Source of the DNA: Eledone cirrhosa
Taxonomy: Eukaryota
Reading direction: 5' to 3'
Assembly (NCBI GenBank): GCA_964016885.1
Contig: OZ024744.1
Coordinates: 60,574,001-60,638,000, forward strand
DNA: 64,000 nt
Positions 1-64,000 of the stretch are shown piece by piece. The notes under the pieces were generated by a model. The model was not told where the DNA came from, did not search any database, and saw only the letters and a program-made list of their open reading frames with translations. Position 1 is the first letter of the stretch; each line of letters starts with the position of its first letter. The position numbers and the translations under genes were made by a program.

Positions 1-820
1 GTTTATCAGCTCGTCCCAGGTTTTTCTAGGTCTGCCTATTCCGTGACTACCGTCTATCTTTATTGCCCTGCACTTTGTTATACAGCTATCGACTTTCATG
101 CGCATCACGTGTCCATACCAACGTAGCCTTCTCTCGAGTAAACAACATCTGATCCCTCTTATCTCTAATTTTTTCCTTAGTTCGTTTATGCTTTGCCGTT
201 CACGTATATTACTGTTACACATCCAGCGGAGCATGCAAGCTTCGTTCCTCTCTAGTCTGCGTATATCCTCTACACACAATGCCCAGGTCTCACTGCCATG
301 CAGCATTGCTGTTCGTATGCAGGCATCGTACAACCTGCCTTTCATTTTTAGGGAGAACCCTTTAGCAGCTAATAGTGGTATAAGCTCTCTGAACTTTTTC
401 CAACCAGTTCTGACTCTAGCTACAGTACTTTCAGAGCACCCTCCCCCACTGCTGATTTTATCGCCCAGGTAACGGAAGCTGTCCACTATTTCTATAGAAC
501 CCTCTGCGCAATTGAAAGAGCTAGTATTTTGTGGGCACTTGCTGCTACTTATTGCACCAGAACACCGGCCACATGTAAAGTCTATGTTCTTAGTTAGCTT
601 ACCTGTGATCCCACTACATCTTTTATGCACCCATACTTTGCATTTAGGACATAAAATGGAGTTTCTACCTACGCCTTTCCTACACACCGAGCACGACCAT
701 TTCCCAGAAGGGACCGCCGCCTTGTTTTCTTTCCTACAAACTAGAACTTTGGTCTTAGCCAGGTTAATTTTAAGTCCTTTTGACTCTAGGCCGTGCTTCC
801 ATGTTTGGAATTTCTTCTCT
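1..820 (-). mobile_element. RTE-clade LINE fragment (post-RT C-terminal region)
   Basis: The - frame encodes KFQTWKHGLESKGLKINLAKTKVLV...WPCSVCRKGVGRNSILCPKCKVWVHKRCSG...FRYLGD...LHGSETW...RLRWYGHVMRM. Near-identical to 41040-41860. Runs off the window start. Confidence 0.9.
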
Positions 821-1018
821 GTATGTAGTACATATATGTGTGTGTGTGTCTGTCTGTGTCTATGTTTACATTTATGCCTGTATTCACATTTCATAACTTG
901 CTGCACCATAAATAAATTAATAAAATTAATACTAGGCTTGAAAAAATAAGTACTGGTGTTGATATGATCAACTAAATCAAGGTGGTGCCCCAGCACTGAA
1001 ACCAATAAAAGAGTGAGG

Positions 1019-1059
<41 letters not shown>

Positions 1060-1067
1060 ATGCTTTA

Positions 1068-1903
1068 GTAAAGAGTTTATACCACTATTGGCCGCTAAAG
1101 GGTTCTCTCTAAAAATGAAAGGCAGGCTGTATGATGCCTGCATACGAACAGCTATGTTACATGGCAGTGAAACATGGGCATTGTGTGCAGAGAATATACG
1201 CAGACTGGAGAGGAACGAAGCTTGCATGCTCCGCTGGATGTGTAATAGTAATATACATGAACGGCAAAGAATAAACGAACTAAGGGAGAAATTAGGAATA
1301 AGAGGGATCAGATGTTGTTTACTCGAGAGAATACTACATTGGTATGGTCATGTGATGCGCATGAAAGACGACAGCCGTATAAAAAAGTGCTGGGCGATAT
1401 AAATAGATGAAAGCTATGGAGTAGGCAGACCCAGAGAAACCTGGGACGACTTGATAAATTCCGACCTTAAACACTTACGCCTCTCCAAGACAATGTCACT
1501 GGACCGAGATCTTGGCGCTACACAGTAATAGAGAAGACCCACCTTGCCTAAGTACAAAGCGAAACCTACAGTCAGTAGGCACCTCTTAACAAAAATACAC
1601 CCCCGTCCCACCACCCCCACCCCATCCACACCACCCCTTCCAATGTAAAGTTATGTTGGTACCACAGCATCCAGTCCTAAATAAATGAGGTCGTGTAGGT
1701 GTCACGACAAAAAGAACACACAGTCTACGCTGTAATGTGGCCGTGTAGGTAACACGGTAAAAACCTCCCAGTCCCACATCCAGCCGTAGAAAACCCACCA
1801 GACAGTCCTGAACAAGACAATCAATCTTACCTCAAGTGCGACAATTCCCATCCAAACCCATGCAAGCGTGGAAGATGGACGTTAAACGATGATGATGATG
1901 ATT
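1068..1903 (+). mobile_element. 5'-truncated RTE LINE with 3' extension and (GAT)n tail
   Basis: Encodes EFIPLLAAKGFSLKMKGRLYDACIRTAMLHGSETWALC...WYGHVMRM...GRPRETW and ends cccatgcaagcgtggaagatggacgttaaacgatgatgatg. Confidence 0.9.
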
Positions 1904-1974
1904 ATAATATATATAAATAATAATAATCATCATCCTCATCCTCATCCATATCTTCCTCCATGCTAGCAAATATA

Positions 1975-4015
1975 TATAGTGTCATACCCAATGACTAGCA
2001 TAGCAGCATCAATGTCAGCTGCTCCAAAGGCAAGAAAAATGAACTAGACATGGAAACTATAGAGTCATTAAGCTGATGAACCAAATCATGAAAGTTGCCA
2101 AAAGTGTTATAGTATAACTGATTAGAGATAAAGTTAACTTAAATGAGATGCAGTTCAGCTTTGATCCATGGATCTCGCCAAAGCCATCGTCATGTTACCC
2201 AACATGTCCATTAAAGTCTCCTGCTATGAATAAGAGTTCCTCATCACCCACTAAAGAAGTAGCCTGCATTAGGGATTTATAAAAGTTGTCTTTTAATTTG
2301 TGATGTAAATGTAAATAAAATTTTAACAGTTTTTCTATCTAGGACTAATGATTTTGTTTACCACAATTACATTATCTACCCATTTTTCTGCTAGCAGAAT
2401 ACCCACTCCATGTAGCCGATAATCATTACCCACCCAGAAAAATTTGTAGCATCATTCATTACTAACAAGGAGTCGAGCTGATCCTCCTCTCCACCTAGTT
2501 TCTTATACACAACATATGTTCACTCTCTTTTGCTCTAACATTTCTACAATCTCAACTGACCTTCCTCTGTGTCTACGTTAATGGTTGTAGCTCTGAACTT
2601 TGGGAATTTACTGGAAGAGGGGAGTGAATACTTGAGAAGCGAGGTGGAATCTGTATTGGAATTGGTGCTAGTGTTCCATGCCTGAAATAAAGAAGATTTG
2701 TTCTTGTATTCAAGTAGATTCATGCCAGGAAGAAATTTTCCAACCCTGTAGTCTAACAGCCACACGATCCACCGAAGCACATAGTATTGTACCTTGTAGT
2801 AGTAGTAGTAAAATGATACTAAGGTTAAAGCTTAAGATATTTTACACCTCTGGCGTTTGATTGGACTAGAAGTATGGTGGTTAGTAAGGGTTGGTGAGTG
2901 GGCAAAAAAATGGGACAAAGGAACAACTGCTATCGCCGTCTCTGGATCAGCTAGAAATTCAAGTAGGAGTTCATCAAGGTTCGGTTCTTAGCCCACTACT
3001 ATTAATTATAGTCCTCTAGGCCATAACAGAGGAGTTTAAGACCGGCTGCTCATGGGAGCTTCTCTATGCAGATGATCTGGTCCTTATAGCCAAATCCATT
3101 AAAGACCTAGAAAATAAGTTCCATCTATGGAAACAAAATTTGGAATCAAAAGGCTTAAGAGTAAACTTAGCCAAAACTAAAGTGCTGGTGAGTAGGAGAG
3201 AAGATAAGTTACCCTGCTCAATATGTAGAAAGGGAGTAGGCATAAACTCCATACAGTGTACACAATGTAAATCTTGGGTACACGAGAGATGTAGAGGGAT
3301 AATGCGTAAGCTAACAGGAAGGGAAGATTTTGTTTGTAGAGGATGCACAGGGGCAACTGAACGGAAAATAACCAGTAATGTTAGCTTATTCCAGTCACAG
3401 GAAGGACCCATAGAAGTGATTGATAGCTTCTGCTATCTAGGCAATGTAATTAGCAATGGAGGGGTGTTTGAGAATATAATAGCTAGAATAAGGATAGGAT
3501 AGAAAAGGTTCAAATAGCTACTCCCACTGTTGACCATGAAAGATTTCTCCCTACATACAAAAGGATGACTGTATGTGTGAAGTGAAATGCTGCATGGTAA
3601 TGAAACATGGGCTGTGACTGCAGAGGACATGTGTAGACTGGAGAGAATTGAAGCAACCATGCTCTGTTGGATGTGCAATGCAAGAGTGAGAGAAGGACAG
3701 AGCTTGGATGAGTTGAAGAAGATTCTAAAAGGAATTTGAGGTAGTATGCAGGAGAAACGACTACATTGGTTTGGACATGTGATGTGCATGGAATGAACAA
3801 TGATTGTTGGGTAAAGAAATGCCAGTAAAAGAAAATAGTGCTAGAAGTAGACCAAGAAAGACCTGGGCAGAGATTGTGAGAGCTGACCTCAAAGCACTGG
3901 GACTCACAGAAGCAATGACAAAGGACCGTGACGTGTGGAGAGATGCCGTGCTGAAAAGGACATCCCCAACCCATGCAAGCATGGAAAAGCAAATGTAAAA
4001 ACAATGACAATGATG
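1975..4015. mobile_element. Cluster of decayed RTE pieces: RT fragment (+, ~1975-2170), 5'/endonuclease region (-, ~2340-2960), RT to 3' end (+, ~2985-4015)
   Basis: Motifs LLYADDLVL, ESKGLRVNLAKTKVLV, FCYLGNVIS, RSRPRKTW and the PTHASMEK tail on +. YKFFWVGND...GVGILLAEKWV on -. Confidence 0.8.
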
Positions 4016-7000
4016 GTAATCATATTAAACTGTGGTCTAGGCATATTGTATGACATATAGTACGTACAAGAACGGAAACTTTAGCATACATAAACAGATA
4101 AGAAATGGCTTTTGTAACAAATTATTTCAAGTGTATGTTTGAATTTGCTGGCAGATTCCTTGCCACAGTAATTTTTATGCTTTCCATTTCCTGTCTGTGT
4201 CTGTGCAGGGGCGAAGGAGGAACAACTGCTATCTCTGACTCTGAATCAGCTAACAAGGGATATTAATTTAATTACTTATATATATATATATATATATATA
4301 GGCAGAAACAGTTCTGTATGAGCAGGACACAGTCACCTGACCCAACTTGTCTCAAATGAGACAACCCGTCTAACCCATGCTAATATGGAAAGTAAACATT
4401 AAACGATGATGATGATGATATGTATATATGTGTGTGTATCATGATCAACATCATCATTTTTATATCCACTTTTCCATGTTGGCATGGGTTGGACAGGAAC
4501 GTGTTAGAGAAAATGTTTTACAGCCTGATGCCAATCCATTTAATCACTTCTTACGACTTGCTAGGATACTGTGTACCTATTATAAAAACCAGAATACACC
4601 CATCATCCTCATTTTTTAACGTTTGTTATCCCTGCTATGTGTGTGTGTATGCCAATCACCATGAACGTCATATTGACACATTAAAAAAGAAATACCAGTG
4701 ATATATATTACATCTCACATAAACAATATGTCCTGTAATGGACAAATGTCAGTGGTATATACCATACTGAAAATAAAGTATGGTTTGGCATATGTCTTAA
4801 AAGTCTCGTCCAACCCAGTAAAAATGAAGATGATGACAATACCAATCATATTAATAGTGTCCTGTTTCAACCAGAGGGTTATGGATTCTATCCCACTGCC
4901 TGACAACTTGGGCAAATGTTTTCTACTGTAGATTTCAGGCCGAACAGCACCTTGTGAGGGAATTTAGAAGATGGAAATTGTGTTGAAACCTGTTGTATAA
5001 TATGTTTGTGTTTGTATCTTCTCCCTATCTTTGACATGCAAAGATTTATACCTTGCTTAAAAAACAAGTGAGGAAGGGCATCTAGCTGTAAAATTCTGCC
5101 TCAAAATATCTCAACCCAGTCCATGCCGGCATAGAAGAACAGATATTTAAAATACTAAGGACGAGGATGATTGTATTACTTCTGGCTTGATGATGTCAGC
5201 TACCTCAATAGTTATCTCAATAGTTTATAATAACATGTCACTTTACACAGATATTTAGTCAGTCCATTAGTCAGTCAACTTTGAATGATATTGAAAACTA
5301 AAACAAGAACGTATTTCATGTCAACAACATCTTGTCTATTGGTAGCTTCAGATTTTATTTCTATTTATGGAATTTCACAAGCAAGCAAGATCAAATGTCA
5401 CTCACATTTTATACCTTGTCCTAACACATCACATTTTCAACATAGCAATCTCTCTCTCTTTTGGTTTATGCAATAGTTTACCATTGTTAACCTTCTAGTT
5501 GAAATACATAAACAGCCATCATTGCTATCAACATTATTATTCTGTCATCACTAGCATCATCGTCATCATCATCATCTTCATTGTCATCACTCTCATTATT
5601 ACCATACCTGTCGTAAACATTATCTATGTCATTGTCGTCGAAATCATTGTCACATTCATCAAACAATCTTCTTAACCACCCAACCATATTCGCACCATGG
5701 GTGCAGTGTAGAAAGGGCTACATGGTTAAGATCATTTCACAACAACCACATGTGGAATTTGGTTGAAAGAGAATGTGAAGAAGTTCATCAGAGAGACCGT
5801 TTCTATTCTTGTGTGATTAGAGTTGACCAGTCACTCAGTTTAACACCACCATATGGTCCTCAGGTGCCTTTAGCAAAGACCACTCTGTTGCAAGTATGTG
5901 GTCTAGGTTTCCAGTTTGAGGATAATGTCCTCCTTTCCTCCAGACAGTCATAGTCACTGAGAAGGATCATAAATGTTTCACTCCTAACAAAGTCATTTTT
6001 AAAAAGACATACCAATTTCCCCTATATGAATGTCACTACCATTACTATTTTATTTATTTTGTAAAGTGCAGGCAAGTATGTAAGTGAGATGAAGCCTCGA
6101 GCCTGATTGGGGTTTCAAAAGCTTCAATTAAGTATTGATTTGGTCTCTGACTACACTTCCAGCCCTTGATAGTAGGGAAAACAGATGTTAAAGGATGATG
6201 ATGATGTTATAGGTGTGTGTGAAAGTTTTTTATATGCATGTGAGTACTATCATCATCGTCATCATCATCATTTAATGTCCATTTTCCACGCTAGCATGGG
6301 TAGGACGGATTGACCCTTTGGGAGAAAATCAGATCAGAAGACCGTGTTTCGCTCACCCGGGGTTGAGTTTCTGCCCTACAGCTGAGCTCTTGCCATGTCG
6401 ACAGTGAGTGGATGTTACTAGTCTAGACTGGTAACTCCCCCATGTGTATGCAATTTTCAATCATGTTGATGATATTATGGACAGGATTTTTAATTTGGAC
6501 TTAGTCAAATATCAGTGTTATTCAGTAGTATCTTGTTAATTGTTCACAAGCTGTTGCTTACTTCATTAATTAACAGCTGACCTAATTGTTTACTCATTAG
6601 TTACTTTCTCACTTGTTTACTTAATTTTTTTTTTTTTTTTTACTGTTTTGTCAGGTAGGAAAAAAACAATGGCTATGACCCTTTTCAATGTTTCTTACTG
6701 TAACACAGTAGGAAATATAGAGATATGTATACATATCATCATCATAATCATCATTTAACATCCATTTTTCCCTGTTAGCAAGGGTTGGATGGGTCTTTAC
6801 AGATCATGTCAGTATTGAAGTGGGCCTACTGACCTCCCAGACCGGTCGGTAGTCTGTATCTTACTTACATACTCTACCACGCTCTACTGAGTGCATTTTA
6901 TCATGGCACCAGCACTAGAGACATTGTCATGTCCTTGATACAACTAAAGGATCCTCCCAACCCTTTGTTTAGCAAGCTTTCTACAGCTGGATACCCTTCT

Positions 7001-7811
7001 TATCACCAATCACTTTATAGCATGTACTGGGTGCATTTATCGTGTAGATCACCAACACTAGAGAGGTTGTTGCACTGTTGACACAACTAAAGGGTCCTTT
7101 TGATACTTTTTGGCATAGTTTCTACAATGGGGTGTCCTCCCTGTTGCCAACCAGCCTGACAGGGTGTATTGGGTGCATTTTTGTGGCACCAACACTAGAG
7201 CGGTTGTCGATCATTGTCCCAACTGAAGATCCCTCTCTGTTTTGCGAGGGTTGGTGAGGACAAGAAAGATAAGTATGATGTTATGGGTGGGAATTGACAG
7301 GGTGATGAATAGGAGAGAAAGAATGACCTCCGCTAGTGGGGAGTGGGGAGTGGGGTATATAGTGATGGTGAGAATACCTAAGTGACAATTGTGGTGGAGG
7401 CACAAATGATGTTGTCAATAGCAGGGCAGAGGGACACTCACCAGTGTGTCTAGATTTGGGGTGGGGGAAGTGTAGTGAGGGAGAGAATAGCTAAGGAATG
7501 GCAATAGAGGGGGGCATGGATGTGTTGAGTAGAGGTGCTGACATATAATCCCAAGCTCTACCATGTGCATTTTATCAGGGCACCAACATTAGGTAGTTTG
7601 TCATATCCTATATAATAGATAATAAAGAGAGTGTTGGGAAAACCAGTACAATGTGAATAAAAATATAAAGATAGAACGAAGATAAAAAGAATGATAGAAC
7701 AAAACAGAATAATGTTTTATATTTCATTATATTTCAAAGTAAAGAGCTTCTTTTCAAACAATGAATGCAGAAAAACTAAGTCTTCTGTTATCATGAACTT
7801 ATCTTGTTATG

Positions 7812-8040
7812 TGTGTGTGAATGACTGTTGGTGGAAGTGTGACTGACTGTTGATGGAAGTGTGACTAACTGTTAGTGAAAGTGTGAGTGACTGTTGGTGA
7901 AAGTGTGAGTGACAGTTGGTGGAAGTGTGAGTGACTGTTGGTGGAAGTGTGAGTGACTGTTGGTGGAAGTGTGAGTGACTGTTGGTGGAAGTATGAGTGA
8001 CAGTTGGTGAAAGTGTGAGTGACTGTTGGTGGAAGTGTGA
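7812..8040. repeat. 22-bp minisatellite, about 10 copies
   Basis: Unit gtgagtgactgttggtggaagt; it explains the repetitive - strand ORFs. Confidence 0.92.
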
Positions 8041-8355
8041 CATGCAGACCTGTTATAAAAGCCAATCAAGTCCATGTAGCTCTGGTATATTATTTATGCT
8101 TGACTTATAGCTGCTTTAACTCCTCTCTGTGGCTTCTATGGTGACCTCAATGTCCCTAGTGGAGGAAGCACTCATGGTTGTGTTCTTTGATCCGTATATG
8201 TAGCATCCAGACAATGCTTCCAATGTATGAGCTTTCACAGTTGCTGCAGGTTACTCTGTAGATCACATACAATCTCATGTAGATGATGATGATTATTTTC
8301 CTTTTCTTCTTCTTCTTCAAAAAAAAAAAACTAAAAGATATTTTTTTTTCCCTAG

Positions 8356-8538
8356 GAAAAGAACCAGTAGAATATGAAACTGCTTACCGGAACAGTTGGG
8401 TCTATGAAGAGCTGAAAGCTGTTCGCAATGTCCGACCATCATTTCACTCCAGGCTCGGATTGTTTGGAGGTCTGATGTACACTGGAATATTTACTTGGCT
8501 TTTGCAAGGAAAGGAACCATGGACACTCTCACACCATG
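8356..8538 (+). CDS. ETFDH: ETF-ubiquinone oxidoreductase, third-last coding exon (183 nt)
   Basis: Polypyrimidine tract plus cctag acceptor (AG 8354-8355) and gtaag donor at 8539. Encodes GKEPVEYETAYRNSWVYEELKAVRNVRPSFHSRLGLFGGLMYTGIFTWLLQGKEPWTLSHH, recognisable ETF-QO sequence. Phase 1/1 joins the next exon in frame. Confidence 0.95.
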
Positions 8539-8815
8539 GTAAGAAAAGTCTTCATACAAACAACTGAGATCACACAAGAAGAGTTGATCTTCTAGATATG
8601 TAAAGAATGAGTAGTAGAGGATTGAGTTGAAAAGAAATAGTGTTGTTAGTGGTAAAATTACTCTGGTTGTTGTAATTAATTTTGTTTCAGCAAATCCTTG
8701 ACAAACGAGCTAGTGATTTACACACCCACAAACAAGTCATTTTCTAGAAGACTGCATAGAAATATAAGATTTTAAGGGTGATTTAACTACTACATTCTAT
8801 AGATTAAACTGACTG

Positions 8816-9200
8816 CTGGTTTATGTGCTCCCTATTTTAAATACAGTAAAGAGTTTGTTGTGGGATATTTGACTGTTACATTGAGTAACATAGAGTAACT
8901 ACACACTACCTTCCTCACTGGTTTATGTGGTCCCTATTTTAAAGACATTGGGGAGTTTGTTGAGGGACATTTAACTGTTACATTGAGTAAAGTAAAGTAA
9001 CTACACAGTAGCTCCCTCACTGGTTTATGTGGTCTCTATTTCAATGACAGTAGGGAGTTTATTGAGGGAGATTTAGCTGTTACATTGAGTAAGGTCTATT
9101 AACTACACAGTAGCTTCATCACTGGTTTATGTGGTCCCTATTTTAAAGACAGAGGCGAGTTTGTTGAGGGATATTTGACTGTTACATTGAGTAAAGTAAA
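8816..9200. repeat. 102-bp tandem repeat, about 3.8 copies, in an ETFDH intron
   Basis: ctggtttatgtg recurs at 8816, 8918, 9020 and 9122. Confidence 0.9.
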
Positions 9201-9337
9201 ATGTAATTGGAGTTATTCTTTAAGTTGTATATTTTCCCCTTGAATGTTTATGAGGTTCAAACAGAGTTTTATGTATTCATATTTTCCATCAAATACATTT
9301 CTTTTCTTTTTTTTAATTTCATTTTATTCCTTGATAG

Positions 9338-9559
9338 GAGCTGATCATAAAAAATTAAAACCAGCAGCTGAATGCAAAGTTATTGAATATCCTAAACCTG
9401 ACAATCAAATAACCTTTGACCTCTTGAGTTCTGTTGCCTTGACTGGAACCAACCACGACCATGACCAACCTCCTCACCTTACCTTGCTCAGTGATGACGT
9501 TCCAGTCAATCAAAATCTTAAGATCTACGATGGACCTGAACAAAGATTCTGCCCTGCAG
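9338..9559 (+). CDS. ETFDH: ETF-ubiquinone oxidoreductase, penultimate coding exon (222 nt)
   Basis: gatag acceptor and gtaaa donor at 9560. Encodes [50 protein letters not shown]...[11 protein letters not shown], including the first 4Fe-4S ligand Cys. Confidence 0.96.
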
Positions 9560-9571
9560 GTAAAATATTTT

Positions 9572-10702
9572 ATCATCATCATCGTCATCATCGTTTAACA
9601 TCCATTTTCCATACTAGCATGGGTAGGGCAGGCTGTCCCTTTGTGAGATCAGGTCAGAGAACCAGGTTTCATTCACACAGAACTGATTTTGGCTTGGTTT
9701 CTATGGCTGGATGCCCTTCTTAATGCCAACCTCATTTACAGTGTGTGCTGGCTGCTTTTTGTCATGACACCTACACAACCACTTTACAGTGTGGACTGGG
9801 TGCTTCTTGTTGTGTCCACTACACGACCACTTTATAGTGTAGTCTGGACACTTATGTCATGGCCCCAGGGGGGGGTCAATTTATGGTGTGGGTTGGGGAC
9901 TTTGATTGGGTGGGAGTGAGGAAGATGCCTTGGGACGTAGGTATAGGGGATGATTACAGCAAGGGAGGTGAATGGGAGAGGTGATGGTAGGGAATGGTGT
10001 TGTATACTAGATATATGCCTCAGCTCAAGCATATGGGAGGGTGGGTCTTCTGTAATACTGTATAGCACCAGAAATCACGGTCCTGTGCCATCGCCCTTGT
10101 GAGGTGTAATTGTGCAAAGTCAGTTATTATTACGTCAACCCAAGTCTTCCTAGGCCTGCCCACTCCATGACTACCATCAACTTTGAGCACTCTGTACCTT
10201 TTTAAACAGCTATCCTCCTTCATACGCATCATATGTCCATACCAACGCAATCTCCTGCACACTGCATCTGATCCCTCATGTATATTACTATTGTACATCC
10301 ATCGAAGCATGGAGGCTTCACTTCTTTCCAATCTTCGCAGGTCTTCTGCACACAGCACCCAGGTCTCACTACCATGCAACATTGCTGTTCGTATACATGC
10401 ATTATACAGTCTGCTCTTCATTTTGAGGGAAAAACTTTTTGTAGCTAGCAGCTGTAGTAACTCCCTGAACTTTCTCCAACCCATTCTCACTCTGGTTACT
10501 GTGCTTTTGGAACACCCCACCCCCCACCCTCTACTGCTGATTTGGTCACCCAGGTAACAGAAGCTATTTACCACTTCTACAGAGTCCTAAGGGGATTGTA
10601 TCCTTGTTACTTACAGCCCCTGTGCACTGGCCACATGTAAAACCTACATTCTTTGTTAGCCTGCCTAAGATCCCACTACATCTCTCGTATGCCCATAGTT
10701 TG
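9572..10702 (-). mobile_element. 5'-truncated RTE LINE with 3' extension; its tail ends ~12 nt from an ETFDH donor site
   Basis: ORF 10020-10574 encodes FCYLGDQI...LHGSETW...RRLRWYGHMMRM...GRPRKTW. (CAT)n tail on + at 9572-9592. Confidence 0.88.
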
Positions 10703-11727
10703 CTAGAATAAACTGATATATTTAGCTTTTGTTGATTTAGAAAAAGCCTTTAACAGAGTACCTTAATCTTTTATCTGGTGGTGCCTAAGGAAACTAGGTG
10801 TCGAAGAATGGCTTGTGAGAGCAGTGCAAGCCATGTATTGAGGAGCTGTCAGTAAAATGAGAGTAGGAAGTGAGTTTAGTGAAGAATTCAAGGTACAGGG
10901 TTTGGTCTCTAGTCCACTTCTATTCATTATAGTTCTCCAGGCCATAACCTAGAAGTTTAAGACTGGATGTAATGGAAACTTCTTTATGCAGATGATCTGA
11001 TTCTCATAGCTGAATCCATAAAACAACTAAAGAATAAGTTCCAACTGTGGAAACAATTTACAAAAGGGCTGAGAGTATACTTAGAAATAAGTATTGGTAA
11101 GTAGGAAAGAAGATAGGATCCTGATTTCATCAGGTAAATGGCTTTGTTAGATATGCAGAAAAGGATTAGGCAAAAACTATATGATGTACACAATGCAAAT
11201 CTTGGGTACACAAGAAGTATAGTGGGATAGCAGGCAAACTAACAGGTAAAGATGGCTTCATATGTACTAGTTGTACAGAGGTAATCAATGGGAAGGGCGT
11301 AAGTGATATAAACACTTTCCTATCACATTAAAGATCCATAGAAATGGTTGATGACTTCTGCTACTTAGGTGATCTAATTAGCAGTAAAGGAGGGTGCTCC
11401 AAGAGCATAGCAGCTTGAATAAGAACAGAATGGGAAAAGTTTAGAGCTACTATCTGGGTATAAGACGAATCAGATGTAGTGTGCTAGAGAGGAATCTGTG
11501 GAGGTATGGACATATGATGCACATGGATGATGATTGCAGGGTGAAGAAGTGCCAAGAAATCCCAGTAGGAAGAGGACCTGGACGGAGGTAGTGAGAGCTG
11601 ATCTCAAATCCCTGAAACTCACTGAAGGGATGCGACAAGTGGAGAAATGCTGTGCTGAGAAGGGCCCATTCAACCCAAGCAAGTGGGAGGGGGGAAGCAG
11701 ATGTAAAAATGAGGATGATGATGATGG
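10703..11727 (+). mobile_element. Decayed RTE LINE (RT to 3' tail)
   Basis: YLAFVDLEKAF, YADDLIL and FCYLGDLIS motifs with frameshifts; gatgatgatg tail. Confidence 0.85.
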
Positions 11728-11738
11728 GGATATATAGT

Positions 11739-12875
11739 ATCATCATCATCACCATTTAATGTTCATTTACCATGCTTGCATGGGATAAACAGCTGTCATG
11801 CATTGAGGTCAGGCAGGCAGGTCAAGTGACTAGGTCCTGCCCATATGTTTTGTTTTGGCTTGGATTCTATGGCTGGATGCCTTTCCTAATGCCAACTACT
11901 TTACAGCATGTACTGGGAACATGGTTTCTATGGCTGGATCCCATCCCTAACATCACCTGCTTTACGTGTACTGGGAGCATTTTATCATGACTCCAGTACT
12001 ACTACCTCACAGGGTCGACTAGGCACTTTTCATCATGGCACCAGTACTACCACCTTAGAGGATGGACTGGGTGCTTTTATAATAGCACCAGCACTATGGT
12101 GCTTAGTATACATAGTGCTGGGGTGCCAGCACTGAATTGCTGGAGGCAGTAGGTGGGCATGGCGGGGCCTGGCTTCTCTTAGTGTTCTAAAGGGGGTGTT
12201 TATATACTGCTTGGGGCTCGTGGTTGGGTTGGTGGTGTCTGTCATTTTGGGGTGTGCCAGATTTTCCTGGGTTGGGAAAGTATTAAAGAGTTGTTCCATC
12301 TCTCAGGTTTAGGGTTGAGGAGGAGATCAGGGCATGTTGACAGAGATTTCAAGGGTATACTGTAGGCAGGAAGTGGGACTTGTGTGTTTTACCACCTCTC
12401 TGCTTCTTTGGGTTTAGGGTGGAGGCATGTAGGTGGGTTAGCCATTCTTTTTATGCTGCATTCATTCCACTTGCTTGGGGAGGTAAATTTCTTGTATTAT
12501 GGATTGTCACCTGTTTAACTGCATGATGTTGGCCCTCACCACATCATCCCAGGTTTTCCTAGGACTTCCCCTTCCAAGGGTTTCTTAGACTTCAAGTGCC
12601 CTACACTTCTTTATGCAACTGTCATTCTTTCATATGCATTACATGTCCATACCATCACAGTCTCCTCTCCTGCACACTGCACCTGATCCCCCTTATGTCC
12701 AGTTTTTCTCTCAACTCATTGATATTTCATTGCTCACATATACTGTTATACATTCATTGGAGCATAATCACCTCATTTCTTTCCAATTTTTGTAAGTCCT
12801 CAGTACACAAAGCCCAAGTCTCACTAACCTTTGGTAGCTATACTTTCAGAACACCCACCCCCACTGCTAATTTGC
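11739..12875 (-). mobile_element. Decayed RTE 3' end with long 3' extension
   Basis: GRGSPRKTWDDVV and RRLxWYGHVMHM on - at 12530-12830. (CAT)n tail and internal acttta...ctgggtgc modules at 11740-12130. Confidence 0.75.
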
Positions 12876-13657
12876 TATTTTATCTCTAATTTATTTCTGT
12901 GTATACTTATGTCACATAGCTTTGCTCATTCCACTTACAAATTCATATATTTCCATTCTTAACTCATATTTCTAATGAAAAACAATGTCTATGATTTTCA
13001 ACTATTTTTTGAAATAATATAAAATTTTGAGGAATTTTGTAATATAAGTGATGTTCTCATTATTAAGTTGGTGTTTGGAACATAACACAACCAGGGTTCT
13101 TATGTAGAATTGTGATAAAAGGTTTTTAGATAAATATAATACTCACCATAACTGATTCTGAAAACCCATGGATATCTATGTTGACTGACATCAAAATTAC
13201 TCAAATCTAAAATAAAATTATATACATTTTCAATATCCTGATAAAGAAAAACCTTCAAATTGTCTTCAGAACACATGTTGAATAGTAGAAGTTCACAATA
13301 AGTTTAAAGTCTGTCGCAAGTCCTGAGATTATCCCAGTTTCATTGACATTTAGTGACTGAGAGTGGAAGGTGCCAGTCTATCACACGATTATCTCCAGTT
13401 ACTGCTGCTGCTACTCATATTCAGCTCTGAGTTGACTAGAGTAACATGAAACAGTGTTTTGTTCAAGAACATAATGCACCACTCAGTCCAGGAATCTTTG
13501 TGATCATAAGCCCAACACCATAGCCACTAGGCTGTGCACCTTCATTAATTTTCAGTTACTCCTCCAAAAACGTTTCATCTAACACAGAAAATTAATACTA
13601 ATATGAATTTTAAAATTCAACTCACCAATTCATGGTATTATCTTTGTAACCTCACAG

Positions 13658-13821
13658 GTGTCTATGAATATGTTCCCACAGAAGACGGTAATGGCATGCG
13701 ACTACAGATCAATGCTCAGAATTGTATCCATTGTAAAACCTGTGATATCAAGGATCCGAGCCAAAATATAAACTGGGTATGTCCCCAGGGAGGAGAAGGC
13801 CCTGCTTACAATGGAATGTAA
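13658..13821 (+). CDS. ETFDH: ETF-ubiquinone oxidoreductase, last coding exon (164 nt including TAA)
   Basis: cacag acceptor. Encodes [54 protein letters not shown], with the CxxCxxC 4Fe-4S motif and the conserved ETF-QO C-terminus. Confidence 0.97.
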
Positions 13822-13889
13822 CAGTCAAACTTGCTTCTTGAGAGCTGTAGAGGGTTTTTTTGTTTTTTTTTATAATTACAATTAATTTT

Positions 13890-13959
13890 AATAAATCATT
13901 TTTTTTTTTTAGTTGTTGAAACTTTGTTGAAAGATAAAAATTGTTACAGTTGTAATAAA
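13890..13959 (+). terminator. Candidate ETFDH polyadenylation signals (AATAAA at 13890 and 13954)
   Basis: Two AATAAA hexamers about 70 and 130 nt after the stop, with T-rich sequence downstream. The background is AT-rich, so specificity is low. Confidence 0.45.
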
Positions 13960-14688
13960 ATGACACATTACATATGAATTGTAATAACACAAACAGAAAA
14001 ACCTTTCAAACTTGTATAAGTCTTCTACCAAAAGTATTAGTTTTCTATTAATTTTTTCCTCTTTATGCTACAGATGCCTTGAATAATCAGTTTGTGCTTT
14101 TTTTTCAATTTCAGTTTTAAAATAAGTAAAATTCTTAAGTTTGGTTTATTAGGTAGGGTGTTCCTACAACTCACCTATAAGCCCTCTTATAGGTGGTTCT
14201 ATTCAGAGATGACACTAGGTCTAGTAAAAACTTCCTTGTCTTCCTAAAACACACCTATAGCCCTTCTGTTAGCTATAGACTGTTCTATTTAGACAACCAA
14301 CCACACTGGTAAAAACCTGCTCAAATTTATTAGTTGGTGAAGAATTTTTGTCTATATTAGCCTTTCTTGGAGAAGTTTCCTTATAACCGATTGTGCCCCA
14401 GAGATGTTTCTGGTGATATCTTTATACAATCAAGTCACATTCAGAGAGATCATGCCTTCACCAAGCTTTTAAAGAACAGTTCAGCTTGATACTTAATTGA
14501 ACAATCCACTATTAAACCCTTTTATTTATTTTTTTACTTTATTTATAATGATTTGTAAATTGCCTATGTGTTTGAATTGATTCTTAGTATAACCAAAATA
14601 TTAGAATGTTTTTTAGTAAAATATATTAAGTTGGCCAACTGAAATCTCATCTTCCAACTGGTGATGTCCAGTAGAAGCAAGGGGGACA

Positions 14689-14732
14689 ACCGTCTATGCA
14701 TTTCAGGCTTAATTGGCCTTCGTCAGGATGGT
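14689..14732 (-). ncRNA. Minimal type I hammerhead ribozyme
   Basis: Minus strand reads accatc CTGACGA aggc caattaa gcct GAAA tgca TA gacggt: intact core, 4-bp stem II, palindromic mini stem III, one mismatch in stem I. Confidence 0.8.
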
Positions 14733-14967
14733 CCCTCCCACCGCTTGCAACTGCTGGACTAAAACCATATTTCTTTGGAGATACGAAATATTTATACATA
14801 ATGTATAAAGTTATGCTTGAAGCGAAATCCTATTTCTTTTTTATTATAAGTTGAGCCAACTTATGCAGCTTCATATGCAAATGAGATTAATCACCTCATT
14901 TACACAGACAAGAAAACTATATATTCTTGCCTGTCTTCTAGTCCAGCAGTTGTAAGCGATGGGAGGG

Positions 14968-15011
14968 ACCATGTTGACGAAGGCCAGTTAAGCCTGAAAT
15001 GGATAGATGGT
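14968..15011 (+). ncRNA. Degenerate hammerhead copy
   Basis: accatg TTGACGA aggccagttaagcct GAAA tgga TA gatggt, with a C3U change and a mutated stem III relative to the - copy. Confidence 0.55.
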
Positions 15012-16054
15012 TGCCCCCCTTGCTTCTGCTGGACATCACCAGAGGGCGCCGTCGTCGCCCCCCCCCCCGGGCTTGCATGGCTACGGCTTCCTAAAACCGT
15101 ATTTCTTTGGAGATACGAAATATTTATACATATTGTATAAAGCTATGCTTGAAGCGAAATCCTATTTAAAAATAGATTTGTTAATTCGAATGTTTATAGT
15201 ATTGTTACTAGTGGACAGACTGCTGTTTGCATGTTTAGAGTAAAGGCTTTAATTTTTAATGTGATGCAGTCATAGTGTTTTGTATTTTTCAAGAATATAT
15301 TGCTAATGCTGTTTCATGTGGTTCAGGACATTAGTAATAAATAATTTAACTGCTAAACAGCAAATAGTGGGGCTACTTATTGATAGCACCAGGTGGAACT
15401 ATCCAAAATGAATATAAAATTGTTATAGGACTTCTTTTTTCCCATTGTATATTTTAAATAGACATGATGAAGATGATGATGATGATACTGTTTTAGAAAG
15501 CAGTCATCAAAACAGCAATTCAGTAATTTTATTATACACTCACTACAGTTCTATTTATAGCCAATTTTTTTTTTTTATAACCGAACTTCATGTAAATAAT
15601 TTCAGATTAAAGGAGACACTTCACATTCATTAACCTTTGGTGAATATATATATTCCCTTGGCAACAATGAGTTGATGTTATTAGACAGTGTTGACCATTC
15701 AATGGGTGTTTTGATTCTGAACTGTATCACCATCCTGTTGGTGTATTGGCAATGATGGCCAAATCACTGCTGATCTTCTTCCAGTTTAACTCCTCTCTTC
15801 TGCAGTTTTATTTTTACAGTCAATTCTATTCTTTAATAACAATTATGTTAAAGAAAATATATTATTGTATACAGGCAGCAAATTGGCAATCATTAGAACA
15901 TCAGTATTTGTTTCGATGTCAATTTTACTTTACATCCTTTCGAGATTGATAAAGTAACATTCCAGCACTTGGATCAATCCTTCCCTAGATCTCTCTCTCA
16001 GCTGTGTTAGACTTGGAGAAGGATGAGCACCACCAGGTTTAAATACCTAAGACA

Positions 16055-16480
16055 AATTGATAAAATAAAATACCAGTCAAGTACTGGAGTCAACATAATC
16101 AACTTTCCCAAAATTGTTGGCCGTATCAATGTTAGGTAGAATTGTTAGATCATCAGACAAAATGTTTTGAAACATTTGTTCCATATCTCTACATTCTGAG
16201 TTCAAATCCCACTGAGGTTAACTTTGCTTTTCATTCTTTTGGGGTCAATAAAATAAAGCACTAGTCAACTACTGGTGTTGGGTTAATCAACTTTCTCTTC
16301 TCCCCAAAATTGCTGATCTTGTGCCTAAATTAGAAACCATTGTTATAAGAACAGTATCATCATAGTGTCGGACAAAATGTTCTGAGTTCAAATCCCGTCA
16401 AAGTCAATAAAATAAAGTACCAGTCAAATACTGGGGTTGATTTAATCAACTTTGCCCTTCACCAAAAATTTGCTGGCCTT
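16055..16480 (+). mobile_element. Tandem cluster of a second SINE-like family (other pieces at ~940-1012, 50360-50420, 55900-56080, 62490-62605)
   Basis: Three related units containing ctgagttcaaatccc...gtcaataaaataaagtaccagtcaagtactggggttga. Confidence 0.6.
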
Positions 16481-17689
16481 ATTATTACGATTTATTATTC
16501 TGCACATCAAAACAAAATGTAGTAAAAAAAAAAGGGCAAGAAAATATGCACAACTGACTATATTATTTGTCAGACTACCTGTGGATAGATAACAAGCATT
16601 TAAAAGCCATTTTCCCTACCAAATCAAGAGCTAACCTTGTGAACCATACATGTTTCACACTTATACAGGTTTTTAACGCCTTTCATAGTGCTGAACAAGA
16701 GAGGGGGTTGACATAAAGTCAATTAGATGCAACCTTAGTAAATTACTGGTATGTACATGGTATTTAATTTGAAGGAATTAAAAGCAAGTGTCCACCTTGG
16801 AAGGATTTGAACCCTGAACATAAGAGGGAGAAAAATATAATGCATCTTAGCCTGGTAATTATCACTTCTACCAACTCACTACTACTACCCCTTCACTACA
16901 ATTGTATAACCAATACAGTTGTATTAAGCTGTTTTATATGTTAATTGCTAAACTGTTATACAGTTGACAATATATATGTATATATAATTTAAGTATATAT
17001 GTGTGTGTGTGTGTATATATTATATAGGAAGGTATAAACACAATAGTGGCACCAAGTGGTTTCGACTTGTGTCCAGCAAGCTTTTTCAAGTACATAATAT
17101 ATATATAATATATGGCCGTCCAACCCTTGCTCGGAGGTTAAGCGGACATTAAAGGATGATAATAATTAATAGTAATATATATATACACCTCCTGTAAATT
17201 ATTTAAGAAAGGATGAGATTCTATTTTTTATAATTGTTACAAAACAAAACAAAAAAAAAATTTAAATACAGCCAGATGAAAAATAAAATATGTAAGACTT
17301 CAGCAAAATATGAAAATAAACCAATTGAATGTCACTTGTCTTAATTTTCTGACTTGCTCCTTCTCCAAACCTGTTATGTGAACATCAATTATCTAGACTT
17401 ATGGACTTTTTTAACTTTTAACATCCTGTAATAATTTATCAGAAAATATCTGATATGTGAGTTTGTTGATTCAAATGTTTATAGTATCTTTAATAATGGA
17501 CAGATTGTTGTGAAAGTTTGTAGTGTTAAAGTAAAGCCTATACATTTTAATGTGATGCAGTCATAAGGGTATCTTGTCTTGCCCAATAATGGTTTCATGT
17601 AGTACAAGATGTTAAGATTTAACCAGCTATACTGTATGTCAACTGAGCTTGAGAATATTTGCTTACCATGAAAGATAGGTCAGGTGAAA

Positions 17690-20192
17690 TTATAGATATG
17701 CTTTATCAGAAGTAAGTGGATGTGTACAGAGTGCAAAAGGTGGGGTGAAAGTGTATCTCGACCAGATTCTATTTGAAGAACAGAAGTTAGAAACAATGAA
17801 ACAGTAGGCATAGTGGGTGCATTATTAGCAATGAAATAGACAGGTAATGTAATTAAGATGCTCAAGGTAAACAACAAAATAATTAATCTTAGACTTATCA
17901 TAAGTAACACTCCAGTAGCTGTTATATCTGCTTATGCACCACAGTTGTGACTCTGATGAGTAAAATATGTTTCTATAAGTTCCACTAGTAAACCAGCTGT
18001 GACTTATCTTGTGATTGGTAGATATTACTGTTTAGCAGTACCATGACGGCTACATTAGAGAACATTGTAGCTATAGATATAAGTACAAAAAAATGATGTG
18101 AGCTCAAGGCTCCTGGAGTTTTGTGATACAAATGACCTAATTATCCACAATGCGACTTCAGGAAACCATCCAGCCACTTGATCACTTACCAAACAAGGAA
18201 ACACACAAGCCAGATTGACTTTATACACACTGTGAAATAGGATAGACAGATGGTTGTGAATATTAATTTTTTTTCCTGATGATGAATATACCACCCAGCA
18301 TAAACTATAGACTATTGATTATGACTTCAGAATAAGAACTAGACAAGACAGAGACATAAGACAACCTGGAAAGGTTAGGAGTGGCAATTGAAAGAACTGT
18401 CTTATCAAAAATACATTCAGGGAGGTACTGTGTGATTGTATATAATGAGAAAGATGAACAGGACAGCTTGGAATTTTTATGGAACCTGCTTTGAGCCACA
18501 GATGAGATTTGAGTTACTAGCCAAACAGACGACTTAATGACAAAATATTGATAGAGCCATAAAAGCTAAACAATAGGATTGGCCAGACTAGAAGAAATGA
18601 AGCAATAAAGTACAATATCAAGTAGCTAAAAGAAAAGCCAGAGATCAGGGAAAGGAGAGGCTGAAAGTAGGTTTGCTTGTGTTCTATGTTGAACAAATTA
18701 GAGGTGCGAAGATTTTCAGGTTGTGAAGGCAATCAAGACATTGTTAGGGAAAAGTATTTCCAAAATAACATCACACCTACCCTCATTGATGTGCAAAAGA
18801 ATGAAGTTTGATAAAATAATGAGAAGTTATGGAATGCTGAAAATATTTGAAGCACAACTCAAGCAAGTCAGTCATGTAATAAAGTACTATAAGGTGGGGG
18901 AATGCTCTAGAAAGAAGCAACTATAAAAATAAGTTTTAGTACTACTAGTTAGGAACAGAATTAGTTTAGATGTAATGCAGTTTTGATTTGTGCCAAATCA
19001 AGGACTCTATTGACACTTTCTTCCTCATGAAACAACTGCAAGACTTCCTATCTAAGAGAAAGCCACTACAGCTAGCATTTTTTGATTTGGAGAAGTACTA
19101 TTATCTAGCTTGGCAGATTTAAGAAAACTAGGTAAAGATGAATAGTTTGAGCAATCTATTATACAGAAATGTGGGTAAAATGAGAGTTAACAGTGAGTTA
19201 AGTATGGAATTTAATGTACATATAGATTTATCATTGCACTTCTGGCCATTGCAGAAGAATAACTGGTTAAGCTAGATCTGTAGATCTAAAGAAATTCCAA
19301 ATGTGAAATAAAATTGTTGAATCAAAATTAAGTTAGCATAAGCCAAAGTTCTAGTAAGAAAAGAAAGTCAACAAAATTGTTGCCATCAGGGAAACGAATG
19401 TTCGATATGTAGAAAAGGAATTGGTAGGAACTCTATGCAATGAATGCATAAAGGAAGTGGGATCGCAGTGAGGTGAACAGAGATCATCTCTTTATGTGGC
19501 AGATGTACAAGCAAAGGCACATGATCTAGTAATTATTTGGATTCACAATCGTGAGGTTGTGAGTTCCATTCCTAGACTGGATGGCGCATTGTTCTTGAGC
19601 AAGACTCTTTATTTCACGTGGCTCCTTCTGCCAGGAGTTGCAGTCAGTAGATAGTTTTCAGCATCAGCAATGGAAAGACCAATGGAAATATTGTCTTGGT
19701 CTGATCTGACAAGATCCATCCCATTCAGTAAGTGAATGAAGTATTCAAGAGTCAGAGGCTGAATGCTTAAAATACCCCACAAAAGTGGTTGGTGGCTTCT
19801 GTTACATAGGTGACTTTATTAGAAGTGGAGGAGCATGCTCTGAAAGCATAGTAGCTAGAATAAGTTGAGGTAACTATTTCCTTCTGCAAGTAACAAAGAA
19901 ATCCTCAGTATGAAGCTTATGTTCCTAAAGCAATGCTGCACAGTAGAAAACATGGGCTTTATATGCAGATGTGCATAAACAATGAAGTACAGAGAATAAT
20001 TGGATGTCGTGTGCAATAGAAAAAGACTACTGGTGCAGACAGGTAGTGTGTGGATGATGATCATTTGGTAAAGAAGTACCAGGAAGACATGACCAGAAGT
20101 GATAAATAATCTCAAAGATGAGGAAGTAATGCAGCATTGAAGAAGACCCATGCAAGCATGGAAAAACAGACATTACAAGGATGATGATGATA
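17690..20192 (+). mobile_element. Old, heavily decayed near-full-length RTE LINE with a nested SINE (~19515-19630)
   Basis: Remnants of ISAYAPQ, LLEFCDTNDL, LDVMQF, LAFFDLEK and FCYIGD in colinear order; ends cccatgcaagcatggaaaaacagacattacaaggatgatgatga. Confidence 0.75.
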
Positions 20193-20311
20193 AACATGTA
20201 AAAACATTACATGAAAGAGGTATTGCTAACACTGATGCCCCAATTTTATTTTTTCCTCAGTTACCAGATCCCCGAGTTTCATTTCAGTTAATTTAAACTG
20301 TTAAAATAATT

Positions 20312-20940
20312 TTCTTCTTCACCCACTTATTCCTGGAAGGGTTGTGGGGGCAGTCCTCAAACCTTCCAGCAGGTCGTCATAAGCAAACGTCTCCAGCTGG
20401 ATCCCCAAGCGCGACCAGCCAAGCTCATGAATGTTATCCAACCATCTTGCTTGGGTCTCCTGCTAGTTGATTTTGCCCGTAAAATCTGTCGTGATTCTTT
20501 CCCCGAGACATTCTAACCACATGCTCATAGTATCGGAGTGACTCTCTCGACTCCAAGCTACACACTATATCGAGTAACAAAGAGGAATCCCATTTTGGCG
20601 GCTTATATTTGCAATCATTACCCAAGATTTATGACCACAGGTAAGGGTTGGCACGAAGCCCAAGTTTGGCTTTTATGCGTACCTCCCTTCTGATTACTAA
20701 ATGCTGAAACTGGCACATTACTGCACCAGCTTTTGCAATTCTTGCACTTAGTTCAGCCTGTCTTCCATCACTCATGAAGACGGCCCTGAGGTACTTGAAC
20801 TTTTCCCTCTGCTTCAGTGGAACACCATTCACATGTAGCATGCACTGCTCTGGCTCCCTTGAGAGGACAAGTGTCTCAGTTTTCACTGCACTAATTTTCA
20901 TTCCAGCCATTAAACTATCAAGTGCAAGTTGAAGATAATC
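20312..20940 (-). mobile_element. 3' fragment of a different RTE-clade family (Expander/Rex3-like)
   Basis: AGMKISAVKTETLVLSREPEQCMLHVNGVPLKQREKFKYL...DGRQAELSARIAKAGAVM...KAKL, then PTCGHKSWVM (cf. PTLTYGHELWVM). A (GAA)n-like tail lies near 20312-20320. Confidence 0.75.
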
Positions 20941-22356
20941 TTAACACATAAAAATGACCAACATGCTGAAGGACTTAAAAACATAGCAACATCAAGAGTG
21001 TATTATATTCCTTCCATCTACATGATCAGATCAGTAATCTGAACAAAATACAGCTCATTTGGATAACCAACATCTATCAAATTAATTGTCATGGTAAGTA
21101 TTTCATTGCAATTAAATGTAAGAATTGATTTTTATGCATGAAACACAATGAAACCAAATTGAGGCATTGCGTCAAAACAAGTATATATCTTATCAAAACT
21201 ACAAATAACCCACCACATGAAGAATCAATCAACTCTTTTTACTTATTAAAATACTAACACCAGTCCATCCACAGGTTAAACCCACAGCTGCTGTTGACAC
21301 TCACTTTCAACTGAGTAACCATACACTGAAGAGTTTTGCTAAAGAATACATGCTGCTCAGTTTGAGAATCAACTCAACATTACAATCATGAGACCAAAAC
21401 CCTAACCCTGCGTGAATTCCCATGCTCTTGGAATATTAGCCTCCTAATTGTGGAGAACGGTTTCAGATTTTGTTTTCAGGAATCATTTGATGGATAAGGA
21501 AGAAGTTTTCCTTAAACCAGAGACCCAAGTGCATTACCTGTGCCAGAGGTTTAGCCCTTTCGATATATTGTCAATAAAAGATACTGCTTATAATTTTTTT
21601 AATAGTAATATAGCTATTTTACAATTCAACTGTTTGAAACATAACTCAATGATTTTTACATAAAATCATGATTGAAGCTTTTTAGATTAACATTTTAAGA
21701 GAGAAGCAAAAGCAGAGTTGTATATACAGACTCTAAACCATATATTTTATCTTATCCACCACACTATAACTTTCTAGTAACCCCGAGAAGAATATCAACC
21801 CTAAGTTTGACAGGACCTATAAAGGTAATGGATTTTGCACACTAATAATCTCTTATTTTAGAAACCATTATTTTTCACCATTGTCAAAATTCAGATTTGT
21901 TTTTGTTGCATAGTGTCAAGAATTAGAATAATAGACACAATAAGCACCTTATTTACAGCCATCAATGTCACAGGCTAATATTTAGAATGTCAATTTAAGT
22001 GAAACTTTTTTTTTTTTGTAGTGATTTATAAGGAAAATTCAACATGTCTTTTTGTAGGAAAGAGACTGACTCAGTAAACAGGTTAACTTTTTATAACTGT
22101 AGCAAATCATTCAATATATTTCAATAATGAAAGGAGATATAAAATATAATAAAATAACTCGGACACAAAAGGAAAACCAAATGAAACACCTTTATTTCAC
22201 TTGCATACCAATGACAAATTAAAAATTTATGGATCCAAGGAATTCTCCAAAAATAGTATAATAAAATTACTTGTATTCACCAATGTTAAATTACTAAAGT
22301 AATAATCAGACATATTAAAGCTCTAAGACTATATTATGTAAATAATTAAATCATTA

Positions 22357-22396
<40 letters not shown>

Positions 22397-22405
22397 TATA
22401 TGATA

Positions 22406-22442
<37 letters not shown>

Positions 22443-22554
22443 CAATACATGGCACATATATGATACATGATAAATATGATATATTTATATATAATATATA
22501 CAGTATATGATAGATGTATATGAAACAATACATGGTACATATATGATACATGAG

Positions 22555-22585
<31 letters not shown>

Positions 22586-23002
22586 TAAGGCTAATAAGGC
22601 TAATTAAAAAGGCAGGGGCTAGTAAAGATGAGATGTGTAGATCTAATCTGATTGCTTCAGAAAGAAGTAAAAGATTAGTAAGAGAGAAAGAAGGAAAGAG
22701 GAAGAAATTGTTTGCATGTTATGTCCACCCACCCCTCCCATCTCAAGGATTATTTTGGTGAATTATAGAATAGAATTGTTTGGAAATTTGGTAAAAAGTT
22801 ACCAGTAGAAGCTATTGCAATAACAAGGAATGTATTATTTCTTCTACAAGATGTAATAATTAGTGCAGTAGTATGAATCCTGCCAGCACCACAAAATCAA
22901 TTTCTAAATATATTGCTATTTTATATGGGGGATGGGTCTTTCTCATCTCAAATTTTGTTTTCATGAGGGCCAGCCAGTCAGGAGATACCACTTGATATAG
23001 AT

Positions 23003-23038
<36 letters not shown>

Positions 23039-23993
23039 TATGTAGATAAATAGCAATATATAGCCCTGCCTTGCTGCCATTTAAAAGAGAATATTGCTAT
23101 TTCCAACAAATTCTATTGCGAGGAGAAAAGGGAGGGGAGCATAATTAAAACTTCAATAAATTGCCAAGCTTTTTCATGCTACTGAGGAATTTTCCGTTAT
23201 GAGACAACATTACAATACTAATACAATTACTTTTACATAAAGCATTTACAAGTTAATAATAATTGCTGACCAAAACCTAAGAATTTAACATGGTGAAAAC
23301 TTAGTATCATCACTTACAATATGAGGAACTGGTATATCATTACAATATACATAATTTTTTAATTTTTATTTTTTACAAAAATTGAACAAAAACTAGGGAA
23401 TGGCAAAATATAAAAGCACATAATGTGCATGTCATTCACACCAAAATACAAAACTGGTCAACTGAACAAAGCGACCTCAACTCTGGCCAAAAAGGTGTGA
23501 AAAAATAGGAACTCTAAAACTGAGAATCTTGTAATCATTTTAATATATATATATATATTTTAAATAAATTTCTTCAGATAAGTCTTTCAAACCAGCAAAA
23601 AATATTAATTTTAAATGCCAGGCCTTAGATGGTGCTGCTGCTGTTGATATTTTTATTTTTTATTTTCATTTTGCTGGGAATCAAAATAGTTGATGGATTG
23701 ATTAGAAAAAATAACATTGCAAAATATTAAATATATAGTTGTATATGAAAAGTGTGGTGAAATAGTAAAGTATTTCAAAAATAATAAACAGATACCAAAA
23801 AAAAAAAAAAAACAAAAAAAAAAAAAAAAAAAAACACCTATGGATCTTATCAAACACACCATATTACATTTGTGCTCAGATAAAAAAAAAAAAAAAAGGG
23901 AACGCAGCTAATTTGATATGGCTAAAATGGCAGACTTCACAACCTTCTCTAACAGATGGAAGTCACAATTAAATAAATAAAAAATATACATTT

Positions 23994-24035
<42 letters not shown>

Positions 24036-24511
24036 CCTCCCCTTCCACCCATCCAAGCAAATTCCCTGATTAAAAAAGGAACATAGGTGTGTATCAGCAG
24101 TGAGCAAGTACCAGGCAGTGACCTTAACTAATTTGTTTTTTGTTTTGTTTTTAAAAAAAAAATTAAATAAATAAATTGCCATATAGATATATATAAAAAT
24201 TACAAAAATAAAAACTTTCAAAAAACAAAAGGAAAAAGAATCCAGGCTAAATCTATTATTGTAAATATAAGTTTAAAAATAAAAAAAATTATATTTTCCA
24301 GTGTGTGTGTGCGTACGCATGTACACACACAAACATAACATAAATCCATTCCAGCCCCTAGAGATTTCAAGAGCAAAATGTCAAATGGTGTATTTACAGA
24401 AAAGATCCACTGCTTACAGTAAGTCTTCAAATATATCACTGCCCAGAACAAAGCACAAACTGGAAAGCAGTATAAGTTCTAATAAAAAATAAGAGGAAAA
24501 AAAAACTTCCT

Positions 24512-24547
<36 letters not shown>

Positions 24548-24940
24548 TTTTTTCTTTCATTTTTCTTTTTTAAAATGTTTCAAAATAAAGTTTCATCAAT
24601 AGGGAGAAAAATATGAAAAAAGTAAAAAATAATTTCTTAGGGAGAGGAGGAAGAGAAAAAATACTAATTTTTTTTTGTTTAATTATCAGTGTAAATATAA
24701 GAGAAATGCTGAGGATGCTTGCATATCTAATGAGATGTGGATTTAATAACATTGTTCCTGTAATACATGTTAAGCACCAACAGGAAAAGAGAAGTTCCCC
24801 AGGACCGATTAAGAAAAATATTTTTTTTTTTTTTTTTTTTTTTACAGCTACAGACAAAGTCTGTCTGCTTTTCACCCCTCCTAGCCTGCTGCAGCCATTT
24901 TCATAACTCCACAAGTCTTGATAGATTTAACAGCTTGTTT

Positions 24941-25017
24941 TATATATATATATATATATATTGTATATATATATGTATATATATATATTGTATATATATA
25001 TGTATATATATATATTG

Positions 25018-25077
<60 letters not shown>

Positions 25078-25091
25078 TGTATATATATGTG

Positions 25092-25126
<35 letters not shown>

Positions 25127-25323
25127 ATACATATATACATAATATACATATATACATAATATACACATATATATATACATATACATATATACATAATATA
25201 CACATATATATATACATATATACATAATATACATATATATACATATATATATATATACATATATATATATACATATATATACATATATATATATATATTA
25301 TATATATTATATATATATATATG

Positions 25324-25365
<42 letters not shown>

Positions 25366-25445
25366 CATATATATATTATATATATATATGTATATACATA
25401 TATATATATACATATATACATAATATACATATACATATATACATA

Positions 25446-25477
<32 letters not shown>

Positions 25478-25527
25478 ATATATATATACATATATATACA
25501 TATATATACATATATATACATATATTA

Positions 25528-25597
<70 letters not shown>

Positions 25598-25668
25598 GTA
25601 TATATACATATATATATATGTATATATATATATATGTATATATGTATATATATATATATATGTATATA

Positions 25669-25713
<45 letters not shown>

Positions 25714-25756
25714 ATATATGTATATATGTATATATATGTATATATGTATATATATG

Positions 25757-25821
<65 letters not shown>

Positions 25822-25900
25822 GTATGTATATATATATGTATGTATATATATATGTATATATATATATATATGTATATATATGTGTATATATATATATGTG

Positions 25901-25932
<32 letters not shown>

Positions 25933-25942
25933 TATGTATTTA

Positions 25943-25983
<41 letters not shown>

Positions 25984-25986
25984 TTA

Positions 25987-26060
<74 letters not shown>

Positions 26061-26062
26061 CA
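24941..26062. repeat. Compound (TA)n microsatellite with TG/CA interruptions
   Basis: Directly visible; source of the YIYI ORFs. Confidence 0.97.
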
Positions 26063-27642
26063 CATCATGAATATATTAAATATAAATTATACATATGTAA
26101 TACAATAATGTGTTATACATTATATGTATGTGTGTATATAGATATGTGTGTGTGCACGCGTGTATATATATCCTAAAAAGTGGACTTTAGTAGTTAAACA
26201 CAGGAACACCTAGAGTATTACAATTTCGCTCAGAAACTGCTGTTCAACATAATCTATATCTCCACTTCCATATTTTAAGAATATACACATAGCCACCTAA
26301 TTTGCATCACACTCTTAATTTTTCCAGTGAGACATCTCATACTTAGTTCCCATGCCAATCCTGTGTTTTAGAGATTAAAAACCGCTTAACAGAGATTTAG
26401 CTACTTTCTTTTAAAGTTCTTCAAAAGAACAATTACATTTTTTTTTTTCATTTTTTTAAGAGTCAGGAAATGACACCCTAAAAAAATTTTTAAATAGAAA
26501 TAAGATATTGTAAAATAACCAGAAATGCAAGCAACTGGACCAATGGATAAACTAATGAAGTGGGGGTAAACTGGTTACTGGCATGTTGGTATTTAAAGAG
26601 AGAGGGGGCTAGTGAAGAAAACTGGAATTGGTAATTTATTTAAACAACCTTCTCTATCACCATTATCTTCAACATCAGGGAAAGTGACTTTGAAAAGCTA
26701 ATTGATTAAATTAGTATGTAAATTTGGAAAGGGAAGGGAAGGACAGTGAAAGAGGCTTGAAAAATAACTAGAGAAAAAGAATATAACAAAACACTATAAT
26801 AGCCCTATAAGCAATGCTTGTTAACTCATTAACCTAGCTTTATATCTATGCAAATGCCGAAGCATTATGTAAGTCTAAAAAGAAAGAGGGAGGGAGGGCA
26901 ATGAATGAGGGATGATGAAATGGGAGGAGAGTGGTAAAAACTGAAATCCTCATTTCCTTATACAAATGAAACCAGATTGTCCTGAAGAACTGGGTAATTT
27001 ATATAATATAATATATATATTTCTTTATTTTGTTTAATCATTGTGTAGGCTGTTATATAAGCATGCTCAAAAGGGAGCACAACTTTCTCCCAGCTCAAAT
27101 TGATTTACTGGATACAAAAATTTTGCAGATAAAATATACATCCTGTATATTATAAGAAAAAGAAAGAAAAAAAATGCAAATAAAAAATAAAACTAAATAT
27201 ATATATATTATATATATAGTGTCTTGTACAAGATATATTATCTTGGCCTTGGGTTATTGAAATGTATATAAATCATTACAGTATGAGTAGAAAATAAAAT
27301 AATTAGAAAACATTCTTTCAATGAAAAAATTTAGTATATCTTTTCGAAACATATATGGGGAATAAAAATAAAATCAACAAAAATTTTGTTTAAAAAAAAA
27401 AGATTTTTTAAATTCTTTTCTTAAACATTTTATAATTTTTTTAAAATTTTGATTACATAATCAGGTGGGAAACACAACAGACATGACATACATATTTAGA
27501 TTGCTTCTAAATAAAATCTTTGAAATTATTTTAACCGTTTACTGTGTAATACAACTTCAAACTGAAGCAAGTTTTTTTTTGTTTTTGTTTTTTTTTTGTT
27601 TTTTTGGGGGTTTTTTTGGAGACATCTAAAACAACAATCACA

Positions 27643-27681
<39 letters not shown>

Positions 27682-28014
27682 CACTTGAGCTTTTTCACTA
27701 TACTTATGTGACAAAAAGCACTCTAAGTTCTGAGAATTTAAACCACAGTAAACGGTTAAAAAATATTAACATTTTATAAATTAAAATAACATAATATCTT
27801 TATAATATATATATATATATACTTTTTTTAAATAAAGCATTACATTTCAAAATATGGAAAATAAATAAAATCCCTTAAGGCACAGCAAAACTTTGTCATG
27901 TAAATTTGAGTGACTAGAATTAAGCATGTTGCATAATATAAAAAAAAAGACAAATGGGAAGGACTGAAAATTTCTATGGAATATCTAAGATTTGGGGTTT
28001 TAAAAGCAAGATTT

Positions 28015-29822
28015 AATATACATACATAGGTATATACATACATATATATATATATATAAATAAATACATACATATATATATACATACATACATACATACA
28101 TACACATATATATATGTATGTGTATATATATATATATAATACATACATATATACATACATACACATATATATGTATGTATTATATATATATGTAATACAT
28201 ACATATATATAATACACATATATATATATATAATACACATATATATACATAATACGTATATATATACATAATACGTATATATACATATAATACATATATA
28301 TACATATAATACATATATATACATAATACATATATATATACATAATACATATATATATATATAATACATATATATATATATAATACATATATATACATAT
28401 ATAATACATATATATATATATATAATACATATATATAATACATATATATATATATAATACATATATATATATATAATACATATATATATATATAATACAT
28501 ATATATATATATATAATACATATATATATATATAATACATATATATATATATAATACATATATATATATATAATACATATATATATATATAATACATATA
28601 TATATATAATACATATATATATAATACATATATATATATATAATACATATATATATATATAATACATATATATATATATAATACATATATATATATAATA
28701 CATATATATATATATATAATACATATATATATATATATAATACATATATATATATATATAATACATATATATATATATAATACATATATATATATATAAT
28801 ACATATATATATATATAATACATATATATATATATAATACATATATATATATAATACATATATATATATATAATACATATATATATATATAATACATATA
28901 TATATATATAAATACATATATATATATATAAATACATATATATATATATAAATACATATATATATATATAAATACATATATATATATAAATACATATATA
29001 TATAAATACATATATATAAATACATATATATATATAAATATATATATATAAATACATATATATAAATACATATATATATATAAATACATATATATAAATA
29101 CATATATATATATATAAATACATATAAATACATATAAATACATATATACATATAAATACATATATACATATAAATACATATATATATATAAATACATATA
29201 TATATATAAATACATATATATATATATAAATACATATATATATAAATACATATATATATATATAAATATATATATATATAAATACATATATATATATATA
29301 AATATATATATATATAAATATAAATACATATATATATATAAATACATATATATATATAAATACATATATATATATATATATAAATACATATATATATATA
29401 TATAAATACATATATATATATATATAAATACATATATATATATATATAAATACATATATATATATATAAATACATATATATATATATATATATAAATACA
29501 TATATATATATATATAAATACATATATATATATATAAATACATATATATATATATAAATACATATATATATATATATAAATACATATATATATATATATA
29601 AATACATATATATATATATATATATAAATACATATATATATATATATATAAATAAATAAATACATACATATATATATAAATACATATATATATATAAATA
29701 CATATATATATATATATATAAATACATATATAAATAAATACATATATAAATAAATACATATATAAATAAATACATATATAAATACATATATATACACACA
29801 CATATATATATATATATATATG
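28015..29822. repeat. 1.8-kb compound (TA)n array with AATAC then AAATAC interruptions
   Basis: Directly visible. Confidence 0.97.
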
Positions 29823-30180
29823 CATGTATCATTAATAAAAGAAATTTGATGGGCAGGTGAGCATGGGGGGAATAAGCAACAAACAATAAAATATGTAATG
29901 AATATTTTAAATTAGCAATAGGACAAAAATAGTTTGTTTTTTTGTTTTTGTTTTTTGTTTTTTGTTACAAGATAAAATTCAAGAAAAATAATTTGTTACT
30001 GATGAAAACAACAAGTTAACACAAAACACTAATGAGAATTATAGATTCAGAAACCTGTTAGTGTGTGTATATGTGTATATACATACACACACACGCTTAA
30101 TATTGCTGGTTGCATGAGTGCTTAACACACAGATAAAACTTCAGAAAAACAGGGTACTGACTCAATCTTAAAGTATATTT

Positions 30181-30222
<42 letters not shown>

Positions 30223-31320
30223 CACACAATTCTTTTTTCTTCTTTAAAGTCTGCTTAGGAGTTGTGAGCCAGCTGTTTGGAGACCCAAAATAAATTCTTT
30301 TAAAAGAATCACTGACATCAGGTTAGTTGAAGGAATGATAAGGTTTCTTTGTCACGTTTTCAATAATAGCATTCATTAGCATACAGGTTATATAACAGTT
30401 GTTTGCAGAAAAACAATGGATGATTGACATTGATTGATCTACTAAAATATTTATATGAAAATGTCTACGAAGCATATAGTAAGAGTGGAATTTTAAATTA
30501 TGTTTTACTTTATGCAAAACTATTACAATGCATAATTTTAGCTAAATAGGGAATATAACCCCTTGAAACAAACAAACAAACAAAAAATGGATCACCTCAC
30601 CTTTTCCTGTCTGAAAGGGTTATAGACTAGATTTATTTTCAACTATATATTTTATAGATAAAATAAATTAAGCATTCTTGTAGCTTTGCATAAAGCAAAA
30701 CATATTTTGAAATTCTATATCATATCTATCAAGTTACTCAGAGACAACAACCTTCTGGAATAGATTAAAATTCACATAAGAGTAGAAAGAAAAAATGCTG
30801 TGCACTGCACAAATGGCAGGATTTACAATAAAAGGAGAATCCTAAACAATTACTTTGGTTTGATTGATAATTTAATCTGCACCAACTTTTATTAAAAACA
30901 CTGTAAATCCATCTGTACAACCTCACATCAAACTTGGAAGAATGTAAAATCCTACTGCAGAGTTTCAAGTCCATATATAATAACATTTCTAACACAAAAC
31001 ACACATAATAATTAATAATAATGTAATTTGCCATTCTCTAAACAATTTGAAAATGTAAATCTATATCGGGAGCAGAGACTAGTTAGGAGGAGAAGGAGGA
31101 GGAGGTATAGAGGAGAAGAAAGAGAAGAGTAGATTAATTAGAAGGAAGATGTGATGAACATTTAAAGTTTTAAAAAATCCACAATAAATATATATATATA
31201 TACATAACATACATACATACACACACACATACATACATACACGTACATATATATATATACACACCTATACATATACACACCTATACATATATATCTATAC
31301 ATATATACATACATATACAA

Positions 31321-31353
<33 letters not shown>

Positions 31354-31488
31354 AAGGTTAAACAAGGTTGAATGAATAAATTAATGAATAAAGTTTTACA
31401 ATAGATTAGAAGCACTCCACAAGTTGGTTTTCCGGAGTTATTATTAATTCAAAATATTAACAAATATAGACATTCGTGTGATCAAGTA

Positions 31489-31555
31489 TATTTTATTATA
31501 CATATTTCAGAGGTACTGAGCTATTTACAATAGTACATCCTCATCAGATAAAATA
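31489..31555 (-). ncRNA. Minimal type I hammerhead ribozyme (inverted copy, sense to the mei-P26-like transcript)
   Basis: Minus strand reads tattttat CTGATGA ggatgtactattgtaaatagctcagtacctct GAAA tatgta TA ataaaata; the core is intact. Confidence 0.78.
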
Positions 31556-32783
31556 AGATGATGCTTGACATACCTTGACTATGTTGATGGTTAAAATTCA
31601 GTCATGGCAGTGAATAGATTAGGACGAAACTCAATATTTATATACCTTAAGATTGAGACATGAAAAAATTATATAATACAGAGGGTGCGTGTGAGAAAGC
31701 TTATAAAGATACATAATAAATAACTACTAATATAATATAAACCTACAAAACTGTTAGAAATTTAAATAATTTAAATAAAGTAATATATGGATAACACATT
31801 ATTGTAGAAAGAGGAAGTGAAAGATAGAGAGAGAATGATTAGAAATATAGAATATGATATGCACGAAAGCAAAAGAAGAATTAAGGATAGCGAGAAAAGG
31901 AGGGAAAAAAAGTTTTATAGTCTAAAACACAGGGAGGGAGACATATTGTCATGGATAAACAGCGTATAATTAAATGATACAAAAATATATATTTGGGCAT
32001 AGCTTGGTGAATGATTAATTTCGAATTGTTAAATTATTTAGAAATAGTCAATCAATCAAAATATCAAATATATATCTGGGTGTAATTATATAATGGTTTA
32101 TTTTCGAATCCTTAAGTTAATTAGAAATAGTCAATTAATCAAATATATATATCCCAGCGCATCCGGATGACTGTTAAATTTCGAATCTTTATGTTAGTTA
32201 GAAATAATGAATTAATCTAATGGCATAAGATCAGAAATCTTATGCCATTAGATTAATTCACACCCAGATATATATTTGATATTTTGATTGACTATTTCTA
32301 AATAATTTAACAATTCGAAATTAATCATTCACCAAGCTATGCCCAAATATATATTTTTGTATCATTTAATTATACGCTGTTTATCCATGACAATATGTCT
32401 CCCTCCCTGTGTTTTAGACTATAAAACTTTTTTTCCCTCCTTTTCTCGCTATCCTTAATTCTTCTTTTGCTTTCATGCATATCATATTCTATATTTCTAA
32501 TCATTCTCTCTCTATCTTTCACTTCCTCTTTCTACAATAATGTGTTATCCATATATTACTTTATTTAAATTATTTAAATTTCTAACAGTTTTGTAGGTTT
32601 ATATTATATTAGTAGTTATTTATTATGTATCTTTATAAGCTTTCTCACACGCACCCTCTGTATTATATAATTTTTTCATGTCTCAATCTTAAGGTATATA
32701 AATATTGAGTTTCGTCCTAATCTATTCACTGCCATGACTGAATTTTAACCATCAACATAGTCAAGGTATGTTAAGCATCATCT

Positions 32784-32850
32784 TATTTTATCTGATGAGG
32801 ACGTACTGTTGTAAATAGCTCAGTACCTCTGAAATATGTATAATAAAATA
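32784..32850 (+). ncRNA. Minimal type I hammerhead ribozyme
   Basis: Stem I tattttat/ataaaata; core CTGATGA at 32792-32798; stem II gtactg/cagtac; GAAA at 32831-32834; minimal stem III A-tatgta-T; predicted AUA cleavage after 32842. Confidence 0.8.
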
Positions 32851-32891
32851 TACTTGATCACACGAATGTCTATATTTGTTAATATTTTGAA

Positions 32892-32928
<37 letters not shown>

Positions 32929-33120
32929 AAACTTGGTCCCACCAGTAATTTTTAAACATCAAGTAATTTAAACTATAGAAATTGTTTGTTTTTTTATTTT
33001 CTTTACACAAGTATTTCGTAAATAAAGAAAAATATATCCTTTGTAAAGCTATATTGAAAATTGAATGTAACCTATTAACACTTAATCAAGTATATATAGT
33101 ATATATATATATATCTACAT

Positions 33121-33187
<67 letters not shown>

Positions 33188-33280
33188 CACATCAAATCAA
33201 ATCAGAAGTGAGGAAAACAAGATGTTAACAAATACTAAAACTACACCTAATTAACACATTTTTACATTAATTTAACATTA

Positions 33281-33324
<44 letters not shown>

Positions 33325-33612
33325 TGCACATACATAAATAATACATATTTAGATTCTGATTTTAGTGAGAGCATCATTTTTTTTTGGCATAGTAGTTTTA
33401 GCAGTCAACAAATATTCAATTTCTAATACTATGAAAAACTTTAAAAGGTAAAGAAAAAAAAACCTTTTGAGAACCAAGAACCACCACATGTGGGATGAGG
33501 TTTGTTCCTGGTGTAGAAGTCAATGCATATAATATGAAGGTGTGAATAATAGATTAGAACTGTGCTAGTTGATACATGCATACTTGCAGACCCAGCTAAC
33601 AACAGTATACAC

Positions 33613-33677
<65 letters not shown>

Positions 33678-34334
33678 CGTGTGTGTGACCAACAGCAATT
33701 AGTTCTGATAAAGCCCTGTGTCTGTAACTATGCTCGGGTTGCATCAGTTATCTCAAGTCATTCTGCTAGTAGTTATAACAAATAGTAACTCCAGCTCAAT
33801 AATTCACAACTAGTGTCAGTGTGCTAAAAGAATATTCTTTCAGAGATAGCTACAGAATATTCAAATACAGATAATATATAAATCAGACATTTTTTCTTAT
33901 AATCTGTTGAAAGCATGATGAAAAAGGAGAGGAAGATTAGGTTAGAATATTAAATAATCTCTCTCACAACAAGTACCATCGAATTAGCTTGCTTTTTAAA
34001 GTAGCAACTCCTTCGATGGAATATCCAAGTTGGCAAAAACAACACTAATAAATTTGATATAGACAATTACAGAAGGGAAAGGGCATGGGATTAATTTAAT
34101 TTTTGAACTTTAAAAATAAAGAAATATTCTTTTTAGATATATATCCTTTCAGATCTGGCAGTAGAACAAAAAGGACTAGTATATATATATTTTATAGATC
34201 ACTAGCATTTTTTTTAAATATTTATAAAGGCTACACAGTCAAAAAATAAACATTTAAAAATTTCTCATGTATTTCAAATAAAATTTATTTACATTCAATA
34301 TTAAGGAGGTAAAAAGGAGATGTAACACAACTTC

Positions 34335-35444
<1,110 letters not shown>

Positions 35445-35522
35445 CAGGGTGTCTCCAAAAACGTATACATACTTTGATTAGAATGCTGTTGAAGTGTGTA
35501 TGCACTTTTGGGGGACACCCTG
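35445..35522. mobile_element. 78-bp Tc1/mariner-type MITE
   Basis: TA duplicated at 35443-35444 and 35523-35524. ~30-bp imperfect TIRs cagggtgtctccaaaa.../...ttttgggggacaccctg. Confidence 0.8.
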
Positions 35523-36174
35523 TATGTATATGTGTGTGTGTGTATATACACACACACACACATCTATATATGTGGGTGTATGTATATGTATGCACACACA
35601 CACACACACACACAACCAAACCAAATTGGTTCAAATCCATACTTGACATATTTCCATCGTATCAATAGGATTGAAAATACAGATTAACATTTAATATACA
35701 CCAATTTTTCCTTTATTCTTTTTAAATAAATTTCAAAGATGTCTAAAATGGAGGGAAATAGATGAAAGCAGAAAAAAAAAGAAGGAAGATAAGATGTAAA
35801 ATAAATGATTCAATACTGGGAGGAAAATATATATTTTTTTCGAATTGTACAAATTTAATGTGATCTTTTTTTTCACTGTTTTTTGTTTTTTGTTTTTTTT
35901 GGGGGGGGTTTTGTTAACTTTGGTACTGTTTTTAATAGCGAAAAGCCACCACAAAACAATTTAAATAGTGACAGCATTAATTCAGAGGCAAAAAGAAGAT
36001 ACAAAACACTGATTTGACAGTTTCTCAAACAGCCCAAAAACAAAATACTAGTTGCTGTAAAAACTAGCAGTACCAAGGCTCATTTTAATATAACTGAAAT
36101 TTGTATAAATAATCATTGGTGGAGGAAGGGGAGTTGTGGGGGGGGAATAAATGGGTTAACGAAATATAGATGAT

Positions 36175-36483
36175 CTATGTAATATATAAAGTATCTAGAA
36201 CAAGAACATGATGGTTGTTTTTAGCAAGTGTAACTATATAACCTTCAGAAGTTATATTGAGACCACAACAACGACTAACTTTGACATAAGGACACTCAAA
36301 TTCTCCTATAAGAGACCCGTCAGATTGGAATACAGCAACATGAAAGCGGTTACCATGACTGTCTCCAACCAAAACATCTCCAGCATCACTGATGTCAATT
36401 CCATTCGGGTAATTTGTGATACTTTCGCATCCGATACGTCTCAGAAACTGCCCTTCCTCATTGAATACAACAACACAGTGTCC
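36175..36483 (-). CDS. mei-P26: TRIM-NHL protein: last coding exon (309 nt including TAG)
   Basis: ttttcag acceptor. Encodes [102 protein letters not shown]. Confidence 0.96.
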
Positions 36484-37259
36484 CTGAAAATAGAAAATAT
36501 ATTACCATTAATCTACTTAACCCTTTTGATAACAAACCACTTGAAATAGCTCCTGGTTCAATGATACAAAATTTTAATTTTAAAGTGCTTATATTTATCT
36601 TAAAACCACTCACCATAGTTTTATGAGAACTTAAGTTTCAAACACCAGTTTAATGAGTTATTTAAAAAATTAATGCTTCATGCAACGTATGGTTAAAGAG
36701 TCTTCACTACTCCATTCATGAGGGTGACTAGAGCAATGACAAAAGACTAGGGTTAAGTAGAAGGGAGCAAAAGTAAGCTATCCAGCAGAATACAGAGCAT
36801 AGGGTGAAGATAGGATAGCAAGAGGGAGTCATATCTTGTGTTATTACAGCAGCAGAACAATCAACCAATCACAATATAAAGCATTAGTGATTAATCTGCT
36901 AAAGAAGTTATATAAAAGATATTCCTCATAGTTTGGATGTTGACCACACAATCATGAAGTTCAATATGCAGGCTGGACAGTGAGTTGTGTTTGAACAAGA
37001 CACTTATTTTCACATAGTTCTAGTCTACTCAGTTGGGGGAAAAGGAATACCAGTAACTGCTAGGGATTATCCTATTCAGTGGAGTAACATCAGATACAGG
37101 ATGAAGTCTTTTCATGATAAAACAGACCCTCATTAAAATATCATGAATTCAGAAAATTGTGAAATTAGAAGATTAAAATATTTATAGAAAACCATTATAA
37201 AAATTACAAATAAATATTTCAAAATTTTTAGAAAAGTATAGAAGACAACATTTAGTTAC

Positions 37260-37411
37260 CTTGAAATCACAGACAAAATATTCTTTTCCACTAATAGCAA
37301 TGTCAGATGGTTCACGCATATAATCACTACAGTCAAACCATTTAATCAGGTCCCCAGTTTCAGCAATACAAAACACTGTTGGTGAGACACTGTCTACAGC
37401 AACAATGTGAC
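37260..37411 (-). CDS. mei-P26: TRIM-NHL protein: NHL repeat exon
   Basis: ttttag acceptor and gtaac donor, 152 nt, phase 1/0. Encodes [51 protein letters not shown]. Confidence 0.96.
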
Positions 37412-38591
37412 CTAAAATATATACAAAACATTTTTCATTAGCATTTTAATATATATATATAATTCACAAAACGTAATCATCATCGTTTAACATCCATTGA
37501 GGGTTGGACACGTCATAGATTATGTGTATTTTATCATGGTACCAACACTAAGGAAGATATGTCCTTCGCATAGCTGAAGCCGCCAAAAATAATATTGGAT
37601 GTTTGTCTATCAATGAGGTTATATACATCACCAGAAATAGACCTATCATAAAAAGCAGGCACGAGACAAAACCAATTGACTCATCTGACCACACTAATCA
37701 TCCAACCCAATTTCTAGCTGCTTTTCTTGACACCATCCTGTCATTGAAAAGTATATATACCACCAACCTTCAGTAAACTGCTTGTTTCAAATAGTGCTAG
37801 TGTGAAAACCCAAGGAGAAAGACACAAACATAGGTTTCTTTAATATTCCTCTACCAGATTCACTCACAAGGGACTGGTCAACCCAAGGATATAGTAGAAA
37901 ACATTTGACCAAAGTATCAGTGGGTAGAACTCAAAATCACACAGCTATATCTAATGTATCTATATCATAAATTAAACCGTCTACAGCAATGTATTTTACA
38001 CAGTGCTATAATCGAAGAGTGGGTGGATCCATCAACCAACTCGTCTTAAAAAATAAGTAGGCATATCGTAATATGTGTATTATGAATCATATTTATCATT
38101 TCATATCTGATTTTCCATGCTGGCAAGGGTTGGATGGATTTGTTATACACCAATTGAGTTCTTAACTAGAGCTATTTATTGTCCTATATAAGCTAGAGAC
38201 CATATCTCTTAGACACGTTCCAGTTTCAGCATGGTTTCTATAGTTGGATGTCCTTACCAACAACCACTATACAGAGCATAGCGCATGTATGTGTAGCTCA
38301 CTCTGTAAAGTGTTTTATGATAGAAAGACAACCATACCAAAACCGAAACATAAGTGAGACATGGTCCCTGTCTTGATAGGGCAGTAGCTCCAATTAAGTA
38401 CTGACTTGGTCCTCTAACAACATGTCTAACTCTTGCCAGCATGGAAAAACATTAAATCATTTTTATACTTGATTTTCTCTAGTGGCGCGAGTTGGATTGG
38501 CTGTTACAGACCAAGTTAGTTCTCAATAGTCAATACCAAAAAATTGTTTAAATTAAAAAGAAAATAGAAAAGAAAGTATCAAAAGTCTAAC

Positions 38592-38780
38592 CTTGTTGAG
38601 TAATTGCTAAACCAGCGACAATGTCAATGTAACGAATTGCAATTTTCCTGATAAAGTGTCCATTTTTAGTGAAAATTTGCATACGGGACCTTTCATTTCC
38701 CCTGTCACAAACAACGTATTTTCCAGAATTTCTCATGACAGCAACTTTCCTTGGATACCATAACTGACCTTCATCTCTTC
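38592..38780 (-). CDS. mei-P26: TRIM-NHL protein: NHL repeat exon
   Basis: 189 nt, phase 1/1. Encodes [63 protein letters not shown], which as recalled is diagnostic of mei-P26/NHL-2 rather than brat or lin-41. Confidence 0.96.
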
Positions 38781-38887
38781 CTAAAAGTATTGGGAAGAAA
38801 TTAAAAGGATCATTTTCCATATAAATTACATTTCAATTTTATGTATTTTAATTTAAATATAACTGATGGGGGCGAAAAAAAACCTAC

Positions 38888-39048
38888 CTGGTATTCCAAA
38901 TTGGTATTTAAATTCTCCATTTTTCTCAAATACTTGTATGCGATGATTGTTAGTATCAGCAACAATAATATCTTCTTCGAGACCCAAACAGAAACCATGA
39001 GGAGAATTAAACTGTCCTTTGCCAGGTCCCAACTGTCCAAATTTGCAC
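38888..39048 (-). CDS. mei-P26: TRIM-NHL protein: first NHL repeat exon
   Basis: tttgtag acceptor and gtaggt donor, 161 nt, phase 2/1. Encodes [53 protein letters not shown]. Confidence 0.95.
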
Positions 39049-39587
39049 CTACAAAAAACATTTTTATTCTTTTCAAATAAAAAAAATAAAACAACAGTAT
39101 TTGACGAATGAATGGAGACAATATCGGGTAGGAAGGACTCTCAAGTCAGGATAAGCACGGCAAACTAGTGCTTGAGCCAAAATGAGTTCTTTAAGTGATT
39201 AAATGAAAACAATATAGTGTTTAGAAGACTTAAATTTGGTTGTACTATTGACAATATCTCTAGCACTGGAGTCACAAAATGTACCCAATATACTGTAAAG
39301 TGGTTGGCATAAGGAAGGACATCTAGCTGTAGAAACCATGCTAAATATGGAAAACATTAACATGGCATGGTAATCTGACCATATCTAGTCTTGGACCATG
39401 ACAACCTGTCCAGCTCATGCTTGCATGGAAAGCAGGTGTAAAAGGATGATGATGATGATTATGACAAAACATAATTCATTTAATATAAGAAATCATACCA
39501 CTACCCATATTCAGATCAAAGTGCAAAACTCCTTACTTGTGTGAAACTATCATTCAGTTTATTACTAATCCCTTGCAATGTGCTGTG

Positions 39588-39700
39588 AAGGCATGTGGCC
39601 TAGTGGTTAAGGTGTCAGACTCACAATCATAAAGACATATATCCAAATCCAGGACCAGGTGATGCATTGTGTTCTTGAAGATACTTCATTTCACATTGCT
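39588..39700 (+). mobile_element. tRNA-derived SINE head (older copies also at ~13330-13542 -, 19515-19630 +, 21270-21410 -, 36920-37120 +, 54796-54960 +, 57380-57690 +)
   Basis: ggcatgtggcctagtggttaaggtg head followed by gcattgtgttcttgaagatacttcatttcacattgct, shared between copies. Confidence 0.7.
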
Positions 39701-40582
39701 TTTCATGATAGGACTGGGGCCTTTATCAATAAAACAAACTTTCTATGGGGTGCAACCTTGCAAGAAGCCAGCTAAACCTGCATAAATGAGCTGTAAACCT
39801 AAATTTTTTTTTGTGTTGTCATGGCATAATTTACAAAGAGGCAACAGAATTCTAGATAAATAATTCCTAGTTGGTTGATATGCCTATTATATGTATTTGG
39901 GGATTAAGTCACATCTTTCCCCATGAAATAATAGGAAGAAAAACAGCATTTGATGTAAAATCTTAATTCAAAATATATGGTACATTGTAAATATTGTATG
40001 TAAAGTGGCAGTGTGAATATATAAACTGTCTGTTGTCATCCATCAAACATTTTAAGGTCATTTTCTCTGCTAAAACAAGACTGGACCTAGCAAGCCCCAC
40101 ACTAGTGTTTTATTTGTGAGCCTTGGACCTTTTCAAATATTTATATGTACAATTAATATAATATACATGTAAGCCACAGGTAAAAAAAAAAAATCTTAAA
40201 AGCAGGCTATTGGATTGTTCTCTGTGAGCCTCAGACATTTTCAAATGTTTATATATGTAAGATATATAATATACAGGTGGGTCATTAGTATAACTACAAA
40301 TATAACTAGGTCATTACAGAAAGTCACTGGTCCCAGACTAAAATTAATCCAAATATGATGTAAATAAAAAGACCAAACAGCCTGCTCCAAATAAGAAATT
40401 CATGGGAATTACTTCTTGATATTAAATTAGTGTTCTTAAAGGTACTGTAGAATTTGCATATAAGGAAATAGATGATTAAGAGAATTTCCTCAAAATTATA
40501 TAAATCAATATCCATGCTGCCATGGATTGGACAATAGATTCTGACACTAAATTTATACTCTATTGTGTTATAAATATATATA

Positions 40583-42630
40583 TCATCATCATCATTTAAC
40601 ATCTCTATCTTCCACGCTAGCATGGGTTTAGACAGGAATTGTCCCACGTGAGGCAAGATTGGTTGTCTTGCTCGTATAGGACTGTCTGGCGGATTTTCTA
40701 CAGCTGGATGCCTAACACCAACCACGTTTACAGTGTGGACTAGGTTTTTACCGTGTTACCTACAAGGCCACATTACAGCGTGGACTGTGTTTTTTTTTTT
40801 TGTCGTGATACCTACACGACCATTTATTTAGGACCGGATGTTGTGACACCAACATAACTTTACAGAGAAAGGGGTGGGGCTAGTGGGATAGGGGTGTATT
40901 TTTGGTTAGGGGGTGCTTACTGACTGTAGGTTTCATTTTGTACTTAGGCAAGGCGGGTCTTCTGTATTACTACGTAGCGCCAAAGATCTCGGTCCAGTGA
41001 CATTGTCTTGGAGAGGCGTAAGTGTTTAAGGTCGGAATTTATCAAGTCGTCCCAGGTTTCTCTGGGTCTGCCTACTCCATAGCTTTCATCTATTTTGATC
41101 GCCCTGCACTTTTTTATACAGCTGTCGTCTTTCATGTGCATCACATGACCATACCAACGTAGTCTTCTCTCGAGTAAACAGCATCTGATCCCTCTTATTC
41201 CTAATTTCTCACTTAGTTCATTTATGCTTTGCCGTTCACGTATATTACTATTACACATCCAACGGAGCATGCAAGCTTCGTTCCTCTCCAGTCTGTGTAT
41301 ATCCTCTGCACACAATGCCCAGGTCTCACTGCCATGTAACATTGCTGTTCGTATGCAGGCATCATACAGCCTGCCTTTCATTTTTAGAGAGAACCCTTTA
41401 GTGGCTAATAGTGGTATAAGCTCTCTGAACTTTTTCCATCCCGTTCTGATTCTAGCTACTGTACTTTCAGAGCATCCTCCCCCACTGCTGATTTTGTCAC
41501 CCAGGTAACGGAAGGTGTCCACTATTTCTATAGAACCATCTGTGCAATGGAATGAGCTAGTATTCTGTGGGCACTTGCTACTACTTATTGCACCTGTCTG
41601 TGCACCGGCCACATATAAAATCTATGTTATTAGTTAGTTTACCTGTGATCCCACTACATCTTTTATGCACCCATACTTTGCATTTGGGACACAAGATGGA
41701 GTTTTTGCCTACTCTTTTCCTACACACTGAGCATGGCCATTTACCAGAGGGGACCAGTGCCCTATTTCCTTTCCTACATACTAGAACTTTAGTCTTATAA
41801 AAGTTAATTTTAAGGCCTTTTGATTCTAGGCCATGCTTCCAAGTTTGGAATTTCTCCTCTAGTTCAGCCATTGATTCAGCTATGAGGGTTAGATCATCTT
41901 CGTATAGAAGTTCCCATGGGCAGCCAGTCTTGAATTCCTCTGTTATAGCCTGAAGGGCAATAATAAATAGGAGGGGGCTAAGGACAGAGCCCCGATGAAC
42001 ACTGACTTTTACGCTAAATTCTTCACTATATTTGTTATTAATTCTAACCTTGCTGACCGTTTCTTTATACATAGCTTGTATAGCTCTCACAAGCCATTCA
42101 TCTACACCTAGTTTTCTAAGAGATAATGGAGCGGGGGACTGTCAAAAGCTTTCTCCAAGGCAACAAAAGCTAAGTATAGGCGTTTACTTTTAGCTAGGTA
42201 CTTCGGTAGTTATCGTACAAGGAAAAGAGCATCTGTGGTACTTTTACCCGACACAACCCCAAACTGCATTTCATGTAAATCAATTCGCTCTCTGATTAGT
42301 TGCGCTATTACTTTTCTGGTCAATTAATTTAATGCCTCTATAGTTTCCCCTATCTAGAGCATCTCCTTTACCCTTGTAGCAGTTAATGATGATGCTGCTA
42401 CGCCAGTCTTTTGGTATGACCCCCATTCTGGATGACTTGGTTTACAATCCAGGAGACCATAGTGTGTCCCACCGATCCAGATGCTTTCAGCATTCCAACA
42501 ACTATCTCTGAAGGCGCAGCTGCTTTGCCTATCTTCATATCTTTGATTGCCTTACTTATTATACTACCTTTAACTTGCACTGCTGGTCCTTCTATTGGAT
42601 CGATTTGGGGCAGACTAACTTTTTCCCACT
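40583..42630 (-). mobile_element. Relatively young 5'-truncated RTE LINE (RT plus C-terminus plus 3' extension)
   Basis: ORFs 41581-42090 (SVLSPLLF, ELLYEDDL) and 40944-41612. (CAT)n tail on + at 40583-40593; (TA)n at both flanks. Confidence 0.92.
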
Positions 42631-42631
42631 T

Positions 42632-42694
<63 letters not shown>

Positions 42695-43079
42695 TGATTG
42701 AGAGAGAGAGAGAGAACTAATATTTTTTGCACTTCTACATCATGGAGAATCAAAGTGTACTGATGTGACGGCTGTGGCAACTAGCATACATACACCCATA
42801 CATAGTAGAAAAGCCAGTTACCCAAGGTGTCACAATGGGACTGAACACGTCAACCATATGGTTCAAATTAAACTTCATCATACAGCCATGCCTGTGCATA
42901 TAAACACACACATTCTTTTATAAAGTGAAACTATTAAGACTCGTTCTTCGGGTGACTTCCTTTTCACTTGAACTATATATATATAGTTGTGTGTATGTGA
43001 TTTGTAAACTGTATTAAAAATTCTATGTATCAGCCATTACGGTTCTCACTTCCCACCCACCCCACCTCCACCACATTCG

Positions 43080-46000
43080 GTATACATGCCCGACGCTGTA
43101 TGCTAACCACTCCCTTGTGAATATATCATAGAACAGACAAGGGGCAGACGGCGGTTCCGTAAGCTGTAATGTAGGCAACTCGTCTAGGAGAGCTACCACT
43201 CCGAATAAATTGGTTCGGAGTGGAGAAGTCCCTTAAGTCCAGCAAGACAACTTCCCTAGTGCTGGTGACACGAATAAAAACACCCAGTCCATGCTGTAAA
43301 ATGGAGGGGTGGATAGGGCTCCTGAGTCCAGTAAGACAACCTCTTTAGTGCTGGTGGCACGAATAAAAGCACCCAGTCCATGCTGTAAAGTGGTGCTAGT
43401 GTTAGGAAGGGCATCCAACCAGTATGTATACTACTGCCAAAATCTATGAGTGGAACGAATGAAATTTGCAACAACTGTGTAAACAGCAATAACACTAACC
43501 ATGTTAGGGCTGGGCATGGTAGTGGGGTGGCTGGTGCGGCCATGTGCGAGAACACCGACGATCATCAAGCAATTGCACAAAAACTGCGTAAACAGCAATA
43601 ACACTAACCATGTTAAGGCTGCGCACGGTAGTGGGGTGGCTAGTGAGGCCATGTGTGAGAATCCCATGACTGTCATCAGGCAATTGCACAACAGGAAAAG
43701 AACGAGACGTCGCACCTCAGAGTTGCCACACAATGTTGGCACTCTCACAGGTAGATCTGGTGAGATAGTGGTGATGCTGGAGAGAAGGTATGTGGATGTG
43801 TGCAAGAGGCGAGATGGAGAGGTGCCTCTGCAAGACTAATCGCAGGCAAACATTGTAGTTATAAGCTTTTCTGGATGGGTAATGATGGGTTAGGTGGGGT
43901 GGGCATATTACTGGCTGAGAGATGGATCAATAAGACAATAGAGGTAGTTAGAGTTAGTAATAGAATAATTAAGCTTAGGTTAGTTGTAGGCAAGATAGTA
44001 TTGACAATCATCTCTGCCTATGTTCCCCAGGCAGGCCTAGGTAAAGAAGAGAAAGACTGCTTTTACAAACAGACTCAATGACAGAGGACAGAGACATCGT
44101 TATGCTGGTAGGGGACTTCAATGGACATGTTGGACAGCTCCAGGATGGATATACTGGGGTACATGGTGAGCACGGTTACGGTTCAAGAAATGAAGAAGGA
44201 GTGAGGCTTCTTGAATTTTGTGATGCAAATGCACTAACCATTTGCAACACTAACTTCAAGAAGCCTACCAACCACCTAATAACCTACAAATCAGGCGAGC
44301 ACATGAGCCAGATTGACTTCCTGCTAGTTAGACAGCGAGACAGACAAATGGTGTCAAATACTAAGGCATACCCCGGGGAAGAATGTACCCCACAGCATAG
44401 GTTAGTCATTAGTGGCATCTCAGTAAGCAAGAGAAAGAATGAGACATACAGAAAGGTCTGGAAGCTAAAAGACCTTTCATTAAAATATAAATTTAGCAAA
44501 GCCCTTCAAGATGTGTATGTCGAAAAAGAAGACGATTTAGAGTTGTATGACATAGATGATAACTGGAATTTCTTGCGTGACAACTTACTGCAGGCTACTG
44601 AAGAAACTTGTGGTTGGGGCAGAGCTTCAACCAGACAGAGTGACCTGGTGGTGGAACAGCACAGTAGATAAGGCCATTAGAGACAGAAGACTGGCCTGGA
44701 AGACTTGGAAAAATGGTCGGAGTAGAGAAGGATACACAGCCAGTAAGAGAGAAGCTACATGTCAGGTGTACTTAGCACGCAGGGAGGCTGAGAGTAGGAG
44801 GTTTGCCAATGTTCTGCGACGGGAAGATCAGAGGCGGGCGGTGTTCCACATTGCAAGGCAGTGTGTCAATGCAAATCAGGATGTTGTTGGAGATAAGTGT
44901 GTCCGGAATGATGCCGGTGTACTTAGTGTCACGAATGATCAGAAAAAGGAGGCCTGGAAATGTCACTATGAGAGCCTGATGAATGTGGAGAACGAATGGG
45001 AGAGAGAAATTACCCCCAGTAGACGCAACAGAGGGACCAGCTATTGAGATTGATGAATATAGGGTACAAGAGGCAATTAAGGGAATGAAGAATGGTATGG
45101 CTGCTGGACTGTCAGGGATAGTTGCTGAGATGCTGAAGGCATCAGGAGAAGTAGGCACTAAACTAGTTCCACGCATCATTAATCAAGCTATATATGGTGG
45201 TGTCATACCCAAAGACTGGTGCAGCAGTATTCTCATAAATTGCTACAAAGGTAAAGGGGATTCTCTAGAGAGGAGCAATTATAGGGGCATAAAGCTGATG
45301 GATCAGGTTATGAAAGTGGCAGAGAGAATATTAGCACAACTGATTAGAGAAAGGGTCAAGATGCAGTTTGGTTTTGTGCCTCAGAAAAGTACAACAGATG
45401 CCCTCTTCTTAGTGAGGCAACTACAAGCGAGGTTCTTAGAGAAAAATAAGCCACTATACTTAGCTTTTGTTGACCTAGAGAAGGCCTTTGATAGGGTACC
45501 CCGATCTGTCATCTGGTGGTCCCTAAGGAAACTAGGTGTAGAGGAATGGCTTGTGAGAACAGTGCAAGCTATGTACAGGGGTGCTGTCAATAAAGTGAGA
45601 ATAGGAATGGAGTTTAGTGAGGAATTCCAGATACAAATAGGTGTACATCAGGGTTCAGTCCTCAGCCCGCTCTTGTTCATTATAGTCCTCCAAGCCATAA
45701 CAGAGCAGTTTAAGACTGGCTGTCCATGGGAACTTCTCTATGCTGACGATCTGGTTCTTATAGCAGAATCAGTAGAGGAGCTAGAGAATAAATTCTGGCT
45801 ATGGAAACAGCAGTTGGAAGCAAGAGAACTGAGAGTGCTAAGACAAAAGTATTGATAAGTAGAAGAGAGGATAATACTCTGATTCCATCAGGGAAATGGG
45901 ATAGCAGGCAAACTAACAGATAGGGAAAACTACGTATGCAGTAGATGTACAGGGAAAGTTGGCAGTAGTAATCGCAATATAGACACATTTTTCCAATGCA

Positions 46001-46620
46001 GGTGGGTTCTTTAGAAGTGGTTGATAGCTTCCGGTGCCGAGGTGATCAGATTAGCATGGAAGAGGGGGTGTACCGAGGCCATAGTATCTAGAATAAGGAT
46101 GGGTTGGAAGAAGTTGAGGGAGCTGCTTCTTCTGTTGACAAAGAAGTGTTTCTCCTTGCGTACGAAAGGACGGTTATATAATGCCTGTGTGAGATGCATG
46201 ATGCTGCATGGTAGTGAGAAATGGGCAGCAACTTCAGAAGATATGCGACGGCTGGAGAGAAATGAAGCAAGCATGCTCCGTTGGGTGGGCAATGTCAATG
46301 TGCGTGAACGACCAAGGATGGACGAGTTGAAAAAGAAACTGGGTATAAGAGGGATAAGTTGTGGTGTGCAGGAGAGAAGGCTGAGATGGTATGGATATGG
46401 AGGATGACCGCTAGGTAAAGAAGTGCCAAGAAATTCCAGTAGAAGGAAGACGCAGTAGAGGTAGACCACGAAAAACATGGGCTGAGGTGGTGAGAGCAGG
46501 CCTCAGATCGCTGAAACTCACCGAAGAGATGACAAAGGACCGTAACAAGTGGAGAGATGCTGTGCTGAATAGGACCCGTCCAACCCTTGCAAGCAAGGAA
46601 AAGCAGGCATAAAATGATGA
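43080..46620 (+). mobile_element. Essentially full-length, frameshifted RTE LINE (5' UTR, APE, RT, 3' tail)
   Basis: NVGTLTGR, QEARWRG, ISAYVPQ, GDFNGHVG, QIDFLL and QHRLV (APE). NYRGIKL, QFGFVP, AFVDLEKAFDRVP, GVHQGSVLSPLLF and YADDLVL (RT). Tail ccaacccttgcaagcaaggaaaagcaggcataaaatgatga. Confidence 0.93.
43455..43692 (+). repeat. ~111-bp tandem duplication in the RTE 5' region
   Basis: aactgtgtaaacagcaataacactaaccatgttagggct...atcatcaagcaattgcaca occurs twice. Confidence 0.8.
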
Positions 46621-46656
46621 TATATATATATACATACTTATATAGGAACGAGTAGG

Positions 46657-46752
46657 ACCCTGACGGCTGAGCTCAAGCCGTTTCGACGGCTAATTCTGGA
46701 CTAAATGAAAATTTTTATCCTGGTAAATGAATAGCCGAGCTTCTCAGGAGGT
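46657..46752 (-). ncRNA. Inverted copy of the variant hammerhead-like motif
   Basis: Minus strand reads acctc CTGAGAA gctcggcta...tagccgtc GAAA cggcttgagctcagccg TC agggt. Stem I is weaker than in the + copy. Confidence 0.55.
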
Positions 46753-47667
46753 AATATGCCATATATGGTAAAAGTAATTGTCACAAGGATTGGTCAAAAG
46801 TTTGTTGTTGAGACACATAATTCTATCATGGCATTTTGTGGAAGGAAGGGGTAGCTGAACTTGCCAGTAAAAGAAAGAGGGAGAGGGAGTGGAGGAAACC
46901 CAGTCGTGCGTTGAAAGTGACAACTACAGCAGAATCCTAAGGATAAGGGGTCAAGAGGGGGAGGAAGTCGAAACAATAAGTAGATGTATATGGAGTAAAT
47001 CTATATAGAAAAATAAGAATGTTAAAAATATAAAAACACAATTTCTGGTTACTATTCCCCTACCACAATCATCAAATCTCTCACTGGTACTGCCAAACTA
47101 TAGAAAAGTTTAATAGGTGGGGCGGGATACTAAATACGAGATTGTAGTGAAAGAATATTATGAGTTAGTAGTACTCGGCCTAATCTATCTTACAATGACA
47201 GGTCAACATATAGGGGGCCAAAATACAAAAAAAAAAAAAACCTAATACGACATAATAATTCAGAGTCCCGAAACTAATACAAAATATTAATTCAGAATCC
47301 CGAAAATGAATACTAATACGATATATAAGAGTACCGCTACGATGCATAAATTTTAATGCAAACTACATAAATGCTCGTACGATATATAAGAAACAATTAA
47401 TACAAAAAATTGATTCAGAATTCCCCTATTTCTAGCACATCTGCTATAAAAGGCAGAGTCGGCCAATTCTATCATAGAATTGGGGGTGGGGTTACTGAGG
47501 TTACAGAGGACCGAAGGGCTGCCTCGGGGTGGGTGAGAAGGTGAAAAGAACGACGACAAAGAAGGGGAACTGGGGTGGAAGGACTAGGAAGGGATGGGGG
47601 GAAGGAGGAAATATAGAGGAAACGATAAAAAATATATAAGAAAATCTTACGTCTACCTTTGTAAGCA

Positions 47668-47862
47668 GGGGTTGCCCGTTACAAAGTCGGCAAGTGGGGT
47701 GTTACAGCCTTTGCCTAACCCCCCCCCCCCCCCCCCCCGGTCATTATGGGGTTTGTAAATTACAAATGCTGTTTTCGACGGACCAACTCCTAAACAAGAA
47801 AGACGAACTGGTAACTGCATGCAAACACAGATTGCGTAGGACTTACCTCGCCCTCAAACCCC
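47668..47862 (+). pseudogene. Remnant of the C-terminus of a Penelope-like RT/GIY-YIG ORF
   Basis: VARYKVGKWGCYSLCLT-(poly-C)-...FSTDQLLNKKDELVTACKHRLRRTY. Motif recognised from memory, not aligned. Confidence 0.65.
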
Positions 47863-48022
47863 ATTCTGAATTAATTTTTTGTATTAATTGTTTCTTATAT
47901 ATCATACGAGCATTTATGTAATTTGCATTAAAATTTATGCATTGTAGCGGTACTCTTATATATCGTATTAGTATTCATTTTCGGGATTCTGAATTAATAT
48001 TTTGTATTAGTTTCGGGACTCT

Positions 48023-48322
48023 CATTTCATTTTACGTCCGCTTTTTCCCTGCTTGCAAGGGTGGGACGGAAACTGATGCTGCCTTGATTTCTACAGCTGG
48101 ATGCCCTTCCTAACACCAACCTCATTTACAGTGAGTGCTAGGTGCTTTTTTTGCAGTGGGATGATATGGACCCCAGTCATCTCATTTCTACAGCTGAGTA
48201 AACTGGAGCAATGTGAAATAAAGTGTCTTGCTCAAGGAAACAACACATCACCCGGTCTGAGAATTGAACTCACAGCCTTTTGATTGCAAGGCCAATGCTC
48301 TAACCACTAAGCCATGTGCCTC
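48023..48322 (-). mobile_element. tRNA-derived SINE with RTE-type tail inserted in the right arm of the Penelope-like element
   Basis: A box TGGCTTAGTGG, B box GAGTTCAATTC, central ttccttgagcaagacacttt, then gttaggaagggcatccagctgtagaaa and an RTE tail. It is absent from the left arm, and ctct is duplicated at the ends. Confidence 0.85.
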
Positions 48323-48829
48323 TGAATTATTATGTCGTATTAGGTTTTTTTTTTAGTATTTTGGCCCCCTACTTGTTGACCTGTCATTTGTAAGATAGAT
48401 TAGGCCGAGTACTACTAACTCATAATATTCTTTCACTACAATCTCGTATTTAGTATCCCGCCCCACCTATTAAACTTTTCTATAGTTTGGCAGTACCAGT
48501 GAGAGATTTGATGATTGTGGTAGGGGAATAGTAACCAGAAATTGTGTTTTTATATTTTTAACATTCTTATTTTTCTATATAGATTTACTCCATATACATC
48601 TACTTATTGTTTCGACTTCCTCCCCCTCTTGACCCCTTATCCTTAGGATTCTGCTGTAGTTGTCACTTTCATCGCACGACTGGGTTTCCTCCACTCCCTC
48701 TCCCTCTTTCTTCTACTGGCAAGTTCAGCTACCCCTTCCTTCCACAAAATGCCATGATATAATTATGACTCAACAACAAACTTTTGACCAATCCTTGTGA
48801 CAATCACTTTTACCATATATGGCATATTA

Positions 48830-48923
48830 CCCCCTGAGAAGCTCGGCTATTCATTTACCAGGATAAAAATTTTCATTTAGTCCAGAATTAGCCGTCGAAA
48901 CGGCTTGAGCTCAGCCGTCGGGG
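48830..48923 (+). ncRNA. Type I hammerhead-like motif with variant core (CTGAGAA)
   Basis: Stem I cccc/gggg; core CTGAGAA; stem II cggcta/tagccg with a long loop; GAAA; 6-bp stem III acggct/agccgt; GUC triplet ending at 48919. Position 8 is A rather than G. Confidence 0.65.
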
Positions 48924-49019
48924 CCCTACTCGTTCCTATTACCCACTCTACTACCCTAAGTATTGAGTACTTTGGTGCATTAAGGTCCACCTGGTTCCTT
49001 ACCACATTTCCTTCGTATA

Positions 49020-50078
49020 TATAGTAATAATAAAAATTTTAAGACTAAAATCCAAAGAGGGCTTGATAAGGATAAATATATATCAAATATATAAGCGTAG
49101 AGCAAATATTTATTCTGTTATTTTAATAAATATATATATATAAGCACAAATCGATTGACATATATATATAAAATAAACATATGAAACAATCACAGGGGAT
49201 AATTTGTAAAGAGTGTAAGCACAGATAGCTAGGTAGGTAACTAATTAAAGTTTAACTAGAACTTCAAATATAGATACCTTTCAATAATGATTCATCTCCT
49301 TTGTATATATTCCATTAAATAAAGAAATATATTTCACCTTCAATCGGTAAATCACAGTAGTCAAATCCCGGATTTTCAGCAAAGGAGAATATTTAACTAT
49401 CTGTGTTTACACACCAAATGCAAATCTGTGAATGATTTATTTTTAAAAATACACACATCGTACCAACGTCATCCCAGTTGCGTGAATAGGATTATCGACA
49501 GTTAGAAATAGCAGCAAAGTCCTTTCAACTGAGTAAGTTCGACAATTATAGAGCCATATATATATAACCAAAATTAAATTAAAGATGTTATGTCTGAGAA
49601 ACATGTGCCATAACCTCTGTAGAATATGCTCAAAGATTCTAATGGATAGATCTGAGCATTTATATGGGATGATGATACGATGTGTATTTTTTTTTTAAAA
49701 TATGTAATATATACTAAAGAGATTAATCATTATTAAAATGAAGTTTTCGTTAAACTTTATTTAGTTACCTACGCAGTTATGTGTGCTTACACTCTTTACA
49801 AATTATCCCCCGTGATTGTTTCATGTTTAATTTATATATGTCAATCGATTTATGCTTATAAATACTCGGATCTATCCATTAGATTCTTTGAGCATATTCT
49901 ACAGAGGTTATGGTGCATGTTTCTCAGACATGACATCCTTAATTTAATTTTGGTTTTTTTTATATATATATATATATATATAGAAATAATAATAAAATTG
50001 AAGACTAAAATCCAAAGAGGGCTCGATAAGGAAAATATATATCAAATATATAAGAACCGTAGAGCAAATATTTATTAA
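49020..50078. repeat. Nested inverted/direct repeat complex of unknown family
   Basis: Direct ~95 bp pair 49022-49114 / 49980-50076. Inverted pairs ~49140-49265 / 49738-49858, 49566-49664 / 49858-49955 and ~49445-49475 / 49666-49700. Separated by short (TA)n. Confidence 0.7.
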
Positions 50079-50315
50079 AATGTTGGTTTGGACATGAGAT
50101 GTGGATGGACAATGATCGTTGGGTGAAGTGCCAAGAAATGCCAATGGAAAGAAGTCGCAGTAGAGGTAAACCAAGAAAAACCTGGGAAGAGGATGTGAGA
50201 GCTGATCTCAAATCACTGAGACAATGACAAAGGATGGCAATGTGTGGAGAGATGTTGTGCTGAGAAGGACACATCGAACCCATGCAAGTGTGGAAAAGCA
50301 GACATAAAAACAATT
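50078..50315 (+). mobile_element. Short RTE 3'-end fragment
   Basis: WFGHEMWMD...KCQEMPMERSRSRGKPRKTW followed by the family tail. Confidence 0.75.
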
Positions 50316-50935
50316 ATAATAATTGTTTCTACTTTTGGCACAAGGCCAGCAATTACCCAGTACATTACTGGTACTTTATTTTATCGACCCCGTAAGGATG
50401 AAAGGCAAAGTTACCCTCAGACCATAAAGGGCCGTAACTCTTTGCTAAAAAGCATGGCGTCAGACTCTCTACCGATAATAATGATGATATATATGTATAT
50501 ATATATATCATCATCATCATCATCACCGTTTTACGTCCGTTCTTCCACGCTAGCATGGGTTAGACGGGTTGTCCTGTTGTGGGCAGTGTCTGGTCGGCTG
50601 ACCATGTCTTGCTCATACGGGAACTGATTCTGGCTTGATTCCTACAGCTGGATGCCCTTCCTAACACCAACCTTCTTTACTGTGAGTGCTGGGTGCTTTT
50701 TTCCCGTGGCGCCTACACGTCCACTTTACAGTGTGGGCTGGGTATTTTTTTGCCGTGGCACCTCCACGACCACTTTGCAGTGGGAGGAATGAAAAATAAA
50801 AGATAAATGATATGTGTGTAACACACATGCTCACATCACAAAGTGTAAAATTACACATATTTATATACAAATATACTTCTGTAAGTTATTTTATTCAAAA
50901 TAACAAAAGCTAGGTTCAAAGGAAAAAAAGCTTAC

Positions 50936-51044
50936 CTTATTTGCATTGGGCTCATTTTGTTACTCCTGCGGATAGGAGGGTATGGTGGAGATATATTTGT
51001 AGAAAAATTATTACTAGATGCACTTGAAGTATTTGATATAGATC
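50936..51044 (-). CDS. mei-P26: TRIM-NHL protein: short exon leading into the NHL domain
   Basis: aaag acceptor after a pyrimidine-rich tract and gtaag donor, 109 nt, phase 1/2. Encodes GSISNTSSASSNNFSTNISPPYPPIRRSNKMSPMQIR; MQIR-CKFG is the mei-P26 NHL entry motif. This frame is missing from the ORF track. Confidence 0.88.
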
Positions 51045-53398
51045 CTTTAATAAAAAAGAAAAGAAAAAGAAAAAAAGGATTAATATAAACAATAGTATCT
51101 CAAAGACATTTTGCACAAGTTTCTTTAAAATCAATGAAATTTTGTATTGAAAATTTGATACCACACTGCCTGAAAGCTGTTTATTTTTATGTGTTTATAT
51201 TTATCTCAAGAGCTTCCATCTTCATTATGTTTGAACACCTAGTTGATAAGTTATATTACTAAATCCCTTCAAATACTTATCAAAATTAATTGAAAATCAT
51301 AGTTTCTCATTAGAAATTATGTAAGAAAGATGTGACAAATAAAATATATTTTGTTTAACCCATTTCAGTGTATAAGACTCTTATTTAAGCCCAAAACTTG
51401 ACCTCAAAATCTGCTTGTGCCTTTGAAGTTATGAATATAAAATTTATCAGCCAATAGCATAATAATATACATATATGAAATGTCCATGGTTTGCAACTTA
51501 ATGTCTCTATGCAGTTTTCTCAGTTTTCCAAGAAGTTACAATCCTGAAGGACAGCCCTCTCACTTTAGGCTCAAGCATAGAGGGTCCTCTGCTGGGATGC
51601 CTATTATTAATATGTATACTTTACATAAGCCATGTAAAATATAACAGTATATTTAACCCTTTCCTGGACGTATTTTAAATAAATACATTATTTCAATTAT
51701 TTTACGAAGAATTTTGAGGAATTTTATTAATATTAATTATTTTGTTACTAAGATAGTAACATATGATTATTGTACATAATAATATATGAAGATGAACCTT
51801 TTTAAAAAAAAGTGGTTTTGTTTCATAGAACCAAAGCCAGTTTTGGCTAGGTTGGTATCAAAAAAGTTAAGGCATTTATAGTTAACTTTAATACCTCTTC
51901 CATTTATTGAACAGAGACAATGAGATTGGCCCACACAACCCTCTCAATTTTTACTTTATGGAGATCGAATTCTTTGATTTATCAGTTGTATCTTTTTTCC
52001 ATACTGCCATGGGTGAGAAACAACACTGAGGCATAATTTTAGTTGGATGCCTTTTCTGATGCCAGCACTCAATTGTTTGTTTTTTTTGTTTCAATAATCT
52101 TTTCACATCTAACCACTGACAGCATGATCAATATCTATAAAGTATGTAAACAAATATCACCATATTCAATATCAAATGCAATGACACACACACACGTTCA
52201 TGTTAAGAGATTCTTTAGTTTCCATCTACCAAAGGCATTGGTCACCCAAGGTTATTGAGGATGTCATTTGCCTAAGGTGCCACATAGAACATAACCCAGA
52301 AACCACGCAGTTGCTAAACGAACCTAACATCACGTCATGCTTTCACCATATAATCCTTTCTATCTGACATATCTAATCTGAAATGAAATTATCATACATT
52401 GTTTGGTCTAAAGAGTCCCAACCAATGGAAATTATATTAAAAAATGAAATCTGTGCTAAACTAAACAAATAGAAAAATTAAATCGGAGGAACTATCAGTC
52501 ATTCCCCCATCCAACTAACAGCCTTAATTTAACTTTCAACTTCTAGCAATTATCCATTGGTCTACCTTTATAAGAAAAGAACTTTATCAATCAAATCATG
52601 AACCTGTTTGCTTACTTAAGAAATTGTCTTAATAGATATTAACATCACTTTTAAACTAATGAAATATACCTGCATCTACCTCCTTAGTCCTGATGCTATG
52701 ATAAATGTTCCTCAGTGCACTGTGTAGTGTTAAAATGATATGAAGGGTATTCAGTCATATAAACTATGCCAAACAAAAAACTAAGGCCCTGACAACTCTC
52801 TCTTATGCTGAAGTCACAATAAAATGCAACCAGTATACTCTGTAAAGTGGTCGGTGATAGAAAGGGGATTCAGCCATAGAAACAAAGCCAAAATCGAATT
52901 GTATGCAATCAAGTTGTGGACCCCAATCCATCACAATTAAAAACTGACAAGGTCAGTAATAACCTATCCAACCCAGCCAGCATGGAAAAATGGATGTATG
53001 GTAATGATGATGAAATATGTCTTAAGAATATTTTGAACTCTAATGGGAGCTGTTATAAAATGATACAAACCTGGTTTTTAGGTTTTGGTCGTGGTTAAGG
53101 ACTTAGCTTCACAACCATGCAGTTTTGTGTTTAGTTCTTGTATGACTCCTTAGACAAGTAACTTCTATAGCCTTGGGTTAACAAGTAATTTGTGAATGAA
53201 ATTTGATAAACAATCTATGGAAGCCCATCATATGTCCACAATGTTCATTTACCACTAATTTCGATAGAATACATATCAGAAGATCAACTAAAACCCTAAA
53301 AAATAATGCATCCGGCATGGCCTCAGTCAGATGACTGAAACCAGATTTAAATAAAAAGAAAAAAAAAAAAGAAAATGAACAAAAAGTTAGCTACAAAC

Positions 53399-53713
53399 CT
53401 GATGTGGAGGTTGAATTTATATTGGTGAGTGAATTCATTATCCCCATGTTACCAAGTCCACTTAAACTTCCTAAATTTCCCAGGTTGTTGATCATGTTTG
53501 GTGATGGTGTCTGATTAAAAAACCCTGCTAGTGTATCTATATTTGTTAAATTCGTGCTTGGAAGAGGTGAAGTTGTAGCAGTTGGACTAAGTATATTGGC
53601 AAGAGTGGAATCAGTCTGAGAAACTGGAGTTTCAGTCCTACTTCCAGGAGTAGTTAGTCCATTCACAGTTAAGTTTAATCCAGGAACAATGTGTTCATTC
53701 AAAGAGAGTTGTC
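53399..53713 (-). CDS. mei-P26: TRIM-NHL protein: Asn/Thr/Ser-rich linker exon
   Basis: tttctag acceptor and gtttgt donor, 315 nt, phase 1/1. Encodes GQLSLNEHIVPGLNLTVNGLTTPGSRTETP...TNINSTSTS. Confidence 0.85.
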
Positions 53714-55289
53714 CTAGAAACACAAAAAAAGTGTTTTTTTTAACAATTATATAAGATGGTAAGAAAAGAAAGGGGTGAGTTGCCAGATTGTGACTAATAT
53801 TAAATTAGCAATTATTGTATTGTTTATAATACAAGGAATTTTGAACTAAAGCTAAGGACAAGGAGATGGATGAGTCGTGTTATACAAGTTTTCAGAAATT
53901 TAAAATTGTAAGCTCGGATGCTTCTCCACAAAATGCTAAACATCCAGTTATTTTACATTCCTTAACATTGAGAAGCTGAGCACTGTAGTGAAATATATGT
54001 GAGATGGAAATTGATAGATAACATTGCATAAGTTTTGAAAAAATTTATAGACATGTCTGTACTCAGAAGACATATGATACAAAAGGATGTAATTCCCATT
54101 TTTCTGAAAGAGGAGCTGCCATTATATACAAAGAAATACAGTACATCATTTTAGCCATTTAAAAACAAAAAAAACTTTATATTTACTGTTTTTGCATGGC
54201 TAAAATGACACTACACTGTAATTGCTTCAGTTTCAACACAGTTGTTTTAAATCAAGTCAGTTGACAGTCAAACACAACTCCAAAATATTAATTGCTAAAT
54301 ATATAGAAACAGTACAGAAATTAACTGAAGCCGAGTGAAAGTGTAAACAAAGAAATTTATCTATGCAAACATGAAAGCATATAAGTCTACTTAAGCATTA
54401 AATAAGAAAATTGCAACCTCCACTTTGCTTTACTACAATACAGCATGTGACCTTATAAAGCCATTAATTACATGTTTCACTGTGGGTTGTGAAAAATGTG
54501 GACAAACCCTGCAGACAGGTTTCAATTCTAGTTTAAACCGAGGTTGCTGATCCCTTTCAACCTACATAGAAGTATACATAAGACATGTTTACATAAATCA
54601 ATGTGTGTTTACATACATTTACATAGCTTCAGTTAAATCCTGTAATGTTACTATACTATATAAATATGTATTTATATATATTGTTAAAAGAAGTAAAAAC
54701 GTTTTATACTTTCATTATTGGCAGCTGGAATCAATAAGTATATTATATATAGCATGGTCAAGAATTTATACCAACTCCAATGTGAAAATTTGGTGAAGGT
54801 ATGGTGTCTAATGGTGAGGGTATTGGGCTTATGATTGAAATGTAGGTTCAATTCCTGCACCAAGTGGTATGCTGTGTGCTTCATCGAAACACTTCACATT
54901 GCTCCATTAAACATGATTGAAAATAAGCACAAGCAGTAAGCTGAGTGTTAAACCTATGATAAATTAACTTTTTTGTTACCATATTTTAAATGAAACACAC
55001 AGCCTAAGTTTCATATAAATTTCTTGAATAAAAAAAAAATTTGGCGAAATTTAATGAGGTAATTTTTTCATTAGTAAACCGATGCTTGGAACAAAAATTT
55101 CTTGAATAAAATTATGTTGGAATGTTTTAATACAAGTATGAACGTTTTAAGATAAGCAAGTTTGTATCATAAAACCTGGGCAGATTTAAATGAGTTGGTA
55201 TCAAAAGGATTAAAACAAAGAACCTTTCAATCAGTACATTTTAGTAAACTAAACTAGAAAATAAACAACAAATCATCAATGATGCTTAC

Positions 55290-55647
55290 CTCGTCCTAGT
55301 TTTGTGATATCATGATAAAGTGGGGCACTCGGTGCACTATTAGTGCTAGCAGCATCAACTGAAATGCCACTATCAGACATAGCAGGACTGTGAGAGCTAC
55401 GTGAGAGACTGTTTTCAGGAATGTTGTGTGCACCAGTGATTGCAACTCCCATTGGTGAAGAATCAGATGACGACATGTGCAATGAGTTAAAGTGAGATCC
55501 CCCTGTAATGGGTACTGGCGTAACTGCATGCATGTTGGAAAATTCTGATGTAGATACTTGAGGCAATTCAGGACTCAGAACACCAGTCGGTAAACTGAAG
55601 CCTTCATTTTCAAATGATGAATGAAGAGACGATATCGGATTTTCAAT
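55290..55647 (-). CDS. mei-P26: TRIM-NHL protein: Ser/Pro-rich linker exon
   Basis: tttgtag acceptor and gtaagc donor, 358 nt open frame, phase 0/1 consistent with neighbours. Encodes IENPISSLHSSFENEGFSLPTGVLSPELPQ...DITKLGR. Confidence 0.85.
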
Positions 55648-56127
55648 CTACAAAGAAAATAAGTATTGTTATTAATATTTAACTTCACAATCAATTCAAA
55701 AATTACTCTTACGAACAACAAAGAGAAAATAATTAACTTTATTTACAACATTTAATATTTAAATCAAACAAATCAAGTCACTATAAAACACCTTATTACT
55801 TTAAACTACAGAAAAGAAAAGGAGCTGATTATCAGATCAAACCATGTTTCTATTGATCCATTACTTTCCATTACTGATATCTGCCAATTGAAACTACTAG
55901 CAGAAAAGAAGCAAGATTTGAACTCAAAATGCACAGAACCAGAGCAGATACAAAGCAGTTTGTTTAATTAAATAACAATTCTGCCAAACCACCACATATG
56001 GATTGATATTTTATTGAACCTGAAGGGATGAAAGCCCCATGTTGACCTCAGCAGGGTTTGAACTCAGAGCACAGCGAGCTGAAACAATACACTAGTCTTA
56101 TCTATTTGAAACCAATTATCCTCTTAA

Positions 56128-56341
56128 CCCTTTAGCATTTATATTACTCTATATATATTATATTTTCATGGTAAACGCTTTATCTTACATAATTATCTCA
56201 CATAATATCAAAGCTATGAGATTTTGATATTTATTTTAAGAACAATACCTTAACACAAGTATGAGTGGCCAATTACAGCCGGTTGAACAGAAAGAGGTGA
56301 GAGAATTCTGGCTGGATATGTCTGGTTTAAATGCTAAAGGG
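56128..56341. mobile_element. piggyBac-type MITE, family A (second copy 58938-59141)
   Basis: TTAA on both sides (56124-56127, 56342-56345) and 14-bp TIR ccctttagcattta/taaatgctaaaggg. The internal sequence is shared with 58938-59141. Confidence 0.85.
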
Positions 56342-57721
56342 TTAAGTGGGTGGCATTTCCATCCCAAAGAAATAGGGGCACAAGGGTTATAGGGAGCAAC
56401 TTGGTGGTTTTTCTCGATAGCAGTATACAATTTCAAGAATACACATACACACACTATACAGAAGTTATGTTGTATTCAGTGTAGCAAATGTCCAAACAAG
56501 TGGCATAAAATACCAAGTCCTGCACATATAGCAATATATCTTAATTTCTAACATAGTAAAAGATTAATTTCCAAACAAGTCTTTCTTTTTTTTTTTTTGT
56601 AGGACTGGAGGAATGGGCAGTGCCCATGGCCTTCACCGGATGTTTGAAACTAGAGAAATTGATGCCACTGATGTTCTGTTTAAACTGTTGCAAGTAAACA
56701 ATGAGCTGGGACAGTTCTAGAGGGCTGCAATTTCAGGCAGGAAGTGGTGGTTAATGTGGCTTAGCATAACATAGATGACAACGATGATGATTGTGATGAG
56801 AAGATACAAATAAATTGGGAGTGCCTCAGTGGATGTTGTGTGAGACTCTGAAGAACAAATAAGCAGAGAGAAGAGACAGCATGACTCTAGGCAAGAGGTC
56901 TGAGTGTCTCTGATTTTATGCCTCATACAAATAGTTTTTTTTTCAGGATATCAGTGTTAGTAACAGCAGCAGTCTCAGATGTGCAAGCAGTAGTTTTCAC
57001 ATCTGAGCAATAGACATTACAAAATATGAACACCCCTCTTAATTGCAACAAATTATCAGAATCGACAACTTTGAGTCAATAGACATCACATCTTATTAAG
57101 TTTATAATTACAATAGTGTAACTGCTACCACTACTATAATTTTTACGTCTGTTTTTCTGTTGTCACAAGTGATAAACAAATGTTACTGTCGATATGTAGA
57201 AACAGGCTAACAAATTTTAATCAAGAAACTGGTTAGCCTGAGTTTTATAGGCATCATGCAGTGGGACCAAACCCAAAAGCATGTGGTTGTGAAGCTAACT
57301 TCTTAACAGTCATGTCTGTACCTGACCAGTCATAATTTGATTAATAAAAAAAATTATACCAAGTTAGGGTCTATTGTAATATCATCAAACATTGCCTTTC
57401 TCAAACACACCAGACAATGAGTGATTCCCAGATCAAGGTAAGGTATCGTATCCTTTAGCAAGACACTTTATTTCATGTTGTCTGTCCACTCAGCTAGCAA
57501 AATGAGCTGCAACGTCAGTGCCAAGCAGCAACAGTTTTTGCCTTTTGCTTGGACAACATCGGCCACATGGAGGAGCAAGACATGCATGTATGGATAACTG
57601 CTGATCTTCCACAAAAAACACTTTGTCCAGTCTTGTGCCTTGGAGAACTTTCCAGGGCCAAACCTATGGTCAGTCATGACTGATAGTAATTTCTAGTGTA
57701 TACAGTAATGTTCTTTGCAAT

Positions 57722-57965
57722 GTCTACTAGTATGTTCTTTATAGTGTACTTTATACTGCCTAGTATAGTATAGTGTACTTTACAGGGCCTAGTATAATGT
57801 ACTTTATAGTGCCTAGTATAATGTATCTTATATAGTGTTTATTATAGTGTCTACTATAATGTACTTTACAGTGTCCAGCATAGTGTACTTTACAATATCT
57901 AATATAATGTAATGTACTTTATAGTGCAAAATATAATGTACTTTACTGTCTACTATCGTGTATTT
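57722..57965. repeat. Degenerate ~23-bp tandem repeat
   Basis: Units resembling tagtataatgtactttatagtgcc. Confidence 0.7.
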
Positions 57966-58450
57966 TATTATAACCATAGTTTGACATCTATTTTCCACAC
58001 TTGCTTGGGTTAGACAAGCTGTCTCATTATGAGACAAGTCAGGTCTGGAGACTCATGTTCATATGGCTCTGTATTTTAGCTTGGTTTCTGTACCTAGATA
58101 TCCTTCCTAACACCAACTATGATACAGTGTGGACTGACAGCTTTTTATTGTGTCACCAGAATGACATGTTTATTATAATGTACTAATTCAACATGTTTAT
58201 TACCATATTTCTAACAAAAATACTGCCAATGATTTCCAAATTTTGAAAACTGATGGAATTAGTAATATACCTAACTTTCTCATTATCAAGTTGGTATGGA
58301 GTGTAACTTACATAAAAGATTCTTACATAAAATTATAATGGAAGGCTTTTAGATGAAAACAAACATAGAACAGCTTTGTATCATAGATGTAGGGGTGGTT
58401 TCAGGTTATTTGGTATCAAAAGGATTAAAGGAAATAAACAAATAAAACAC

Positions 58451-58771
58451 CTTTGGATCATTTGCATTTACCAATCTGATGGACCCAAATGTTTTTCGGA
58501 TGGCTTCAGTAAAAACAATATCATCTGTCTTGAATTCAATAGTTCTATTCAAATCTGGTTTAGGATGGTTGTTGAAGAGAAACAGCATCTGGTTGACAAT
58601 GAGTTTATTTAACATGAGTATTTGATAGCTGTTCCCGTTTTTCATCACACGTTCGGCAAATTTGCATCCATCTTCAATCTTCTCTATCTTCTTCCCAACA
58701 TTATGACACATTTCTATTATCGACATTTCTTGAGCAGCATGGATTTCTTCTAACTCTTTTAATAATTCATC
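58451..58771 (-). CDS. mei-P26: TRIM-NHL protein: coiled-coil (BBC) exon
   Basis: ttttcaag acceptor and gtgttt donor, 321 nt, phase 0/0. Encodes DELLKELEEIHAAQEMSIIEMCHNVGKKIEKIEDGCKFAERVMKNGNSYQILMLNKLIVNQM... Confidence 0.88.
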
Positions 58772-61104
58772 CTTGAAAAAAAAATAGAATAAATAGAATA
58801 AAAATGAAACTACTCAATAACAAAATTATTGTCGCCTATGTCCTCCTTTATTAGTCCTTTAGTGCCATATTGTTGCTGCCATGTCTATTAGTAGACAGCA
58901 ATGGATCATGGAAATAATGTAACTGATAATATTTTAGCCCTTTAGCATTCACATTATTTTATATATACTATATTTTAATGGTAAAGGCTTTACCTCATAA
59001 TTATCTCACATAATATCGAATCTATGAGATTTTGAAAGTATTTATTTGAAAGCAATACCTTAATATCAGTTTGAGTGACCAGTTACAGCCAGTTTCAACA
59101 GAAAGAGGTAGAGAACTCTGGCCGGTTTGAACACTAAAGGGTTAATTACTAGATTTAAATTAGCTTAACAGTGAATTCTAGGATGCTTTCATAATGTATT
59201 TCACATATGCTCTATATGAATGTTGAATTTTTGTTTCTATTTAACTATAGTCAGAGCTTACTCTTCTAGTGTTTCATGCTGGCACAGGTTGGACAATTGT
59301 CAGTCCAAGACTAAACTGGATGGAGAACATCCTGCTCATATATTCCATATTTTTGCATGGCTTCAACAGCCTGACCTTTCTAACACCAGCCACTTTACAG
59401 AGTGTGCTGGATGCATTTTATGATACCAGCACTAAGAAATGCATTAGGACATAAATTTAGATATTGATTTAGGCATACTACATGACTAATTTTGTCTGAC
59501 ATTGTTAAATTAAATGCATGACATTTTTCTAAAGTTTTATTGTAAAAAATATTGTTCATTGATCCAAATTAGTTTTACAGTCTTAACGAAAATTTATTTA
59601 TAGAAATTAACAAATCCAAACCATTAAGAAGTGTTTTATAGCCTATGAGCCCCATTAGATTAATCCTTTCTTCCTGCCAATGATTTTCAATTAATTTTGA
59701 TAAGAATTTGGATGGATTTAATAATATAATGAACTTAATTTGGTGTTTATAACAGAAAATGATCATAGAAAGTTTTTAGATAAATTCACCATCATTTTAC
59801 ATCCACTTTTCCCTGCTTTAAAACTAACAGCTTAGTGTTGTAGAATTAGTGCTGGTTTCAGACAGCTTGGTATCAATACGGTTAATATTACTCAATTTAA
59901 ACCTTATAGAATTTGGTATTAGAATAAATATTTTTCTTCATAAATTTGGTCACAAGGTGATATACATATGTATATTGCAGTTGTTAAAGTAAGTATACTG
60001 TATCTTTGCACGCTGTACACAGCCTTAAAATGATTCATCCAACCCATGCCAGTATGGATATTTTTTTTTTTTTTAAAGTAACATTTAACAGACAACCCAA
60101 AATAAAATCTATTAAGTAATCTAGTTTTACATGCTTATACATTTATAATCTATGGAGAGAAAAATAAATATTAGACACAGGCATGACTGTGTGATTATGA
60201 AGTTTGGGTTCAAGGTGTTTGGTACTTTTGGGCAAATGTCTTCTTGGACTAAGCAATGTTTTTTGAGTAAACGTGTCATCATCCTCATTTCATGTCCATT
60301 TTCCACGTTAGCAAGGATTAGACAGGTAGTCCCATTAGAGGCAAGTCAAGTCAGGTGACCATGTCTCACTCATATAGAACTGTGTTCATATATAATGTTC
60401 ACATTTGACATTACAGACTTATTTGGGAACATTCTGCATAAACAGAGATTCTGCTGTTTGGCAGTTAGCCATACAAAAATCTATACCAGCATCAATACCA
60501 ACATGGGAAAATTAAACTTAAATATGATGATGTGTGTCCACATGCTGCCATTTACAAGTGACTGTTGGATGTTTGTTTATCTCTCATAGGTTACAGTTTA
60601 GATATAATCAGTATATACAACACTTAAAAAAAGAAAGTCTTATCCACCCCATGTCAGCATGGAAAAGATAAAAACGATGATGAAATCAAATACCACCCAA
60701 AAAGTCATGATGATCATCATATATAGCCTATTTATTTAATCAACTATAGTCACTTCCCAATAACCAAGTTATGTTCTACCAATCTAGTTGTAAAGTGAAT
60801 TGGTTGGTAAATGCACTCTGTAGTTAAAAACCTGGTGATAAAATATCTTTAGATGCTTTAATACCCCTGAGAGAATGAAAAGTTCTCAAGTACCAGTTTC
60901 ATATTAAATGGATTATCTGAATAAAGAAATTTGTAATGGCCTGATGGAAACACTATCTTAGCAACCGTAAATTTGTTTCATTTGAAAAACTCTTACCAAA
61001 ACATGGTCATAAATGGTACTTAAGTGAAGAGTGGCTATATAAAATGTTTTGCACAGCACATCAACTGAAAATTGTTTTTAAAAAAATAGAATAACAAAAC
61101 TTAC

Positions 61105-61365
61105 CCTTCTGGTTTCTAAAGCAGTTTTGTAACTTTGAAATGTCTCTTGAACAAGTCCTTTCACATTATCTCGTTGCATTTGCATATCACTTAACGCATT
61201 TTCAAGATTGTTACTAATTTCTTCAAAAAGCTTTATCTTATTTTTACTTTCTGTTATCAGACTGCTAATCTCATCAGTAAGCTTTGTGTCAACATTAGAA
61301 ATCTTATCAGTAAAATGCTCTGGCTGCTGGTGATCTTCAGCAATACAGTCATTGCAAACCACTTC
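61105..61365 (-). CDS. mei-P26: TRIM-NHL protein (mei-P26/NHL-2 type): end of B-box and start of coiled coil
   Basis: tttcacag acceptor and gtaag donor on -, 261 nt, phase 0/0. Encodes EVVCNDCIAEDHQQPEH (B-box CxxC...H...H) followed by heptad-like helix KLTDEISSLITESKNKIKLFEEISNNLENALSDMQMQRDNVKGLVQETFQSYKTALETRR. Upstream exons were not found in the window. Confidence 0.9.
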
Positions 61366-61393
61366 CTGTGAAAAGAATTTATATTTGCTTTTA

Positions 61394-61634
61394 TCTTTGA
61401 ATACCATATTTCTAATGAAAGACACTGTCTATTATTTCTAAATAATTTTGAAAATGTCCAAAAATTTCAAGGTGTTTACTAATATAGCTTTTCCATTATT
61501 AAGCTGCTGTTTGAAACAAATATCCTTACTCAAAATTTTGATGGAATGTTTTTTGATAAATATAAACACATTAAAATAAACAGATTTGTACCATAGAACC
61601 AGGGCCAGTTCGAAGCAGTTTGGTATCAAAAGGG
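61394..61634. mobile_element. piggyBac-type MITE, family B (copies at ~36521-36700, 51657-51866, 54968-55209, 58192-58424, 59660-59881, 61757-61850)
   Basis: Shared ends ttaacc(c)tttt(g)ataccatatt... and ...ttggtatcaaaagggTTAA, with shared internal aagctggtgtttggaacataaa-like sequence; about 210-245 bp. Confidence 0.7.
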
Positions 61635-62929
61635 TTAAAACATACCAAAGATGAAACCTCTGCAGCTGCCAAAAAGACAGCATTCAGTGATAAAATACCC
61701 AGCAAGAAGCATAGTAGCTAAAAACATCAGAGAATATATGGCATTGCAAGGGTTAACTCTTTTGACACCAACCTGATTGAAACTAACCACTCGTTTCACA
61801 ATACAAAACTTTTAAATGTTTATATATTTATAAAAAAAACCTTCCAACAGTAAAGACGCTTACTCAAAGTTCTCTGCAATGAGAGTGGGCCTAGAACCAC
61901 ATGGTTGCAAAGAACTTCTTTATCTAAATTTTTGTTTTTATTTGTTTGTTTGTTTTTTCAATTCAGTCCAGCTTTAGAGAAAGATTTGTAAAATTTTACT
62001 GAGAACATATTTTAATGAAAGGACTGATAGAAAAATCTCAAAACAGTATAATCAATTGACCACATTTTGTTGCTTTAATGTGAAAGCCAAAAGTTGGACA
62101 TTTGGTGTGGAGGAAGGGACTATGACCATAGTTTTCACAAACCTTCCAAGACTGGAAATTGATGTTATTGATCTTCCATTTAAACTGTTGCAAAATCTAA
62201 ACTTTTGGAAAGACACAAATAGGAAGGACTGAATGAAATGGTTAGTATGAGGCCTGATGAGTTCCAGTGGACTGACATTCTAGACAAGAAGGATTGGGTG
62301 TAATGGTTAGTGTGGAGTCATGAAGAAGAAGGGTCTGGACACAATATAAGTGATGAGAGACAACTGAGACACGAGACCAGTCAGCTCCAAGGATCATCAA
62401 TTAAATACCTGTACTGTACCTACCAGCTTCCTAATTTGTAATGCAGAATTATTAGACCAAAAATATTCACTTAACTCATGAATGAACCGACAGAATTAAA
62501 GCACCAGACAAAATGTCTTGCAACATTTTCCCCACTCTTCCCGTCCTCAGTCCAAATCTCACAAAAGGTCAATAAAATAAAGTACCAGTTAAATATTGGG
62601 GTCATTTTAACATATAAGCAGAAAAATATCTAAAATTGGATCTGTTTTATAGCATTTATATTGGTGGACAAATTGCTGTAAAAATGCTTTTTCTAATATT
62701 AATGTGACTAGCAGAAAAACCACCCTTCATGTGGTTTTCTGCTAGCATGTGTAGTGTGTATATTGATATTATCGCAAGTATATATACACGTAGATATGAT
62801 ACATCAAATAAAAGCGTAATTGACAATATACACAGAAATTGAACGAAGACTTGTTACACTGTCTTATGTAATCAGTAAAGTAATCCATGATACATTAAAA
62901 AAAGGCGATATTATATATAAACTGCATTA

Positions 62930-63311
62930 GGAAAAAATTCAACATCATCATCAGGTCGAGCTTGCCCGGATTTCTACGACACGTTTCCTCCATCCATCTC
63001 TGTCTCTCATAGCGTTTGTCAGTTCTTCCGCAGTGCATCCAGTATCATCCTCAAGTTGCTTGACGTATGTCTTCTTGGGACGACCAGCGTTTCTTGCTCC
63101 ATGAGATGGGGAGCATTGAATGCAATGGAAAAGATATGGAAATCAAACCTGCCGGCCAAACTGAAAAGGAATTTCTTCAGAGCTGCTGTAGAGTGTGCTT
63201 GTTTATGGCTCTATCACTTGGACGCTAACGTCGAAACTGGAGAAAAAGCTAGACGGGGCATACACACGTATGCTCCGTGCTACTTTAAACGTGTCTTGGA
63301 GGGAAAAAATT
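62930..63311. mobile_element. 5'-inverted non-LTR retrotransposon insertion with a 10-bp flanking direct repeat
   Basis: 62943-63102 on - encodes HGARNAGRPKKTYVKQLEDDTG...AMRDRDGWRKRV...* plus (TGA)n. 63103-63301 on + encodes the upstream part WGALNAMEKIWKSNL...FFRAAVE..YGSITWTLT..LDGAYTRMLR..LNVSW. ggaaaaaatt occurs at 62930-62939 and 63302-63311. Confidence 0.8.
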
Positions 63312-64000
63312 AGTGACAGAAAATTAGTATGTTTATTTAGGTGATCACCAACCGGAAGTGAATTTTTAAATAAACAAAACATATTTAATCAGCCACGAAA
63401 TTTAGTAGATAAATTATGTAATATTCATTCATTATTTATTCAAAGTAATCCAACTTATTTTACTAATGGGATAAAAAATTATAAACTGTACGCAGTCCCG
63501 CACTCCTCCCTTTATTATAGTTTAGATTTCATGTAGAACAGTAGAAACCAAATCTTCACCCAACATGTTAAGTGCCACATCAGCATTATATATAAACCCG
63601 TGTTACACACATCCCTTCATTCTTACAATGAATTGCAGAGGATGATGGTTCATTTGTTGAGGAAAGGTGAAAGTAATTGGAAAAGAGCAAAAGAAATGAA
63701 TGTGAAAGGGGTAGAAGAAAAAGAATACCAAGACATGACAAAAGATGGAGGAGAAAATGTAATGGTAAGAGGAGTTGGTTTGGGGATGTACAGGACAGGA
63801 GTGTAGAAATTTGTCGTAGGCCCTGCAAGATTAACTCCAATTTCAGCAGAGGAAATGGCTTTAAAATGCATGTGTACATATCATTTTTGAAGTATCACAC
63901 ACTAATATACAAAAACTCTAAAGAAAAACTATAAACCAACAACAAGGTCAATTGCTAATATATAGATACTGGTACACAATTGCTTTTCTGGCAACTAATG

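Follow-up and report, generated by a model that had tools for sequence, protein, structure and literature searches.

The Hydra clade of Penelope-like elements (PLEs) with a C-terminal endonuclease (EN+), which includes Hydra-1_Obim from Octopus bimaculoides and Penelope-13_HM (Craig et al. 2021, PMC8557442), offers the closest described counterpart of the locus reported here. In that paper, PLEs are described in which an inverted, 5'-truncated copy is accompanied by a tail on one side only, and its supplement assigns an inverted 5' copy and one hammerhead per strand to the Hydra element Penelope-13_HM. Elsewhere, palindromes at head-to-head junctions have been read as the outcome of self-priming (PMC3846280), two PLE 3' ends have been matched to two start sites of reverse transcription (PMC11167929), and hammerhead pairs on opposite strands, about 100 to 700 bp apart, have been reported in metazoan PLEs (PMC4209133). 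As to activity, a single minimal Schistosoma hammerhead gave no cleavage in vitro and its dimers cleaved weakly (PMC4209133); the hammerhead of an Anolis PLE (PAc) cleaves in vitro, is dispensable for insertion and is described as having no RNA-seq ends at its site (PMC11167929).

We analyzed a 64,000-nucleotide stretch of Eledone cirrhosa DNA (contig OZ024744.1, positions 60,574,001 to 60,638,000; the window, whose internal numbering is used throughout) that contains a fold-back at 31353-32897. We consider it highly probable that this structure consists of two 3' ends of a Hydra-type Penelope-like element, each truncated at its 5' side and joined head to head, likely by one insertion, and that its hammerheads are likely inactive passengers. 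The first-pass annotation of the window had described near-perfect inverted arms of about 640 bp, and these proved to be real: the inverted segments lie at 31442-32084 (643 nt) and 32259-32897 (639 nt) and differ by four substitutions (left/right positions 31531/32808, 31537/32802, 31567/32772 and 31864/32475), as well as by a 4-nt indel and a mismatch at the junction. Each arm carries two derived substitutions of its own. The complete left arm (31353-32236, minus strand) is a dispersed repeat that corresponds to the 3'-terminal 880 nt or so of the 3' untranslated region (UTR), or pLTR, of the putative Hydra-type EN+ element, truncated at its 5' side; the right arm (32259-32897, plus strand) repeats this 3' end in inverted orientation, is likewise truncated at its 5' side, lacks a tail and extends to the short 3' end of the family.

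Three features of the structure had been missed in the first-pass annotation. The left arm alone carries an optional 3' tail of 89 nt (31353-31441, minus strand), and family copies terminate either at its outer limit or at the equivalent of 31442, beside TA repeats. At the inversion junction there is a hairpin with a perfect stem of 24 bp, an exact complement, and a loop of 5 nt (32208-32260); the fold has a z score of -10.3. The fold-back is also bounded by TA repeats on both sides, namely, a TA/CA microsatellite at the left insertion end (31184-31352) and a (TA)n tract at the right (32898-32925); both insertion ends lie within these repeats, where a target-site duplication is indistinguishable. 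Imperfect internal repeat units of the element, about 83 nt each, occupy 31983-32221 on the minus strand (about 72% identity by self-BLAST), and the junction sequences showed that the right arm omits 124 nt across these units. In a computed fold, minus-strand RNA of 31353-32897 formed one long duplex (-1089 kcal/mol).

Genome assemblies are known to have difficulty with inverted PLE structures (PMC8557442). As to a chimeric fold-back introduced during assembly, the two derived substitutions private to each arm, the two different family-typical ends and a junction that has its own deletion leave this explanation with next to no credibility.

The fold-back sequence belongs to a dispersed repeat family, the best copies of which are 81 to 93% identical to it (BLAST; 61 matches among the best 40 of 3,975 candidates scored). 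A 29-mer taken from the 3' half of the hammerhead has 4,230 exact matches in the 3.0-Gb genome, compared with 0 for the reversed control. At 29 loci, copies are alike upstream and unlike downstream, and they stop at one of two fixed ends, the equivalents of 31353 and 31442, after which TA repeats follow; the hammerhead lies about 55 nt from the short 3' end or about 145 nt from the tailed one. In longer copies, the left-arm sequence is found about 1.3 kb downstream of an open reading frame (ORF) of the reverse transcriptase (RT) plus GIY-YIG type, in which the motifs DKT, YRDD, CxCX5C, YNYIG, CxxC and CxH can be read and which remains open for up to 750 amino acids. With an ORF of at least 2.25 kb and a 3' UTR of about 2.1 kb, the element would measure roughly 4.5 kb.

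It is concluded that the element is an EN+ Penelope-like element, its RT and endonuclease domains being assigned by motif. The Penelope-type origin that the first-pass annotation had proposed for the ribozyme proved right; both arms are 3' UTR of such an element. In an alignment of 31 proteins, made up of two family ORFs and the 29 longer sequences among 67 homologues, CxCX5C was found in 26, DKT in 23, [YF]RDD in 30, CxxC in 29 and CxH in all 31; there was no cysteine pair (CCHH) between the GIY and YIG positions, and the glutamate and asparagine that CxxC and CxH flank were invariant. Within the family itself, CxCX5C is present in three copies (L032, L054 and L055) and changed in a fourth (L053), and DKT is present in L053 and L054. 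A Pfam search found no family in the element's own ORF, an RVT_1 match being obtained for only 2 of the 31 aligned relatives, and a PDB search with the same ORF gave no match.

Based on these motifs, the family would be placed in the Hydra clade. It has in common with that clade the CxCX5C linker, DKT, the lack of CCHH, and CxxC and CxH near the C terminus; the (TA)n target, a hammerhead near the 3' end, a U before GAA and a palindromic helix III; and the inverted 5'-truncated copy that places a hammerhead on each strand. There are also differences. The clade has RWK, whereas the one family copy inspected (L053) reads RWH at this position, upstream of a frameshift; [RK]W[KR] occurs in 21 of the 31 aligned proteins. 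Hydra elements are described as "generally <3 kb," which is a tendency rather than a criterion (PMC8557442), compared with roughly 4.5 kb here, and the optional tail measures 30 to 40 bp in other reports (PMC8557442, PMC11167929 and PMC3846280) compared with 89 nt here. The length can be attributed to the 3' UTR, which contains an approximately 520-bp duplication in addition to the 83-nt internal repeats. Since the hammerhead sequences differ, the element represents a family distinct from Hydra-1_oBim, as judged from the sequences in the supplement of PMC8557442.

Several other characteristics of the family were observed. The duplication in the 3' UTR is a tandem one with about 85% identity between its halves, as seen at L031 (6992-8069, in the sense of the element; contig C7 near 57.382-57.383 Mb) and in other long copies. 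The ORF linker between the RT and the endonuclease has an asparagine-rich stretch in L032, L033 and L053; N-rich inserts have been reported in rotifer Penelope ORFs (PMC3846280). A diverged subfamily, represented by two copies near 2586-3157 of L040, has lost 12 nt of the hammerhead, which leaves it with a shorter helix II and loop 2 and with its core in place. At L034 (1-1644, element sense; contig C1 near 110.67 Mb), about 3 kb upstream of a family copy, there is a second Penelope-like ORF, with CxxxxCxxC and YVG, which looks like that of a different PLE clade.

Both arms contain a hammerhead motif with the core CUGANGA...GAAA...UH and helices I, II and III, in the order stem I, CUGAUGA, helix II, GAAA, a short palindromic helix III, UA and stem I. 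The minus-sense motif is located in the left arm at 31489-31555, with predicted cleavage after A31497, and the plus-sense motif is located in the right arm at 32784-32850, with predicted cleavage after A32842; the triplet is AUA in each case, and both motifs are of the minimal type I. Helix I comprises 8 bp, all A-U, in both arms, and helix II has 10 positions with a C-C or U-C mismatch. Helix III has only 2 bp in the monomer and offers an 8-nt near-palindrome to a dimer, in line with the first-pass annotation, which had pointed to cleavage mainly as dimers for such motifs. That annotation had also regarded the hammerhead in each arm as intact. This description holds for the core nucleotides, which are unchanged in both arms; it does not hold for the left copy as a whole, in which helix II has acquired two derived changes.

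These changes, at 31537 and 31531, are a C-to-U substitution at a CpG, also present in 2 of the 38 other aligned copies, and a G-to-A substitution that occurs in none of the 38 and breaks the distal G-C pair. The right arm retains the family-type helix II (-7.6 kcal/mol), compared with -4.0 kcal/mol in the left arm, where the computed probability of a central helix II pair in the isolated motif falls from 0.93-0.96 to 0.00; the helix is predicted not to form in isolation. Of the two copies, the sense (minus) one has decayed further, and it is likely that it would be poorly active even if it were unmasked. Both of the derived substitutions in the minus-sense arm fall in helix II (32 of about 626 nt) and weaken it. 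This distribution could reflect selection, although the observation is post hoc and concerns two changes, one of them at a CpG.

Among the other aligned copies, 33 of 38 have an intact hammerhead core, and variation is lower in core columns (1.8%) than in the upstream 3' UTR (4.6%). Across 38 copies and 23 pairs, 837 pairs were the same, 8 had one-sided changes, none had two-sided changes, 21 were broken and 8 had gaps, the copies being too close to one another for covariation. The pair beside the core is G-U in 37 of the 38 copies, and a literature search found no paper on a hammerhead with a G10.1 and U11.1 pair. The search with hammerhead models that had been proposed for this locus gave no hammerhead match in Rfam, either for the whole window at the gathering threshold or for 31000-33200 at an E value of ≤10; the other weak Rfam matches were rejected, as they corresponded to microsatellites or to the hairpin at the junction. 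When two copies of the hammerhead of either arm were cofolded, the dimeric active fold was not the minimum-energy structure, nearest-neighbor folding being a method that ignores tertiary contacts. Each strand of the fold-back has a single sense hammerhead motif and hence no dimer partner in cis.

The most elaborate proposal for this locus is that of a co-opted, self-locked switch, in which an active hammerhead would stay hidden within the duplex until it is freed by editing or unwinding. The first-pass annotation had anticipated that, in a read-through transcript, the sense ribozyme would be enclosed in a duplex, and our computations agree: masking of the sense ribozyme segment by the other arm amounts to -100 kcal/mol. 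This geometry, together with the intact core nucleotides of both arms, speaks for such a switch. However, the geometry is the default of the family, the sense copy is destabilized and has no partner in cis, A-to-I editing of a perfect duplex would be expected from established hammerhead chemistry to strike core adenosines, and no route of unlocking is evident. A lock on a weakened copy that lacks a cis dimer partner has little to lock, and we regard the switch as extremely improbable. The related suggestion of a self-locked cleavage element serving the neighboring gene finds no support, given the same findings of a routine layout, a more decayed sense copy and a missing cis partner. The two hammerheads are likely to be inactive passengers rather than a host switch.

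We postulate that the fold-back arose as follows. The endonuclease of the element would have cut a TA tract, and reverse transcription would have covered about 880 nt before halting at about 32236. The cDNA would then have snapped back, primed its own synthesis and copied itself for 24 nt, giving the 24-bp hairpin, after which synthesis would have jumped 124 nt between internal repeat units and run on to the short 3' end. An origin of the inversion at the time of insertion is suggested by the right arm, the end of which coincides exactly with the short 3' end of the family, within (TA)n. The two arms have in common six substitutions that occur in no other aligned copy and two short arm-specific sequences that are restricted to them in the whole assembly, and they differ from each other at 4 of 626 sites (0.6%), compared with 5% between the arms and the nearest other copy. 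A single event fits the shared private substitutions and the arm-only sequences, and later gene conversion would fit them too.

It is from these same data, the private substitutions, the two restricted sequences and the low divergence between the arms, that one could argue that the palindrome was formed or homogenized after insertion, through fold-back repair or arm-to-arm gene conversion. However, copying of the first cDNA strand yields shared private changes equally well, and the exact stop of the right arm at the short 3' end within the TA repeat, with a corresponding arrangement in 11 of 13 other pairs, argues for inversion at insertion; we consider formation or homogenization after insertion quite unlikely. 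With a published calibration of a distance of 0.09 per 25 million years (PMC13282606), the insertion would be about 1 million years old without conversion and older with it. Judged by the 0.6% divergence of the arms, the insertion looks young and lineage specific.

The arrangement is not peculiar to this locus. Among the first 100 listed matches of the 29-mer, all on contig C1 between 1.6 and 106 Mb, 26 belong to 13 head-to-head pairs of neighbors less than 10 kb apart, and there are two direct pairs and one tail-to-tail pair; 0.9 close neighbors would be expected at random among these 100 matches. The tail is on one arm only in 11 of the 13 head-to-head pairs and on both arms in the other 2, and a TA-rich repeat adjoins all 26 ends. 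The inverted layout is a routine insertion product of this family. If C1 is representative, the genome would hold about 550 such fold-backs (roughly 390 to 750), a floor because an exact match is needed in both arms. Since the 3' UTR always carries a hammerhead near its 3' end, any inverted pair will have one ribozyme per strand, and since the same layout recurs at many other sites, the fold-back in the window is likely an ordinary by-product of insertion.

Private substitutions common to both arms, three to eight in number, were seen in six of seven arm pairs examined (the arms in the window and those of L038, L040, L041, L033 and L024); these numbers are close to the median of seven private substitutions in solo copies. 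In L038, two changes that break the hammerhead core are common to both arms. These shared private changes point either to error-prone synthesis of a first strand from which the second arm was then copied or to gene conversion.

A TRIM-NHL gene of the mei-P26/brat/ncl-1 group lies upstream on the minus strand, and the element occupies the interval from 3.3 to 4.8 kb beyond its stop codon. The last coding exon and the stop codon are at 36175-36483 (minus strand; NHL repeat), with further exons extending to 61380 in a tblastn map. This exon is 100% identical to "brain tumor protein-like" of Octopus vulgaris and Argonauta hians, and the names among the database matches to the gene are mixed (brat, ncl-1 and mei-P26). 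A candidate 3' UTR of about 14 kb (22191-36174, minus strand) would end at a compositional edge, where an AATAAA at 22196-22191 is followed by a U/GU-rich tract. The interval from 22.2 to 36.2 kb (7.3 kb of nonmicrosatellite DNA) has a GC content of 28.5% and a U-over-A skew of 0.126, compared with 35 to 38% and 0.007 to 0.045 in control downstream and intronic DNA. RTE-like LINE fragments were found in 13 clusters elsewhere in the window and none between 19.9 and 40.9 kb, a gap that also covers the last introns. When the best 40 of 2,172 candidates were scored, nonself matches of the UTR-like DNA lay on or beside two long microsatellite arrays; a control stretch gave 33,823 candidates, a comparison that at most hints at a unique sequence. 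Against a long UTR stand the kilobase TA arrays, which would have to lie inside it, and the AATAAA motifs described below. Weighing this evidence, we give a roughly even chance, tipped slightly in its favor, to the element site lying within a long 3' UTR isoform of the mei-P26/brat-like gene. In Drosophila, mei-P26 has highly elongated 3' UTR isoforms in the head (PMC9470587), and if the 14-kb UTR is real, flies and octopods would have in common that genes of this group possess very long 3' UTRs.

Elsewhere in the window, many broken RTE-like LINE fragments are found at 1-19900, downstream of the gene, and at 40900-50300, in its long intron. A high-copy repeat of about 500 bp with internal inverted matches occupies 14658-15167, and position 14726 on the minus strand fits a loose CUGANGA...GAAA pattern; the repeat may be another hammerhead-bearing PLE end.

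Coleoids are known for heavy ADAR editing. If the region were transcribed, a duplex of about 640 bp would be expected, and by analogy with inverted Alu pairs it would likely be edited by ADAR. It can thus be envisioned that the structure has the same transposon origin and that its duplex now affects a host mRNA through hyper-editing, nuclear retention, Staufen binding or Dicer cleavage, with no ribozyme catalysis. On origin, this explanation overlaps with the one that we prefer. The near-perfect duplex, the UTR-like composition of 22.2-36.2 kb with its distal AATAAA and U/GU-rich tract, and the elongated head isoforms of Drosophila mei-P26 all favor it; since the flanks look like a long UTR in which LINE fragments were not detected, the insertion may also matter more than an intergenic one. 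However, three minus-strand AATAAA motifs precede the element (35717, 34289 and 32998) and four more lie inside it (32624, 32565, 32102 and 31497), before the duplex is completed or at the ribozyme. AATAAA is not significantly depleted on the sense strand (10 observed, compared with 12.1 ± 3.5 in shuffles), and the apparent youth of the insertion also argues against an effect on the host. An effect on the mRNA is therefore possible and, on balance, rather unlikely. A further elaboration, in which the fold-back would be an editing-gated module within a 14-kb neural mei-P26/brat-like 3' UTR, the duplex and ADAR together deciding the cutting, retention or degradation of the long isoform, is in our view very improbable; if it were true, the module would be one of several hundred ribozyme-in-duplex cassettes seeded by a transposon. 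Among the papers listed on octopus and hammerhead ribozymes, as represented by titles and the beginnings of abstracts, nothing was found on such a UTR element or on this locus.

Taken as an isolated finding, a head-to-head pair of PLE ends matters little: a known retrotransposon clade leaves such footprints as a matter of routine, and the literature already contains inverted pairs that have one hammerhead per strand. Its interest lies in the frequency with which the family makes long, near-perfect fold-backs (about 550 by the extrapolation given above), which makes it a plausible source of ADAR and small-RNA substrates in an animal group with heavy editing. In addition, the neighboring gene is a neural RNA regulator whose 3' UTR may be very long and include this copy, and the presence or absence of the insertion would constitute a natural test of the effect of a long duplex on the mRNA.

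At the level of the ribozyme, the motifs resemble the minimal type I hammerheads of metazoan PLEs (Cervera and De la Pena 2014, PMC4209133) in their long helix II and their short, palindromic, dimer-suited helix III, as well as in their genome-wide dispersal and their occurrence in opposite-strand pairs. They differ in that the published motifs have a "highly conserved" G10.1-C11.1 pair (PMC4209133), where the window family has G-U, and in that helix I of the window family consists of 8 bp that are all A-U. Non-LTR retrozymes (bioRxiv 10.64898/2026.07.22.740005) likewise carry a PLE-derived type I hammerhead in a noncoding unit; unlike the fold-back, which has one motif per strand, they are described as direct tandem arrays with at least two hammerheads on the same strand. 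Classification of the fold-back as a non-LTR retrozyme was rejected, each of its strands having one sense motif.

Two kinds of element in host 3' UTRs invite comparison. The hammerheads of mammalian Clec2 cleave as single units and have been conserved, and the inverted Alu pairs of human transcripts affect the mRNAs that carry them. The locus described here resembles both, the former in its possible 3' UTR location and the latter in the long duplex formed by an inverted pair of retroelements. Unlike the Clec2 hammerheads, however, the ribozyme in the window would be a recent transposon passenger, and its likely behavior at the RNA level is that of an inverted Alu pair.
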